Positions 1-64,000 of a stretch of DNA of 64,000 nt are shown here, piece by piece (within the stretch, counting starts at the first letter, position 1; each line of letters starts with the position of its first letter). A program made the translations under genes and the position numbers. The stretch comes from an uncultured Gammaproteobacteria bacterium. Lineage in GTDB: Bacteria > Pseudomonadota > Gammaproteobacteria > Xanthomonadales > Xanthomonadaceae. A model generated the notes under the pieces. The model worked only from the letters and a program-made list of their open reading frames with translations, was not told where the DNA came from and ran no database searches. Location of the stretch: positions 32,816 to 96,815 of the forward strand of contig CAVSCB010000013.1 of the NCBI GenBank assembly GCA_963726305.1, in the 5' to 3' direction.

Positions 1-699
1 CGGATCCCGATCTGAGCCACTACGCCAGCTTCAACGCATTCTTCACCCGCGCCCTGAAACCAGGCGCTCGCTTCGGCCGACGCCGACCCCGCACGCCTGC
101 TGATGCCCGCCGACGGCAAGATGAGCCAGATCGGCCGGATCGAGCAAGGACGGATCTTCCAGGCCAAGGGCCAGAGCTTCACGGCCGCGGAATTGCTCGG
201 CGACGAAGCGGCTGCCTTGCCGTTACGCGGACGGCTGGTTCGCCAACATCTATCTGTCGCCGCGCGACTACCACCGCGTGCACATGCCCTGGGCCGGCAC
301 CCTGACCGAAACCCTGCACGTGCCCGGCCGTCTGTTCAGCGTGGCGCCCTGGGCCGTGCGCGAGGTGCCGCGCCTGTTCGCCCGCAACGAACGCCTGGTC
401 TGCCATTTCGAAACCGACTTCGGGCCGATGTGCATGGTGATGGTTGGCGCGCTGCTGGTGTCCGGAGTGGAGACGGTCTGGAACGGCGTGAATATTCCCG
501 CCTATGCATCGCAGCCCTGGCGCCTGGATTTTCGCGGCCGGCAGATCCGACTCGACCGCTTCGCCGAGATGGCGCGATTCAATTACGGGTCGACCGTGAT
601 CATGCTGTTCCCCAGGAACGCAATCAGCGCTCGACGCGATACCCACCGAGACCCCGACAAGGCTCGGGCAACGAATGGGAACCCGAGCTGGGCGGCTGA
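1..699 (+). CDS. psd: Phosphatidylserine decarboxylase, 5' truncated by window edge, frameshifted
   Basis: Fragments [18 protein letters not shown]...PGRLFSV...RNERLV and [10 protein letters not shown] (self-cleavage GST motif) in ORFs 103..699 and 278..1603. Confidence 0.9.
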
Positions 700-715
700 G
701 CGCTACACTTCCGCG

Positions 716-1427
716 ATGGGCGAGCCGTCGGCAATCCGTGTCTTCCAGACTGCAGAACACCCCTGTGGCTATTGGCCGGAGCGGGCTGCCCGCGACCTGG
801 TGCTCGACCCGGCCGACCCGATGCTTCCGGCGCTGTACAGTCCGGCCCTGGCGATGGGCTTTCGTCGTTCCGGCGGCCACGTCTACCGTCCCGATTGCGT
901 CGGCTGCCGCGCGTGCACGCCGGTGCGCATTCCGGTGGACCGCTTCGTGCCAAGCCGCTCCCAGCGCCGATGCCTGGCCCGCAACGCCGACTTGCAGATC
1001 AGCATGGCAACCCGCCCAACGCAGCGACGAGACCTTCGACCTGTATCGAAGCTATCTCGGCGCCCGACATGCCGGCGGCGGCATGGACGATCCGAGCCAC
1101 CAGGACTTCGACGCATTCCTGTCCTGCGCCTGGAGTCCGACCATGTTCCTCGAGATACGGCTCGGACGGGAACTGCTCGCGGTTGCCGTGACCGACGTGC
1201 TGCCCGACTCCCTGTCTGCCGTATACACGTTCTATTCCGCGGATCACGCGCCGCGCAGCCTCGGCACCTTTTCCATCCTGGCGCAGATCGAATACGCCCG
1301 GCGCGAGGGATTGAAGCATCACTATCTTGGCTTCTGGCTCGACGGTCATCCGAAGATGCAATACAAGCAGACCTTCCGCCCGCTGGAAGTTCTGGTCGGC
1401 CGCGACTGGCAAGACTTCGCACCCTGA
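716..1427 (+). CDS. ate: Arginyl-tRNA-protein transferase family (Ate/Bpt), frameshift near 1010
   Basis: [27 protein letters not shown], then LSAVYTFY...SLGTFSIL...YLGFW...KMQYK in a second frame. Confidence 0.88.
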
Positions 1428-1442
1428 GGGCGCAACCGACAC

Positions 1443-2613
1443 ATGCGATCCATCTTCCTTGCCTTGCCTTTGCTGCTGGCCGCCTGCCAGTCAGCGTCCC
1501 CCGGAAAAACTGCGAGCCCGACCTTGCGCTTCGCCACCTACAACACGTCGCTGTACGCGGATACCGACGGCGGCCTGGTCGCGCGACTCGGCGCAGGCGA
1601 TGAGAAGGCCCGGCGGATTGCCGCGGTCATCCAGCACCAGCGGCCGGATGTGTTGTTGCTCAACGAATTCGATTACGACGACCGACAGGCCGCAGCCGAT
1701 CTGTTCCAGCGCGATTATCTGGAAGCCGGACAGTTCGGCCAGGCGCCGATAAGCTATCCGTATCGCTACCTGGCGCCGGTGAACACCGGCGTGCCCAGCG
1801 GCATGGACCTGGACCGCAACGGAAAGGTCGCGGGCGGCAACGATGCGTTCGGGTTCGGCCTGCATCCCGGGCAATACGGGATGCTGGTGCTGTCGCGCTT
1901 TCCGATCGATGCCGATGCCGTGCGCACGTTCCAGAGCCTGGCCTGGAAGGATCTTCCAGGCGCCACTTCGCCCGTTGATCCGGCGACCGGCGTCGCCTGG
2001 TATCCGCCGGACGTATGGGCGCGACTGCGCCTGTCCTCGAAATCGCACTGGGACGTGCCGATCCGGACGCCGCTGGGCACCATCCACTTCCTGGTCCACC
2101 ACCCCACGCCGCCGGTGTTCGATGGTCCGGAAGATCGCAACGGCCTGCGCAACCGCGACGAGATCCGGCTTTGGGCCGAATACATATCTCCCGGCGAAAA
2201 GCCGTGGCTGTGCGACGACCACGGAACCTGCGGCGGCCTTGCCGAGCGACGCCTTGTTCGTCATCGCCGGCGATCACAATGCCGACCCGGTCGATGGCGA
2301 CAGCGCCAACAATGCGATGAAGCAACTCCTGGATAATCCGCGCGTGCTGCGCTACCCGGCGCCCGAGAGCGAGGGCGCGGTAATGGCGGCAAGCGCGACC
2401 GGCGGCGGCAACCTGGCCCACAAGGGTCCGCCGGCGCAGGACACCGGGGACTTCGGTCCCAAGGTCGGCAACCTGCGCCTGGACTATGTGCTGCCGTCAG
2501 TGGGCCTGAAGGTGCTGGGCAGCGGTGTGTTCTGGCCCCGGCCCGGCGATGTCGGCGCCGACTGGATCGGCGCGACCGATCACCACATGGTCTGGGTGGA
2601 CCTGGATCGCTGA
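1443..2613 (+). CDS. Endonuclease/exonuclease/phosphatase family lipoprotein, frameshift near 2250
   Basis: Lipobox LLAAC; [44 protein letters not shown] and TDHHMVW motifs. Confidence 0.85.
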
Positions 2614-2626
2614 GCCGCCCGCCGCA

Positions 2627-3322
2627 TCACCACTCGGTGCGTTGCGGCAGCAGGCCGCGCAGTTCGGCGTCGGAAAGATCGCGCCATTGCCCGACCTTGA
2701 TCCCGTCGAGCCGGATGTTGACGATGCGCACGCGCTGCAGGCGACGCACCTCGTAGCCGAACACCGCGCACATGCGCCGGATCTGCCGGTTCAGGCCCTG
2801 GGTCAGCACGATGCCGAATACATTCTTGCCGATGCGGCGAACCCGGCATGGCTTGGTGCGCTTGCCGAGGATCTCCACGCCGTTGGCCATGCCATCGAGA
2901 AACTCCTCGGTCAGCGGCCTGTCCACGGTGACCACGTATTCCTTCTCGTGGTTGTTTTCCGAGCGCAGGAGTTCGTTGACGATATCGCCGTTGTTGGTCA
3001 GCAGGATCAGTCCCTCGGAATCCTTGTCCAGCCGTCCGATCGGGAAGATCCGCTGCGGGTGTCCGATGAAGTCGATGATGTTGCCGGCCACGTGCCGCTC
3101 GGTCGTGCAGGTGATGCCTATCGGCTTGTTCAGCGCCAGGTAGACCGGCTTCGTGCGCGCCTCGACCAGCTTGCCATCGACTTCGACGCGATCGTCGGCG
3201 CCAACCTGCGTTCCGAGCTCCGCGGCCTGTCCGTTGACCCGGACGCGGCCGTCGCTGATCCATTGGTCCGCCTGCCGGCGCGAGCAGATGCCGGTTTCGC
3301 TGATGTACTTGTTAAGCCTCAT
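2627..3322 (-). CDS. rluF: 23S rRNA pseudouridine synthase RluF
   Basis: S4 domain [19 protein letters not shown]; [10 protein letters not shown] catalytic motif; [10 protein letters not shown]. Confidence 0.9.
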
Positions 3323-4526
3323 GGTCGGGCCGCAGGGTGACCGTCAGGGCCGAGGCCGCCCGGCGCGCCTTGGCGCGGGCTTCGTCGATCGTATCCGCGC
3401 GCGCCAGCGTGACCGCGACCCGGCGATGACCTTCCACCCAGGGCTTGCCGAACAATCGCAGCGCGGTATCGGGCTCCTCGAGCGCCGCGTCGACATTTCC
3501 GAACTCCGGAACTCCCCGGCCATGGGCGAGCACCGCGCAGGAAGCGGACGGACCCAGCGAACGGATAACCGGGATCGGCAGGCCGAGGATGGCGCGCGCA
3601 TGCAGCGCGAATTCACTCAGCTCCTGGGAAACCAGCGTCACCAGGCCGGTATCGTGCGGTCTCGGCGAAACTTCCGAAAACCAGACATCATCGCCGCGGA
3701 TGAAAAGCTCCACGCCGAACAATCCCCAGCCGCCGAGGTCGTCGGTCACCGCCTTGGCGATCTCGCGCGAGCGGCTCAGCGCCAGCGGCGACATCGGCTG
3801 CGGCATCCAGCTCTCGCGGTAGTCCCCATCCAGCTGCAGGTGGCCGACCGGCTCGCAGTAGCTGGTGCCATCGCGATGGCGAACCGTCAGCAGCGTGATC
3901 TCGTAATCGAACGCGATGAAACCCTCGACGATGACCCGGCCGTGCCCGGCGCGGCCGCCGGATTGCGCGTAGTCCCAGGCCGGGTCGATGTCTTCGGGTT
4001 TGCGCAGCGTGCTCTGGCCCTTGCCCGAAGAGGACATGACCGGCTTGACCACGCAAGGCAGGCCGATCTCGGCGACGGCGGCCCGATACTCCTCCAGGCT
4101 GTCTACGAATCGATACGGCGAAGTGGGAATACCCAGGGTCTCGGCCGCCAGGCGACGGATGCCCTCGCGGTCCATGGTCAGGCGCGCGGCGCGCGCGGTC
4201 GGAATCACGCGCACGCCCTTGTCGCGTTCGAGTTCGACCAGCGTCTGGGTGTGGATGGCTTCGATCTCGGGCACGACCAGGTCCGGCTTTTCGCTGGCGA
4301 TCAAGTCGCGCAGCGCTGCCGGGTCAAGCATGTTCAAGGTGTGGCAGCGATGCGCCACCTGCATCGCCGGCGCGTTGTCGTAGCGATCGGCGGCGATGAC
4401 TTCAACGCCCAGCCGCTGCAGCTCGATGGCCACTTCCTTGCCCAGTTCGCCTGAACCCAACAGCAATACGCGGGTCGCGCCCGCGGTCAGCGGCGTGCCA
4501 AGGGTCGTGGTCGGCGAATTGCTCAT
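3312..4526 (-). CDS. purT: Formate-dependent phosphoribosylglycinamide formyltransferase
   Basis: [23 protein letters not shown] and [10 protein letters not shown]; intact 404-aa ORF. Confidence 0.97.
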
Positions 4527-4629
4527 GTCGGGTCACCAGGATCGATCAAGGCGCATTGTAGCGGGGAGGGTTCAAGCTGGCTGGCCTTTCTGTCATTGTT
4601 GAGACCCGGCTTTTGCGCAAACTCCCCCC

Positions 4630-5524
4630 ATGCCAAGACATCTCGCGCTGCTTGCACTGTTGTTCGCGGCTGATGCATCGGCAGCTCACTGGTCGCAGCC
4701 CGGAATACGCCGGGTTCTTCACCCATCCGGACCTGGAGGAAGTCAGCGGGCTGGCCGCGTCGCGCGCCCATCCCGGCCTGTACTGGGCGCAAAACGACGG
4801 TGGCAATGGCAGCAAGCTGGTCGCCGTCAAGGGCAACGGAGCCCATGTCGCCACCGTGGACGTGCTCGGCGCCGAGAACGTCGATTGGGAAGACATCGAC
4901 AGCTTCGACCTGGACGGCAAGCACTACCTGATGGTGGCCGACACCGGCGACAACGGCGGCATCCGCAAGGTGCTGACGCTGTACGTGATCGAAGAACCGG
5001 CGCGCCTGGACGATGGTGAAAAGTTGCGTCCGGCCTGGACGATAAAATTCCGCTGGCCCGACGGCGCGCGCGACTGCGAGGCGACGGCGGTCGATGCGGC
5101 CAACTCCGAGATTCTGCTGATCTCCAAGAAGCGCGTGCCGCCCGAGCTTTTCCGCCTGCCCCTGAGACCAGGCGATGGCCTGCAGACGGCAAGCCTGGTG
5201 GGCACGTTGGGAGGAATCGCCCAACCCAGCGAGAGCGAGTTGAAGAAGGAACCGGTCTACGGCCGCTACCGCTCCCAGATCAGCGGCGCCGACCTCAGTC
5301 CGAATGGCCGGGTGCTGGCGGTCCTGAATTACCACTCGATTCATCTATACGTGCGCGCACCCGGCAAGGACTGGAGCCAGTCGACGGCGGCTCCCTCGGG
5401 AATCCTCTCGTTTCCGTGGCTGCCGCAGGCGGAGGGAATCGCCTTTTCCCTCGACGGGCGCAGCCTGCTGGTCGGCAGCGAACACCAGCCCACCCCGCTG
5501 CTCGTCTATCGGGTTATTCCCTAG
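4630..5524 (+). CDS. Secreted hypothetical protein, probable beta-propeller; frameshift near 4700
   Basis: Signal peptide MPRHLALLALLFAADASA; EVSGLAAS, NDGG, DWEDI, ADTGDN, DCEA and QAEGIAF blade-like motifs. Confidence 0.7.
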
Positions 5525-5564
5525 GCGATTGATTCTGAAAGGAATCAAGGCGAGCGATCGGTGT

Positions 5565-5594
5565 TTGAACAAATGATATCTTTATGATATCTTT
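5565..5594 (+). promoter_or_regulatory. Sigma70-type promoter overlapped by tandem 11-bp operator repeats
   Basis: TTGAAC (5565-5570), 17 bp, then TATCTT (5588-5593) preceded by TGn; ATGATATCTTT repeated at 5573-5583 and 5584-5594. Confidence 0.6.
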
Positions 5595-5617
5595 TATTTC
5601 AACCTCAGGAGGACGCC

Positions 5618-6482
5618 ATGAAAGAAGCTCCCGTGACATCACTTGCCGGCATTCCGACGCTGCTCGGGTTGCTGATCGCCCTGCCCGTCTGCGCCTACGC
5701 TGCATTCAACGGCGCGGTCACCGGAAACCTGATCCAGGCCGTCCTGGCCCTGGTCGTTGGCTTGGTCCTGGTGGTCTGCCTCGGCGGCTTCTACATGGTC
5801 GAGCCGAACCAGGCCGCCGTGCTCAGCCTGTTCGGCAAGTACGTGGGCACCTGCAAGGACCAGGGACTGCGCTGGAACAACCCGTTCTTCGCGTCCAGGA
5901 AGATTTCCCTGCGCACCCGCAATTTCGAAAGCAGCAAGCTCAAGGTCAACGACCTCGACGGCAACCCGATCGAAATCGCCTCGGTCGTCGTCTGGCAGGT
6001 CGTGGACTCGGCCGAGGCCGTGTACAACGTCGACGATTACGAGAGCTTCGTGCACATCCAGTCCGAGTCCGCGCTGCGCGCGATGGCCACCAGCTATCCG
6101 TATGACCAGCACGTGGAAGGCACGATCTCGCTGCGCAGCCATGCGGTCGAGATCGCCAAGCACCTGACCGAGGAAATCCAGGAGCGGCTGGCGCTGGCGG
6201 GCGTCCGGGTCATGGAAGCGCGCATCAGCCACCTGGCCTACGCGCCGGAAATCGCCCAGGCCATGCTGCAGCGCCAGCAGGCCGGCGCCATCATCGCCGC
6301 GCGCACCCGCATCGTCGAAGGCGCGGTGAGCATGGTCGAAATGGCGCTTGTCGGAGTTGTCCAAGCGCAACGTGGTCGAACTCGACCCGGAGCGCCGCGC
6401 CGCGATGGTCAGCAATCTGCTGGTCGTGCTGTGCGGCGAGCGCGGAACGCAACCGATCGTCAACGCCGGCTCGATCTACTGA
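5618..6482 (+). CDS. SPFH/band 7 membrane protein, frameshift near 6350
   Basis: Two TM helices, [31 protein letters not shown]; C-terminus [25 protein letters not shown] in another frame; GGAGGA RBS. Confidence 0.9.
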
Positions 6483-6488
6483 TCCGGC

Positions 6489-6692
6489 GTGATCGTCAAG
6501 AAAGCCTATCCGCTGCGCATCAACGCCCAGGTGCTGGATGCCGTCCAGCACTGGGCCGATGACGAGTTGCGCTCGCTCAACGCCCACATCGAGTACGTAT
6601 TGCGCGAGGCCTTGCGCAAGAACGGACGACTCAAAGCCCCGCCGGCGTTCGAGCCGGAGAACAGCCCGCAGGAAGCCGAAGGCCATGACTGA
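6489..6692 (+). CDS. Arc-like ribbon-helix-helix DNA-binding protein
   Basis: KAYPLRI...WADDELRSLNAHIEYVLREAL, typical of the RHH protein that follows SPFH genes. Confidence 0.85.
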   Translation: MIVKKAYPLRINAQVLDAVQHWADDELRSLNAHIEYVLREALRKNGRLKAPPAFEPENSPQEAEGHD

Positions 6693-7215
6693 GCAGAACT
6701 TCGAGTTCGTCCCGCCGGGCAAGGCGGCGAGCTTGTTTCCCCTGTTCATCGGCGCCGGCTTGCCGCTGATCATGCTCGGGGTGATGGTCGCGGCGGCCAG
6801 GGGTTCCAGGGACTGGTTGGTCGCCGCTCCCGCCGTCCTGTTGCTTCCGCTGGTCGCGGGCCTGCTGGCCTGGTCGATGCATCATCGGAGACTGGGCCTT
6901 TCAGCGGCCGGATTGAAAGTGCGCAGTTTTCCGTGGCCGATGGTGGTACCCGTGGCTGCGCTCGATCTGGAAGGCGCCCGTCTCGTCGACCTCGACCGCG
7001 AAAGCGAGTTGCGCCCGCATCTCAAGCTCGCGGGCACCCGGCTGCCGGGCTATCGGGCCGGCTGGTTCCTGCTGCGCGACCGCCGACGCGCCTACGCCGT
7101 GTTGACCGGGAATCAGCGTGTCCTGCTGCTGCCCAGGCACGACGGCAAGCTCTTCCTGTTCAGCCTGCAACGTCCCGAGGCCTTGCTCGATGCGCTGCGC
7201 AACGCCGCACGCTGA
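6685..7215 (+). CDS. Membrane protein with bacterial PH-like domain
   Basis: Two TM helices then KLAGTRLPGYRAGWFLL...FSLQRPEALL; start overlaps the end of the RHH gene. Confidence 0.7.
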   Translation: MTEQNFEFVPPGKAASLFPLFIGAGLPLIMLGVMVAAARGSRDWLVAAPAVLLLPLVAGLLAWSMHHRRLGLSAAGLKVRSFPWPMVVPVAALDLEGARLVDLDRESELRPHLKLAGTRLPGYRAGWFLLRDRRRAYAVLTGNQRVLLLPRHDGKLFLFSLQRPEALLDALRNAAR

Positions 7216-7246
7216 CAGTTCGAGCCCACCCGGCTAAGCTTGGTCC

Positions 7247-8026
7247 ATGCACCCGGCCGACTGGCGACTGATCAACGCGGACAACCTCGAAGCCATACCG
7301 GCCGAGCTTGCGCGCGCACGTGGCAACACGGTGGCGCGACTGCTCGCGCAAAGCGATTGGCTGATTCGCCGGAAGTCCGATGGCCGCTTCATCGCCGTGC
7401 GTCGTGGCGATACGGTGCGTGAACTGTGGCGCGGAACGCCCGGACCCGAACTGGTTGAAGATCTGCTGTCGCTCGCCCGGTCGGATGCCAGTGGAGAAAC
7501 CCTGCGCCCGCTCGCCGGCCTGCCCGAGCGCCTGCATTCCCTGGGCCTGACCGACGACTACGCAGAACGCAGCGGCCTGCCCCTCGTGGCCGAACCGAAT
7601 GTGCTCCGATATGCGGGCCGTGACCGCTATTCGCGGCCCTTGTGGCTGACGGCGGCGGCGGCGCGTGCCTGGCGAAGCCTGCGCTCGGCCGCCCTTGATG
7701 ACGACGTCAGGCTGCAGGCGATTTCCGGCTACCGCAGCCACGCCTATCAACTGGGAATCTTCCGGCGCAAGTTGGCCAGGGGCCAGACCGTGGCCGAGAT
7801 CCTCGCGGTCAACGCGGCGCCCGGTTACAGCGAGCACCACAGCGGCAACGCCCTGGACATAGGCACGCCAGGAGAGCCTGCGGCAGAAGAATCATTCGAA
7901 CGGACACCGGCATTTGCCTGGCTGTCCCGCCATGCGGGCGAGTTCGGGTTCTCGATGAGCTATCCGCGGGACAACCCGCACGGCATCGTCTACGAGCCGT
8001 GGCACTGGCTGTACGCGCCGGGCTGA
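7247..8026 (+). CDS. D-Ala-D-Ala carboxypeptidase, VanY/M15B family
   Basis: ISGYRS, APGYSEHHSGNALD (SxHxxGxAxD) and YEPWHW (ExxH). Confidence 0.9.
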   Translation: MHPADWRLINADNLEAIPAELARARGNTVARLLAQSDWLIRRKSDGRFIAVRRGDTVRELWRGTPGPELVEDLLSLARSDASGETLRPLAGLPERLHSLGLTDDYAERSGLPLVAEPNVLRYAGRDRYSRPLWLTAAAARAWRSLRSAALDDDVRLQAISGYRSHAYQLGIFRRKLARGQTVAEILAVNAAPGYSEHHSGNALDIGTPGEPAAEESFERTPAFAWLSRHAGEFGFSMSYPRDNPHGIVYEPWHWLYAPG

Positions 8027-8065
8027 GCGGCACCCTGCTTTCCCCATTCGCAAGCACGTGCGCGC

Positions 8066-8737
8066 TCAAGCCTGCGAGCGCTTGACCTTGGTCTTCTCCT
8101 CGGCGATCGAGTCGGCGATCCGCCACAGGTACAGGCCTGCCAGCGTCCGGTACGGTGCCCACTTCTCGCCGCGCAGCGCCAGCTCCCTGGGCTTGGGCAT
8201 TTCCTCGAGCTTGTCGAGCACCTGGGCGCCCTTGCGCACTCCCAGGTCATCGACCGGCAGGATGTCCGGCCGGCCGAGACGGAACATCAGCATCATCTCC
8301 ACCGTCCAGCGGCCGATACCGCGCACGGCGGTCAGCAGCTCGATGATCTCGTCGTGATGCAGCGACTGCAACTCGCGCGAATTCGGCACCTCGCCGCGAC
8401 TGGCGCGCAGGCTCAGGTCGCGCAAGGCCAGGGACTTGTTGCCCGACACGCCGCAGGCGCGCAACGCCGCGTCATCGACCGTGGCGAACGCGGCGTGGGT
8501 CAGCTTCTTCGACCCCACCGCCACTTCGACGCGGCCGACGATGGTCGCCGCGGCCTTGCCGGAAAGCTGCTGGTAGAGGATCGATCGCGCCAACGAATCG
8601 GCGGTATCGAACGGCCGCTTCCAGCCCGTGGTGTCGAGCGGCCCGATTCGCTCCATCCAGCGACCAAGCTTGCGGTCCTTCCTGGCCAGATGAGCCGCCG
8701 CGAGTTCGACATCGAAACCCCTTGGATACTTTGCCAT
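8066..8737 (-). CDS. DNA-3-methyladenine glycosylase, AlkA/HhH-GPD family
   Basis: ILYQQLSGKAA, HhH LTAVRGIGRWTVEM, LPVDDLGV, WAPYRT. Confidence 0.9.
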   Translation of the reverse strand: MAKYPRGFDVELAAAHLARKDRKLGRWMERIGPLDTTGWKRPFDTADSLARSILYQQLSGKAAATIVGRVEVAVGSKKLTHAAFATVDDAALRACGVSGNKSLALRDLSLRASRGEVPNSRELQSLHHDEIIELLTAVRGIGRWTVEMMLMFRLGRPDILPVDDLGVRKGAQVLDKLEEMPKPRELALRGEKWAPYRTLAGLYLWRIADSIAEEKTKVKRSQA

Positions 8738-8744
8738 CGCCGCC

Positions 8745-9086
8745 TCAGGGCTTGCGCCAGTAGTCAGCCGCCGCCACCAGCCAGCCCAGGATCAGCAGGC
8801 TGCCGCCCATGGGAGCCGCCGCCGTCGAAGTCGAAAACAATCCGGCCCCGGCCAGGCTGCCGCTGAACAGCACGATCCCCGCCAGCAGGCACAACTTGCT
8901 GATCATCGCGGTTCGTGAATCGCGTGGCGACATCACGATCAGGGCCAGGCCGTTGGCGAACGCGAACAGGGCGGCGATCGCCAGGCGCTTTTGATCCTCT
9001 GCCGAGGCGACATGGCTGGCATAGGCGCCCAGGGCGACCGACATCGCGCAGATCGCCGCCGCCAGGGCTGGCAGGCGTCGCATCAT
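8745..9086 (-). CDS. DUF423-like small membrane protein
   Basis: VALGAYASH, GIVLFSGSL and APMGGSLLILGW motifs. Confidence 0.8.
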   Translation of the reverse strand: MMRRLPALAAAICAMSVALGAYASHVASAEDQKRLAIAALFAFANGLALIVMSPRDSRTAMISKLCLLAGIVLFSGSLAGAGLFSTSTAAAPMGGSLLILGWLVAAADYWRKP

Positions 9087-10118
9087 TCGGCGGGCGTGCC
9101 GGCAAGAATCTGTGCGTGGCTGAGCATGAGCGTTGTCGCCACGTTCTCCGGAAGCAGGAAGCGATGCGCGTCGAAGCGCCGGTTCCATTCGGCGACCTGC
9201 CTGCGCAAGCCTTCAGCCGCTTTCTCGTTGCCGGCCTGCTGCGTCCACGCGAGCACTCCCGCCTCGTCCAGCGACGCGGTCAGCCGCGCCCAAAGCCGGC
9301 CGCCGTCATGCCATGCCTGGAGGGTGACCAGCCTGCCATCGACTGAAGTGAAGCGAAGCTCGCGCTCCACCGCCGGCGCGCCGTCATCGGGCGCCACGTC
9401 CTCGAACTTCAGTTGCTCCAGTACGCTGGCCATCGCATCGCCCTGGTGCGAATCGTGCATCGCCGCCGAAGGCGCATCATCGAGACGGAAGCGGTCGTCA
9501 CGATGGCTCAGGCTGAAAGGCGGCTCATCGCCCCCGCTGACCTGCACCCTGGAAACCCGCGCGAGCGGCAGGTCGATCAGCCTGCGGTCGAGCCAGCTCG
9601 CAGGATCCCGATCGAAAGTCACCGGCAAGTCCGTCAACCAGCTCTGCGCCTGCCCGTCCTTTCGCACGTAGTTGCTGTTGAACTTCGCGTGCTCGTGGCC
9701 GATCAGCAGGCGCGAAGCGATGCCACCGCCGGAGAGTTCGAGTTCCGTGCCGGTGGCGTCGGCCAACGAGATGGGTTCGACGCCCAATCCGCGAATACAA
9801 GGCGGGGTTGGCCGTCTTGGCCTCGACCGTGCGCGTTTGCGAGAGAACGAACAGGTACTGGCTCAGGCGGCCCGCGTCGGCCGGCCAGTCGGCGCGCTCG
9901 GCCACGCGCCAGCGGCCGTCCTTCCTGGCCAGGGTCACCAGCGGCTTGTTGCCGGCGCCTTTCAGTTGCACTCGTTGCAGCTCGTCCTGGCGTTCGGCCA
10001 GCCCGGGAACCAGCAGTGCCTTCGCCGGCACGGGCTCGGCGCGGTCGCAGCCCGCGCACGCGAGCAGCGCCAGCAGCAGCGAAAGAGCAGGCGCGACGCG
10101 CCAGGACTGACTTGCCAT
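9083..10118 (-). CDS. DUF4340-like accessory protein of the ABC system, frameshift near 9790
   Basis: WPADAGRL...EAKTANPALYSRIG, YVRKDGQAQSWL, WLDRRLIDL; lies downstream of a GldG-like gene. Confidence 0.75.
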
Positions 10119-10121
10119 GAC

Positions 10122-11984
10122 TCAGCGATCCGTATCCCGGCGATGCCGACGCCGGCGCCAGTCGATGAAAATCGCCGCCAGTATCACCAGCACCGGCATG
10201 CCGAGGATGTTGATCAGCTTGACCCGCGAGCCGATCCGCTCGATGTCGGCGTTCAACTGGTGCTGCACTTCGCGAAGTTCCTTGCGGGTCTGCAGTTTCT
10301 GTTGCTGGAACAGCAGCAGCTGCGCCTGCTGTTCGCGACTGAGCGTCGCCGTCTGGCCATCGGCCGTCATCGGCTGGAGCCGCTGCAGCTTCTGCTCCAG
10401 CTCATCGAGCTGTTGCTGCAACTCCTTTTCCTTGGACTGGTATCGCGCCTCGGCGACCCGACGGACGACTTCGATCCGTTCGAACGGGCGGTCGGATGTC
10501 GGCCGCGTGCGCAGCGCGATCAGGTCGTCGTTGCCGACAAGGTTGTCGACCGCGTTGTAAACGAAGTCGGCGTTGTTCGCGAACGGATTCAAGACCTGCT
10601 GGCCGAGGAAATCCTGCGCCTGCACCCAGAGGCGATCGCTCAACAGATCGGTGTCGGCCACCACCACGATGTTCGCAGGCTTGACGCTTGCCGACAGATG
10701 GCCGTCGCCGGCGCGCTCGGGGAAGGCCGACTTGAGCATGCCCGTCAATCTTCCGGCCAGCACGTAGGGACCCTGGCCATCGGCCTTGAAGCGATCGCCC
10801 AGGGCGGCGGGATCGGCCGCGGCGGCGCGCACCGTGTCCGGATCAAGCAGCATCGTGGCGGTCGAACTCTGCACCAGCGCTTCGAGCTTGAGCGTGGACG
10901 CCGGACCCAGCATCAGCGTACCGGCACTGGAAAGATTCAGGGATTCCAGGCCCGTGGTGATGACATCGCTCTGGCTCATCGATGACTTGTGCAAGCCCAG
11001 GACCGCCAGGTGGCGTTCCGGGGGCCGGGTCGGGTCCGGCTGCACCTGAAGTGCGTTCTGCGTATCCAGCACCACTTTTCCCGGGTCGTAGGCCAGCCCC
11101 CAGGACTTGAACAGGATCGGCAGGTCGGATGCCACGGACTGGTTCGCCGGACTGGCGTTGATGACATTGGCCGCGGGGTCGGATTCGGCGTAAGGATCAA
11201 CGAACACGAGCAGGTGTCCGCCCCGGAGCACGAACTGGTCTATCGCGTACTGCGTGTCAGCCGACAAGGCCTTCGGATGCACCACCATCAGCAAGCTGAC
11301 GTCCTCGCCGATCGAGCGCGGGTCGGCCTGCAGGCGACGGATTTCGAAAAACTCGGACAGCTGCCGATCCATGACCCAGCCCGGCGTCGGCTGGCCACTG
11401 AGCGGATCGATGCCGGGGCCGATCGGCAGATCGCTCAACATCGCCAGCACCGGTTTGCTGGCCACGCTGAGGGTCGACACCATCTTGGCGATGTCGTATT
11501 CGAGGAAGGCTTCCTTGGCTGGCTGGATGAACGGCATGACCGCTTCGCCGTCGGTGCTGTTGCTGCCGACCAGGCCGAAATACAGGACATCACCGGTATT
11601 GCCCAGCGGCACGCGCTGAAGGCCATGGTTGGTCGCCTTGTCCTCGGCGTCGGAGAATGGCTCCGGGTCGACCACCTTCAGCGTCAGTTTGCCGTTCGAA
11701 CTGGCGGCCGCCTCCTCGAGCAATTCGATCACCCGCTGGGCGAAAATCCGGAACTGGGGCTGCGCCTGCGCCGTCTTCTCCGAGTAATACAGCTCGAACT
11801 TGATGGGCTCTGGAATACGCTCGAGGATGCGCAGCGTTCCCGATGACAGGGTGTATTGGCGATGCTGGGTCAGGTCCAGGCGCGCGCCGCGAAACAGGTA
11901 GGCCGAGAGCGCAACCAGCGCGACGAAGGCCAACGCCAGCAACGGCAGCGCGAGCATCGGACCGATGCGACCCCAGTGCTTCAT
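10122..11984 (-). CDS. GldG-like ABC transporter auxiliary membrane component
   Basis: RLDLTQHRQYTLSSGT, DPEPFSDAED, IDQFVLRGG, VADTDLLSD; coiled coil and C-terminal TM. Confidence 0.85.
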   Translation of the reverse strand: MKHWGRIGPMLALPLLALAFVALVALSAYLFRGARLDLTQHRQYTLSSGTLRILERIPEPIKFELYYSEKTAQAQPQFRIFAQRVIELLEEAAASSNGKLTLKVVDPEPFSDAEDKATNHGLQRVPLGNTGDVLYFGLVGSNSTDGEAVMPFIQPAKEAFLEYDIAKMVSTLSVASKPVLAMLSDLPIGPGIDPLSGQPTPGWVMDRQLSEFFEIRRLQADPRSIGEDVSLLMVVHPKALSADTQYAIDQFVLRGGHLLVFVDPYAESDPAANVINASPANQSVASDLPILFKSWGLAYDPGKVVLDTQNALQVQPDPTRPPERHLAVLGLHKSSMSQSDVITTGLESLNLSSAGTLMLGPASTLKLEALVQSSTATMLLDPDTVRAAAADPAALGDRFKADGQGPYVLAGRLTGMLKSAFPERAGDGHLSASVKPANIVVVADTDLLSDRLWVQAQDFLGQQVLNPFANNADFVYNAVDNLVGNDDLIALRTRPTSDRPFERIEVVRRVAEARYQSKEKELQQQLDELEQKLQRLQPMTADGQTATLSREQQAQLLLFQQQKLQTRKELREVQHQLNADIERIGSRVKLINILGMPVLVILAAIFIDWRRRRHRRDTDR

Positions 11985-12051
11985 CTAGAACTTACCTCGG
12001 TTCATTGGGAATTCCTCGCAACATTTCGCCGTGCCAGCTGGCGAATCGCCG

Positions 12052-12789
12052 TCAGTCGGCCTTCTTGATCTCGATCACCAGCACCGTCGCGAACAGCCAT
12101 GCCGCGATCGCGAACAGGAAATAGAACACGTCGCGCACATCGAGCACGCCGCGCGTAATCGCCTGGAAATGGGTAAGGAAGCTCAAGCCGCTGACCGCAT
12201 CCACCGCCGGACTGCGGAACGACCGCGCGCAGCGGATCCAGGGCCAGCGGAAACCCGGCAAGCAGGAACAGCAGGCAGACCACGACGGTCAGGATGAACG
12301 CCACCACCAGGCTGCGCGTCAATGCGGAAAGGCAACTGCCAACCGCCAGGAACGCGCCGGCCATCAGCCAGCTGCCCAGGTAACTGGCGAGGATGACGCC
12401 GTTGTCCGGGCTCGCCCAGCCAGTTGACGGTGATCCAGATCGGAAAGGTCAGCGCCAGCGCCAGGCCGATGAAGGCCCACGCGGCGAAGAACTTGCCCAG
12501 CACCGCCTGCCACAGCGTCACCGGCTGGGTCAGCAACAACTCCAGGGTGCCCGACTTGCGCTCTTCGGCCCACAGGCCCATGGCCACCGCCGGCACCAGC
12601 AGCAGGTACAACCACGGGATGGAAACGGAAGAACACCTGCAGGTCCGCCTGCCCGGTCTCGAAGAAATCGCCGAGGAAGAAAGTGAAGGCGCCGCTCAGC
12701 AACAGGAAGATGACGATGAAGACGGCTGCCAGCGGCGTGGCGAAATAACTGCCGAACTCGCGGCGGAAGATGCCCAGGGTCGCGCTCAT
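12052..12789 (-). CDS. ABC-2 permease (GldF-like), several frameshifts
   Basis: REFGSYFATPLA, WAEERKSGTLELLLT and HFQAITRGVLD fragments. Confidence 0.85.
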
Positions 12790-13717
12790 GCCGGCTCCGC
12801 CTGCGCCGTGATGCGCCGGAATACTTCATCGAGGCGGCCCCGCTCGAGCCGAAGGCTGGAAAACGCCACGCCGCGCTGCCGCAGGCGCTCCGCCACGGCT
12901 TCCGACAGCTTGGCCTGGCCTTGCGGGAAAACGCACCATGCGCGACTCGCGCTCGTCGTGCTCGAATCCGCTGACGCCGGGCATGCCGTCGAGCGCGGCG
13001 CGCGCGGCGATGCTGTCCGCCGGCTGCAGGGACACGGCATTGTGATAGCGCGAACGCGCCAGCAGCCCTGCCGGCGTGTCGTCGGCGAGTATCTTGCCCG
13101 CGGGCGATGATGATGGCCCGCGTACAGACCGCCTCGACTTCCTCCAGGATGTGGGTCGACAGCAGCAGGGTGCGCTCCTTGGCCAGCTCGGTGATCAGCC
13201 CGCGCACTTCATGCTTCTGGTTCGGGTCCAGTCCGTCGGTCGGTTCGTCGAGGATCAGGGCCGCCGGGTCGTGCAGGATCGCCACCGCCAGGCCGACCCG
13301 ACGACGAAAGCCCTTCGAGAGCGTTTCGATGGATTGGTTCAGGACCGACTCGAGCGAAAGCCGGGACACGACGAAATCCAGGCGCCGAAGGCGCTCACCG
13401 CCACCCAGGCCACGAAGGTCGGCGATGAACGCGAGAAGGGAACGGGGCGTCATCTCGCCGTACGACGGAGCGCCCTCCGGCAGGTATCCCAAGGCGCGTC
13501 GCGCGGCCATCGGCTCGGCCTGCACGTCGTGCCCGCAAACCCGCGCGCTGCCTGAGCTGGGCAAGAGGAAACCGGCGATGATCTTCATCGTGGTCGACTT
13601 GCCGGCGCCGTTCGGGCCGAGGAAGCCGAGCACTTCGCCCGGCTCGACCTTGAAACTGATGCCATCGACGGCCGTCAGCCTTGCATAGCGCTTGCTCAGG
13701 CCAGTTGCTTCGATCAT
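12786..13717 (-). CDS. ABC transporter ATP-binding protein (GldA-like), frameshifted
   Basis: Walker A GPNGAGKST, LSKGFRRR, LILDEPTDGLD, STH. Confidence 0.9.
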
Positions 13718-13738
13718 CGCAGTCCCGTTGAATGCAGA

Positions 13739-13763
13739 GAGGGCGGGCACCTGGCCCGCCCTC
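13739..13763. terminator. 10-bp GC-rich hairpin (terminator or mRNA-stabilising element)
   Basis: GAGGGCGGGC-acctg-GCCCGCCCTC between the SRPBCC gene and the ABC ATPase. Confidence 0.5.
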
Positions 13764-13775
13764 CTTTCCTTTCGA

Positions 13776-14843
13776 TTACTTGAGCGGCCAGTAGACGTTG
13801 AACTTGGCGTCTTCGTCGAGCATCGTCGAAACGCCGCCCAGGTATTCCTCGAACGGACGGTCCTGGGTGTCGGCGCCGTGGGTCATCGCCCAGGCACGCA
13901 ACAGGTCGCGTACGCGCGGCAGGCCGGGCGACGGTCCGGTGTAGGTCGTCATGGCAACCCGACGCGCCGGGATCTGCTCGTAGCTGACCGGGCCTTCCAG
14001 GCGCAGGGACATCTTCTCGCCGGCAGGCGCGCCGACCGGGTCGGTTGCGCGCTGCACCACCTGGACCACGTCGAACGCATAGGCGTCGGAGGTGAAATCG
14101 GTGGTGACGATGCGCATCGGGCCGGCGGCGATCAGGCCGTTGGCTTCCATGACTTTCTTGATCCAGCTGTACTGGTTCTCCATCGCGGTGGAGATCTCAT
14201 CGTTGTTGCGCTTGGAACTGGTGCTGACCAGCAGCACGTCCTGCGCGGGCAGGTCGACGATGGAGAACTCGCCCGGATGATTGGCGTAGTCGAACTTCGG
14301 AATCGTGGCCAGCACTGCGCTGAACTTGTCCAGGCCGCGCTTCACGTCGTCGCCGATGTTGCGGTTGACGTACAGGCCCGCATAGCGGCCCATGAGATCC
14401 CAGCCGTAATTGACCCGGTACTCCTGGGTGATCTTGACGTTCTGGTTCCGCTGGCCGGTGCGCTCGAGCCGGACGGTCATGGTCTTTTCCTTGCCGCGCG
14501 CCGGTCCGGTCAGGCGGTACTTGATCTTCTCGCCGGGCACGCTCTCGACGATTTCCCAGGAGCCGTTGCCGATGATCTTGTCTTTCGATTGGTAGCTGAA
14601 CTTGGCGCCGACGCCCATGGGCGGCCCGGAAATTTCGCTGGTGGCCCGCGCGTCGTAGCGCAACAGCGGGTTCCAGTCCTTGAAACGGCTGAAACCGTTG
14701 AACAGGTCATTGACGGTCGTCATCGGGCGGTTGGTTTCGATGCTGTAGCTGTAAATGCGTTTTGACGGCAGAAACAGGCCGATCACGACAAAAATGACGA
14801 CTACGATCAGCAGGGAAATCAGGAATTCGACAAAACGGATCAT
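13776..14843 (-). CDS. Membrane-anchored SRPBCC (polyketide cyclase-like) plus GyrI-like domain protein
   Basis: N-terminal TM; FKDWNP...GVGAKFSY...GNGSWEI; C-terminal YTGP...PFEEY...VYWPL. Confidence 0.75.
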   Translation of the reverse strand: MIRFVEFLISLLIVVVIFVVIGLFLPSKRIYSYSIETNRPMTTVNDLFNGFSRFKDWNPLLRYDARATSEISGPPMGVGAKFSYQSKDKIIGNGSWEIVESVPGEKIKYRLTGPARGKEKTMTVRLERTGQRNQNVKITQEYRVNYGWDLMGRYAGLYVNRNIGDDVKRGLDKFSAVLATIPKFDYANHPGEFSIVDLPAQDVLLVSTSSKRNNDEISTAMENQYSWIKKVMEANGLIAAGPMRIVTTDFTSDAYAFDVVQVVQRATDPVGAPAGEKMSLRLEGPVSYEQIPARRVAMTTYTGPSPGLPRVRDLLRAWAMTHGADTQDRPFEEYLGGVSTMLDEDAKFNVYWPLK

Positions 14844-14966
14844 TCGGCGGCTCTCCAGGCACGGCCCCCGACCGGGGAAGGCTTCGCCCGGCCGCAGGAA
14901 TTTAAGAGGATAACAGGTCGAACTCGCCGCTGGCAGGGGCTATCGCCCTCCAGCATGACGCAGTTC

Positions 14967-15608
14967 TCAGACCAGCTTGAGCTCGAACGCCTTCAGGACC
15001 GCCCGGGTGCGGTCGCGCACACCCAGCTTGGACAGGATGTTGGAAACGTGGTTTTTCACCGTTCCCTCGGCCACGCCCAGCGAATTGGCGATTTCCTTGT
15101 TGGAAAACCCTCCGGCCATCAGCCGCAGTATCTCGGTCTCGCGATCGGTCAGCGGGTCGGGCTGCTCGAGACTGACGAACGCGTTGTGCAGGCCTTCCAG
15201 GCCGGACAGGAGACGCTGGGTCACCGCCGGCTGGACCAATGAACCGCCATCGGCAACCGTCTGGATCGCCGAAACCAGCTGGTCCAGCGTGACGTCCTTG
15301 AGCAGATAGCCGCGCGCCCCGGCCTTGATCCCGGCCAGCACCAGCTGGTCGTCGTCAAAGGTGGTCAGGATGATGGTCGGCGGCAGCTGGCCCGTCGCCG
15401 CGAGGGCCTGCAAGGCTTCCAGCCCGGACATGATGGGCATGCGCATGTCCATCAGGACCACGTCCGGCTTGACCTGCGGAATCATCTCCACGGCCTGCCG
15501 GCCGTCGGCGGCCTCGGCCACCACCTCGATGTTCTCGGCCAGTTCCAGCAACGAGCGGACGCCTTGGCGCACCAGGGTTTGGTCGTCGACCAGGCAAACT
15601 CGGATCAT
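14967..15608 (-). CDS. NarL/LuxR family response regulator
   Basis: MIRVCLVDDQ, LMDMRMP, LTTFDDD; HTH LTDRETEIL...GTVKNHVSNILSKL (3' part of ORF 14967..17045). Confidence 0.93.
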   Translation of the reverse strand: MIRVCLVDDQTLVRQGVRSLLELAENIEVVAEAADGRQAVEMIPQVKPDVVLMDMRMPIMSGLEALQALAATGQLPPTIILTTFDDDQLVLAGIKAGARGYLLKDVTLDQLVSAIQTVADGGSLVQPAVTQRLLSGLEGLHNAFVSLEQPDPLTDRETEILRLMAGGFSNKEIANSLGVAEGTVKNHVSNILSKLGVRDRTRAVLKAFELKLV

Positions 15609-16771
15609 GGGGCCGCCTCCAGCGGTAAGCGCACATCGAGGGCGAAACCCTGCCCGGGTGAGGTCATGATATCCACTCGGCCGCCATAAGCGGAAAGTCG
15701 CTCCTGCATGCCCCGCAACCCGTTGCCCGGCCTGGCGCGCTCGCAGCCCCGGCCATCGTCCCTGGCCTCGAGCCTGATTCCCGAGCTGTCCTGGGTGAGG
15801 CGCAGGCCCAGGTGAGTGGCCCCGGCGTGCCGAACCGTATTGGTCAGGATTTCCTGGGCGCAGCGCAGCAGGACCTGGGCGCGCTCCGGGTCGTCGATCT
15901 GGAGGCGATCGGGCAACTCGAGCCGCACGTTCAGGGCCGGTACGCCTTCCACCAGCACTTGCAGGGCATTGGTCAGGTCGATGCCGCGCTCCTCGCGCAT
16001 CTCGCTGACCGCCTCGCGCACGTCGGTCAGCAGGAGCTTGGCCAGGGTATGGCTTTGCCGGACGTGTTCGAGCGCCTTGCCTTCGGCCAGGTGGCCGGCG
16101 ACCTCCAGGTTCAGGCTCAGCGCGGTCAGGTGGTGGCCGAGCAAGTCGTGCAGTTCGCGGGAGATGCGCAGGCGCTCGCTCATCCGCGAGCTCTCGGCCA
16201 GCAGGGCGCGGGTCGCGCGCAGTTCGGCATTCAGGCGCCGCTGTTCCTCGCGGGCCTGGGCCTGCTGCCGCGCCACCAGGCCGGTGATGAAGGTGAAGCT
16301 CGAATAGCCCACGTACATGATGGCCTGCAGCACGGCGAACACGGGCGTGAAGCCCAGCCCTTCGAACACGGGCACCAGCGGAACATGCTGGAGGATCAGC
16401 CAGGCCACGCCGGCGCCGAGCGGCATCAGCCAGGGAATCACGCCGGAGACCAGCATCAGCAGGATGCTGCCGAGGCCCGTGCCGGTGAGCTTGCTGAAAG
16501 CGATCGCCGAGATGGTGAGGACGGCCAGCAGCGCGATATCGAACTTTCGCGGCCGGCGGACGCCCAACTCCCGGGTCACCAGCCAGTAGGCCGCGCCGAA
16601 GACGAAATAGGCGATCGTGGAACCCAGGATATCCGGCGCGGTCGCCAGCAGCTCGTCCGCTTCCCCGACCGGAAAGTACCAACTGTTCAGCACCAGCGGA
16701 ATGCCGACCACCGCCCAGGTGAACAAGCCGGCGTAGCGAAGCAGTTGGGTGTGGGACAGGCGGATTGGCAT
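15605..16771 (-). CDS. HisKA_3 (DesK-like) membrane sensor histidine kinase
   Basis: About 5 TMs; ERLRISRELHDLLGH, QEILTNTVRH, DDGRG, GNGLRGMQER. Confidence 0.93.
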   Translation of the reverse strand: MPIRLSHTQLLRYAGLFTWAVVGIPLVLNSWYFPVGEADELLATAPDILGSTIAYFVFGAAYWLVTRELGVRRPRKFDIALLAVLTISAIAFSKLTGTGLGSILLMLVSGVIPWLMPLGAGVAWLILQHVPLVPVFEGLGFTPVFAVLQAIMYVGYSSFTFITGLVARQQAQAREEQRRLNAELRATRALLAESSRMSERLRISRELHDLLGHHLTALSLNLEVAGHLAEGKALEHVRQSHTLAKLLLTDVREAVSEMREERGIDLTNALQVLVEGVPALNVRLELPDRLQIDDPERAQVLLRCAQEILTNTVRHAGATHLGLRLTQDSSGIRLEARDDGRGCERARPGNGLRGMQERLSAYGGRVDIMTSPGQGFALDVRLPLEAAP

Positions 16772-16944
16772 CGCCCCATCTTAGGCGACCTGCCGGGCCA
16801 TTCAGGTGGGCCGAAGGTAACGGATAACGCAGATTTAATGACTTGGCTTGGTCGCGGAGTCCCGAAGGTCCATGCGATAATCCGGCCCGCGACGGGGCTG
16901 CGCCCGGATGGCGCGAACCTTGTGAATCGGGAGTCAGATAGGAA

Positions 16945-17541
16945 ATGTCGATAATCATCCGCGACGTGCGCGAGCACGAGCTGGATCTGGTGCTGGCGCT
17001 GAACAACGCCGCGGGTCCGGGGATCCTTCCGATGGACGCCGGCAAGCTTCGTTTCTTCTGGGAAAACGCCGATTATTTCCGCGTCGCCGAGAAAGACGGC
17101 CTGCTGGCCGGCTTCCTGGTCGGCCTGTCCCACGACGCGCCGCACGACAGCCCGAATTTCCTCTGGTTCCGCGAGCGCTACCCGGAATTCCTCTACATCG
17201 ACCGGATCGTCATCGCCAGCACCCGGCGCGGCGCCGGCGTCGGCCGGGTTTTCTACGGCGACGTGCAGAGCTTCTCCGAAGTGCGCGTGCCACGACTGGC
17301 GGCGGAGGTGTTCCTTGATCGGAGCAGCCATCCCGCGCTGCTGTTCCACGGCAGCTTCGGCTTTCGCGAAATCGGCCAGCACGTGATGCCCGGCCACGGC
17401 GTTCGCGCCGCGATGCTGGTCAAGGAGCTGTGCAGCTACCCGTACGTCCAGCAGACCTACCATCGCCAGTTGCCCGACCAGCCCTGGCTTGCCGCCCGCG
17501 CCATGCCCGGCCGCACGCCCGACCGCGCGACCGGCACCTGA
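16945..17541 (+). CDS. GNAT family acetyltransferase
   Basis: YIDRIVIASTRRGAGVGRVFY...FHGSFGFREIG. Confidence 0.8.
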   Translation: MSIIIRDVREHELDLVLALNNAAGPGILPMDAGKLRFFWENADYFRVAEKDGLLAGFLVGLSHDAPHDSPNFLWFRERYPEFLYIDRIVIASTRRGAGVGRVFYGDVQSFSEVRVPRLAAEVFLDRSSHPALLFHGSFGFREIGQHVMPGHGVRAAMLVKELCSYPYVQQTYHRQLPDQPWLAARAMPGRTPDRATGT

Positions 17542-17543
17542 GC

Positions 17544-18356
17544 ATGGCGGCCATACCCGATTACGAGCAGGCCGGCGAACTCAAGATCGGCCAGGTCGGC
17601 ATCGCCAACCTGCGCATCCGCTCGCTGGATGTCGGAAGAATTTCCGACGGAGATGCGCGACCGGGTCCGCAGCGCGCCGAAGCTGTTCGCGCGCGCGGCG
17701 ATCATCCTGGATTTCGGCGGGCTGAGCGATTGCCCCGACGCCAGCACCGTCAAGGCGCTCATCGAGGGCCTGCGCGATGCCGGCGTGCTGCCGATCGGCA
17801 TCGCCTACGGCACCAGCGCGATCGAAGCGGTGGCCGGCGAAGTCGGCCTGCCCTTGCTGGCAAAATTCCGTGCTTCCTATGAATACGGCTCGGCGGCAGC
17901 GGCGCCGGACTCGACGAGCCAGGCCGCGGACAAGCCGCGTCGTAGCCGAAGCCGCTCCGGCAAAGAATTCCGCCGCCGAGCCGCCTCGGGCAAGGCGACT
18001 GGTCCGGCTTCGGGCAGGAACGCCGAACCCGGACTGATGCATGTCGCGCCGGTTCGCTCCGGCCAGCAGGTCTACGCCCAGAACCGCGACCTGACGGTTT
18101 GCGCCACGGTCGGCGCCGGCGCCGAAGTCATCGCCGACGGCTCGATACACATCTACGGCGCCCTGCGCGGCCGCGCGCTGGCGGGCGCCAGCGGCCTGGC
18201 CTCGGCGCGGATCTTCTGCCGCGAATTCAACGCCGAACTGGTCGCCATCGCCGGCACCTACAAGGTGCTCGAGGAAGTACCCAAGCAACTGCATCGGCAA
18301 AGCCGTGCAGATCTGGCTGGAAAACGACAGCCTTCGAATCGAAGAGCTGGCTCTGA
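17544..18356 (+). CDS. minC: Septum site-determining protein MinC, frameshifted
   Basis: [10 protein letters not shown]...[26 protein letters not shown]; followed by minD and minE; end approximate. Confidence 0.92.
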
Positions 18357-18387
18357 ATCAAATCTGCGACATCCATGGAGAACCATC

Positions 18388-19200
18388 TTGACTGAAATCA
18401 TCGTAGTGACCTCGGGCAAGGGCGGCGTCGGCAAGACCACCACCAGCGCCAGCATCGCCTGCGGCCTGGCGCAAAGCCGGCAAGAAGACCGCCGTCATCG
18501 ACTTCGACGTCGGCCTGCGCAACCTCGACCTGATCATGGGTTGCGAGCGTCGCGTGGTGTACGACTTCGTCAACGTCGTGCTCGGCGAGGCCTCGCTCAA
18601 GCAGGCGCTGATCAAGGACAAGCGCTTCGAGAACCTGCTACGTGCTGGCCGCGTCGCAGACCCGCGACAAGGACGCGCTGACCAAGGAAGGCGTCGAGAA
18701 GGTGCTCAAGGACATCGCCGACGAGGGCTTCGACTTCATCGTCTGCGACTCCCCGGCCGGCATCGAAAAGGGCGCCTTCCTGGCGATGTACTTACGCCGA
18801 TCGCGCCGTCGTCGTGGTGAATCCGGAAGTGTCTTCGGTGCGCGACTCCGATCGCATCCTCGGGCTGCTGGCCTCGAAGACCCGCAAGGCCGAGAACGGC
18901 GAGCGCGTGCAGGAGCACCTGCTGCTGACCCGCTACAGCCCGGTTCGCGTCGAGAAAGGCGACATGCTTTCCATCGCCGACGTCGAGGAGATCCTGGGCT
19001 TGAAGGTGATCGGAGTGATCCCGGAATCGCCCGAAGTGCTGCAAAGCTCCAACGCCGGCGTGCCGGTGATCCTGGACGACGTTTCCCACGCCGGCCAGGC
19101 CTATACCGACGCGGTTGCGCGAATCCTTGGCGAGAGCGTGCCGCTGCGTTTCACCACCGTCGAGAAGAAGGGATTCTTCTCGAAGATCTTCGGGAGCTGA
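18388..19200 (+). CDS. minD: Septum site-determining ATPase MinD, frameshifted
   Basis: TTG start; [39 protein letters not shown]-terminal [10 protein letters not shown]. Confidence 0.95.
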
Positions 19201-19203
19201 GGC

Positions 19204-19473
19204 ATGGGCATTTTCGATTTCCTCAGCTCGCGCAACAAGAACACCGCCAATGTCGCCAAGGACCGCCTGCGCATCCTGATCGCGCAGGAACGCAGCATGC
19301 GCGGCGCGCCCGATTACCTTCCGTTGCTGCAGCGCGAGCTGCTGGAAGTGATCCGCAAGTACGTCAACGTCGATGTCGATGCGGTGAAGGTCGACCTGAT
19401 CAAGGACGGCGACAACGAAGTCCTCGACATCTCCGTTGCGCTGCCGGAGAAGTCCGCCGCGGCCAGCGGCTAG
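19204..19473 (+). CDS. minE: Cell division topological specificity factor MinE
   Basis: [17 protein letters not shown]...LLEVIRKYV. Confidence 0.96.
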
Positions 19474-19478
19474 CACCC

Positions 19479-19944
19479 ATGCTCACGGTCGGCGACATCG
19501 GCTTCGCTGCGGCCGCGGCCTTGCTCGCCGGGCATGGCCTCGAGCTCCGGCGCGTTGCGACTGGCGAGCCGATCCCCGGAAGCTACTGGGGCGACTCGGA
19601 AGCCGGCCTGATCGCAAGCACCGTCTTCGCCCGGGCGGATACGCCCGTGCACTCGCTCCTGCACGAAGCCGCGCACCTGCTGGTGATGCCGGAAGCGCGC
19701 CGGAAGTCGGTGCACACCGACGCCAGCGACTCGCAACTGCGAAGAGGACGCGGCTTGCTACCTGCAGATCCTCATGGCCGATTCCCTTGCCGGTGTCGGT
19801 CGCGCGCGACTGATGCGCGACATGGACGCGTGGGGCTATACGTTCCGGCTTGGATCTGCCCGCGCATGGTTTGAAAACGATGCCGAAGATGCCCGCGCCT
19901 TCGTTGCTGCGCTGCCGCTTGCACCCCTGTCCGCGCCGGCCTAG
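19479..19944 (+). CDS. Conserved hypothetical protein with HExxH motif, frameshift near 19740
   Basis: IPGSYWGDSEAGL...SLLHEAAH, then EEDAACYLQ...MDAWGYTFRLGSARAWFE in another frame. Confidence 0.7.
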
Positions 19945-19987
19945 CCTGCGCTTCCGAATTCAATCTACCCACACCGGAGTTTCCCTC

Positions 19988-21964
19988 TTGATCTTCCAGC
20001 GCACCCTCCTGACTCTCGCGGTTTCCGCCAGCCTGCTTTCGCTTGCCGGATGCAAGGGCAACAACAATGGCGTGCCCGCCACCGGCGCCGCGGCGCCGCA
20101 GTCGGCCAGCGGCACCGAGACGGCGGACCAATTCATTGCACGGGTAAATGCCGAAATGCGCGCTGACTACCCCGAAATCACGGCCGCGCAATGGCTCTCG
20201 GAAACCTACATCAACGACGACTCGCAGGCAGTGGCGTCCAAGGCTAACGAGCGCGCGCTGGCAAGGCTCGGCGTCTATGTTGAGCAGGCGAAGCGCTTCG
20301 AAGGCCAGCCGATGTCGCCGGAGACCGCGCGCGCTCTGCAGTTGCTGCGGCTTGGCATCACCGTGCCGCCGCCGAAGAACCCGCAGGACCTGGCGGAACT
20401 CACCAGGATCGGCGCCAAGCTCACCAGCGACTACGGCGCCGGCAAGTATTGCCCGGATCCGGGCAATCCCGCCTCGTGCCAGGACATCGGCCAGCTCGAG
20501 GACATCCTCGCGGCGACGGACAGCAAGTCCTACCAGGACCAGCTCACCGCATGGCAAGGCTGGCACACGATCTCGGTCCCGATGCGCAAGGACTACCAGC
20601 GCTTCGTTGAACTGAGCAACGAGGGCGCGCGCGACCAGGGCTTCGCCAATACCGGCGAACTGTGGCGCAGCGGCTACGACATGAAACCGGCCGATTTCCA
20701 GGTGGAGACCGATCGGCTCTGGGGCCAGGTCAAGCCACTTTACGACCAGTTGCAGTGCTACACCAAGAACAAGCTCGTCGAGAAATACGGCGAGCAGGGC
20801 CAGGTCGACGGAATGATCCCGGCGCACCTCACAGGCAACTTGTGGCAACAGGACTGGAGCAATCTGTGGCCGCTGCTGCAACCCTATGCCGGCGTGCCCA
20901 AGCTGGACATCACCGCGACGCTGCAGAAGCAACGCAACGCGAAATACGCAGCGTTGATCGCCGATTTCACCAAGGCCAACAAGCATGCGCCGTCGGCCGC
21001 CGAAGCGGTCGAAGTCGGCCGCGCCGCGGACCTCGAGCAGGCCAAGGCCATGGTCAGGGAGGCCGAGAATTTCTACGTCAACCTCGGCATGCCCAAGCTG
21101 CCCGAGTCGTTCTGGAAGGATGCGCAGTTCATCCAGCCGCGCGATCGCGACGTGGTCTGCCACGCCAGCGCCTGGCCGATGAACATGGACGGCAACGTGC
21201 GCATCAAGATGTGCATCAAGCCCGACGAAGAGTCCTACACCACGATCTATCACGAGCTTGGCCACGTCTATTACTACCTGGCCTACCAGAAGTCCCCCGC
21301 CCTGTTCCAGAACGGCGCCAACGACGGCTTCCACGAGGCGATCGGCGACACCATCGTGCTGTCGATGACGCCCGACTACCTCAACTCGCTCGGCCTGGTC
21401 GACAAGCCGACGGTCAGCCAGGAGGCCGTGATCAATTCGCAGATGCGCCAGGCCCTGGCCAAGGTGGCCTTCCTGCCGTTCGGACTGATGATCGACCGCT
21501 GGCGCTGGGGCGTGTTCGACGGCTCGATCAAGCCCGACCAGTACAACAAGGCCTGGTGGGACCTGAAGGCGAAATACCAGGGCGTGGCCCCGGCCACGCC
21601 GCGCGGCGAGGAGTTCTTCGATGCCGGCGCCAAATACCACGTGCCGAACAACACGCCTTACACGCGCTACTTCCTGGCGCGCATCCTGCAGTTCCAGTTC
21701 TACAAGTCGCTGTGCGATGCGTCCGGTTTCAAGGGACCGCTGTACGAGTGCAGCTTCGCCAACAGCCCCGAGGCCGGCAAGCGCTACTGGGCGATGCTCG
21801 AAAAGGGCGCAAGCCAGCCATGGCCGCAGACGCTGAAGGAGCTCACCGGCGGCGAGCAACTCGACGGCTCCGCGGTGCTGGAATACTTCGCACCGCTCAA
21901 GGGCTGGCTGGAAACGCAGAACCAGGGCAAGCAGTGCGGCTGGCAGGCTGGCGCGGGCGGCTGA
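19988..21964 (+). CDS. M2 family peptidyl-dipeptidase A (ACE-like) lipoprotein
   Basis: TTG start after GGAG; lipobox LAGC; HLTGNLW, CHASAW, HELGH, GFHEAIGD, KYHVP. Confidence 0.93.
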   Translation: MIFQRTLLTLAVSASLLSLAGCKGNNNGVPATGAAAPQSASGTETADQFIARVNAEMRADYPEITAAQWLSETYINDDSQAVASKANERALARLGVYVEQAKRFEGQPMSPETARALQLLRLGITVPPPKNPQDLAELTRIGAKLTSDYGAGKYCPDPGNPASCQDIGQLEDILAATDSKSYQDQLTAWQGWHTISVPMRKDYQRFVELSNEGARDQGFANTGELWRSGYDMKPADFQVETDRLWGQVKPLYDQLQCYTKNKLVEKYGEQGQVDGMIPAHLTGNLWQQDWSNLWPLLQPYAGVPKLDITATLQKQRNAKYAALIADFTKANKHAPSAAEAVEVGRAADLEQAKAMVREAENFYVNLGMPKLPESFWKDAQFIQPRDRDVVCHASAWPMNMDGNVRIKMCIKPDEESYTTIYHELGHVYYYLAYQKSPALFQNGANDGFHEAIGDTIVLSMTPDYLNSLGLVDKPTVSQEAVINSQMRQALAKVAFLPFGLMIDRWRWGVFDGSIKPDQYNKAWWDLKAKYQGVAPATPRGEEFFDAGAKYHVPNNTPYTRYFLARILQFQFYKSLCDASGFKGPLYECSFANSPEAGKRYWAMLEKGASQPWPQTLKELTGGEQLDGSAVLEYFAPLKGWLETQNQGKQCGWQAGAGG

Positions 21965-21971
21965 TCCGGGC

Positions 21972-22457
21972 ATGAGCGGCGAGATCGGAACCCCGGCCAC
22001 CGGCGCGCTGCGAGTGCAGCGCGCGGACCTTGCGCAACTCGACCCCGCGAGCCGGCTGTTCCAGGCCTATCTGGGCTTTTACGGCAAGGCGGTGCCGGCG
22101 GACGCCGCCCGCGGCTTCATCGAGGCGCGTCTTCGCCAGCAGGATTCCGTGATCCTCCTGGCCTGGCTGGACGCCGCAGCCGTTGGCTTCATGCAGCTGT
22201 ATCCGACCTTCGCCAGTCTTTCCCTGGCGCCCGGCTGGATCCTCAACGACCTGTTCGTGGATCCGGCGGCCAGGGGCCGAGGCGTGGGTGAAGCCCTGAT
22301 GCAGGCGGCCCGGGAACTGGGCCTGGCCAATGGGGCCGCCGAGATACTCCTGCAGACCGCGCGCGACAACGTGACCGCGCAGAGGCTCTACGAGCGCCTC
22401 GGGTACCAACGCGACGACGAATTCCTGGTCTACACGCTGAGCCTCCCCCCGGCCTGA
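21972..22457 (+). CDS. GNAT family acetyltransferase
   Basis: LNDLFVDPAARGRGVGEALM...NVTAQRLYERLGY. Confidence 0.88.
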   Translation: MSGEIGTPATGALRVQRADLAQLDPASRLFQAYLGFYGKAVPADAARGFIEARLRQQDSVILLAWLDAAAVGFMQLYPTFASLSLAPGWILNDLFVDPAARGRGVGEALMQAARELGLANGAAEILLQTARDNVTAQRLYERLGYQRDDEFLVYTLSLPPA

Positions 22458-22487
22458 GCCCAACCGCTACGGCGTTTGCGTTTTTCC

Positions 22488-22508
22488 TGTTAAACGTACG
22501 TACAATAA
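22488..22508 (+). promoter_or_regulatory. Putative TetR/BetI-type operator 1
   Basis: TGTTAAACGTACGTACAATAA, 16/21 identical to the site upstream of the Rieske gene. Confidence 0.6.
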
Positions 22509-22562
22509 GGAATTACGTGGTCGCAGGCCCGGCTCCGGGCCCAACCGACGGGGAGAGATTCG

Positions 22563-24159
22563 ATGTCGCAAAAAGCGTTTGACGTGATCGTGGTCGGTGC
22601 CGGCCACAACGGGCTGGTCACCGCCTGTTACCTGGCGCGCACCGGGCTGAAGGTGCTGGTGCTCGAACGCAGCGACAAGGTCGGCGGCGCCGCCGTCAGT
22701 CGCCAGATCTACCAGGACATCACCTACTCCAACTGCTCCTACGTCTGCAGCCTGCTGCGGCCGGAAATCATGCGCACGCTGGAATTGCCCAAGTACGGAT
22801 TGCAGATCATTCCGTACGAGGGCGGCGCGACCATGATGAGCAACGGCGACCACTACGCCGCCTACCGCAACCCGGACGCCAAGCGCCGCGAGATGGCCCG
22901 GCATTCCAAGCGCGATGCCGAGGCCTACCACCGCTACTCCAACGACGTGATGCGGCAGTGCAAGTTCATCAAGCCGCTGCTGATGCGCACCCCGCCCGAC
23001 CCGACCTCGTTCAAGCCGCGCGACCTGATGGAACTGCTGTACCTGGGCAAGCGCTTTTACGGCATGGGCGAACAGCGCATGTACGACACCATCCGTTTCT
23101 TCACCATGAGCGCGGCCGACTACCTCGATGAGTATTTCGAGAGCGACGTGATCAAGGGCCACCTGTCCGGCAGTTCGATCATCGGCACCGCGCTCGGCCC
23201 GCGTTCGCCCGGCACGGCCTATGTGCTGCTGCATCACTACATGGGCGAGGTGGACAACAACGTCGGTTCATGGGGTTTTGCCCGCGGCGGCATGGGCGCC
23301 ATCACCCAGGCGTTGGCGAAATCGCTCAAGGCGTCCGGCGGCGAGATCCGGGTCGATTCGGCGGTCGACCAGATCATGGTCCGCGGCGGCAAGACCTCCG
23401 GCGTAAGCGCTCGACACCGGCGAGGAGATCCTCGCCCCCATCGTGGTCTCCAACCTCGACGTCAAGCGCACCTTCCTCAAGACCATGGACGCCAACGACC
23501 TGCCGGCGGAATTCGTCGAGCGCGTCCGCAACTTCAGGATCCGCGGCTCGTCCGGCAAGCTGAACATCGCGCTGGATGGCGTGCCGAATTTCCCGTCCAT
23601 ACCGAGCGATTCGCCGGTCATGCGCGGCGACCTGCACATCACCGAGTCGCTCGATGAAGTCGAGCGCGCCTACGACGACTGGAAGGAAGGCCGCTGGTCC
23701 ACGGTGCCCTACATCGACATGATCATGCCTTCCCTGATCGACCCGACGATGGCGCCGGAGGGCAAGCATTTCCTCTCGGTGTTCGTGCAGTACTGCCCGT
23801 ACCAGCTCGCCGAGGGCGAATGGAACGACGAGCGCCGGCAGCGCTTCGGCAACACCGTCATCGACGCCATCGCCAAGTACAGCCCTGACTTCAAGCAGAA
23901 GATCCTGCATGCGGAAATCCGCACGCCCTGGGATATCGAAAACGAAGTCGGCCTGACCGAAGGCAACATTTTCCAGGGCGAACTGACCATGGACCAGCTG
24001 ATGTTCAACCGCCCCGTGCCCGGCTACGCGCAGTACCGCACGCCGGTGAAGAACGTCTACATGTGCGGCTCGTCCACCCACCCCGGCGGCGGTGTCATGG
24101 GCGCGCCGGGCGCCAACGCAGCGCGCGAGATCCTGCGCGACCTCGGCCGGAGCCAATAA
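22563..24159 (+). CDS. Phytoene-dehydrogenase-like (PYROXD2-type) FAD oxidoreductase A, frameshift near 23405
   Basis: GAGHNGL FAD motif, CSYVCSLLRP, GTAYVLLHHYMG, GGMGAIT, GNIFQGEL, CGSSTHPGGGVMGAPGANAA. Confidence 0.88.
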
Positions 24160-24160
24160 C

Positions 24161-25729
24161 GTGAGCACGCCCAAGAGTTACCACAGCATCATCATCGGCG
24201 GCGGCCACAACGGCCTGGTCTGCGCCGCGACGCTCGCCCGCGCCGGCAAATCGGTCCTCGTGCTCGAGTCGGCCGCAACCCTCGGCGGCGCGGCGCGCAA
24301 TCGCGAATTCGCCCCGGGCTTCAACGTTTCCGCCGGCGCGCACCTGCTGCATGGCCTGCAGGAAGAAGTGGTTCGCGAACTGGACCTGGCCAGGCATGGA
24401 TTGCGCTTCGCCGGACAGGCGATGCCGAGCTACGCCCTGTCCACCGACGGCAAGGCCATTCGCCTCGGCGATCGGCAACTTTCCGGCGACGGACTTTCCG
24501 ATGCCGACATCGCCGCCTACGCGCGTTTCACCGAGACGATGGCCCGCTATGCCGGCGCGCTGCTTCCGGTCCTGCAGATGGTCCCGCCGCGACTGTCGAT
24601 CGATACCTGGGCGGCGCGCCTCGATTTCGCGAAGATCGCCTGGAGCATTCGCCGCCTCGGCCGCCATGACATGCGCGATCTGCTGCGCATCATCGGCATG
24701 AACATGTACGACCTGCTCGACGAGTATTTCGAATCCGACCTGCTCAAGGGCGCGCTGGCCATGGATGCGGTGCTTGGCGCCGAATGGGGCCCGCGTTCGC
24801 CGGGCACTGTCCTCACCTATCTGTACCGCCTGTCCGGCCTGGCTGGCGGCAAGGGGTTGGGCGTCGCGCAACCGTTTGGCGGCATGGGCGCGGTCTGCGC
24901 GGCGATGGCCGCATCGGCCTCCGGGGCGGGCGCGGAGCTGCGCACTTCCGCGCGCGTCCGTCGCATAGTCGTGGAAGGCGACCGCGCCTGCGGCGTCGAG
25001 CTGGATTCGGGCGAAGTCATCCGCGCCGATAGCGTCATCTCCAATGCCGATCCGCGCACGACCTTCCTTTCCCTGCTCGGCCCCGCGCACCTGGATGCCG
25101 GCTTCGTGCGCAAGGTGCATCACCTGCGCGCCTCCGGCCGCGCCGGAAAGCTGCACCTGGCGCTGCGCGAACTGCCGAAGTTCACCGGCGTCTCCGCGAC
25201 GGCGCATGGCGACCGATTGCTCATCGCGCCCTCGATGAACTACCTGGAGCGCGCCTTCAATCCAAGCAAGTACAGGGAATATCCCTCGCAGCCGGCACTG
25301 GAGATCAGCCTGCCCAGCGTGCGCGATGGAAAGCTCGCGCCCGCCGGCCGGCATGTGTTGTCGGCGGTGGTGCAGTTCCTGCCCTATGACGACGGCGCCG
25401 ACCGCGACGCCAATCGCGCGCGCTGCCTGGAAGCGATACTCGATACGCTCGAGCGTCATGCCCCCGGCATCCGCAGCCTGGTCACCGCTTCCGAATTGCT
25501 GACGCCGTTCGACATCGAGCAGGAGTTCGGCATGTCCGGCGGCCACTGGCACCATGCCGCGATGGGCTTCGACCAGTTCTTCTTCATCCGTCCGGTTCCG
25601 GGCGCTGCCCAGCATCGGACACCGGTGGACGGCCTGTACCTGTGCGGCGCCGGCTGCCATCCGGGCGGCGGCGTGATGGGCATCGCCGGCCGCAATGCCG
25701 CGCAGCAAGTTCTCCGTGGAGGAAAGTGA
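24161..25729 (+). CDS. Phytoene-dehydrogenase-like (PYROXD2-type) FAD oxidoreductase B
   Basis: GTG start; GGGHNGL, GGMGAV, GGHWHH, CGAGCHPGGGVMGIAGRNAA. Confidence 0.88.
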   Translation: MSTPKSYHSIIIGGGHNGLVCAATLARAGKSVLVLESAATLGGAARNREFAPGFNVSAGAHLLHGLQEEVVRELDLARHGLRFAGQAMPSYALSTDGKAIRLGDRQLSGDGLSDADIAAYARFTETMARYAGALLPVLQMVPPRLSIDTWAARLDFAKIAWSIRRLGRHDMRDLLRIIGMNMYDLLDEYFESDLLKGALAMDAVLGAEWGPRSPGTVLTYLYRLSGLAGGKGLGVAQPFGGMGAVCAAMAASASGAGAELRTSARVRRIVVEGDRACGVELDSGEVIRADSVISNADPRTTFLSLLGPAHLDAGFVRKVHHLRASGRAGKLHLALRELPKFTGVSATAHGDRLLIAPSMNYLERAFNPSKYREYPSQPALEISLPSVRDGKLAPAGRHVLSAVVQFLPYDDGADRDANRARCLEAILDTLERHAPGIRSLVTASELLTPFDIEQEFGMSGGHWHHAAMGFDQFFFIRPVPGAAQHRTPVDGLYLCGAGCHPGGGVMGIAGRNAAQQVLRGGK

Positions 25730-25730
25730 A

Positions 25731-26939
25731 ATGCAGACCGCCGAGCGCAATCCTCCCGTCTACCGCCAGCCGCTGCTGACGACGCCGTTCTTCGAGTGCT
25801 ACGAACCGCTGATCGAGACCCGCGCCTTCCGCCAGTGGAGCGGCTACAACACGCTGACCGTGTTCTCGTCGGTGGAGCACGAGTACTTCGCGATCCGCAA
25901 CACGTCATCCCTGTTCGACATGTCGCCGATGATCAAGTACCGGATCAATGGGCCGGATGCCGAGGCGTTCCTGAACCGGCTGGTGACGCGCGACGTCAGC
26001 AAGCTGAAGAAGAACCGCGTCACCTACACCATGTGGTGCGACGACGAAGGCCATGTGATCGACGACGGCACGATCTTCCGCCTGGGCAAGACCGAATTCC
26101 TGCTGTGCACGGCCGAGCGCCAACTGGACTGGTTCCTGTATTCGGCGATCGGCTTCGACGTGAAGGTAGTCGAGATCACCCAGGACATCGCCGCGCTGGC
26201 GCTGCAGGGCCCGACTTCCTGCGCCGTGCTCAAGAAGATGGGCCTGGCCGGCGTCGAGAAACTCAAGCCATTCGAGATCGGCACCTTCAAGGAGCCCGGC
26301 TTCGAGATCATGGTCTCGCGCACCGGCTTCACCGGCGACCTGGGCTATGAACTGTGGATCGCCCCGGAACATGCCCGCGCGCTCTGGGATGCGCTGATGG
26401 CGGCCGGCGAAGCCCGCGGCATCCGCCCGATCGGCTTCGGCGCGCTGGAGATGGCGCGCATCGAGGCGGGATTGCTGCTGCCCGATTCCGAATTCGTCAA
26501 CGCCGAGTTCACCTTGCGGGTCAATCGCGCGCACACGCCCTTCGAACTGGGCATGGAGTGGCTGGTGGACATGGAGAAAGGCAATTTCACCGGGCGCCGC
26601 GCCTTGCTGCAGCAGCGCAAGGAAGGCCTCAAGCGTTGCCTGGTCGGCCTGGAAGTGGATGGCAAGAAGCCGGCCATCGATGCCCTGATCTACGACGGCA
26701 AGGACGCCAAGCGACGCATCGGCGCCGTCACCTCGGCCATGTGGTCGCCTACCTGCAAGCGCAACCTGGCGATGGCGATGATCGATGCCCCGCACTTCAA
26801 CAGCAAGAGCGAATTGTGGGCGGAAATCTACGTCAAGCGCGAACTGGTCTGGCAGCGTCGCATCGTGCCCTGCCGCATCGTCGAGCGGCCGTTCTACTCG
26901 CCGGAACGCCGCAAGCTGACGCCACCGAACGACCGCTGA
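25731..26939 (+). CDS. GcvT-like folate-binding aminomethyltransferase family protein
   Basis: EYFAIRN...FDMSP, IDDGTI, ALQGP, SRTGFTGDLGYEL, RIEAG. Confidence 0.9.
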   Translation: MQTAERNPPVYRQPLLTTPFFECYEPLIETRAFRQWSGYNTLTVFSSVEHEYFAIRNTSSLFDMSPMIKYRINGPDAEAFLNRLVTRDVSKLKKNRVTYTMWCDDEGHVIDDGTIFRLGKTEFLLCTAERQLDWFLYSAIGFDVKVVEITQDIAALALQGPTSCAVLKKMGLAGVEKLKPFEIGTFKEPGFEIMVSRTGFTGDLGYELWIAPEHARALWDALMAAGEARGIRPIGFGALEMARIEAGLLLPDSEFVNAEFTLRVNRAHTPFELGMEWLVDMEKGNFTGRRALLQQRKEGLKRCLVGLEVDGKKPAIDALIYDGKDAKRRIGAVTSAMWSPTCKRNLAMAMIDAPHFNSKSELWAEIYVKRELVWQRRIVPCRIVERPFYSPERRKLTPPNDR

Positions 26940-26948
26940 GCCCGGCGG

Positions 26949-27587
26949 TTACGCGAAAGTCTGGGCCACGAAGCCGAGGCAGGCAGCCTCGGCTTCCTCG
27001 GCGGTGAATCCCTTCGGGTCGAGGCACCATTCGAGCCAGAACCCGTCGATCAGGGCGATGATCGAGAGCGCCGCCCGGCGCGTGTCCACCGTCTTTCCGC
27101 GTTTCCTGGCGATCTCTTCGAAGATGCCCTGGTAGGTCTCGCGATCCTTCTCGAACAGCTCGCGATTGAGCTTTCGCAGCGCTGGCGACTTGCCGATCGC
27201 GCTCCAGAATCCGGCCCAGATGCCCAGGTATTCCTGCTTGAACATGGCCGGGCCGAAGCTGACGCGGATCATCGCCTGCAGTTTGTCCTCGGGCTCGAGG
27301 TAGTTGCCGCGCAGGCTGCCGTGGGTCTGGAACATCCATTCGTCGCGCAGCGCCTTGTAGGACTGCCGGATCAATTCCTCCTTGCTGCCGAAGTGGTGGT
27401 TGATCAGGCCGCGCGACACCTGCGCCTCGTTGCAGATGGTCTCGATGGTGGTGCCGGCGTAACCGTACTTCGAGATCGAGCGCATGGTCGCTTCGATCAG
27501 GGAACGGCGCCGGACCTCGGGGGATTCCCGGTGGCGCTTGGCAGGCGCCGGCCTGCCCTTCCTTGCCGCTTGCTCGGTACTCGGCAT
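26949..27587 (-). CDS. TetR family regulator, BetI-like
   Basis: HTH TTIETICNEAQVSRGLINHHFGSKEEL; C-terminal ALIDGFWLE. Confidence 0.88.
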   Translation of the reverse strand: MPSTEQAARKGRPAPAKRHRESPEVRRRSLIEATMRSISKYGYAGTTIETICNEAQVSRGLINHHFGSKEELIRQSYKALRDEWMFQTHGSLRGNYLEPEDKLQAMIRVSFGPAMFKQEYLGIWAGFWSAIGKSPALRKLNRELFEKDRETYQGIFEEIARKRGKTVDTRRAALSIIALIDGFWLEWCLDPKGFTAEEAEAACLGFVAQTFA

Positions 27588-27624
27588 GATGACTGCGATC
27601 TCGCTTGGTTGCCGCCGGAGTTTC

Positions 27625-28494
27625 TCAGCGGAAAATGATGGTCTTGTCGCCATTGAGCAGGATGCGGTGCTGCACGAACCAGTTCACCGCCCGCGCCAGC
27701 ACCACCGACTCGACATCGCGGCCCATGGCCGTGAATTCCCTGGCGCTCAGGGAATGGTCGACGCGAATCACATCCTGCTCGATGATCGGCCCCTCGTCGA
27801 GGGCGTCGGTGACGAAGTGCGCGGTGGCGCCGATCAGCTTCACGCCGCGCGAGTGCGCCTGCGTGTACGGATTGGCGCCCTTGAAACTGGGCAGGAACGA
27901 GTGGTGGATGTTGATCGCGCGCCCGCGCAGGGCGCGGCAGAGCTCGGGCGAAAGGACCTGCATGTAGCGGGCCAGCACCACCAGGTCGATGCGTTCCTGC
28001 TCGACCAGTTGCAGCAGGCGCTGCTCCTGTTCGGCGCGCGTTTCCGGCGAGATCGGCAGGTAGTGGTAAGGGATTCCGTGCGACTCGGTCAGCTTCCTGA
28101 AGTCCTCGTGGTTGGATACCACCGCGCGGATATCGGCGTGTATCAGGCCGCTGGAGTAACGGAAAAGCAGGTCGTTGAGGCAGTGGCCGATCCTCGAGAC
28201 CATCAACAGCACGCGCGGCTTGGTGCTGGCGTCATGCAGGCGCCAGTCCATCTGGAACAGATCGCCCAGCGGCTTGAATTTCTCCGCAAGGCCCGCGCCG
28301 CCGCCGGTCTGGTCGGCGAAGTGGACGCGCATGTAGAACACGCCGGTCGCAACATCGTTGAACTGGGCGCTGTCGAGGATGTTGCAGCCGTTGTCGGCCA
28401 GGATCCCGGAAACCGCGCGGACGATGCCGCGCTGGTCGGGACAGGAAAGCGTGAGGATGTATTCCCTGGTCCGGGAGGCCTTCTTGCTGGACAT
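27625..28494 (-). CDS. purU: Formyltetrahydrofolate deformylase
   Basis: ACT domain CPDQRGIV; LARYMQVLS, INIHHSFLPSFKGANPY, LDEGPIIEQ. Confidence 0.96.
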   Translation of the reverse strand: MSSKKASRTREYILTLSCPDQRGIVRAVSGILADNGCNILDSAQFNDVATGVFYMRVHFADQTGGGAGLAEKFKPLGDLFQMDWRLHDASTKPRVLLMVSRIGHCLNDLLFRYSSGLIHADIRAVVSNHEDFRKLTESHGIPYHYLPISPETRAEQEQRLLQLVEQERIDLVVLARYMQVLSPELCRALRGRAINIHHSFLPSFKGANPYTQAHSRGVKLIGATAHFVTDALDEGPIIEQDVIRVDHSLSAREFTAMGRDVESVVLARAVNWFVQHRILLNGDKTIIFR

Positions 28495-28497
28495 CGG

Positions 28498-29850
28498 TCA
28501 GGCGACTTCGCTTGCGGCTTTGCCTGCCGCCCGACGCGAGCGCATCAGGTAGAAAACCGGCACGGCGACGCCCAGCAGGACGAAGCCCCAGAACACCGCC
28601 TCCTTGCCCGCGCCGACCAGCGTCCACAGCGCATATAGCGTGCCCAGCGCGCCGGCGATAGCGAGGCCTACGGTTCTCCTGCCAGCGGCGGCCAGCTTGC
28701 CGTTGCGCAGCAGCACCAGCACCGCCAGCGCGCACAACAGATAGGTCACCAGGTTGGCGGTGGTCGCCAGCAGGATCATGAAGGTGAACACCTCGACCAT
28801 GGACTTCTGGTAATTCATCAGCACCAGTATCGTGATCAACGTGCTGCCGATGTACAGCGAGACCGCCGGCGTCTGCCTTGGCGATTCCTTGGCGAATATC
28901 TGCGGAAATTCGCCCTTCCTGGCCATCTGGAACGGCAGTTCGCCCTGCAGCAGGATATTGCCGTTCAGGCAGCCCAGCCCACTGATCACCACGAACAGCG
29001 CCATCCAGTGCGCCGCTGCACCACCCCAGAACCGTCCGGCGACTTCGGCGAAGGGAGCGTTCGAGTGGGCCAGCTGGTCACCCGGGATCAACAGCATGAC
29101 GGCCATGCACACCACGATGTAAATCGCCCCGGTGAGGAACGTTCCGGCCATGGTGGCGAGCGGAATCGTCCGCTCCGGATCGCGCACCTTGCTTGACATC
29201 ACCGAGGCCGACTCGAAACCCAACATCGCCCAGAGCGTCAGGGTCGCCGCGGTCGTCACCGAATCGAGTTTGAACGGGGTGTGCAGGAACTCGGAGTTGC
29301 CCAACTGCGACCTGTCGCCGAATACCAGCGCCGCCGTCAGCCCGACCACCGCCAGCAGCGGCAGCAACTTGAGCACGGTGGAGACGATCTGCACCTTGCC
29401 GGCCGCGCGGATATCGTAGGCGTTGACCGCAGTGAGCACCCAGACGAAGAATATCGTCGAGCCCGCCGATGCGCCTGGCACTTCGGCAATCCATGGCAGC
29501 AAGCTGCTCAGATAGGAAGTCACCCCGGTTGCGATTGCCGCGTTGCCGACCCACAGGCAAACCCAGTAACCCCAGGCGCCAACGAACGCGGTGAGATCGC
29601 CGAAGGCCAGCCGGGTATAGGCATAGGGTCCTTCGGCGGTCGGGAAAGCCCGGCTCAGGCCGGACAGGGACATCGCCAGGAACAGGGCCCCGGCTACCGT
29701 GAGCAACCAGGCCCACAAGCTGTTCAAACCATAGGGCGCCAGTGATGCCGGCAACATGAAAATGCCGGTACCGATCATGTTGCCCACCACCAACGCCACG
29801 CACATCCAGAAACCAAGCTTTCGCGCCGAATCGTCAGTCTGCTGGTTCAT
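28498..29850 (-). CDS. APC family amino acid/polyamine permease (AdiC/CadB/PotE-like)
   Basis: GNMIGTGIFMLPASLA, GPYAY, WAMLGFESA; about 12 TMs. Confidence 0.9.
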   Translation of the reverse strand: MNQQTDDSARKLGFWMCVALVVGNMIGTGIFMLPASLAPYGLNSLWAWLLTVAGALFLAMSLSGLSRAFPTAEGPYAYTRLAFGDLTAFVGAWGYWVCLWVGNAAIATGVTSYLSSLLPWIAEVPGASAGSTIFFVWVLTAVNAYDIRAAGKVQIVSTVLKLLPLLAVVGLTAALVFGDRSQLGNSEFLHTPFKLDSVTTAATLTLWAMLGFESASVMSSKVRDPERTIPLATMAGTFLTGAIYIVVCMAVMLLIPGDQLAHSNAPFAEVAGRFWGGAAAHWMALFVVISGLGCLNGNILLQGELPFQMARKGEFPQIFAKESPRQTPAVSLYIGSTLITILVLMNYQKSMVEVFTFMILLATTANLVTYLLCALAVLVLLRNGKLAAAGRRTVGLAIAGALGTLYALWTLVGAGKEAVFWGFVLLGVAVPVFYLMRSRRAAGKAASEVA

Positions 29851-29889
29851 GGCGTTTCCCCGGTTTGCCGAGCGTCAAGGACAGCACGT

Positions 29890-31026
29890 TCAGCCATGCC
29901 GGGCAAGCCGCTCGAGCAACCAGCGGTCGAGTCCGGTCAGCAGTTCCTCGCGATTGGAATAGGGTCCGGGCTGATAACCGAAGGTCGAAATCCCTTCCTG
30001 GGCCCGATCCGACAACTCCCAATCCTGCTGGTTGGTCATCTCCCAGAAATCCACTGCCCCGCTCGGATCGAAGTCCGGCCTGGCGATTGCATCGGGATGG
30101 AAATGCCACTCGCAGACGACGTCGGTGCGATCCACGGCCATCGGCCACAACTGGAAAGTCATCATGTAGTCGGGGTCGAGGTTCAACAGGAAATTCGGCA
30201 GGATCGCGTAGTAGTAGACGCGCCGACTGTCCTCTGCCGAAATTCCCGGCAGGTTGGCGTGATTGCTCTGGCCGTCGGTGGTCATGGTCTTGACCCCGGG
30301 GCGCAGGTCCATGCTGCCGCCAAGGTAGGTCGGCTGCGGCGGCTCGTTGTCGCCGCTCATGTAATGCGAGAGCTTGTTGAGCTGCGGGTGCGCGATCGGA
30401 CAATGCATGCACTCGGAATAGTTTTGCAGGATCAGTTTCCAATTGGCCTTGAGGTTGTAGACCCGGCGCTCGACCAATTTGAGATCGGCCATTCCCCACG
30501 GCGCGAACTTCTGGTCGAGGCCGGCCAGATGCTCCGAAAACGGGATCGGCCGCTCCGCCATGTTGATGAAGATATGTCCGTCCCAGATCGCGGTGGCCAC
30601 CGCTCCCAGCGGATAGTCCTCCATGCGGAAGCCCTCGACCTTTTCCATGTTCGGCGCACCGGTCAAGCGGCCATCCAGTTCATAGGTCCAGGCGTGATAG
30701 GGACAGCGGAACTTGCCGGCCACCTTGCCGGACTGCTCCTTGCACAACTGCGTGCCGCGGTGTCGGCAGGTGTTGTGGAAAGCGGCGATCTCGCCGTTCT
30801 TGTCGCGCACCACGATTATGTTCACCCCGGCGAAGCGCACCAGGAAATAGCTGCCCGCTTCGGGCAGCTGTTCGGTGCGGCCTGCGCTGAGCCACATGTC
30901 ATGGTGCACGGCCCGCAATTCGCGCTGGAACATCTCAGGATCGGTGTAGTAGCCGGCGGGCAGGGTCATCGCCTCTGCCGTAGTCACTGCGGGCCGGTTA
31001 TTGGTATATCGGACGCTGGTCGACAT
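29890..31026 (-). CDS. Rieske non-heme iron oxygenase alpha subunit (betaine N-demethylase/choline monooxygenase-like)
   Basis: Rieske CRHRG...CPYHAW; mononuclear Fe NYSECMHCPIAHP; QQDWEL...GYQPGPYS. Confidence 0.9.
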   Translation of the reverse strand: MSTSVRYTNNRPAVTTAEAMTLPAGYYTDPEMFQRELRAVHHDMWLSAGRTEQLPEAGSYFLVRFAGVNIIVVRDKNGEIAAFHNTCRHRGTQLCKEQSGKVAGKFRCPYHAWTYELDGRLTGAPNMEKVEGFRMEDYPLGAVATAIWDGHIFINMAERPIPFSEHLAGLDQKFAPWGMADLKLVERRVYNLKANWKLILQNYSECMHCPIAHPQLNKLSHYMSGDNEPPQPTYLGGSMDLRPGVKTMTTDGQSNHANLPGISAEDSRRVYYYAILPNFLLNLDPDYMMTFQLWPMAVDRTDVVCEWHFHPDAIARPDFDPSGAVDFWEMTNQQDWELSDRAQEGISTFGYQPGPYSNREELLTGLDRWLLERLARHG

Positions 31027-31062
31027 CGGTTTCTCCGCTCGGGCGGTGAGGGTTGCGCCGGC

Positions 31063-31083
31063 TTATTGTCGGTTCGTTCAATA
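31063..31083 (-). promoter_or_regulatory. Putative TetR/BetI-type operator 2
   Basis: TATTGAACGAACCGACAATAA on the - strand (TATTG-N10-CAATA dyad), about 40 bp upstream of the Rieske start. Confidence 0.6.
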
Positions 31084-31107
31084 GTCTACTGCAATATTCC
31101 GCTCCGC

Positions 31108-32365
31108 CTACATCTCGTCGGTAGGTTCCATGCTGGCGGCATTGGGACTGGCCTGCGGCCAACGGTCGCAGTGCGCCAGGTACCAGCGCCACATGGCGTA
31201 GGCCACGGCCGTGAATGCGGCCGCCCCCAGCGCCAGGTGCATCGGGTGATCGCTCAGCATCGGCGAAAGCAGGCCGGCTATCAGCGCATTGGACAGCAGG
31301 CCGACGAAGGCCTGCATCGAGGAGGCCGTGCCGCGCATGGCCGGATACATGTCCAGGATCGCGATGGTCAGGATCGGGAACACCAGCGCGACGCCGAACG
31401 CGCTCAGCACGGTCGGCAGCGACCGCCCACGGCAGGACTCGGAACTCGGAACCGCGAAGTTGTAGCGAAATATTGAACAAGCGCCGACAGGCCGCAGAAC
31501 AGGAAACCGGTATTGGCCAGTTGCACGCCGGTGACCCTTCCGGCCGAGCGACCGCTCAGGAAGGCGCCGAGGATCATGCCGCCGATGGTCGGCGCGAAAA
31601 AATAGCCGAATTGCTGCTCGTTCAACTTGAGGATGTCCAGGACGAAGGCCGGCGCCGAGGCGATGTACAGGAACAGCGCGCCAAAATTGGCGGTGCCGGC
31701 CAGGGCCAGCAGCCGGAAACGGCCATTGCCGAGGATGCCGCGATAGGCGCCGGCCATTGCCCTGAAGTTCAAGGGTAGCCGGGCTTCCGGCGGATGGCTT
31801 TCCGGCAAGGCGATCGCCGTGGTCAGCCATCAGCAGCAAGCCAAAGGCCGACAGGAACCAGAAAATCGCCTGCCAGTTGCTCCAGCCGAGAATCCAGCCG
31901 CCAACGATCGGTGCGATAGCCGGGGCCACGCCGAAGATCATCGAGACATGGCTCATCAGCCGCTGGGCATCGTCGCCATCGAGCGCATCCCGCACCACGG
32001 CGCGGCCGACGATCAGGCCGACGCCGGCCGATAGTCCCTGCACCACCCTGAAGAAAAGCATCTGCGGCATGGTCGCCGATAGCGCGCAGCCCACCGAGGC
32101 CAGCGCGAAGACGGCGATGCCGGCGAGGATGACCGGCCGGCGACCGAGCGCATCCGACAGCGGCCCGTGCACCAGCGACATCGCCGGCATAGCCGAGCAG
32201 GTACATGCTGATGGTCTGCTGCATCGCGACCTTGCTGACCGCCAGATCGTGTTCCATCACCGCGAAGGCCGGAAAAACCGTATCGATCGAGAACGGGCCG
32301 AGCATGGCCAGGGCGCCCAGGATCAGGGCAAGCCGGCGTTTGGAGATGGATAGATGGGGGATCAT
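31108..32365 (-). CDS. Bcr/CflA family MFS efflux transporter, frameshifted
   Basis: GPFSIDTVFPAF, GPLSDALGRRPV, APAIAPIVGG, GTASSMQ. Confidence 0.88.
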
Positions 32366-32441
32366 CGAGGCGAAGTGATTAAATACCGTGCCAGCATAGC
32401 AGCTGGCTTGATTTGGCCTGGCACGGACCCATCACTGGACG

Positions 32442-34251
32442 ATGAATACCGACGTACCCGAATTGGCGCTGGGGCGCCCCCAGGGCGAACGCCCGACTGC
32501 GCAGGTTCTCAAGCGCCTGACGCCGTTCCTCAAGCCCTACCGCGGCAGGATCGCGATCGCGATGGCCTTCCTGCTGAGCGCCAAGGTGGCCGGGCTTGCC
32601 GTGCCCATGGTTCTCAAGCGCCTCATCGACACGCTGGGAATGACCGCCACGATCGCAGTCATTCCTGTCGCGCTGCTGCTGGCTTACGGCGCCGCACGCC
32701 TGTCCGAGCGCGTGTTCACCGAGATGCGCCAGATCGTGTTCGCCCGGGTGATGGCGCGCTCATCGCGCATGGTGATGCTGTCGGTGTTCCGCCACTTGCA
32801 CTCCTTGTCGCTGCGCTTCCACCTCAACCGCTCCACCGGGGGCGTAACCCGCGACGTCGAGCGCGGCGGCTCATCGATCTCCGACCTGCTGGACTGGACC
32901 CTGTACACGATCGTGCCGACGCTGATCGAGGTTACCCTGGTCACCTGCGTCCTGGTCTACCTCTACGACGTCTATTTCGCGCTGGTAACGCTGGCCGTGC
33001 TGGTCGCCTACATCGCCTGGACGATCAGCGTCACCGAGTGGCGCACCAAGTACTATCGCGCCTCGGTCGAGGCCAACACCGCCGCCAGCGCCAGCGCCGT
33101 CGATTCGCTGCTCAATTACGAAACGGTCAAGTATTTCAACAATGAACGGCACGAGGCGGAACGTTACGACATCAGCCTTCGCCAGATGGAAGAGGCCAAC
33201 ATCAAGAGCTACAAGACGCTGGCCGTGCTCAACGTCGGCCAGAGCGCGATCATCGCCATCGGCGTCACCGCGCTGATGTTCAAGGCCGCCGCCGGCGTCG
33301 TCTCCGGCAAGCTGAGCGTGGGCGACCTGGTGCTGGTCAACGCCTATCTTCTGCAGATGGCGATGCCACTCAATTACCTCGGCATGATGTATCGCGAGGT
33401 CAAGCAGGCGCTGACCAATATCGAACGCCTGTGGGGCTTGCTGGACGAGCAGCAGGAGGTGCGCGACGATCCCTCTGCGCCGACCGCTGGCAACCACGCA
33501 ACCACGGGTTTCGTTCGAGGCCGTGCGCTTCAGCTATGACGTGCGCAGGGAAATCCTGCATGGCATCGACTTCGAGATTCCACCCGGGCACCGGGTAGCC
33601 GTGGTCGGGCACTCGGGCAGTGGAAAGTCCACGCTTGCGCGACTGCTGTACCGCTTCTACGACGTCGACAGCGGATCGATCCGGATCGACGGCAGCGATC
33701 TGCGCGCCCTCACCCAGGATTCAGTACGGGCCGCCGTGGGCATCGTTCCGCAGGACACGGTGCTGTTCAACGACTCGATCCGCTACAACATCCGCTATGG
33801 CCGGCCCAGCGCCTCGGACGAGGAAGTGGAAGCCGCCGCGCAGGCCGCGCACATCCACCGCTTCATCGTTTCGCTCCCGGACGGCTACGACACTCCGGTC
33901 GGGGAGCGTGGGCTGAAACTGTCCGGCGGCGAAAAGCAGCGGGTCGCGATCGCGCGCGCCTTGCTGAAGAATCCGGCGATACTCATTTTCGACGAGGCGA
34001 CCTCGGCATTGGACTCCGCCAGCGAGAAAGCCATCCAGGCCGAACTGGACCGGATAGCGGTCGGCCGCACGACGCTGATCATCGCGCATCGGCTGTCGAC
34101 GGTGATGGACGCGGACCAGATCCTGGTGATGGACGCCGGCAATATCGTCGAACGCGGCAGCCATGCGCAGTTGATCGAGCGAAACGGCCACTATGCGGCC
34201 ATGTGGCGGCTGCAGCAGCAAAGCGCCGAAGCTCCTGCGCTTCAGGACTAG
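32442..34251 (+). CDS. Atm1-type ABCB exporter (TMD plus NBD), frameshift near 33480
   Basis: LSLRFHLNRSTGGVTRDVERG, DSLLNYETVKYF; GHSGSGKST, GERGLKLSGGEKQR, FDEATSALD. Confidence 0.9.
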
Positions 34252-34267
34252 CGAGCGGCCGCTCCCG

Positions 34268-35958
34268 TCAGGACATCAGCAGCACGATCACCGTGCCCCA
34301 GGCGGTCAGCACGATCTGCGCGACCGGATAGGCGCCCGAATAGCCGATGACGGCGATCGGACTCTTGGACTTTTCCTGCACCGCCGCCAGCGCCGCGGTG
34401 AAGGTCTGCGCGCCGGCCAGGCCGCCGAGCAGGAGCAGCGGGTTGATCTTCATTACCTTCAGGCCGAACCAGAGGCCGACCACCATCGGCACCATGGTCA
34501 CCACCGCGCCACCCAGCAGCAGGCTGACGCCGGCCTCGCGAACCGCCGAGACGAAATGGGGGCCGGCGCTGATGCCGGTCATGGCGACGAAACTGGCCAG
34601 GCCGAACGACTGCATGAACTTGATCGCCTGATCCGGGATTCGACCGAACAGCGGACGGGTCGAACGGATGTAGCCGGTAGTGATGCCGGCGAGCAGGACC
34701 CCGACGCTGGAGCCGACGGAAATAGACACGCCGCCGACCTTGAAGGCAAGCGCAGCTGCCGACCAGCGCTCCGATCAGAATGGCGAACCCAAGCGCCACG
34801 AAGTCGGTGACGTCGGTCGGTTGCACGACCTCACCCAACTGCTTCGCCGCCGCGACGACCACCGGCTCGGCGCCGACCAACGCCAGGGTATCGCCGCGCT
34901 CGACGACGGTCTGGGTGCCGATCGGGATGTCCACGCCGCGACGGGTGAGCTTGCGCAGGAACACGCCATGGACAATATCGTCCTGGGACAATTGCTCGAG
35001 GGTCCTGCCGGCGATTTTCCCGTTGGTCAGGAAGACGTCGTAGGTCACCAGCGGGATGGAAAGCAACTCGCGGTCGTCCACTTCCTCGGCGTGCTCGCCC
35101 AACAAGTCGACAAGCAGCTCCCTGCGTCCGGTAACTGCAACCACGTCCCCCGCTTGCAGGCGCAGATCCTCCCCGGCTTCAAGCAATGTGCCGCCGCGCC
35201 TGACGCGATGCAGGTACAGGCGGGCCTCGGGCAGGAAACGCGAGACCTGCGCCGGCGAGAGGCCGACCACTGCCCCGCCCTCCGGAATCCGATACGCTCG
35301 CGTCTCATGTGGCTGCCAGGCCGACTTGTAGCCATCCGCGCTACGCTGCATGCCGAATTTCGCCTCGAGCGCCAGGGCTTCCGCCGGCAGGTCGAGCTTG
35401 AGCAGGCGCGGCGCGAGTTCCGTACAGAAGATGATTACGCCAAGCGCGCCGAATACGTAGCAAAGCGCATCGGCGATACCGACATTGGCGATGTATTTCG
35501 CCTTCAGGTCTGCGTCGATGTCCAGCGCCGAAATCGCCTCGCTTGCAGTGCCCATCGCCGGTGATTGCGTCAGCGCGCCCGGACATCATGCCCGCCGAGA
35601 ATCCGGGGTCGAGCCGCAGGTAACTCGCGACCACCCACGCCACCAGCAATCCGATCACGGGCACGAAAACGCCCAGTACGGAGAATCGCCAGCCATCGCC
35701 CTTCAGCGCCGTGAAGAACCGCGGTCCGACTTCGTAACCGACGCCGAACAGGAACAGCAGGAACACCAGCGACTTGGCCGGAGCCGACACCGGCACCACG
35801 AACAGCCAGCCAACCAGGATGCCGGCGAGGAGCGAGCCGGTGACCCCACCAAAACTGAAGCCTGCGATGCGCAGGCTTCCGATCCAGTAGCCGATTCCCA
35901 GTGCGGCGAACACCGCCAGCTCCGGGTACTTCTGGAGCATTTCACCCAGCCAGAGCAT
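34268..35958 (-). CDS. aspT: AspT/YidE/YbjL (AAE family) antiporter with TrkA_C domains, copy 2, frameshifted
   Basis: GGVTGSLLAG, FLFGVGYEVGPRFF, RPLFGRIP, GLAGAQTFTAAL. Confidence 0.8.
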
Positions 35959-35982
35959 GGTTCCCCTCCCCTTGGGGCACGC

Positions 35983-37486
35983 TTACAGCGACGGTGGATC
36001 GTAATTGATAATCAGGCGAAAGTCCTGCAGGTCGGGGCCGCCGATATCCTGCGTCACGACGGCGTAGCGCAGGCGCACCGACAGACCCTTGAAGCTGCCT
36101 TCCCTGGCCGCCCATTGCAGGTTGAAATCGTATTCGTCCTGGGCCGACTGGCTCGGGTCGCTCTGGCTGCGAGCCGTTGACCCAGAGCCCATACATGCTC
36201 AGGCCCTTCACCGATTTGAAATCGTAGGCGGCGCGCAGCATTACGCGAATCTTCGCCGGCGCGGTTGAAATCCTGGACCTGCACGGAGTTGTAGCTGGGG
36301 ATGCCGCCCCAGGGCGATCGCAGCTCGGCGCCACTGCCGTTGCCATTCCACGCCAGCGAGAACAGGGCGCCTCCCGCGCCGTATTCGCCTTTCACGCCCC
36401 ACTGCCAAGTCGAGAAATCGCTGCCAGTCAGCAGATCATCCCCGGTGCTCTCCTGCGCCGAGTACTGCGCACCGAACTTGAGCTTGTGGCCGTTGGACAG
36501 CGGGAATGTCGTACTTGGCTTCGGTGTAGAAAATATTGATGATGTCGTCGCTGTAGTAGTCGACGGCACCGATCGAAAACTTGCCGCGCTGGAAGTTCAC
36601 GCCGCCAGCGGTCACGCCGCGATCCACATCGCTCGGGCGCGCCCGCAGCCTGCGACATCGGCACGAAAATCTCGGAGGTCTTGGTCTTGATGTTGCCGAC
36701 ATAGCCCAGGCCGAAGCGCCACTGGTCGCCTTGCTTGGCGTCGCCGATGACGCCCTGGAGCATCGCCAACTCGAAGCTGTTGGGAGTCATCCGGGTGTCG
36801 TTCTTGTTGATGTAGGGCGAATTGAACAACTTGCGGCCGACATCGAAAAATACCGTGTCGGTAAACCGGTACTCTGCGTAGGCTTCGCCAAGCACGCTGT
36901 AGCCTTGCTGCACGGACTGCAACAGTCCGGCGCCATCCTTGTCGTCAGGTCCGTAGAGCTTCTGCGATGTGTAGGCGGTTGCGCCGATGGCGAAGCGATC
37001 GCGGAACCAGCCGGTCTTGAAACCGGCATAGCCGCCGATCGCCCAACTGCTGAGCTCACTATTGTCGAACTTGTCGCGGTCCAGGAAATAGGTCCTGAGC
37101 TGCACATCGGCCTTGGTGTCCTCGAAGGCTTTCTTGCGTTGCTGGATGATCTTCTCGCGCCGGGTCAGCGGCTCGAAGCTCTCGTTCATTTCCACCTTGC
37201 CTTGCTCGACCGAAGACGGACCCTCGCTTTCCGCTTCTTCGACCACATCGGGCACCTCTGCTTTCGCGGGCGTCTGTGTCGGAGTGGTCGCTGGCGCGGG
37301 AGCGGCAGCGGTCGCCGCCGGCGGCGTCTGCTCCGGCGGCGGCGCCGACTGGGGCGTCGCCTGGGCAAGGGCATTGCCGCAAGCCAAGGCCAAAGCCGCC
37401 ACCATCAGGCGGCCGGCCCGTTTGCCGGGAAGCAGTTGCTTCCCCGTCAGGAGCGAGACCTGGTTGATCATCGAATAACTGTCCAT
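35983..37486 (-). CDS. OprD family outer-membrane porin, frameshifted
   Basis: Signal peptide (..ALAQA) and Pro/Ala/Thr linker; GFKTGWF, LGEAY, DTRMTPNSF, DFNRAGE; C-terminal FRLIINYD. Confidence 0.8.
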
Positions 37487-37515
37487 GCCACGCTCCTTTC
37501 GGGTGGGTGATTGCC

Positions 37516-39196
37516 TCAGTAAATCAGCACGATCACCAAGCCCCACAGTGTCAGCAGGGTATTGCTGACCGCGTACGGGACCGTGTAGCCGAGCATCGGG
37601 ACATTGCTCTTGGCGACATCGCCGACCATAGCCACCGACGCCGTGCTGGTTCGACCGCCACCGCAAGCACCCAGGTTGATCGCCGGATGGAACTTGAAGA
37701 TGTACTTGCCGATGAACGGCGCCAGCAGCATCGGCACCGAAGTCGCGAACACGCCCCACATCAACAGCGACACGCCATTGGCCCTGAGGCCGTCGATGAA
37801 GCCCGGACCCGCGCTGATGCCGACGATGGCGATGAAGACGTTGAGGCCGACCGAGTTCATGAACCACTGCGTTGGTTCCGGCAGGCGGCCGAAGGTCGGG
37901 CGCACGCTACGCGCCCAGCCGAGGATCAGGCCGCCGAACAACACGCCGCCGGAAACCGACAGCGTAATCGGCACACCGCCGGCCTTGACCGTGATGGCGC
38001 CCAGCAGGCCGAATACGAAGATGAAGATGCCAACCCAGATCATGTCGGTTGCCGCGGATGCGCGATCAGCGTAGCCAAGTGCCTTCTCGACGCGCTGAAC
38101 ATGCGTCTTGCGGCCGGAAATCTTCAGGATGTCGCCTCGATTGAGCTTGGTCTGCGCCATGATCGGAATGTCGGTACTGGTCGCACCCCGGGTGATCTTG
38201 CGCAGGAACACGCCGCGCGCGAAATCCGAGTTGCCGATTTCGATCAGGGTCTTGCCATTGGCATCCTTGCTGGTAATCACCAGATCGACCGATTCGACCG
38301 GAATGTCAAGCAGTTCCGAGTCCGCCACTTCGTCGGCCGTGGCGCTCAGCGCGACCAGCGCTTCGGTCTTGCCGGAAATCACGCCGATGTCGCCGGCCTT
38401 GAACACGGTGTTGGCATCGAAGTCGATGATCTGGCCGTCACGGCGCAGCCGTTCAACGAACATCCGCGAGTCCTTGACCAGCGCTTCGAGTTCGCCGACG
38501 GTCTTGCCCACTGCCTGGCCATTTTCCTTGACCCTGTAGGCGCGCATCTGCAGTTGCTGCCATGCGCTGTTCATGCCACCGGCGGGCGTGCCCTTGGACA
38601 TCTCCGCTTCGTATTCCTTGCACACCTTTTCGAGGTCGACATTGAGCAGCTTGGGACCGAGCACCGACAGGATGATGCCGGTGCCGACGGTGCCCCACAT
38701 GTAGCTGATGGCGTAAGCCACGGGTATCTGGTTGAGCAGCGCCTCCGGCATTCTCGACCCCGCTGTTGTTGATTGCGGTGGTGGCGAGGCCTATCGACGC
38801 CGAGATGGTCTGCGAACCGGCCAGCAGACCGGCCGCCAGGCCGACGTCATAGCCGGCTATCTTCGCGGCGATATACACCGACGCCAGGCACAGCAGCGAG
38901 ACGACCACGCCGAAGATGGCCTGCGGCAGGCCGTCCTTGGCGACGCCCTGCACGAACTGCGGGCCGACGCTGTAGCCGACCGCAAACAGGAACATGGTGA
39001 AGAACATGGTCTTCACCTGCGGCGAGATGTCGAAGCCGAGCTGGCCGATGAGCACACCGGCAAGCAAGGTGCCTGTGACGGAGCCAAGCGCGAACTTGCC
39101 GATCTTGAAGCCGCCCATCCAGTAACCGGCGGCGAGGGTGATGAAGATCACCAGATGGGTGTTGGCTTTGAGTGTTTCGATGATCCAGTCGATCAT
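37516..39196 (-). CDS. aspT: AspT (AAE family) antiporter with TrkA_C domains, copy 1, frameshift near 38755
   Basis: [60 protein letters not shown]. Confidence 0.85.
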
Positions 39197-39267
39197 GGCT
39201 TATTCCCCTTAATTGATTTCTATCAGGAATTCCTGTCCCAGCATTCACATGCACTGGGTCTTGGCCT

Positions 39268-39308
39268 GCGAGTCCGGCGGGGTTCGTACGGCTCCCCGCC
39301 GGTTTCGC
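39268..39308. promoter_or_regulatory. Intergenic hairpin between the decarboxylase and the first antiporter
   Basis: CCGGCGGGG (39274-39282) pairs with CCCCGCCGG (39294-39302), extended by GCGA/TCGC; no U-tract. Confidence 0.4.
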
Positions 39309-39318
39309 GCGGAACGGC

Positions 39319-42126
39319 CTAACGCTTCATCGGTCCGATGTCGCCTTGCGTCCTGCCAATACCGATTGCTTGATCAACTTGATGCCCTGCGCCGCCACGT
39401 AGCCGTGGATCTCCTTCACGTCGAGCTTGCGCATGTAGGTGATCGTGTCGGCGGTGATGACCTGGCCCGGCACCATGATCGGGAAGCCCGGGCGGATACG
39501 GGATCACGAAGTTGGCCGAGACCATTTCCGGACCGTTCTTCAGGCGCTCGTCGATGTCCTTGCTGGCGAGCTTGATGAACTCGCAGTTGGACTCCTCGTA
39601 GGCCATGAAGAACGCCGGGCGCATGTGGCCCTCGTTGCTCGCGCTCTTGGGGTTCTCGCGGAAGGCGTCCTGGAAGCGGCTGAAGTTGGGCAGGTCGGGC
39701 ACGTCGGCCATCAGCGACTTCACCCGCGCGTCGTGGGTTTCCTTGACCGCCGGACCGCCCTCGGCCAGGCGCTGCTCGATCTCGCGCGACAGGTCGGCCA
39801 GCGCCTTGATCAGCAGCGCCGCGTCGCTATGCGTGTTGTTGATGTTGGTCTGCACCAGGATGCTGTTGCGCGAGGTCTTGTTGATCTGGATGTCGAAGCG
39901 CTCGGCCAGCAGGCCCTTGAACTGCGATGCCATCGAAACCCGCCGCGCCGCAGACCAGCGTCAGGCGGGTCGGATCGAGCGCGAACTCGTCCGTCGTCCC
40001 AGGCCTCGATCATGTCGGCCCAGCTCGAGTGCGGCGCGCCGAAGTCCTTGAAGCCCGGACTCGCGGAACTCGGCCGGGATCATGTCCGCCGGCGTTGGCC
40101 ACATGGAAGTACTTCGAGATCAGCGGATGCTGGTTGATCGCGGTGCGCAGCTGGACCGCGAGTGTCGGTCATGGCCATGGTCATGCCCATAGCCTTCGAG
40201 CTCCATCTGCCGCCGCGCCAGATCGAGCGAGGCGATGCAGCTGCAGGTTCGGCGAGGTCGAGGTGTGCGACAGGAAGGCTTCCGTCGAACGGCCCTTCGA
40301 CCTTGTGGAAGTCCTCGTCCCAGACCAGCATCATCGAGCCCTGGCGGAACGCCGACATCGACTTGTGCGTGGAGTTGGTCTGGTAGACGCGGATGCGCAC
40401 CTTGTCCGGATCGGGCAGCAGGTGCATGTCGAGCAGCGCTGCGGCGTTCTTCGGGTCGATCTTGCCGGCCTTGGCGGCACGAAGGCCTTGTATTCGGCCT
40501 GGTACGCCGGGTCGCGATAGCGCTCGGTCAGCGCGGCCGCCGCGCCCATGCCCGTGCGGCGGCGGTGGAACGGGTTGAAGCGGGCGAAGCCGAACCAGGC
40601 CTCGTCCCACAGGAAGATCAGGTCCGGCTTGATCGCCAGGCACTCCTCCATGACCCGGCGCGGGTTGTACATGTGGCCGTCGAAGGTGCAGTTGGTCATG
40701 TCGATGACCTTGACCCGGTCGAGCTTGCCCTCGGCCATGCAGTCGAACAGCGCCTTCTTGATCGTGCGCAGCGGCACCGCGCCGTACATCGAGTACTGCG
40801 TCAGCGGGAAGGCCTCGACGTAGTAGGGCTGCGCGCCGCTCAGCACCATGCCGTAGTGGTGCGACTTGTGGCAGTTGCGGTCGACGATCACGATGTCGCC
40901 CGGCTTGCAGACCGCCTGCACCACGATCTTGTTCGAGGTCGAGGTGCCGTTGGTGCCCAGGAAGGCGCGCTTGGCGCCGAAGGCGCGCGCGACCATTTCC
41001 TGCGTCTTCTTGATGTTGCCGGTCGGCTCCAGCAGGCTGTCCAGGCCGCCGGTGGTCGCCGACGATTCGGCGAAGAAGATGTTGGCTGCCGTAGAACTGG
41101 CCCATGTCGCGGATCCAGTTCGAGCGGAACACCGACTTGCCGCGCGCGATCGGCAGCGCGTGGAAGGTGCCGATCGGGCGCTGCGCGTACTTCTTGAGGT
41201 TGTCGAAGTACGGCGTCTCGTAGCGGTCCTTGATGCCGTCGAGGATGGACAGGTGGATCTCCATCGGCTCCTCGACGTGGTGGAACATGCGCCGCATCGA
41301 GGCGACCTCATCGCTGCCGGCCAGGCTCTCCGGCGCGCGGTCGGATCAGCAGGTAGAGGTCGAGCTCCGGCCGGTAGCTCTTGATGGCCTTGGCCAGCGT
41401 CGTGGCCAGCTGCCCGGGCTCGACGCTGTCGGCGTCGACCTGCACGTGGCGGGCCAGGAACTCCTGCAGGTCCGGCATGTCGTGGCGCGACGCGAACTGG
41501 AAGCCATCGAAGATCACCACGGCCTGGATGCTGTCGTTGACCATCACGGCCAGCGCCGCATCCTCGAAGCTGCCCACGTGGACCGCCTCGTAGTGGAACG
41601 CGTCGTCGGGGCGGCGCAGGCGCCGCATGTCGTCTCTGCGCGCGCTCCCAGCTGGCCGGGTCGTTCGGAGTGACGACCAGCACTTCGAAGTACGGCTTGT
41701 AGCGCGTCGACCGGCGTCGCCGTCCGGGGCAGCGCGCGTCGAGCAGCGCGGGCATCGCCCTCGGCCGCCGGATCCCAGGCGATTTCGTCGCGGCGGAAGT
41801 CGCCGGTCATCAGCGCGCGCGGAGACCTTCTGCACCAGCCGCGCGAGTGCTGGCGGCATCGCGCTGCTCGATGGCGGCTCGCCGATGGCGGCCAGCAGGC
41901 GGGTGCCCGGATAGGCCCAGCAATGTTCAAGCCGGGTCAGGCCGGCGAAGTAGGCGGCAATTTCGGAACCAAGCGCCTTGCACTTTGGACCCTTGGGGTC
42001 GGCTGCCGCCCAGGCTCGGGTCAGCGCATTGAGCTGGCGCCACTGGTCCGACCGGTTGGCGGCGACGGCGAACACTTTGGAAAGGCCTTCTGATGCGGTT
42101 TTCGGCGATGTCTTGACGTCGTTCAT
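39319..42126 (-). CDS. Long Orn/Lys/Arg-decarboxylase-family PLP enzyme with N-terminal extension, many frameshifts
   Basis: FHALPIARGKS, LDSLLEPTG, TNGTSTSNK, DRNCHKSHH, WDEAWF, STHKS (PLP Lys), TSTSPN, IPYPPG. Confidence 0.88.
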
Positions 42127-42232
42127 GGCGACTGGCTCCGGCTCTCTTGTGGTCGTTCAGGGCAATCCACCGGGTGAATTACCCAGTGAACTGGCTGGAT
42201 GAGCCTCAGGATCCCGAAGCTACCCAGCCTTT

Positions 42233-42285
42233 CAAGCGCAGCCTAACGCCAGAACGAATCCCCGTTATTGACCTGAGTCAATAAC
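42233..42285 (-). promoter_or_regulatory. FNR/Anr-type box and class II promoter of the decarboxylase operon
   Basis: Perfect dyad GTTATTGAC-ctga-GTCAATAAC (42264-42285); -10 TAGGCT at 42245-42240 places the dyad centre at -41.5. Confidence 0.7.
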
Positions 42286-42354
42286 CAATGGGAGCCCGAG
42301 CGTCCTTGTCTGGCAAGGCGTAAGCCATGCCATTGGTCCCTGTTTCGGCGGCGC

Positions 42355-42507
42355 TTAAAGCGGCAAACGCAGCCCGAGGAATGGAGCGGCCAGCCAATAG
42401 GCGCTCGCCAGCACGACCAGGATCAGGCCCAGCTTGAACACGGCGCCGGCCACCTTGATCAGCAGGTAGACGGCGAGGGCCAGCAGGATGATTGCCGTGA
42501 TGCTCAT
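42355..42507 (-). CDS. Small 50-aa two-TM membrane protein (not in ORF track)
   Basis: Read by hand: MSITAIILLALAVYLLIKVAGAVFKLGLILVVLASAYWLAAPFLGLRLPL*, mostly G/C third positions. Confidence 0.7.
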   Translation of the reverse strand: MSITAIILLALAVYLLIKVAGAVFKLGLILVVLASAYWLAAPFLGLRLPL

Positions 42508-42593
42508 TGCGTGGAATCCGCGGGTCGGTCGGCCTCAAGTGTAGCCCGGCAAGCTAGAATCACGACTGCGATTTCCGCTGCCAAGAACTCCCG

Positions 42594-44845
42594 ATGACCG
42601 AACCCGCCCGCCCCAGTTTCCATGGCTTCGAGCAGATCCCGCTGCGCGAATACGCTGAACGCGCCTACCTCGACTATTCGATGTACGTGGTGCTCGACCG
42701 CGCCCTGCCCTTCCTCGGCGACGGCCTGAAGCCGGTGCAGCGCCGGATCATCTACGCCATGAGCGAGCTCGGCCTGGGCGCCGGGGCGAAACCGAAGAAA
42801 TCCGCCCGCACCATCGGCGACGTGATCGGCAAGTTCCACCCGCACGGCGACAGCGCCTGCTACGCGGCGCTGGTGCTGATGGCGCAGCCGTTCTCCTACC
42901 GCTATCCGCTGATCGAAGGCCAGGGCAATTTCGGCTCGACCGACGATCCGTCATCGTTCGCGGCAATGCGCTACACCGAATCGAAGCTGACGCCGATCGC
43001 CGAAGTCCTGCTCGGCGAACTCGGCCAGGGCACGGTGGACTGGAGCCCGAATTTCGACGGCACGCTGGAGGAACCGAGCTGGCTGCCGGCGCGCCTGCCG
43101 CACCTGCTGCTGAACGGCACCACCGGCATCGCGGTCGGCATGGCCACCGACGTGCCGCCGCACAATCTGAACGAAGTGGTCAGCGCCTGCGTGCGCCTGC
43201 TCGACGATCCCGACGCCAGCGTGCGCGACCTGTGCGAGCACGTGCGCGGACCGGACTATCCGACCACCGCCGAGATCATCACCCCGGCCGCCGATTTGCT
43301 GGCCATGTACGAGACCGGCGGCGGCAGCGTCCGCGCCCGCGCGACCTTCGTGCGCGAAGGCCAGAACCTGGTCATCACCGCCATGCCTTACCAGGTGTCG
43401 CCGTCGAAGATCATGGAGCAGATCGCGACCCAGATGCGGGCCAAGAAGCTGCCATGGCTGGAAGACCTGCGCGACGAGTCCGATCACCAGAATGCCGGTG
43501 CGCCTGGTGCTGGTGCCGCGTTCGAACCGGGTCGATTACGAGGCCCTGATGGGCCACCTGTTCGCCACCACGGACCTCGAGAAGAGTTTCCGGGTCAACC
43601 TGAACATCATCGGCCTCGACGGCCGGCCGCAGGTCAGGAACCTGAAGAGCCTGCTGGCGGAATGGCTGGTGTTCCGGCTCGAGACCGTGCGCAAGCGCCT
43701 GCGCTATCGCCTGGAGCGCGTCGAGCGCCGCCTGCACCTGCTCGACGGCCTGCTGGTCGCCTTCCTCAACCTCGACGAAGTCATCCGCATCATCCGCACC
43801 GAGGACGACGCCAAGGCCGCATTGATCGCGCGCTTCGGCCTCACCGAGGAACAGACCGACTACATCCTCGAGACCAAGCTCAAGCAGCTGGCGCGCCTGG
43901 AGGAGATGAAGATCCGCGGCGAGCAGGACGAACTGGACAAGGAGCGCGACAAGCTGATCGCCACCCTCGGCTCGCCGGGGAAGTTGAAGAAGCAGGTCAA
44001 GGACGAATTGCTGGCGGACGCCAAGAAATTTGGCGACGAGCGGCGCTCGCCGCTGGTGCAGCGCGAAGCCGCGCAGGCGATCAGCGAGAGCGAGCTGATC
44101 CCGAGCGAGCCGGTGACGGTGGTGCTGTCGGCGAAGGGCTGGATCCGCGCCGCCAAGGGCCACGAAGTCGACGCCTCGTCGCTCAACTACCGCGAGGGCG
44201 ACAGCCTGCTGCAGGCGGTGCGCGGACGCAGCACGCAGCAAGTCGCGTTCCTGGACAGCACGGGCCGCGCCTATTCGACGCTTGCGCATACGCTGCCTTC
44301 GGCGCGCGGCAACGGCGAACCATTGACCGGCCGCTTCACCCTGCCGACCGGCGCGCATTTCGTCGGCGCGGCGATCGCCGACAACGACACGCGCTTCGTC
44401 GTCGCCTCCAGCTTCGGCTACGGCTTCGTCACCCGCTTCGAGAATTTCACCGGCCGCAACAAGGCCGGCAAGCAATTGATCAACACCGACGATGCCGCGG
44501 AAATCCTGCAGCCGGCGCTGGTAACCGATACCGCCAAGGACTGGATCGTCTCGGTGACGTCGGCGGGTCACCTACTGGCTTTCCCGATCAGCGAATTGCC
44601 CGAGCTCGACAAGGGCAAGGGCAACAAGCTGATCCAGATTCCGCCGGCGAAGCTGAAATCCGGCGAAGAACAAGTGATTGCCGTCGCCAGCGTGCGCCAG
44701 GGCGGCGAACTGACGCTTGTACTGCGGACAGCGCCATATCACCCTGAGCTGGCGCGACCTGCAGGCCTATGAAGGCTCGCGCGCCTCGCGCGGCAATGCC
44801 TTGCCGCGTGGCTTCCAGCGCGTGGATTCGGTGGAAGCCAGCTAG
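42594..44845 (+). CDS. parC: DNA topoisomerase IV subunit A, frameshifts near 43490 and 44720
   Basis: [46 protein letters not shown]. Confidence 0.96.
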
Positions 44846-44858
44846 AGCATCGCGGCTG

Positions 44859-44878
44859 GGAGCGGCCGAAGCCGCTCC
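44859..44878. terminator. Hairpin between convergent parC and asnB
   Basis: GGAGCGGC-cgaa-GCCGCTCC. Confidence 0.5.
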
Positions 44879-44885
44879 TGAGCGG

Positions 44886-46563
44886 CTACAGGGAAGCGCG
44901 GCGACGTGCACTCCGGCAATCGCGCGGCCGGATGGATCGGCGGCCGCCGCGAACGACGCATCCCAGGCAATCGCCGTCGGCGTCGAGCAGGCGATCGACG
45001 GACCGCCCGGCACGGTGTGCGCGCAGCTCTCGCCCGGGAAGGCCTGCGCGAACAGGCGGCGATACAGCAGCGCCTCCTTCGTGCCCGGCGTGTTGAACGG
45101 AAATTCCTTCGCCGCCCTGCACCAGTTCCGCATCGCTGATCGTGCGCTCGGCATGCGCCTTCAGCGAGTCGATCCAGCTGTAGCCGACGCCATCGCTGAA
45201 CTGCTCCTTCTGCCGCCACAGGATGCTGTCCGGCAAGGCGCCGACGAAGGCTTCGCGCAAGACGGCCTTCTCGATCTTTCCAGGCCGGGTCCGCTTGTGC
45301 TCGGCGTCCATCGACATCGCGACGTCGAGGAATTCGAGATCGAGGAACGGCACGCGCGCCTCCACGCCCCAGGCGGCCATCGACTTGTTGGCGCGCAGGC
45401 AGTCGTACAGATGCAGCGCATCGAGCTTGCGCACGGTCTCTTCGTGGAAGGCCTCGGCCGACGGCGCCTTGTGGAAGTACAGGTAGCCGCCGAAGATCTC
45501 GTCGGCGCCTTCGCCGGACAGCACCATCTTCACGCCCATCGCCTTGATCCGGCGCGCCATCAGGTACATCGGCGTCGAGGCGCGGATCGAGGTGACGTCG
45601 TAGGTCTCGATGTGCCGGATCACGTCGGGCAGCGCGTCGAGCCCCTCCTGCACCGTGAACTTGAAGTCGTGGTGGCTGGTGCCGAGGTATTGGGCCGCGA
45701 CCGCGCGCCGCGGCCAGGTCGGGCGATCCTTCCAGCCCGATCGCGAACGAATGCAGGCGCGGCCACCAGGCTTCCTCGCGGTCGTCGGATTCGACCCGGT
45801 TCTTGGCGAAGCGCGCGGCGCAGGCCGCCACCAGCGAAGAGTCGAGGCCGCCCGACAGCAGCACGCCGTAGGGCACGTCGGTCATCAACTGGCGATGCAC
45901 CGCGGCTTCGAACGCCGCGCGCAACTGCGCCGGCTCGACCTTGACGCCGCGGGTGGCCTCGTAGTCGCGCCACTTGCGCGTCCAGTAGCGCACCGGCACG
46001 CCGACCCGGCTGTCCAGGTAGTGGCCGGGCGGAAACACCTCGATGTCGTCGCAGACGCCGACCAGCGCCTTCATTTCCGAAGCCACGTACAGGCGGCCCG
46101 CGGAATCGTGGCCCATGTAGAGCGGGCAGACGCCGATCGGATCGCGGGCGATCAGGTAGCGCTGCGCATCCTTGTCCCAGAGCGCGAAGGCGAAGATGCC
46201 GTTGAGCTTGTCGAGGAAGTCGATGCCGTGTTCGCGATACAGGGCGTTGATCACCTCGCAGTCCGAGTCGGTCTGGAACTCGTAGGCCTGGCCCAGGCCC
46301 TTCTGCAGCTCGCGATGGTTGTAGATCTCGCCGTTCACCGCCAGCGCCAGGCCGCCGTCGGCCGATCGCAGCGGCTGCGCGCCGGACGACACGTCGACGA
46401 TGGCGAGGCGCTCGTGCACCAGGATGGCCCGGTCATCGGCATAGACGCCGCTCCAGTCCGGCCCGCGATGGCGTTGCCGCATGCTCTGCGACAAGGCCTG
46501 CTTGCGCAGCGCGGCCAGGTCGACGCCGGCCGCAATATCGAAGATTCCGAGGATAGAACACAT
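44886..46563 (-). CDS. asnB: Glutamine-hydrolysing asparagine synthetase B, frameshifts near 45700 and 45110
   Basis: N-terminal MCSILG (Cys nucleophile), [47 protein letters not shown]. Confidence 0.96.
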
Positions 46564-46587
46564 GGGGTTTTCCTTTTTTGAAGACGC

Positions 46588-46624
46588 AAATGGAAACGGC
46601 CCGCACTGGTTCGGTGCGGGCCGT
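46588..46624 (-). terminator. Attenuator terminator upstream of asnB
   Basis: - strand ACGGCCCGCAC-cgaacca-GTGCGGGCCGT (11-bp stem) followed by TTCCATTT, about 30 nt before the asnB ATG. Confidence 0.75.
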
Positions 46625-46656
46625 CGTAGGATTCAGGGAGTGCTTTAGCGCAGCGC

Positions 46657-46776
46657 CTAATCGTCGACCCGCAGGGGGGCGTTCCGGTTATTGTTATTGA
46701 GATTATTCAGGCGAGCGGCGACCGACCGGAGATTGGCCTGAAGCTGAACGGCAAGGAGGGCGCTGGCGCGGTGCAT
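46657..46776 (-). CDS. Asn-rich leader peptide of asnB (39 aa)
   Basis: MHRASALLAVQLQANLRSVAARLNNLNNNNRNAPLRVDD*; 7 Asn codons in 9 (46707-46681); TATAGT 6 nt before the ATG. Confidence 0.85.
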   Translation of the reverse strand: MHRASALLAVQLQANLRSVAARLNNLNNNNRNAPLRVDD

Positions 46777-46856
46777 GACTCGACTATAGCCAATTACGGG
46801 CTTGGCGCAAGCCCCGGGGCAATGCGAGCATGGGCGCAGAACGATTGGAGCCGTGC

Positions 46857-49238
46857 ATGACTCGCATTCCGCGCCTGTTGCTGCGCTTTTTCTGGCTGCT
46901 GCTGTTGCTGCTGGCATTGGCCTCGCTGGTCGGCTGGTGGCTGGTTCGCGGCAGCCTGGCCCAGCTGGACGGCCGGCTCGAACTGGCCGGCCTCGGCGCG
47001 CCGGTACAGATCGATCGCGATGCGCTCGGTGTGGTCACCATCCATGCCGCCAACGAGGTCGATGCCGCCCGCGCACTGGGCTACGTGCACGGCCAGGAGC
47101 GCTTCTTCGAGATGGACCTGTTGCGCCGCTCGGCCGCGGGCGAATTGTCCGAACTGTTCGGCGCCATCGCCATCGACAAGGACAAGTCGATTCGCGTGCA
47201 CCGGCTGCGTGCCCGCGTCGGGCAGGACATCGGTGCCATCGCATCGGGAAAGATGCCCGTTCTCATCGCCTACACCGAAGGCGTCAATGCGGGCCTCGGC
47301 AACCTGCGCACGCGGCCATGGCCCTACCTGCTGCTCGGCGCCCAGCCGCGAGCCTGGACGCCGACGGACAGCCTGCTGGCCGGCTACGCGATGTTTTTCG
47401 ACCTGCAGGATGAATCCAATTCCCGCGAGCTGGCGTTGTGGCGGATCAGGCAAGTCGTACCGGACGCGCTGTATCGGGTCATCGACTCCGACGGCACCGA
47501 ATGGGACGCCCCGCTGATCGGCGCAGCCCGCGGCAACGTGATGCTGCCGGGTGCTGATTCCCTCGACTTGCGCAGGCTGCCGATGCCGGCGAAAGACCCG
47601 GACAGCGAAGATGCCGAACCCGCCGCGCCAGGCAGCAACAATTTCGCGGTTGCCGGCGCGTTGACAAGGGACCATCGCGCCATCGTCGCCAACGACATGC
47701 ACCTGACCCTGCGCGCGCCCAACGTCTGGTTCCGCGCCCGGCTGCTTTATGACGACGCAGCGGCGGTCGGTGGCAAGGTGGATGTCGGCGGCTTCACGCT
47801 GCCCGGCATTCCCGCCATCATCGTCGGCAGCAACCGACACGTGGCCTGGGGATTCACCAACTCCTATGGCGACTGGCTCGATTTCTATCGGGTCGAGTGG
47901 ACCGATGCCGCCCACTCGCGCTATCGCAGCGCGCAAGGCGAGCAGGCACTGAAAGTCGTGCACGAAAAAATCCTGGTGAAGGGCAAGCCGGCCGAAGACT
48001 TCGTGGTCCGCGAAACGCTCTGGGGGCCGATCACCGAAGAGCTGGATGCCAACACCTCGCTGGCCCTGCGCTGGGCGGCGCAACAGCCGGGCGCGATCAA
48101 CCTGGGACTGGCCGGGCTGGCGACCGCCGCCAATCTTGACGACGCCCTCGCCCGCGCCGGCGCCATCGGCATGCCCGCCCAGAACATGATGCTGGGCGAC
48201 GCCACCGGAAGGATCGCCTGGCGGCTTGCGGCGCAGATGCCGGCGCGCGTCGGCGGCTGCGACATCCAGGCGCCTGTCGATCCGATGGCCGGCTGCGAAT
48301 GGCAAGGCTGGCGGCCCGCCAACGCGAACCCCTCGTTGGTGGATCCACCGAGCGGAAGGCTGTGGACCGCCAATGCGCGGACGGTCGATGGCGACGCGCT
48401 GGAAATGGTCGGCGACGCCGGCTATGCGAACGGCGCGCGCGCCCGGCAGATTCGCGACGATCTTTTTTCCCGGCGGCAGTTCGGCGAACGCGACCTGATG
48501 GCGATCCAGCTCGACGATCGCGCCGTCTTCCTGCAGCGCTGGTGGAAATTGCTGCGGGCGCAGGCCCTGGCTTCGAAGGATCCGGCGTGGAACGCGTTCG
48601 AAGCCGCCACTCGCAATTGGGAAGGCCGCGCCGCGATCGGCTCGGTCAGTTACCGGCTGGTCCGCGACTGGCGCCTGGCCGTCGTCGAGCGCGTGCGCGA
48701 CGGATTGATGGCGCCGGCGCAGGCGGCGCTCGGCAAGGACTTCCTGATGCCTGACCTGCCGCAGATCGAGGGCGCCACCTGGCAACTGGTATCGACGCGT
48801 CCGGCGAATTTGCTGCCGCGAAAATTCGCCAGTTGGGATGCCTTGTTCCTGGATGCCGCGCAAGCGGTTGCTGCCGAACTCGATGCCAAGGGTCCATTGA
48901 ATGAGCGAACCTGGGGCGAGCGCAACGCGGCCTCCATCTGCCACCCGCTCGCCAAGGCCTTGCCCGGCCTGATCAGGCCGTGGCTGTGCATGCCTGCGGA
49001 TGCCCTGCCCGGCGACTTGAACATGCCGCGCATCGCCAGCCCCACCTTCGGCGCTTCGCAACGCATGGTGGTTTCGCCGGGCCACGAGGAGGACGGCATC
49101 ATCCACATGCCCGGCGGCCAGAGCGGCAACCCGCTGTCGCCGTTCTGGGGCGCCGGACATGAGTCGTGGGTGCGCGGCCAGCCAACGCCGTTCCTGCCCG
49201 GCAAGGCCGAGCACTCGCTGACCATCGCCTCGCCCTAG
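46857..49238 (+). CDS. Penicillin acylase family Ntn-hydrolase (possible AHL acylase)
   Basis: N-terminal TM; [24 protein letters not shown] (Ser nucleophile), [17 protein letters not shown]. Confidence 0.92.
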
Positions 49239-50378
49239 GCGAGCAGTCTTTCGGCGATCTCGCGGTACAGCGCCGGCAGCCGTTCCAGTTCGTCCAGCGA
49301 CACGCGTTCGTCGACCTTGTGGATGCTGGCGTTGACCGGACCCATTTCGACGACTTCCGCTCCCAGCGGCGCGATGAAGCGCGCGTCCGAGGTTCCGCCG
49401 CCGGTGTTCTCGTCCGGCGTGACGCCGCAACGGGCGATCATGATCTCGCGCACGACCTTGCGCAGCGCGCCCTCGCCGGTGAGGAACGGCTCGCCGCCGC
49501 GATGCCAGGCGATGCCGTATTCCAGTCCGTGACGATCGAGCGTCGCATGCACCTCGCGCTCGAGTTCCGCAGCCTGCCATCCCGGATTGAAGCGGAAATT
49601 GAACACCACCTCGCAGGCGCCGGGAATCACGTTGTTGGCGCCGGTGCCGGAATGGATATTCGAAATCTGGAAGCTCGACGGCGGGAATTCCGGCGTGCCG
49701 GTGCGCGGATAACCCTGGTCCCATTGCCGCGCGCACAACTCGGCGAGCGCCGGCATGGCCTGGTGGATCGGATTGCGCGCTTTCTCCGGATAGGCCACGT
49801 GGCCCTGGATGCCCTTGACCGTCAGCGTGCCCGACAAGGTGCCGCGTCGGCCCACGCGCAACAGGTCGCCGAGTCTTTCCTTCGACGACGGTTCGCCGGT
49901 AAGGCAGTAGTCGATGCGCTGGCCGGTCGCGCGAAAGTGGTCGGCGACGCGACGCACGCCATCGATGGCGTCGCCCTCTTCATCGGAGGTCAGCAACACC
50001 GCCACGGTTCCGCGATGGCCTGGATGGCTGGCGACGAACTCCTCCAGCGCGACGACGAAGGCGGCGACGCTGCCTTTCATGTCGGCCGTGCCGCGCCCAT
50101 AGAGAAATCCATCGCGAACGGTGGGCTCGAACGGCGGGCTGCTCCACTGCTCGCGCCGGGCCGCTCGGCACCACATCGGTGTGGCCGAGGAACACCAGCA
50201 CCGGCGAACCGCTGCCATGGGTCGCCCACAGGTTCTTCACCGGGCCGAACGGCAGGTGCTCGATCCGGAATCCCGCCCGCTGCAATCGTTCGGCGATCAG
50301 CGCCTGGCAACCTGCGTCGTCCGGCGTGACCGAGGCGCGACCGACCAACTCCCGGGTCAGGGCCAGCACGTCGCTCAT
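49235..50378 (-). CDS. dapE: Succinyl-diaminopimelate desuccinylase, frameshift near 50165
   Basis: [44 protein letters not shown]. Confidence 0.95.
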
Positions 50379-50737
50379 GCCTTGCCTCCAAATTGTTTCT
50401 TGAAGCCATTGTCGGTGAAGCCGACGCTGATCGTGTCATCCACGACAACCACCGGACGCTTCACCAGCGCCGGATATTCCTTGAGCAACAACGTCCACTC
50501 GGGATCGGAGCCCGGCGTCTTGCGCGGCTCGGGCAGCGTCCGCCAGGTGGTGGAGGCACGGTTGATCAACTTGTCCCAGCCGCCGAGTTGCGCGGCCCAG
50601 GCCTTCAAGGTCGCCGGCTCGACGCGCTGCGCCCGGTAATCGATGAACTGGTGTTCGACGCCGAAACGGGTCAGCCAGTTGCGCGCCTTCTTGCAGGTGT
50701 CGCAGTTGTCCAGGCCATACAGGGTGACGGTCGCCAT
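50375..50737 (-). CDS. ArsC/Spx (YffB-like) family protein
   Basis: [17 protein letters not shown]...LVKRPV. Confidence 0.9.
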
Positions 50738-50742
50738 CAACG

Positions 50743-51572
<830 letters not shown>

Positions 51573-51598
<26 letters not shown>

Positions 51599-54279
51599 TG
51601 CTGGTGTCCCCTTCCAGGCAGGCGATCAACGCGCCGCGCATGTCTTCGATTGATTGTGGATCGGTGAGCGCGCGATTGTCGTGGTCGCTGAGCAGGAAGA
51701 TATCCTCGACCCGCTCGCCGAAGGTGGCGATCCGCGCATCATGCACGCGCAGGCGATGGCCGCGAAGCACCTGGGCCACGTCGGCAAGCAGGCCGGGGCG
51801 ATCGGTGCCGACCAGGCTCAGCCGGGTCCGCTGGCCGCCTTCGATGGTGTCGAGATCGACCCGCGCCGGAACCTTGAAATGACGCAAGTGGCGCGGCATT
51901 GCCCGACGGGCGGGCTTCACCGCGGCCGGATCGCGCAGCGCGGCCTGCAGGGTATCGATGATCTTCGCCGGCTCGGGCACATGGCCGCCGGCCTGCACCT
52001 GGAAATTATCCAGCGCGTAGTCGTCGGTGGAATTGAGGATGCGCGCATCGAGCACGTTCAGCCCGAGCCGATCCAGCGTCGCCACCAGCGCGGCGAACAA
52101 GCCATCGCGATCCGGCGTGCGCACGAACACCTCGAAGCTGCTCGGCGTGTCGTGGCCGCGTACGAGCACTTGCGACGCGCATGGATGGCTAGTGTCGCGG
52201 GAGGCAGGATGCCGGGAGCGACCGAAGGCTGCTGCAACTGGGCCAGCACGCCATGCGTCTGCCAGACCAGCTGCTCGGGCCGATAGCGCAGGAACGCTTC
52301 GTCGGGGAAGGTCGCCCACAACGCGTTCGATGGCGCCTTCGTCGAAGCCCGAATCGAGCAACTTGGCCAGCGCCATGTTGCCGGTGTCGGCCATGATGTC
52401 CTCGGCGTTGAGCGGATGTTCCAGGCCGCGACGCAGCGCATAGCGCGTGGCCGTGTGCAGGTCGGCGAGCAGGCGGTCCTTCCAGCCGTTCCACAACTTG
52501 GGGCTGGTGCCGGCGATGTCGGCGCAGGTCAGCAGGTACAGGTAATCGAGGTGTTCGCGATCGGCCACGAACTCGGCGAAGCGGGTCACGACCTCCGGAT
52601 CGGAAATGTCCTGCCTCTGCGCGGTCACCGACATCAGCAGATGGTTGCGCACCAGCCACACCAGCAGCTCCACGTCCGCGCTCGGCAGCCCATGCGCCTC
52701 GGCGAATTCGCGCACATCCTCCGCGCCCAGCTGGGAATGATCGCCGCGGCGGCCCTTGGCGATATCGTGGAACAGTCCGGCGACCAGCAGCAGGAACGGC
52801 TTGCGCAGGCGCGGCACGACATCGGAGGTGATCGCGAAACCGGGCACTGGAACGCCGCGGAGGAATTCATCCATCAGGCGCAGCACGGTCAGGGTGTGCT
52901 GGTCGACCGTATAGACATGGAACAGGTCGTATTGCATGCGCCCGGCGACCTTGCCGAACGCCGGCAGGTAGCGCCCAAGCACGCCGAGCCGGGCCATGCG
53001 CTTGAGCATCGGCACCGCATTCGGCAGGGCCAGCAATTCGATGAAGCGCGCGCGCACCGCCTCGGGCTCAGCCTGGTAGGGACGGATGGTCGGCAAGCGA
53101 CTCGGCCAGCCCGCGCGCAGTATCCGAATGCAGGCCGCGCGCCGTTTCCTGTTGTGACCAGACGGCGAACAACTCGAGGATCTCGCCCATGCCGCGTCCG
53201 AGCGGCGCGGCATCGGTCATGGCCAGGTAGCCATGACGCAACTCGAAGCCGGGCGATACCGGCACCGGCGCGCTGGCGCCGGCCAGTTGCTCCTCGAAAC
53301 GCTGCAGCAGGCGGTCATTGATCCGCAGCATGGTCGCGGCGGCGCGGAAGAAAACCTGCATCATCTGCTCGACCGCCAGGTTGCCCTCCTCGTCCTGCAG
53401 GCCCATCAGCGTCGGCCAGATTCTTCTGGTGGTCGAACAGCAGGCGCTCCTCGCGCCGGCCGGCCGACCAGGTGCAGGCCGAAGCGAAGCCGGGCGAGCA
53501 CCGCCCATTTCTGCTCCAGGCGTGGCGCATTCGACTTCGCCGAGCAGGCCCAGCGGCACCAACGCGCGCAGGCCGGGCACGCCATAAAGGCGCATGCCCA
53601 TCCAGGTGACGGTATGCAGGTCGCGCAGGCCGCCCGGGCCTTCCTTGAGGTTGGGCTCCAGGTTGTCGGCGGTGTCGTTGTATCTGGCATGGCGCGCGCG
53701 CTGCTTCCTGCGCGCTTGGCCTCGAAATATTTCGCCGGGCGGCCACATCTTCTTCGGCGCCAGCGCCGCGACCAGCGGCAATCCGCGCGGCATCGTCGCC
53801 AGCCGAGCGTGCGCAACTCCATCATCGAGGTCAGCGTGGCGATGTCGTCGCGCGCGGCGTGCACGCATTGCTCGACGGAGCGCACGGCATGGCCGGTCGC
53901 CAGGCCGGCATCCCAGAGCATCGCGAAGAAACGCGACATGGCCGGCTCGTTCTTCTTCTGCACGCGCGGCTCGGCCAGCACCAGCAGGTCGATGTCGGAA
54001 AGCGGATACAGTTCGCCGCGGCCGTAGCCGCCGGTCGCCAGCAGGGTCAGCGGTTCCCTGGCGGCGACGCAACGCTGCCAGGCCGTGGTCACCAGCGGTA
54101 TCGATCAACGCGCAGCGCTGTGCCGATCAGGCGTTCGACGCTTTCGCCGGCGGCGAAACGCGTTGCAGCAGCGCACGGTGCTCGGCCAGGGCCGCCTTGG
54201 CCATTTCCCGCCAGGCCGCATCGTCGCCCGCTTGCGCAAGTCGCGAAGCCAGCGAGTCAACGGGCGCGGGCGAACTCAC
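51573..54279 (-). CDS. glnD: Bifunctional uridylyltransferase/uridylyl-removing enzyme, many frameshifts
   Basis: [49 protein letters not shown] domains DRDGLF and DRPGLL; start approximate. Confidence 0.93.
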
Positions 54280-55055
54280 AGATCATTGTCGTCGCCCGGG
54301 AGCCGGGTCAGGATTTCCACGCCGTCGTCGGTCACCGCGACGGTGTGTTCCCACTGCGCCGAGAGCGAGCGGTCCTTGGTCACCACGGTCCAGCCATCGG
54401 GCATCAGCCGGGTGTGCCGCGCGCCTTCGTTGACCATCGGCTCGATGGTGAAGGTCATGCCCTTCTCCAGGCGCAGGCCGGTGCCGGCTGCGCCGTAATG
54501 CAGGACCTGCGGGTCTTCGTGGTAGATCTGGCCGATGCCATGGCCGCAGTACTCGCGGACCACCGAGAAGCGCTCGGCCTCGACATAGCGCTGGATGGCG
54601 TGGCCGATATCGCCCAGGGTCGCGCCCGGGCCGGACGATGCGGATGCCTGGAACATGGCCTCGCGGGTGACGTCGACCAGGCGCTTGGCCTTCACCGACG
54701 GTTTGCCGACGATGTACATGCGGCTGGTGTCGCCGTGCCAGCCGTCCTTGATCACGGTGACGTCGATATTGACGATGTCGCCGTCCTTCAGGATCTTGGC
54801 GTGGGTCGGGATGCCGTGGCAGATGACGTTGTTGACCGAAGTGCAGATGGTCGCCGGAAAGCCTTTGTAGCCGACGTTGGCCGGGATGGCTTTCTGCACG
54901 TTGACGATGTGTTCGTGGCAGATGCGGTCAAGTTCGGCGGTAGCTGACGCCCGGCTTTGACGATGCGGCGCTGACCATTTGCAGCACTTCGGCGGCCAGA
55001 CGGCCGGCGACGCGCATCTTCTCGATATCTTCGGGGGTCTTGATGCTTACTTCAT
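54276..55055 (-). CDS. map: Methionine aminopeptidase type I, 5' frameshifts
   Basis: CTSVNNVICHGIP, IDVTV...GDTS, CGHGIG, TIEPMVN, AQWEHT. Confidence 0.95.
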
Positions 55056-55159
55056 GTCCGGATTATCCAACAGTTGCAAGGGTTTAGGCCAGCCCGTGTA
55101 TAATCCGCCGGTTGCGGCTTGACGTCACAACCGCCCACGCCGAGCGTCATCGGTGAATT

Positions 55160-55250
55160 CACACATCGGCTATCCCCCGTCCCGGGGTGCCCTGACCGGT
55201 TCAAAGGTCGCGGTTCGAGACGGCAGCCAGGTGGAGGCCCAACCCCGGAA
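55160..55250 (+). ncRNA. rpsB 5' leader (t44-like S2 autoregulatory element)
   Basis: Blocks CACAC...CCGGGGTGCCC...GTGGAGGC..AACCCC resemble the E. coli t44/rpsB leader as I recall it; TATAAT at 55099-55104 with a GC-rich discriminator. Confidence 0.75.
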
Positions 55251-55303
55251 CCAATCGTCCGCCCTATATGCGGCGCGGTTCCTATTTCTTCAAGGACATA
55301 CTC

Positions 55304-56154
55304 ATGACCCAAGTCACCATGCGCCAGATGCTGGAAGCCGGCGTCCATTTCGGCCACCAGACGCGCTACTGGAATCCCAAAATGGGCCCGTACATCTTCG
55401 GCGCCCGCGGCAAGATCCACATCATCAACCTCGAGAAGACCCTGCCCCTGTTCCAGGACGCGATGAACTTCGTCTCGGCCCTGGCCCAGAAGCGCGGCAC
55501 CATCCTGTTCGTCGGCACCAAGCGTTCGGCCCGCGATTCCGTCAAGGAAGAAGCGAGCGTTGCGGCATGCCCTACATGAGCATGCGCTGGCTCGGCGGCA
55601 CCCTGACCAACTTCCGCACCGTGAAGGCCTCGGTCTCGCGCCTGAAGGAACTGGAAGCCGCTGAAACCGACGGCACCTTCGAGAAGATGGTCAAGCACGA
55701 AGTGCTCGGCCTGCGTCGCGAGCGCGACAAGCTGCTGGCCTCGCTGGGCGGCATCAAGGAAATGAACCGCTTGCCCGACGCGCTGTTCGTGATCGATATC
55801 GGCCACGAGAACATCGCCGTGCAGGAAGCCAAGAAGCTCGGCATCCCGGTCATCGCCGTGGTCGATACCAACTACGACCCCAACCTGGTCGACTACCCGA
55901 TCCCGGGCAACGACGACGCCATCCGCGCCGTGCAGCTGTACGTGCGCGCCGCCGCCGACTCGGTGCTGGAAGGCAAGGCTGCCGCCCCGCAGGCCGGCCA
56001 GCGCGACGACGAGTTCATCGAACTCGACGCCGAAGGCAATCCGGTCGCCAAGGAAGACAAGAAGGCGGCCCCGCGCCGCGCCCCGCCGCCGAAGAAGGGC
56101 GCACCGCGCCGTGATGGCGCGCGTCCCGACGGCAAGCGCGACGGCGCCCGCTGA
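55304..56154 (+). CDS. rpsB: 30S ribosomal protein S2, frameshift near 55553
   Basis: [39 protein letters not shown]. Confidence 0.97.
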
Positions 56155-56169
56155 GTAACAAGCTAGTCA

Positions 56170-56208
56170 CGCGGGAGCAGCATGCTGCTCCCGCGCTTTC
56201 ATTCTTTC
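56170..56208 (+). terminator. rpsB-tsf intergenic hairpin (partial terminator/attenuator)
   Basis: 26-bp perfect palindrome CGCGGGAGCAGCATGCTGCTCCCGCG followed by CTTTCATTCTTT. Confidence 0.65.
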
Positions 56209-56226
56209 AAAAATTCGAGGTAACCC

Positions 56227-57101
56227 ATGGAAATCACCGCCAGCCTGGTCAAGGAACTGCGCGAGCGCTCCGGCGCCGGCATGATGGAGTGCAAGAAGGC
56301 TCTCGCCGAAAACGAAGGCCACATAGACAACGCGATGGAATACCTGCGCAAGACCGGTCTTGCCAAGGCCGACAAGAAATCCGGCCGCGTGGCCGCCGAA
56401 GGTCGCATCGTGATGGCCTCGGCTCCCGGCAAGGTCGTGCTGGTCGAGATCAATTCGGAAACCGACTTCGTGGCCAAGGACGACAACTTCCTCGCCTTCA
56501 CCAACGCCGTCGCCGACAGCCGCGCTGGCTTCCGGCGCCGCGGATGCCGAAGCGCTGAAGAACGCCAGCGTCGGCAACGAGCACCGTCGAGCAGGCCCGC
56601 GCCGCGCTGATCGCCAAGGTCGGCGAAAACGTGCAGGTTCGTCGCCTGGTTCGCATGGAGAGCGGCAACATCGTCGCCGGCTACATGCACGGCGGCCGCA
56701 TCGGCGTGCTGGTCGAGCTCAAGGGCGGCGACGCCGAGCTGGCCAAGGGCCTGGCGATGCACATCGCCGCGATGAATCCTCCCTACATCAAGGCTTCCGA
56801 CGTCCCGGCCGATTTCATCGCCAAGGAAAAGGAAATCGAGATGGCCAAGATGACCGACAAGGACAAGGCCAAGCCGGCCGAAATCCTCGAGAAAATCATC
56901 AGCGGCAAGGTCGCCAAGATCGTCAACGAAGTCACCCTGACCGGCCAGCCGTATGCGCTGGACACCGACAAGACCGTTGACGCGGTGCTCAAGGCCGCCA
57001 AGGCCGAAGTCGTCAGCTTCTCGCGCATCGCCGTCGGCGAAGGCATCGAGAAAGTGGTCGAGGACTACGCTGCCGAAGTGGCGAAGGCCATGCAGGCCTG
57101 A
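56227..57101 (+). CDS. tsf: Elongation factor Ts, frameshifted around 56520-56590
   Basis: [45 protein letters not shown]. Confidence 0.96.
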
Positions 57102-57124
57102 CCGCCCGATTCCATGGTGGTACG

Positions 57125-57155
57125 AAAAAACCCGCGAGCGATCGCGGGTTTTTTT
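57125..57155. terminator. Bidirectional intrinsic terminator
   Basis: AAAAAACCCGCGA-gcga-TCGCGGGTTTTTTT between convergent tsf and the DUF418 gene. Confidence 0.9.
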
Positions 57156-57227
57156 GTACTTCGAAAGACCGACGGGACAGGGCTTGGTGGTGCCGGCATC
57201 AATGGCCGATACCCCGACGGCTTCGAA

Positions 57228-58487
57228 CTACCTCAGGCCAGCGGCCACGCGCAACATCGGCATGCGCCGACGATAGGTCAGCGAACGCCACAACCACTCC
57301 ATCGGCCCGAAGGCGTAGCGGCTCAGCCACCAGCGCGAGAACAGCCATTGGCAGCCGTAGATCGACAGCGCGGTGGCCACGACCTGCCATGGCGCGAGCC
57401 GGCCAAACAAGCCAAAGCCGATGCCATAGAAGATCGTGGTGCACAGGATGGTCTGGCTGAGGTAGTTGGTGAGCGCCATGCGCCCGACCGGTGCGAACTG
57501 GCGTAGCCAGCGCTCGCCGCCGGCCTGCCAGAGAAGGACGAAGCCGGAGGCATAGGCCAAGGCCATCGGCACCACCGCGAACGCATACAGAACCGTGGTC
57601 TGCAGACCCTCCATGTTCGGCGGACCGCCGCGCTGGCCAGGCATCGCGCCAAGAAGCACGCCGGCAGGCAGTCCGACGAGAAATCCCACCATGCAAACCC
57701 GGGTCAGCAAAGCCCGATCGTTCAATAGCGTACCGGCGACGAGTCGACGCCCCACCCACAGGCCAAGCATGAAGATGCCCATTACCTTCGGCAGGCGCCA
57801 GCTTTGCAGAAGGTCGCCCACGCGGAACGGCGGTCCGGGCAAGGTCCATTCCATGAAAGCGGCCCAACCCTCGAGCCGTACCCGCTCCAGACCCGACAGC
57901 TTTGAATGCTCCGGACTCAAAGCCTGGTCCAGGTACATGCCGAAGTCGTAAAACGGCTCATAGAGCCGAACCTGCGCCGCCCAGGTGAGTGCGTATCCAA
58001 AGATCGGGAACAGTACCAGCGCCGCCGCTCCGATCAGCAACGCACGGTCGGACAGGCGCCGGCAGGCGACCAGCACGAAGCCGAGCAGCGAATACAACAC
58101 CAGGATGTCGCCGTACCAGATCAGGCAAAGGTGGACCATGCCGATGCCCAGCAGCACCCAAAGTCGCCGACGGAAGATGGTCAATGCTTCGGTGGCATGG
58201 CGTTGGCTCAATCGCGCCAGGATCACTGCAAAGCCAATGCCGAACATCAGCGAAAACAGGCTGTAGAAGCGGCCGTCTATGAAGGCGTGGTGCAGGAAGC
58301 TCCAGACCATGACACCGGTCTCGCTGGACAAGGCCACCCGCTGCTCCTGGCTCAGGTCGTACCAGCCACAGAAGCCGAGGATGTTGGCGAGCAGCACGCC
58401 GAGAAGCGCGAAGCCCCGCAGGGCATCGAGTATCTCGAAGCGGTCGCCGTTTGGCGCGGGTAGCGCCCTGGCTGACGTCTCACCCAT
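57228..58487 (-). CDS. DUF418 (YeiB-like) membrane protein
   Basis: RFEILDALRGFALLG, FYSLFSLMFGIG, WYGDILVLY, GRMALTNYLSQT, GPMEWLWRSLTY. Confidence 0.88.
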   Translation of the reverse strand: MGETSARALPAPNGDRFEILDALRGFALLGVLLANILGFCGWYDLSQEQRVALSSETGVMVWSFLHHAFIDGRFYSLFSLMFGIGFAVILARLSQRHATEALTIFRRRLWVLLGIGMVHLCLIWYGDILVLYSLLGFVLVACRRLSDRALLIGAAALVLFPIFGYALTWAAQVRLYEPFYDFGMYLDQALSPEHSKLSGLERVRLEGWAAFMEWTLPGPPFRVGDLLQSWRLPKVMGIFMLGLWVGRRLVAGTLLNDRALLTRVCMVGFLVGLPAGVLLGAMPGQRGGPPNMEGLQTTVLYAFAVVPMALAYASGFVLLWQAGGERWLRQFAPVGRMALTNYLSQTILCTTIFYGIGFGLFGRLAPWQVVATALSIYGCQWLFSRWWLSRYAFGPMEWLWRSLTYRRRMPMLRVAAGLR

Positions 58488-58497
58488 CGGGCCACCC

Positions 58498-59321
58498 CTA
58501 CTGCCGCGGCAGATACAGCAACGGATCGACCGGCTTGCCGTTTCGCCGGATCTCGAAATGCAACATGTCGCGACGTCGCGCCGGTCCGTCCCATCTCGGC
58601 GATCGACGTCGCCCGACTTCATCCTTGCGCCTTCGGCAAAAAGCCGGCGACGGTTGTGCGCGTAAGCCGACAGCCATTCTTCGGAGTGCTTGATGATGAT
58701 CAGCTCCCCGTAGCCGACCAGGCCGGCGCCGGAATAGACCACGACGCCGTCGGCGGCCGCCAGGATGTCCTGCCCGGCGTCCCGGCGATGTTGATGCCCT
58801 GCTGGTCTGGTCGCCGGCCACATAGCGACCGATGATCTGCCCGGTGTCGGCCAGCGCCAGGTCCGGGCTGCGGATAGACCGTGGTGGGCGCCGGTGTCGC
58901 CGGCTTGGCGGCCGACCCGCCACGGGGCGGCGGCGACCGCGGCGCCCGACGCCTGGGGAAGCGGCTGTGCCCGCTGCGCGCGGTGCTCGCCTGGTTCGGA
59001 CCCGACGGCCGCAGGCGAAGGCGCTGGCCGACCTTGATCACGTAAGGGTCGCCGATTCCGTTCCAGGCCGCGACGTCCTGGAACTTGCAGGCCGAACCGG
59101 AACGAAATTCCATACAGGGTCTCGCCAGCGCGCACGGTATAGGTGCCGTTGGCCGGGATCGCGGACGGCGCCGCGCGCGATGACGCTTGCGCCTGTGACT
59201 TGCCGGCGGCGGAGGGGCCCGCCTTGCCATCGCGCTCGACGATGCGCGAATGACTGCAGGCGCCAAGCGCGAGGGAGCCGGCGACCAGCAGAACCGCAAG
59301 AAGTCGCTTCTTCGGAATCAT
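58498..59321 (-). CDS. nlpD: LysM plus M23 lipoprotein NlpD, frameshifted
   Basis: Lipobox LGAC; YTVRAGETLYGI (LysM); AADGVVVYSG...YGELIIIKH...AYAHN; LHFEIR...VDPL. Confidence 0.9.
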
Positions 59322-59354
59322 CGAGCGCAATTCAAGCACGGGGAGCGGCCGCTG

Positions 59355-59952
59355 TCATGGCCCGTGATTGCGCATAGAGCATCCAGGCGACAGCGACAAC
59401 CAACAGGACAAGCGCGCCCCAGCCGATCGGCTCGATATAGCTTTCGCAGCTTCGCTTCCGCCTTCTCGCCGCCCAAGCGGATCGCGCCGGCGACCAGGAA
59501 CACCCGCTTGCCGCGGCCGATCGCGCCGCCGGCGAAGAACGGCAGCAGCGGCATGCCGACCGCGCCCGAGGCCAGGGTGAATATCTTGAACGGAACCGGC
59601 GTGAATCCGGCGATCAGCAGCAACCAGAAACCATTGCTCGGCCGCCTGCTGCTTGATGCTCTCGAACTCGCCGGCGTAGCCCATCCGCTCGATCAGCGGC
59701 ATCGCCAGGTCGATGGCGTAATGGCCGATGGCGTAGCCGACGAACATGCCGAACATCGAGCCGATCAGGCTCAGGCTGGCATAGTGGAAACCCCGGCGCG
59801 GCGCGGCCACGCACATCGGCGCCAGCATCAACTCGGGCGGCACCGGGAAGAATGATCGCCTCGATGAAACTCAGGAATGTCAGCAATGCCGGCGCGCGCG
59901 GATGCCTGGCCCAGAGGATGGCGCGCTCGTAGAGCGGCTGGAAAATCTTCAT
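59355..59952 (-). CDS. yqaA: YqaA/DedA family membrane protein, frameshifted
   Basis: [15 protein letters not shown]...[21 protein letters not shown]; end approximate. Confidence 0.85.
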
Positions 59953-60646
59953 CAAGCGCAATCCATCAGATGGTCCCGGAACCAGCGGCACGAAGACGAC
60001 CTTGCCCAGGTCCTCGCTGCACCATGCCATCGGCTGTCTTGCGCAACGCGCAGCAGGTTCTGCGACGCCGGCACCGCCAACCGGCGCGACCAGGGTACCG
60101 CCCTCGTCGAGTTGGTCGAGCAGGCTGGCGTCGAGCGCCGCGCCCGCCGCCGTGACGATGATCGCGTCGAAAGGCGCGTGCTCCGGCCAGCCCATGCGCC
60201 CGTCGTCATGCTTGCGTGCGCAGGTTCAGGCCCATATTGCGGAAGCGGCGGCGCGCCACCCGCAGCAACTCCTCGATCCGCTCGACCGTGTAGACCTCCA
60301 TCCCCAGCGTCGCCAGCACCGCCGCCTGGTAGCCCGAGCCGGTGCCGATCTCCAGCACGCGCTTGGGCGTGCCGTGCTCGATCAGCGCCTCGGTCATGCG
60401 CGCGACGACCCAGGGCTGCGAGATCGTCTGGCCGTTGCCGATCGGCAGGGCGGTGTCCTCGTAGGCGCGCGAGGCCAGCGCCTCGTCGAGGAACAGATGC
60501 CGGGGCAACATGCGCAGCGCGCCGAGCACCCGCTCGTCGCGAATGCCGCCCTCGCTGCGCAACCGCTCGACCAGGCGGTCGCGCGCGCGCTGCGAGGTCA
60601 TGCCCTGCCCCTGCGCCTGCGGATTGCTGTGGTAACGGGCCGTCAT
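59952..60646 (-). CDS. pcm: Protein-L-isoaspartate O-methyltransferase, frameshifted
   Basis: [46 protein letters not shown]; end approximate. Confidence 0.93.
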
Positions 60647-61435
60647 TCGGTGTACTTTCAGCGACGCGGACAGACTGCTGACCCAACTGGCGACGCGTTT
60701 CCAGCGCCTGGTAGCGCGTCAGGTCGACATGGATCGGCGTGATCGAGATGTAACCCGCGGCGCACGGCGTGGAAATCGGTGCCCGGCGCCGGCGTCCTGC
60801 GCCGGACCCGGGCGGACCGATCCACCAGATCGGCCGGCCGCGCGGATCGTTCTGCTGCGATGCAGGGCTCGGCGCGGTGGCGATGGCCGAGGCGGCGTGA
60901 CTTCGAAGCCGCTGGATCTCGTCCCAGGGCAGGTCGGGCACGTTGACGTTGAGGATGGTGTCGGCCGGCAGCGGATCGGTGACCAGGCGCGCGATGATCT
61001 CCACCGCGGCGCGGGCGGCGGTCTCGAAGTGCATGCGCCTTGTGGTCGATGCTGGCCAGCGAGACCGCGATCGCCGGCAAGCCCAGGCAGCGCCCTTCCA
61101 TCGCCGCCGCGACCGTGCCGGAATAGATCACGTCGTCGCCGAGGTTGGCGGTGTTGTTGATGCCCGACAGCACGATGTCGGGATCGGCCTCGAGCATGCC
61201 CGACAGCGCCAGGTGCACGCAGTCGGTGGGCGTGCCGGCGACGCTCCAGATACCGTTGTCGCGGCGCTTGACCGCGCGGATCGGCTGGTCCAGCGTCAGC
61301 GAATTGCTGGCGCCGGAGCGGTCGCGGTCGGGCGCCACGACGGTGACTTCATGCCCGGCGCGCGCGCAGGGCATCGGCCAGATGGCGGATGCCGGGCGCG
61401 TCCACGCCATCGTCGTTGCTGACCAGTACGCGCAT
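60643..61435 (-). CDS. surE: 5'/3'-nucleotidase SurE, frameshifted
   Basis: [52 protein letters not shown]. Confidence 0.93.
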
Positions 61436-61511
61436 CGATATACCGCCGAAAGATAAATGATGGCGAATGGCACACACCGGTACCTTGCCTTCGCAGCCGA
61501 TGGAATCGCCG

Positions 61512-62080
61512 ATGAAGAGCGCCGAGCCCACCCGATCCGCGCCCGAGGACGCCGCGCTGTTCCGCGAGGCGAGTCGGCGAAGGTGCGCCGGATCGAGGCC
61601 GAACGCGGCCGCGACCGACCGCCCGCGCCCGGCGCCGGAACCGAGCCGGCTGCGCATCGACGAAGCCGAGGCGCTGCGCGAATCGCGCGACTGGTCGACG
61701 CCTGCGCGCCGATCGATGCCGCCGACGTGCTGGAATTACCGGCGCGACCAGAGATGCCGGAGCAAGACGCTGCAGCCAGCTTCGGCGCGGCCAGTTCAGC
61801 GTGCAGGACGAGCTCGACCTGCACCACCTGCGCGCGAGCCGACGCCGAACTGCCTGCTCAAGACTTTCCTCAACCGAGGCCCGGTCAGGAATCGCGACTG
61901 TTGCGTGCGGATCGTGCACGGCAAAGGCCTGCGCTCGGAAGCGACGCCGGTGCTAAGACGCTGGTCGATCGCGTCCTGCGCCAACGCGGCGACGTGCTTG
62001 CGTTCGCCTCCGCGCCGGTCAACCAGGGCGGAACGGGCGCCGTGCTGGTGCTGCTCGCAACGGTAGGAGGGCGCTTGAGC
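61512..62080 (+). CDS. Smr/MutS2 domain protein, heavily frameshifted
   Basis: [31 protein letters not shown]...[10 protein letters not shown]; end approximate. Confidence 0.8.
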
Positions 62081-62089
62081 CCGATGCTG

Positions 62090-63169
62090 ATTGTCGCCCG
62101 CAAGCGGTACAAGGCAGGCATTGACATCACCGAGTTCGGCCAGCACGAGGTCGCATAGGAGCCCGGCGGCAGCTTGAAATCCAGGCGCAGCACATCGTCC
62201 GCCGGCCACTGCCACTGCAGACTCGCTGACCCGAACCCGCAGCGACGGCCGCTCCTGCTTCAAGCCGGCCTTCTCCAGGCCCGCGCACAGTTCAGCGAAT
62301 GCATCGCGGTGGCCGTCGTTCGATCTCGCGCACGCATTGCGCTGGTGCGCAACTCGCCCGCGCCCCACAGCGGCCCGGTGGGATGGATGTCCGGCGGAGC
62401 GCGCGAGCGCGCAATTGCGCGGTGAATCGGCTCCGGACCGAACACGCTCTGGGTGCCATCGAGCATCCAGACCTCGCCTTCCGCAGCCGGTCGTTCCAGT
62501 TTCCGTGCTTCGATGCGCGCGCCAGCACGGCGTTGAACATCTCCGAACGCGCCGCGGACAGCAGGATCGAGCGCTGCTCGCGGCCGCACCCGCGCGCCGG
62601 CGAACATGCGCCGCGCCGCCTCGACGTTGTCGCCGTCGCGGCCGAAGCGCTGCTCGCCGAAATAATTCGGGATGCCGCCGCTCGCGGATCGACTCGCAGC
62701 CGCTCTCGATCGGCGCCACGCGGTCGCCACGCACCTCGCGCAGGACCAGCGCGAAGCGGTTGCCCGCCAGGGCGCCGCGCGGCAGCTTGCGGCATGCCAG
62801 GGCTGCTCGAGCACCCGGCATGCCGTCCGCTTCCAGCAGACGCCACGTCCGGCGCGACGCGCTTCGGGCAGGTGCACGGAGAAACGCTGGCGCGTCACCG
62901 CATGGCGGTCCTTCATGCCGGCGTAGCCGACGCCCATCTCCGGCGATCCCGGCCCAGCGCGCGAGCTTCTGGCCACGAACGCGGTGTTCATGCCGCGCTT
63001 CTCGACCGTCAGCAGCAGGTGCTCGCCCTGCCCGGTCGGCTGCGAACGACGCCAGTTCCTCGACACGAAATCCTCGGCAGCGCTGCGGAAGCGGGCCGTC
63101 GAGCGGTCGCCAACGCACGCGGCAGCCGGCTGGCAGCTGCGCCGGCAGGGTGAACGACAGGTCGGTCAC
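62090..63169 (-). CDS. truD: tRNA pseudouridine(13) synthase TruD, heavily frameshifted
   Basis: GEHLLLTVEK, YAGMKDRHAVTRQ, GNRF, PNYFGEQRFG, SAARSEMFN, IHPTGPLWG, LPPGSYAT; end approximate. Confidence 0.9.
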
Positions 63170-63646
63170 GCCAGCTCCAGCAGGACCACCGCATGGGCGG
63201 CGATGCCTTCGCCGCGACCGGTGAAGCCCAGCTTTCTCGGTAGTCGTGGCCTTGACGCTGACCTGGTCGACGTCGACGCCCAGGTCTTGCGGCCAGGCAT
63301 CGCGCGCATCGCCTCGGCGTGCGGGCCGATCTTCGGCAGCTCGCAGATCACGGTGATGTCGGCGTTGCCCAGCGTCCAGCCGTGCTGGCGCATCAGCAGC
63401 GCCGCAGTGGCGCAGGAACTCGCGGCTGTCGGCGTCCTTCCAGCGCGGATCGGTGGGCGGGAAATGCTGGCCGATGTCGCCCAGCGCCAGCGCGCCGAGC
63501 AGCGCGTCGCAGAGCGCGTGGATCACCACGTCGCCGTCGGAGTGCGCCAGTCGACCCGCGATCGTGCGGCAATGTCGCACGCCGCCGAGCATCAGGTGGT
63601 CGCCGTCGCCGAACGCGTGGACGTCGAAACCGCTGCCGATCCGCAT
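63166..63646 (-). CDS. ispF: MECDP synthase IspF, frameshifted
   Basis: MRIGSGFDVH, HSDGDV, GDIGQHFP, VKATTTE, GFTGRGEGIA. Confidence 0.93.
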
Positions 63647-63663
63647 CTGCCACCTCGCCAGAT

Positions 63664-64000
63664 TCAGGAAACGCCGCGCTTGAGGATGAATTCGGCCAGC
63701 GCCAGGTCAGCCGGCGTGGTCACCTTGATGTTGTCCTCCGAGCCTTCGACCAGCCGCGGCTTCAATCCCAGGCGTTCCATCGCCATCGCCTCGTCGGTGA
63801 TGATCGCGCCTTCGCTCATGGCCGCCTGCAGGGCGCGGTCAGGCCACCGCGCCGGAACAACTGCGGCGTCAACGCCCGCCACAGCAATTCGCGCGGTTCG
63901 GTCATGCTGCTGCGCAGTTGGTCGTCCGCGCGCTTGATCGTGTCGCGTACCGGCGCGGCCAGGATCGCGCCGACCGGATCCGCCTGGCCGATCGCCAGCG
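63664..64000 (-). CDS. ispD: MEP cytidylyltransferase IspD, 3' part, frameshifted
   Basis: [16 protein letters not shown]...[10 protein letters not shown]; immediately upstream of ispF. Confidence 0.88.

Follow-up and report, generated by a model that had tools for sequence, protein, structure and literature searches.

A TetR-linked gene cluster with a conserved flavoprotein-GcvT trio: a candidate route for the demethylation of N6-methylated lysines

Introduction

What is the function of a gene cluster in which two related flavoproteins, at least one resembling the unexplained human enzyme PYROXD2, are encoded next to a stand-alone GcvT-like protein and opposite a Rieske oxygenase? The flavoprotein family of this trio is not known to demethylate, and methylated lysines arise whenever methylated proteins are degraded. 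A search of the literature outside subscription journals found no reaction for PYROXD2, no bacterial route demethylating methylated lysines and no characterization of the trio. One bacterial monomethyl-lysine demethylase has reportedly been described. If the reading proposed here is true, the family of PYROXD2 gains a testable reaction.

Results

The window (the whole 64,000-nt stretch of DNA analyzed) contains seven genes, all of them real and located where the original prediction had placed them. On the plus strand, flavoprotein A (22563..24159), flavoprotein B (24161..25729; GTG start) and the GcvT-like gene (25731..26939) are separated by 1 nt each. They converge, with a gap of 9 nt, on four minus-strand genes encoding a TetR repressor with a BetI-type C-terminal domain (26949..27587; longest ORF start at 27653), the formyltetrahydrofolate deformylase PurU (27625..28494), an AdiC/PotE/CadB-like APC permease (28498..29850) and the alpha subunit of a Rieske oxygenase of the quaternary-amine group (29890..31026). 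Promoter and terminator scans of the locus gave no signal above chance level. One extra base at 23408/23409, overlooked in the original prediction, splits gene A into ORFs 22563-23657 and 23443-24159. An error in the assembly is the most likely cause, since close relatives encode an unbroken protein of 531-533 aa (5/5 checked), the base is absent from the public contigs in three of four runs (the fourth having no depth there) and frame changes are also present in several other genes of the window.

A and B are paralogous, as had been proposed, with 36% identity when the intact A of L004 is used for comparison. The predicted catalytic subunit A shows full-length similarity to the PYROXD2 family and, like animal PYROXD2, has SYxxSL, YVLLHH, W238, N335, FxQY and GNIF. 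B, the faster-evolving paralogue and predicted partner subunit, retains the FAD-binding motifs and has lost those of PYROXD2, which are replaced by AHLLHG, TYLYR and GHWHH; the alignment columns conserved at 90% or more number 204 for A versus 94 for B. This motif pattern is new, and with respect to these motifs the description of both flavoproteins as PYROXD2-like holds for A and not for B. Identity to the PYROXD2 proteins of Xenopus and marsupials, used in place of the human sequence, is 36-40% for A and 34% for B; the corresponding value for a solo bacterial enzyme is 44%. Two trees, rooted on one distant outgroup, placed A and B outside a group of animal PYROXD2 and solo bacterial enzymes (aLRT 91.7; 8.7 for the exact sister of PYROXD2 within the group). 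Judged from these trees, neither A nor B is the PYROXD2 orthologue.

Structure prediction gave pLDDT values of 88.7 for the A homologue from L004 and 88.8 for B, for which the top fold match was 4rep (Z 34.0, rmsd 3.0, 469 residues aligned). Fold relatives of the flavoproteins include monoamine, putrescine and nicotine oxidases and LSD1, and no solved structure was more than 23% identical to A or B. CrtO is the best NCBIfam match and a gamma-carotene desaturase the best fold match, as would be expected if A and B were CrtO/CrtI-like carotenoid ketolases or desaturases with unrelated neighbors; however, B scores 241 and the pieces of A 123 and 161 against a CrtO cut-off of 1000, the GcvT partner is constant, and finch PYROXD2 lacks carotenoid activity in cells (10.1101/2024.11.26.625526). 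In addition, no carotenoid genes lie beside A and B, as first noted, and the genome, which is 60% complete, gave no match to phytoene synthase (PF00494). A carotenoid function is extremely improbable.

Every one of the 17 loci retrieved for A orthologues contained both flavoprotein genes together with the GcvT-like gene (8 of these loci belong to one family and are not independent), and the trio was also present in 4/4 plasmid loci and in 15/20 actinobacterial loci, where B genes were counted by tblastn. L019, L103 and L106 carry an A-like gene and GcvT without B. Near solo flavoprotein homologues, by contrast, such a GcvT gene was absent in 20/20 loci, and the grouping is therefore not due to chance. 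The expected co-occurrence in other genomes is borne out for the trio. PurU genes were found in 0/17 A-orthologue loci and in 3/26 loci, and the permease in 1/17 and 3/26, so that neither is a conserved partner. A Rieske gene is present in 6/17 and 14/26 loci, respectively. Because their junctions are out of frame or truncated and resemble frameshift artefacts, apparent A-B fusions (P0006 and P0121-P0126) were dropped as evidence. P0128, a distant case, was likewise set aside. Among 20 long homologues, no fusion of A or B to GcvT was found.

The GcvT-like protein, a predicted tetrahydrofolate-binding formaldehyde acceptor, consists of PF01571 and PF08669 domains with invariant D63, E207 and R243, and its top PDB match is the C-terminal folate domain of trimethylamine N-oxide (TMAO) demethylase (E 7.7e-56). 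It scores below the glycine-cleavage T cut-offs (252/300 and 193/236 bits) and those of DmdA and Tdm, and its neighbors are A, B and TetR, with gcvH and gcvP not alongside. PurU, with ACT and formyltransferase domains, exceeds the cut-offs of NF004684 (413 bits; cut-off 223) and TIGR00655 (340; 286), and FolD is encoded in the genome. The conserved trio, the TMAO-demethylase-like folate domain, PurU and FolD together lend context support to the original proposal of folate-linked N-demethylation, and we regard such a function, acting on some amine, as quite probable.

The Rieske protein carries C87/H89/C108/H111, Y203, E205, H208, H213 and D335; the Rieske and mononuclear iron ligands and the bridging glutamate of quaternary-amine group V are present. 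Its score for GbcA lies below the cut-off (262/670 bits), and the GbcB reductase is not alongside. Y203 and E205 equal the cation-pi and bridging residues of CntA (PMC7948474), whereas Stc2 and GbcA have no aromatic residue at the Y203 position; the pair would fit a trimethylammonium group distant from the carboxylate. The quaternary-amine assignment made originally thus stands, but removal of the first methyl is less certain, because an enzyme with a CntA-type Tyr203 may release trimethylamine instead. Such C-N cleavage would convert trimethyllysine to trimethylamine and allysine, leaving di- and monomethyl-lysines, or the methylamines set free, to the trio in parallel. [quoted passage not shown] However, Stc2 (E 4.8e-54) and the GbcA model are closer to the enzyme overall than CntA is (E 8.7e-39), and genes for the use of trimethylamine were not noticed in the cluster; we consider this route distinctly unlikely.

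The reductase motif pair was found near the trio in none of 25 Rieske-bearing loci (the window and 24 others). Since gbcA-type control loci away from any trio contained an adjacent reductase in 9/20 cases and none in 11/20, this absence is not specific to trio loci, and the idea of the flavoproteins as Rieske reductase was set aside except as a bold option. The genome encodes three PF00175 proteins, one CysJ-like, one Fpr-like and one broken and of no assigned type. A separate ferredoxin system is present in L030. The Rieske proteins of solo clusters form a separate clade, 29% identical to that of the window. A reductase-like gene found after some operons of Rieske, solo flavoprotein and TetR genes looks like an NADH dehydrogenase of the NDH-2 type.

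An imperfect 18-bp palindrome, a predicted TetR site without assigned strand, lies 57 nt upstream of gene A (operator 1; 22489..22506) and 39 nt upstream of the Rieske gene (operator 2; 31065..31082). Operator 1 is kept upstream of A in 6/6 close relatives, and a matrix trained solely on A sites of close relatives ranked operator 1 first and operator 2 second of 3,156,350 genome positions, while 63 control loci (952 kb) contained no site scoring 14.5 or higher. Operator 2 also precedes the Rieske gene in L004 and L008, not in L006. A re-centered matrix from distant trios ranked the sites of the window only 191 and 73, and an out-of-register de novo motif from the same source ranked them 633,483 and 2,048,732. 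Because a single palindrome precedes both, the two converging operons are likely one TetR regulon, a tie not described before.

Of 20 clusters in which a solo flavoprotein and/or Rieske gene accompanies TetR, 17 contain the same operator; in the other three, the contig or gene call ends close to or at the start of the Rieske gene. In loci with a trimethyllysine-dioxygenase-type gene next to TetR, the operator lies between the two in 5/6 cases. Three of these dioxygenases exceed TIGR02410 (299, 332 and 323 bits; cut-off 268), and those covering the position of BBOX Asn191 have Asp in 5/5 cases, a TMLH marker (PMC7764450). The best match to the TetR of the window among 400 genomes also adjoins a trimethyllysine-dioxygenase-type gene, and further relatives adjoin lysine/arginine/ornithine-type binding proteins. 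That the operator and related TetRs accompany both a one-enzyme version (Rieske and a solo flavoprotein from the group that includes animal PYROXD2) and trimethyllysine-hydroxylase-type genes is likewise new. These TetRs are about 30-40% identical to that of the window, and their clade support in the tree, 0.97, was only 70 after sequences were added; a common operator indicates a common DNA-binding head rather than a common ligand. The TetR itself falls below the BetI cut-offs (TIGR03384, 117.5/201; NF001978, 117.4/118), and betAB are not alongside. MttB-family methyltransferase genes lie beside related TetRs in 8/80 loci.

AdiC is the best transporter match of the permease, which remains below the AdiC, CadB and PotE cut-offs (241/574, 179/585 and 202/409). 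In AdiC, W202 and E208 lie around the alpha-amino acid site, and W293 has a role in guanidinium recognition. The permease keeps the first two as W207 and E213 and has N298 in place of W293. A methylated arginine or guanidine compound is very unlikely as substrate: it offers no quaternary nitrogen to a CntA/Stc2-type Rieske enzyme, guanidino N-methyl groups are by established chemistry poor substrates for flavin oxidases, and the permease lacks the AdiC residue W293. The AdiC match itself points toward arginine, as do TetR relatives beside an arginine-deiminase/DDAH-family gene and a 5-guanidino-2-oxopentanoate decarboxylase (AruI) gene (L134 and L135), GntE-like aminotransferases upstream of A in some loci, and agmatinase-family genes in 11/20 actinobacterial loci, an association that may be inherited gene order.

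PotD/PotF-like binding proteins occur in 11/17 A-orthologue loci (one 'PotF' match, E 9e-106). Together with omega-aminotransferases (PRK07036/PRK07480) they adjoin most distant trios, and both kinds of gene also stand beside the nearest TetRs (57-75% identical), which suggests polyamines. The same chemistry might then act on omega-N-methylated chains without an alpha-amino acid head, namely delta-valerobetaine, gamma-butyrobetaine, N-methyl-cadaverine, N-methyl-putrescine or other N-methyl polyamines, followed by transamination and beta-oxidation of the free amine. Acyl-CoA ligase and acyl-CoA dehydrogenase genes in 8/80 and 6/80 TetR loci, a flavin amine oxidase in the f67 clusters and a gamma-butyrobetaine dioxygenase beside a 48% identical TetR (L169) are consistent with this alternative. 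However, at the butyrobetaine locus the operator has a weak score (9.7), against a strong one at TMLH-type loci, the permease keeps the AdiC residues of the alpha-amino acid site, and human genetics favors lysines; we judge such substrates unlikely. Some of these chains are products of methyl-lysine, and the two readings overlap to that extent.

The association of PYROXD2 with N6-methyllysine and N-methylpipecolate, named originally, was verified, and the PYROXD2 variant rs2147896 explains 50% of the variance of N6-methyllysine in human blood and 48% of the variance of N6,N6-dimethyllysine (PMC8109053). Up-regulation of Pyroxd2 in Gldc-triplication mice was discarded as evidence, as it also occurs without the triplication. 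N6-methylated lysines are the leading candidate substrate, with the chances evenly balanced: the original guess of methyl-lysine gains from the shared operator and from TetR relatives beside trimethyllysine-hydroxylase-type genes, the substrate itself being no surer than that.

Discussion

The gene order, protein families, conserved trio, palindrome and motif pattern are supported by sequence; the reactions, ligand and complex are proposals. We give about an even chance to the seven genes being a TetR regulon that imports N6-methylated lysine and strips its methyl groups. The permease would take up the tri-, di- or monomethyl-lysine that protein breakdown releases, and the ligand would release TetR from both operators. 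The Rieske enzyme, receiving electrons from a reductase whose gene lies elsewhere, would attack the quaternary trimethyl form, most simply yielding dimethyl-lysine and formaldehyde. A, with B as partner subunit, would oxidize the remaining N-methyl groups to iminium, the GcvT-fold protein would capture the carbon as methylene-tetrahydrofolate, and FolD and PurU would regenerate free folate with release of formate. In animal PYROXD2 and the solo bacterial enzymes the oxidation would be the same, but no folate partner would be dedicated to it.

More tentatively, and at somewhat less than even odds, the locus would represent bacterial N6-methyl-lysine recycling by a three-subunit folate-coupled demethylase, the PYROXD2 lineage would be the one-enzyme form of this demethylase, and human mitochondrial PYROXD2 would be a free methyl-lysine demethylase, the epsilon-alkyllysinase. 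In the boldest form of this proposal, the flavoprotein pair passes electrons to the reductase-less Rieske enzyme. A regulon of this kind would provide a substrate and a sensor, along with soluble enzymes of bacterial origin in three-part and one-part forms. Because relatives of A are abundant (at least 8000 candidates scored; the best 120 of 8000 mostly 72-76% identical), the pathway may be important in nitrogen turnover in soil and water.

Lysine N-demethylation has long been known in rat kidney as epsilon-alkyllysinase activity (PMC3936616); that source attributes the activity to LSD1. Both LSD1 and epsilon-alkyllysinase resemble the proposed system in flavin-dependent N6-methyl removal from lysine, and the LSD1 fold is common to the flavoproteins (Z 21.1, rmsd 4.9, 411 aligned); however, LSD1 acts on histones and identity is 13%. 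Stc2, GbcA/BmoA and CntA are the best PDB matches of the Rieske protein, which retains the bridging Glu and iron ligands but differs in its score below the GbcA cut-off, its CntA-like Tyr203 and the lack of an adjacent reductase.

For the trio, the model, in which flavin oxidation of an N-methyl group is linked to a folate domain of GcvT fold, is provided by dimethylglycine and sarcosine dehydrogenases and dimethylglycine oxidase (5l46, 4p9s, 1pj5), the C-terminal domains of which match the GcvT-like protein (E 5e-26 to 2e-22). In those enzymes a DAO-family domain is fused to GcvT, whereas in this locus a stand-alone GcvT protein is accompanied by two separately encoded flavoproteins, both with the CrtI/monoamine-oxidase fold. 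The nearest sequence relatives of that protein are Tdm (PDB 9q59) and DmdA, but it lacks the N-terminal 400 residues of Tdm and scores far under both cut-offs. The genes of heterotetrameric sarcosine oxidase, SoxBDAG, frequently have purU as a neighbor. The oxidase (2gag, 1vrq) is alike in its several subunits, with one predicted catalytic flavoprotein, a folate domain and one further nucleotide-binding subunit; here, however, soxB, soxD and soxG homologues are absent, the GcvT-like protein scores 162 against 1164 for soxA, and the flavoprotein belongs to a different family.

Gene organization and state of the assembly

All seven genes of the original prediction were found where it had placed them. 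On the plus strand, the genes for two PYROXD2-like flavoproteins, A (22563-24159) and B (24161-25729), and for a stand-alone GcvT-fold protein, T (25731-26939), are each separated by 1 nt; on the minus strand, a Rieske oxygenase gene (31026-29890) is followed by genes encoding an APC-type permease, the PurU enzyme and a TetR regulator, the last of these ending 9 nt short of T. Within gene A there is a single extra base, at 23408/23409. The gene was unbroken in all five close relatives checked, the base was absent from contigs in three of four public runs, and frame changes relative to related sequences also occurred at 17400-19900, 31100-34250 and 42594-44718, affecting minC, minD, one following gene, an MFS transporter gene, an ABC transporter gene and parC; thus, the extra base is most likely an assembly error. 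Since the assembly contains many single-base errors, broken genes in the window are not evidence of decay. The intact A of a relative (locus L004, about 90% identical) served as a stand-in wherever a whole A protein was required. Shinella zoogloeoides likewise carries the three genes intact (MOE34_RS22990/22985/22980).

The record titles of the nearest relatives read Arenimonas, Lysobacterales or Gammaproteobacteria. The genes preceding A in several relatives encode an M2 peptidase resembling angiotensin-converting enzyme and an acetyltransferase of the GNAT family (window 19850-22457). Solo flavoprotein genes, that is, family members without trio partners, are also often adjoined by peptidase genes (M20, M13, S9, M24), and such frequent neighbours would fit a substrate freed from protein.

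Conservation of the A-B-T unit

Orthologues of A (at least 60% identity) occurred in 14 of 400 genomes of the phylum, the remaining matches being solo homologues at 36-43%. Together with three relatives they gave 17 loci, eight of them from one family. The original prediction expected its genes to co-occur in other genomes; this held for the two flavoproteins and T, which were adjacent in 17/17 loci, and failed for purU (0/17) and the permease (1/17), with the Rieske gene present in six. A TetR gene was detected by tblastn in 16 loci and a gene for a PotD-like binding protein in 11. No T orthologue was found at 20 solo loci. At each of four plasmid loci, the trio was joined by genes for a TetR regulator, a Rieske protein, a class III aminotransferase and an ABC transporter of polyamine type. 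Among 20 actinobacterial loci, 15 had the trio, two had only an A-like gene and T, and three lacked T. These counts indicate that A-B-T is the conserved unit, to which purU and the permease gene were added locally.

In family f67 (loci L051-L056, L066 and L067), a class I SAM methyltransferase gene diverges from A, and the trio is also accompanied by genes for a flavin-type amine oxidase and for an uncharacterised protein of 85 aa. Actinobacterial neighbours (L088-L103) include phosphodiesterase-family (12/20), agmatinase-family (11/20) and aconitase X (7/20) genes. Three loci (L029, L057, L058) have tandem Rieske genes of different clades directly 3' of T, one with the bridging Glu and the other with a different motif, possibly forming a mixed oxygenase.

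Predicted operator and regulon

An imperfect 18-bp palindrome lies 5' of A in the window and in six relatives. A matrix trained on the six relatives' sites only, with the window excluded, ranked window position 22489 first (site 22489-22506) and 31065, directly 5' of the Rieske gene, second (31065-31082) among 3,156,350 positions; no match scoring at least 14.5 occurred in 63 control loci (952 kb). With the same matrix, the Rieske-side site was found in relatives L004 and L008, not in L006. Distant trios carry a related palindrome, repeated 5' of the Rieske and aminotransferase genes in two of them (L027, L030), and a matrix built from these trios ranked the window sites just 191 and 73. The two converging operons are likely to form one regulon under the predicted TetR site. 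The first site sits between the M2 peptidase/GNAT genes and A.

The window matrix also matched 17 of 20 clusters of a TetR gene with a solo flavoprotein and/or Rieske gene, in several of which the encoded permease is AdiC-like and shares about 41% identity with the window's. These clusters represent a one-enzyme version of the window layout, with a flavoprotein from the PYROXD2-containing group; their Rieske proteins form a clade separate from the window Rieske (29%). TPR-sulfotransferase and TonB-dependent receptor genes recur beside solo clusters (L075, L125, L128, L137, L141, L187).

Relatives of the TetR regulator

The top TetR match among the 400 genomes (38%) is divergent from a dioxygenase gene whose product exceeds the trimethyllysine-dioxygenase (TMLH) cut-off but falls short of those for BBOX and TmpA, and five further TetR loci with TMLH-type dioxygenases were found among 80 metagenome loci (together L132:7235-8362, L177, L181, L186, L188 and L215). 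All five dioxygenases with sequence covering the site have Asp, the residue said to confer TMLH specificity (PMC7764450), at the BBOX Asn191 position, and the predicted operator lies between the TetR and dioxygenase genes at 5/6 loci. These enzymes are candidate bacterial trimethyllysine hydroxylases. The grouping of the TetRs into a single clade was supported at 0.97 in one tree; in a larger tree the value was 70.

Other neighbourhoods complicate the trimethyllysine reading. A 48% TetR adjoins a gamma-butyrobetaine dioxygenase gene at L169, where the operator is weak; an MttB-family methyltransferase gene lies beside a related TetR at 8/80 loci; some related TetRs adjoin lysine/arginine/ornithine-type binding proteins; and the nearest TetRs (57-75%) adjoin PotF-like proteins, omega-aminotransferases, an acyl-CoA ligase and an acyl-CoA dehydrogenase. 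AruI (3/80 loci) and an arginine-deiminase-like gene (L134) also adjoin related TetRs. The common thread seems to be a methylated nitrogen ending a C4-C6 chain, and most of the neighbourhood pattern suits trimethyllysine and its products. Other omega-N-methyl chains are a conceivable, though unlikely, substrate, and methylarginines are less probable still. We consider that N6-methyl-lysines, with a demethylating Rieske step, have about an even chance of being the substrate.

Some related TetRs cluster with an ABC transporter of the lysine/arginine/ornithine type, a class I aminotransferase, an AstE-like hydrolase and, in part of the cases, AruI (L129-L131, L165, L167, L198); these clusters may serve to transaminate a modified basic amino acid. 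Those with an MttB-family methyltransferase, often with an old-yellow-enzyme-type flavoprotein (L133, L180, L184, L191, L199, L201, L209, L214, L227), may provide a cobalamin-dependent first step on the same kind of substrate.

Rieske oxygenase

The window Rieske protein keeps every metal ligand and the bridging Glu205. It has Tyr203, as does CntA, whose Tyr binds trimethylammonium through cation-pi interaction (PMC7948474); Stc2 and GbcA lack it. Tyr203 would suit trimethyllysine as substrate, and either one methyl or whole trimethylamine could leave; we regard trimethylamine release as improbable. No Rieske reductase gene was found nearby at the window or at 24 other trio loci; of 20 Rieske control loci, 11 also lacked an adjacent one and nine, of gbcA type, had one.

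The A, B and T proteins and PYROXD2

Two family trees placed A on short branches, B on long branches and the solo bacterial enzymes with animal PYROXD2 in a third group (aLRT 91.7, which covers the group, not the exact sister of PYROXD2). Identity to Xenopus and marsupial PYROXD2 is 36-40% for A, 34% for B and 44% for one solo enzyme. SYxxSL, YVLLHH, W238, N335, FxQY and GNIF are common to A and PYROXD2, and largely to the solo enzymes; B has these replaced and keeps its FAD-binding motifs. Alignment columns at least 90% conserved number 204 in A and 94 in B. We infer that A is the catalytic subunit, B its partner and the shared motifs the active-site lining. Apparent A-B fusions look like artefacts.

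Predicted structures of A and B were both confident, and their fold matches were led by carotenoid desaturases, with oxidases of monoamines, putrescine and nicotine, together with LSD1, coming next; no match exceeded 23% identity. Action on carotenoids is nevertheless very improbable; finch PYROXD2 is described as without carotenoid activity (10.1101/2024.11.26.625526). The closest relative of T is the folate-binding part of TMAO demethylase; T scores under the GcvT, DmdA and SoxA cut-offs, and the genome encodes FolD. The system is probably one of folate-linked N-demethylation of a methylated amine.

At L192:2-3155, a GcvT-like gene, a solo-group flavoprotein gene and a TetR gene stand in a row, one case of a PYROXD2-side enzyme with its own folate partner. 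In three genomes of one family (L082, L144, L145), a solo gene adjoins prmA, encoding the ribosomal protein L11 lysine methyltransferase, which may be inherited gene order.

In humans, PYROXD2 rs2147896 explains 50% of variance in N6-methyllysine, 48% in N6,N6-dimethyllysine and 21% in N-methylpipecolate (PMC8109053), and a 2026 study, whose accessible text gives no reaction, links PYROXD2 to N2-acetyl-dimethyllysine (PMC13352909). Since 1963, kidney has been known to contain an activity that yields lysine and formaldehyde from N6-methyl-lysine; the authors who discovered it identify it with LSD1 (PMC3936616). The open literature searched contained no characterisation of the trio and no PYROXD2 reaction. 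The predicted regulon reduces this long-open question to a few assays. A-B-T is proposed to work like dimethylglycine dehydrogenase and sarcosine oxidase, yet belongs to neither family.

Follow-up and report, generated by a model that had tools for sequence, protein, structure and literature searches.

The leader-peptide attenuators of thrL, leuL, ilvL, hisL, pheL and trpL have in common with the locus described here a short open reading frame (ORF) rich in codons for the cognate amino acid, a leader 3' end that mimics the terminator, a GC-rich hairpin followed by a U tail, and a biosynthetic gene as the target. When translation of the E. coli trp leader is blocked, super-attenuation results. 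Asn T-box riboswitches choose between a terminator and an antiterminator according to the charging of tRNA-Asn; the present element, located upstream of asnB, would share with the Firmicutes Asn T-boxes both this input and this choice, but would sense through translation of a leader. The classical attenuation mechanism is restated in PMC10272879, and T-box entries preceding asparaginyl-tRNA synthetase genes are found in the PMC2965389 supplement.

Other relatives in design are lineage-specific. The Corynebacterium ilvB-II/ilvBNC uORF (PMC10272879) was likewise found comparatively, but it carries branched-chain codons and belongs to another lineage; a reference cited in that paper reports that the C. 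glutamicum leader is made without a ribosome-binding site. The Rhodobacterales cysS uORF uORFC-8-2 (PMC8632094) is also a lineage-specific uORF attenuator, but with Cys codons, another gene and another lineage. A cognate-codon sensing tract is shared with the mycobacterial polycysteine sORFs, whose leaderless form is predicted for the asnB leader too; these sORFs act on a downstream ribosome-binding site (bioRxiv 10.1101/834739), whereas the asnB element would switch a terminator-like hairpin far from the start codon.

Part of the element has been predicted before. For five Xanthomonas genomes, Naville and Gautheret (2010; PMC2965389, Table S8) give an unclassified premature terminator at 62-65 nt upstream of asnB, and it is very probably the same hairpin as the one described below. 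That entry has the attenuator annotation '-', with no leader peptide, Asn sensing or antiterminator, and the main text does not mention asparagine. No Asn leader attenuator was found in the open full-text literature, and neither 'asn' nor 'asparagin' occurred in the main texts of the two Breaker-lab surveys, the genome-wide attenuator screen, the leader-gene survey or the mycobacterial Cys paper. The suggestion in an initial annotation of this DNA that an Asn-codon attenuator may be undescribed was not contradicted by the open literature; the Xanthomonas terminator was predicted in 2010 without being classified. There is an appreciable chance, though one well short of even, that an Asn leader attenuator has been described already.

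Results

The asnB locus

The window analysed is a stretch of 64,000 nucleotides, to which all coordinates refer. A gene for glutamine-dependent asparagine synthetase B lies on the - strand (asnB, 44890..46563, end approximate), directly downstream of the leader as initially annotated, and its profile match (NF006949/PRK09431) is that of a PRK09431-type AsnB. Among the matches listed, the closest named relatives of the protein were from Arenimonas and other Lysobacterales MAGs. A Shine-Dalgarno-like AAGGA (46571..46575, -) precedes asnB outside the hairpin, and a motif of this kind was found before asnB in 83 of 96 loci. A divergent gene of the penicillin-amidase family (46857..49238, +; PF01804, E 9.6e-135) lies outside the element.

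The asnB gene carries two single-base frameshifts, near 45703 and 45122, and matched an intact relative in three tblastn pieces with 85-88% identity. Contigs of close relatives from four sequencing runs were one base shorter at both places; because the close relatives are without them, the frameshifts are likely to be assembly errors. The eight runs screened held at most 0.24 of the words, and the four examined yielded relatives' contigs of approximately 92-97% identity and uncertain RNA origin, which are uninformative on transcript ends or levels and were not used as evidence of expression. Several genes between 40080 and 53213 look split by frameshifts, as does asnS of the source genome. From their translations, the split genes are presumably decarboxylase-like, parC-like, asnB, dapE-like, dapD/ArsC-like and glnD-like, and they appear to reflect an error-prone assembly rather than pseudogenes.

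An Asn-rich leader ORF

The 39-codon ORF with eight Asn codons that had been annotated at 46776-46657 (-) was re-derived from the sequence without change (46657..46776, -), and the ORF is kept in homologous loci. Codons 24-32 (46681..46707, -) read NNLNNNNRN, with seven Asn in nine codons, and form the putative sensing tract. Such density is rare in the 3.16-Mb source genome, in which a six-frame scan found 26 windows with at least five Asn in 12 codons and five with at least seven; the asnB leader was the sole short closed ORF among these five. No second Asn leader was found elsewhere in the source genome, which is 60% complete, and none was present upstream of its asnS.

In the sensing window, 10-36 nt upstream of the antiterminator strand, Asn accounted for 52% of the codons across 91 loci, against a background of 2.8% in long ORFs of the source genome. 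Each of the 91 loci had between three and eight Asn codons within 10-45 nt on the upstream side of the antiterminator helix. The share of AAU among Asn codons was 50% in the leaders, 21% in asnB and 25% genome-wide.

The peptides themselves are poorly conserved. Leader length was 20-47 codons in 68 of 70 promoter-anchored loci, with N-terminal parts that could not be aligned, and no leader peptide matched a Pfam or NCBIfam family. Seven of nine leader peptides were absent from a collection of 15 billion proteins, and the other two were named there only as 'hypothetical'. Judged by its sequence, the leader ORF is a sensor and not a protein.

A promoter next to the leader start

A predicted sigma-70-type promoter, absent from the initial annotation, precedes the leader, with a -35 element TTGCGC (46805..46810, -) and, after a 16-nt spacer, a -10 element TATAGT (46783..46788, -) that ends 6 nt before the leader AUG. 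A strict consensus scan had missed this promoter because its hexamers are non-consensus. In 70 of 95 loci a -35 motif TT[GT][AC] was located 34-38 nt upstream of the leader start, and in all 70 the promoter pair preceded an in-frame start with a gap of 5-7 nt; control ATG or GTG codons in the same regions had a promoter pair at 5 of 703. None of the 70 promoter-positive loci had a Shine-Dalgarno sequence in the gap between promoter and leader start. The conserved 5-7 nt spacing makes it probable that translation of the leader begins on a leaderless mRNA, with +1 predicted at or next to its AUG.

Published start-site data from Xanthomonas are consistent with this prediction. In the PMC3300014 supplement, asnB of Xanthomonas campestris pv. 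vesicatoria 85-10 (XCV1490) has a 220-nt 5' UTR by dRNA-seq, and the paper gives 14% leaderless mRNAs for this strain. XCV1533 was considered as the asnB gene of this strain and rejected as a paralogue. In genus g7, taken here to be Xanthomonas proper, 24 of 30 loci had the leader ATG at 220-226 nt upstream of asnB; of the other six, five were without a scripted start and one had an upstream GTG. The 5' UTR thus fits the g7 leader starts within a few bases, as a comparison of distances and not of positions mapped on strain 85-10. The corresponding spacing in genus g9, 211-259 nt, is too variable for comparison with the mapped start site.

Terminator and antiterminator

A terminator-like hairpin of 11 bp with a 7-nt loop lies between the leader and asnB (46596..46624, -; 46624-46614 pairs with 46606-46596), followed by the U-rich tail UUUCCAUUU (46588..46596, -; six U in nine). 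Hairpin and tail are present as first annotated, and the 51-nt segment folds at -24.4 kcal/mol. In the source copy the hairpin sits 33 nt before the asnB start. A simple terminator and promoter scan of the source window called no terminator at the asnB leader, because the tail is imperfect: its first U already belongs to the stem as the final base, and U makes up no more than six of the nine positions. In an alignment of 91 rows, 86.1% of the cells of the terminator stem were paired, with 105 two-sided changes, and none of 500 shuffles scored as high. The hairpin and tail therefore have the form of an intrinsic terminator, and termination at this site is predicted. The U tail is also predicted to fold back on the Shine-Dalgarno region of asnB (46596-46566, -) in both conformers; inspection of ten tails gave no evident sign that this fold is conserved.

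The end of the leader mimics the 3' arm of the terminator. Folding reproduced the annotated 9/9 pairing of this leader strand (46665..46673, -) with the 5' arm (46615..46623, -), together with its CG/CG and UAGG/CCUA extensions. The initial annotation had proposed two mutually exclusive conformers, and on shorter RNA this was borne out: the antiterminator was the minimum-energy fold for RNA ending anywhere from 46615 to 46604, and in the source copy its probability was 0.85-0.99 only for RNA ends from 46615 to 46601. On longer RNA the terminator fold dominated once the RNA reached 46599, even with the leader strand free, and at full length the terminator (-34.0 kcal/mol) was favoured over the forced antiterminator (-27.6 kcal/mol) by 6.4 kcal/mol. 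As equilibrium alone would give no switch, the switch must be kinetic. The antiterminator core had a probability above 0.5 on nascent RNA in 77 of 91 loci.

Pairing between the leader and the 5' arm is stronger than the coding sequence requires. Across 96 loci, the duplex of the last 24 nt of the leader with its own 5' arm averaged -15.0 kcal/mol; synonymous randomisation weakened it to -11.5 kcal/mol (the real sequence being better in 87 of 96) and shuffling to -10.0 kcal/mol (better in 89 of 96). Duplexes formed across loci were almost equal to the cognate ones (-13.4 kcal/mol; cognate better in 67 of 96) because the antiterminator core is nearly invariant.

Covariation of both stems, which the initial annotation had proposed as a test, was found with shuffle controls in the 91-row alignment. 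The 10-pair antiterminator was 75.8% paired with 74 two-sided changes, a score that none of 500 shuffles reached, and slid controls were 36-42% paired; two of five measures, those counting pairs or pair types, did not beat shuffles. The upper pairs were weakly kept, with columns 10, 11 and 19 only 40-55% paired. At pair 14:73, 83 loci have G-C and eight have A-U, the leader change from G to A being answered by C to U in the 5' arm; in these eight the terminator partner stays G and forms a wobble pair. This change weakens the terminator, and only pairing with the leader accounts for it. On a quick AsnB tree (alignment row L001 being partly out of frame) the A-U state needs four changes, at least two of which are forced by well-supported branches; the compensatory changes fall in clusters and so represent a few events rather than eight.

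The spacing of the parts is consistent with control by a translating ribosome. The core G of the antiterminator lay 13 nt before the leader stop in 76 of 91 loci. The edge of a ribosome is assumed to extend approximately 10 nt past the A site, and one at the stop codon to cover approximately 15 nt upstream of it. In this model, a ribosome stalled on the Asn codons frees the leader strand and one at the stop covers it. No 1:2 protector or pause hairpin was evident: in the source copy, ribosome-free RNA formed the antiterminator with a probability of 0.86-0.96.

Conservation and distribution

Conservation was assessed in 110 asnB loci, comprising the best 30 of an order-wide search and the best 80 of 336 found species-wide. 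Three had too little upstream DNA, leaving 107. A closed Asn-rich ORF and a hairpin preceded asnB in 103 of these top-scoring loci (101 by script and two, L081 and L107, by eye), so that the in-frame Asn tract, whose loss in relatives had been named initially as evidence against the attenuator, is conserved. Removal of five duplicates from the 101 gave 96 loci and 91 distinct alignment rows. The four loci without a leader (L032, L033, L036 and L039) are all labelled as outside Xanthomonadales and encode AsnB proteins 79-85% identical; three of them have an upstream reading frame that ends 5 nt before asnB.

Because this set is biased towards near relatives, the other 71 order-wide asnB matches were also examined (one was too short). 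With a strict filter, the element was present in 20 of 22 asnB genomes of the source family f1 (the source genome itself uncounted), six of six of f2 and 18 of 20 of f12, or 44 of 48 in these families together, against one of 51 in six other families. Every further locus examined in two genera, 21 in g9 and 30 in g7, carried the Asn tract. The comparison across Xanthomonadales called for at the outset thus upheld conservation in three families but showed the element to be rare in six others; on these sequences, it marks three families and not the whole order. One genome, G029, passed the scripted filter and was rejected by eye, its Asn codons being scattered over the last part of a longer frame.

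A covariance model trained on 46 loci was used to search 141 genomes, with 25 candidates scored per genome. It gave 29 matches of at least 52 bits, each in a different genome and each immediately upstream of asnB, of which 15 were outside the training set; the next best match scored 38 bits. Sixteen lower matches inspected for a second Asn target were instead generic terminators and three ilvD leaders.

Some individual loci depart from the common pattern. In a complete 2.8-Mb f1 genome (L125, G071:C1:131597-132157) the leader looks decayed, with a GTG start, three scattered Asn codons and a weaker hairpin, the promoter being still recognisable. Only one of 24 f7 asnB loci has a clear Asn leader (L132, G188:C49:28254-28814), a 22-codon Asn/Thr-rich ORF with a terminator, which could reflect either transfer or independent origin. 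The whole leader-asnB unit was also found in three Gemmatimonadota MAGs and a Nannocystis isolate (L049, L052, L054 and L110), which suggests that asnB was transferred together with its control element; mis-binning of the MAGs is also possible.

Supply of asparagine and Asn-tRNA

Among 201 genomes of the order, asnB was found in 101 and gatB in 89, with no overlap, and asnS in 197. In the families that carry the element, asnS was found in 25 of 25 (f1), eight of eight (f2) and 24 of 24 (f12) genomes, and no asnA was found in 101 genomes of f1. The source genome (60% complete) contains a frameshift-split asnS and gave no match to gatB. Carriers thus have the gene content of direct aminoacylation, and since they have AsnRS and no gatB was found, decoding of Asn codons should track free asparagine. 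By gene content, carriers have no identified source of asparagine other than AsnB and no identified route to Asn-tRNA other than AsnRS. In half of the order, asparagine may be made on tRNA alone even though AsnRS is kept.

Discussion

The element is real and conserved and, as judged from comparative sequence evidence, very probably functional. It can be held with considerable confidence to be an Asn-sensing leader-peptide transcription attenuator of asnB, with predicted read-through when charged tRNA-Asn is scarce. In the proposed mechanism, transcription would start at or next to the leader AUG, as the promoter spacing indicates, and a ribosome would load on the leaderless mRNA. With ample asparagine, the ribosome would reach the stop codon and cover the leader strand 13 nt upstream, so that the terminator could form and transcription would be expected to stop near 46590. 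With little asparagine, the ribosome would stall on the Asn tract and leave the leader strand free; this strand would then trap the 5' arm before the 3' arm exists, a presumed kinetic trap, and the polymerase would pass the U tail. The AsnB produced would restore asparagine, and charging by AsnRS would close the loop, a feedback suggested by the gene content observed.

Alternatively, the leader might sense asparagine while acting on translation or on Rho-dependent termination, with the hairpin serving as a pause or as a gate for the ribosome-binding site or Rho loading. An output of this kind would suit the interrupted tail of the source copy, which can fold back on the Shine-Dalgarno region of asnB, the 19 of 96 loci with five or fewer U in 9 nt, and the translational action of the leaderless Cys sORFs of mycobacteria (bioRxiv 10.1101/834739). 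It is nevertheless unlikely, as the asnB start is 22-186 nt downstream of the hairpin and in no case part of it, 77 of 96 tails have at least six U, and an independent terminator finder called the hairpin in the five Xanthomonas genomes (PMC2965389, Table S8). The fold between tail and Shine-Dalgarno region is moreover predicted in both conformers, and is therefore not switched. If transcription is indeed attenuated, the signal could be translation stress in general or more than one amino acid (Asn, Arg and Ala), given that Arg and Ala make up 14% and 11% of the sensing-window codons and that eight of 91 leaders have only three Asn codons in range. Arg and Ala are, however, expected at 66% G+C, whereas Asn is enriched approximately 18-fold against the composition bias and the regulated gene makes asparagine, and this broader signal is accordingly considered quite improbable.

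The similarity of the last residues across many leaders could instead point to a functional small peptide or a TnaC-type arrest peptide, the hairpin being merely its terminator. The C-terminal likeness follows the RNA motif, however, which survives in another frame in a few loci, and the pairing beats synonymous recoding; with lengths of 20-47 codons, an unconserved N-terminal part and no Pfam or NCBIfam family, a functional peptide is very improbable. Least credible of all is a chance conjunction of an A/C-rich promoter-proximal patch with a common GC-rich terminator. Many hairpins of the order have this core and gave weak model matches, but more than 100 loci share the in-frame start, the Asn tract, the stop and their fixed spacing, and three relatives that lack asnB (G044, G192 and G185) had no model match above 25 bits. 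The conservation, the comparison with synonymous recoding, the antiterminator covariation and the specificity of the model already contradict chance.

The attenuator favoured here differs from the classical examples in its Asn codons and target asnB, in being probably leaderless and in having no visible 1:2 protector. Judged by sequence, every feature of the class that can be examined in this way was found except the protector hairpin, and its absence separates the element from the trp subtype, not from attenuators generally. Because ribosome-free RNA forms the antiterminator, blocking translation of the leader is predicted to give read-through and not super-attenuation.

No Rfam 15 family matched the element at its cut-off in the search that the initial annotation had proposed. 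Seven further loci gave no Rfam match. Nearest by sequence was Thr_leader (RF00506; 23.2 bits against a cut-off of 55), with the hairpin agreeing with the terminator consensus at 23 of 29 positions; since only the hairpin shows this sub-cut-off resemblance, the element is not a member. Four Thr_leader matches elsewhere in the source genome were all below the cut-off and all ordinary terminators, and none of the matches up to E 10 was to the T-box covariance model. On balance, it is probable, with less assurance than attaches to the mechanism itself, that the elements form an undescribed family of Asn-sensing attenuators and the first for this amino acid: leaderless, two-state and kinetic, built on the GCGGG/CCCGC scaffold of the thr and leu/ilv leaders. 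Such a family would control the sole route to asparagine identified in Lysobacteraceae and in two sister families, and would have been carried along with asnB into Gemmatimonadota and Myxococcota.

The underlying mechanism of attenuation is itself textbook. If the assignment is correct, asparagine becomes one of the few amino acids that classical attenuation reads, and the regulation of asnB is explained in a large bacterial group associated with soil, water and plants. The AsnB of Xanthomonas oryzae is reported to be controlled by DSF/Clp and to have links with virulence and with resistance to oxidative stress (cited in PMC13054055); an unrecognised leader layer would therefore matter for the interpretation of that work. 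An attenuator that is leaderless and has no protector would also offer a compact system in which to examine the kinetic control of termination and the coupling of transcription and translation from the first nucleotide, and the leader could serve as a biosensor for asparagine.

Leaders for other amino acids were seen in the same genomes. Ile/Leu/Val-rich leaders with terminators precede ilvD-like genes at L195 (G016), L196 (G116) and L203 (G098), in families without the Asn leader. In the source genome, a leuA-like gene has upstream of it a promoter of the leaderless type, an ORF of 47 codons rich in Leu, Val and Ile, and a terminator (G000:C9:184752, +); the end of this ORF mimics the 3' arm of the terminator, which marks it as a candidate sister attenuator of the same design as the Asn element.
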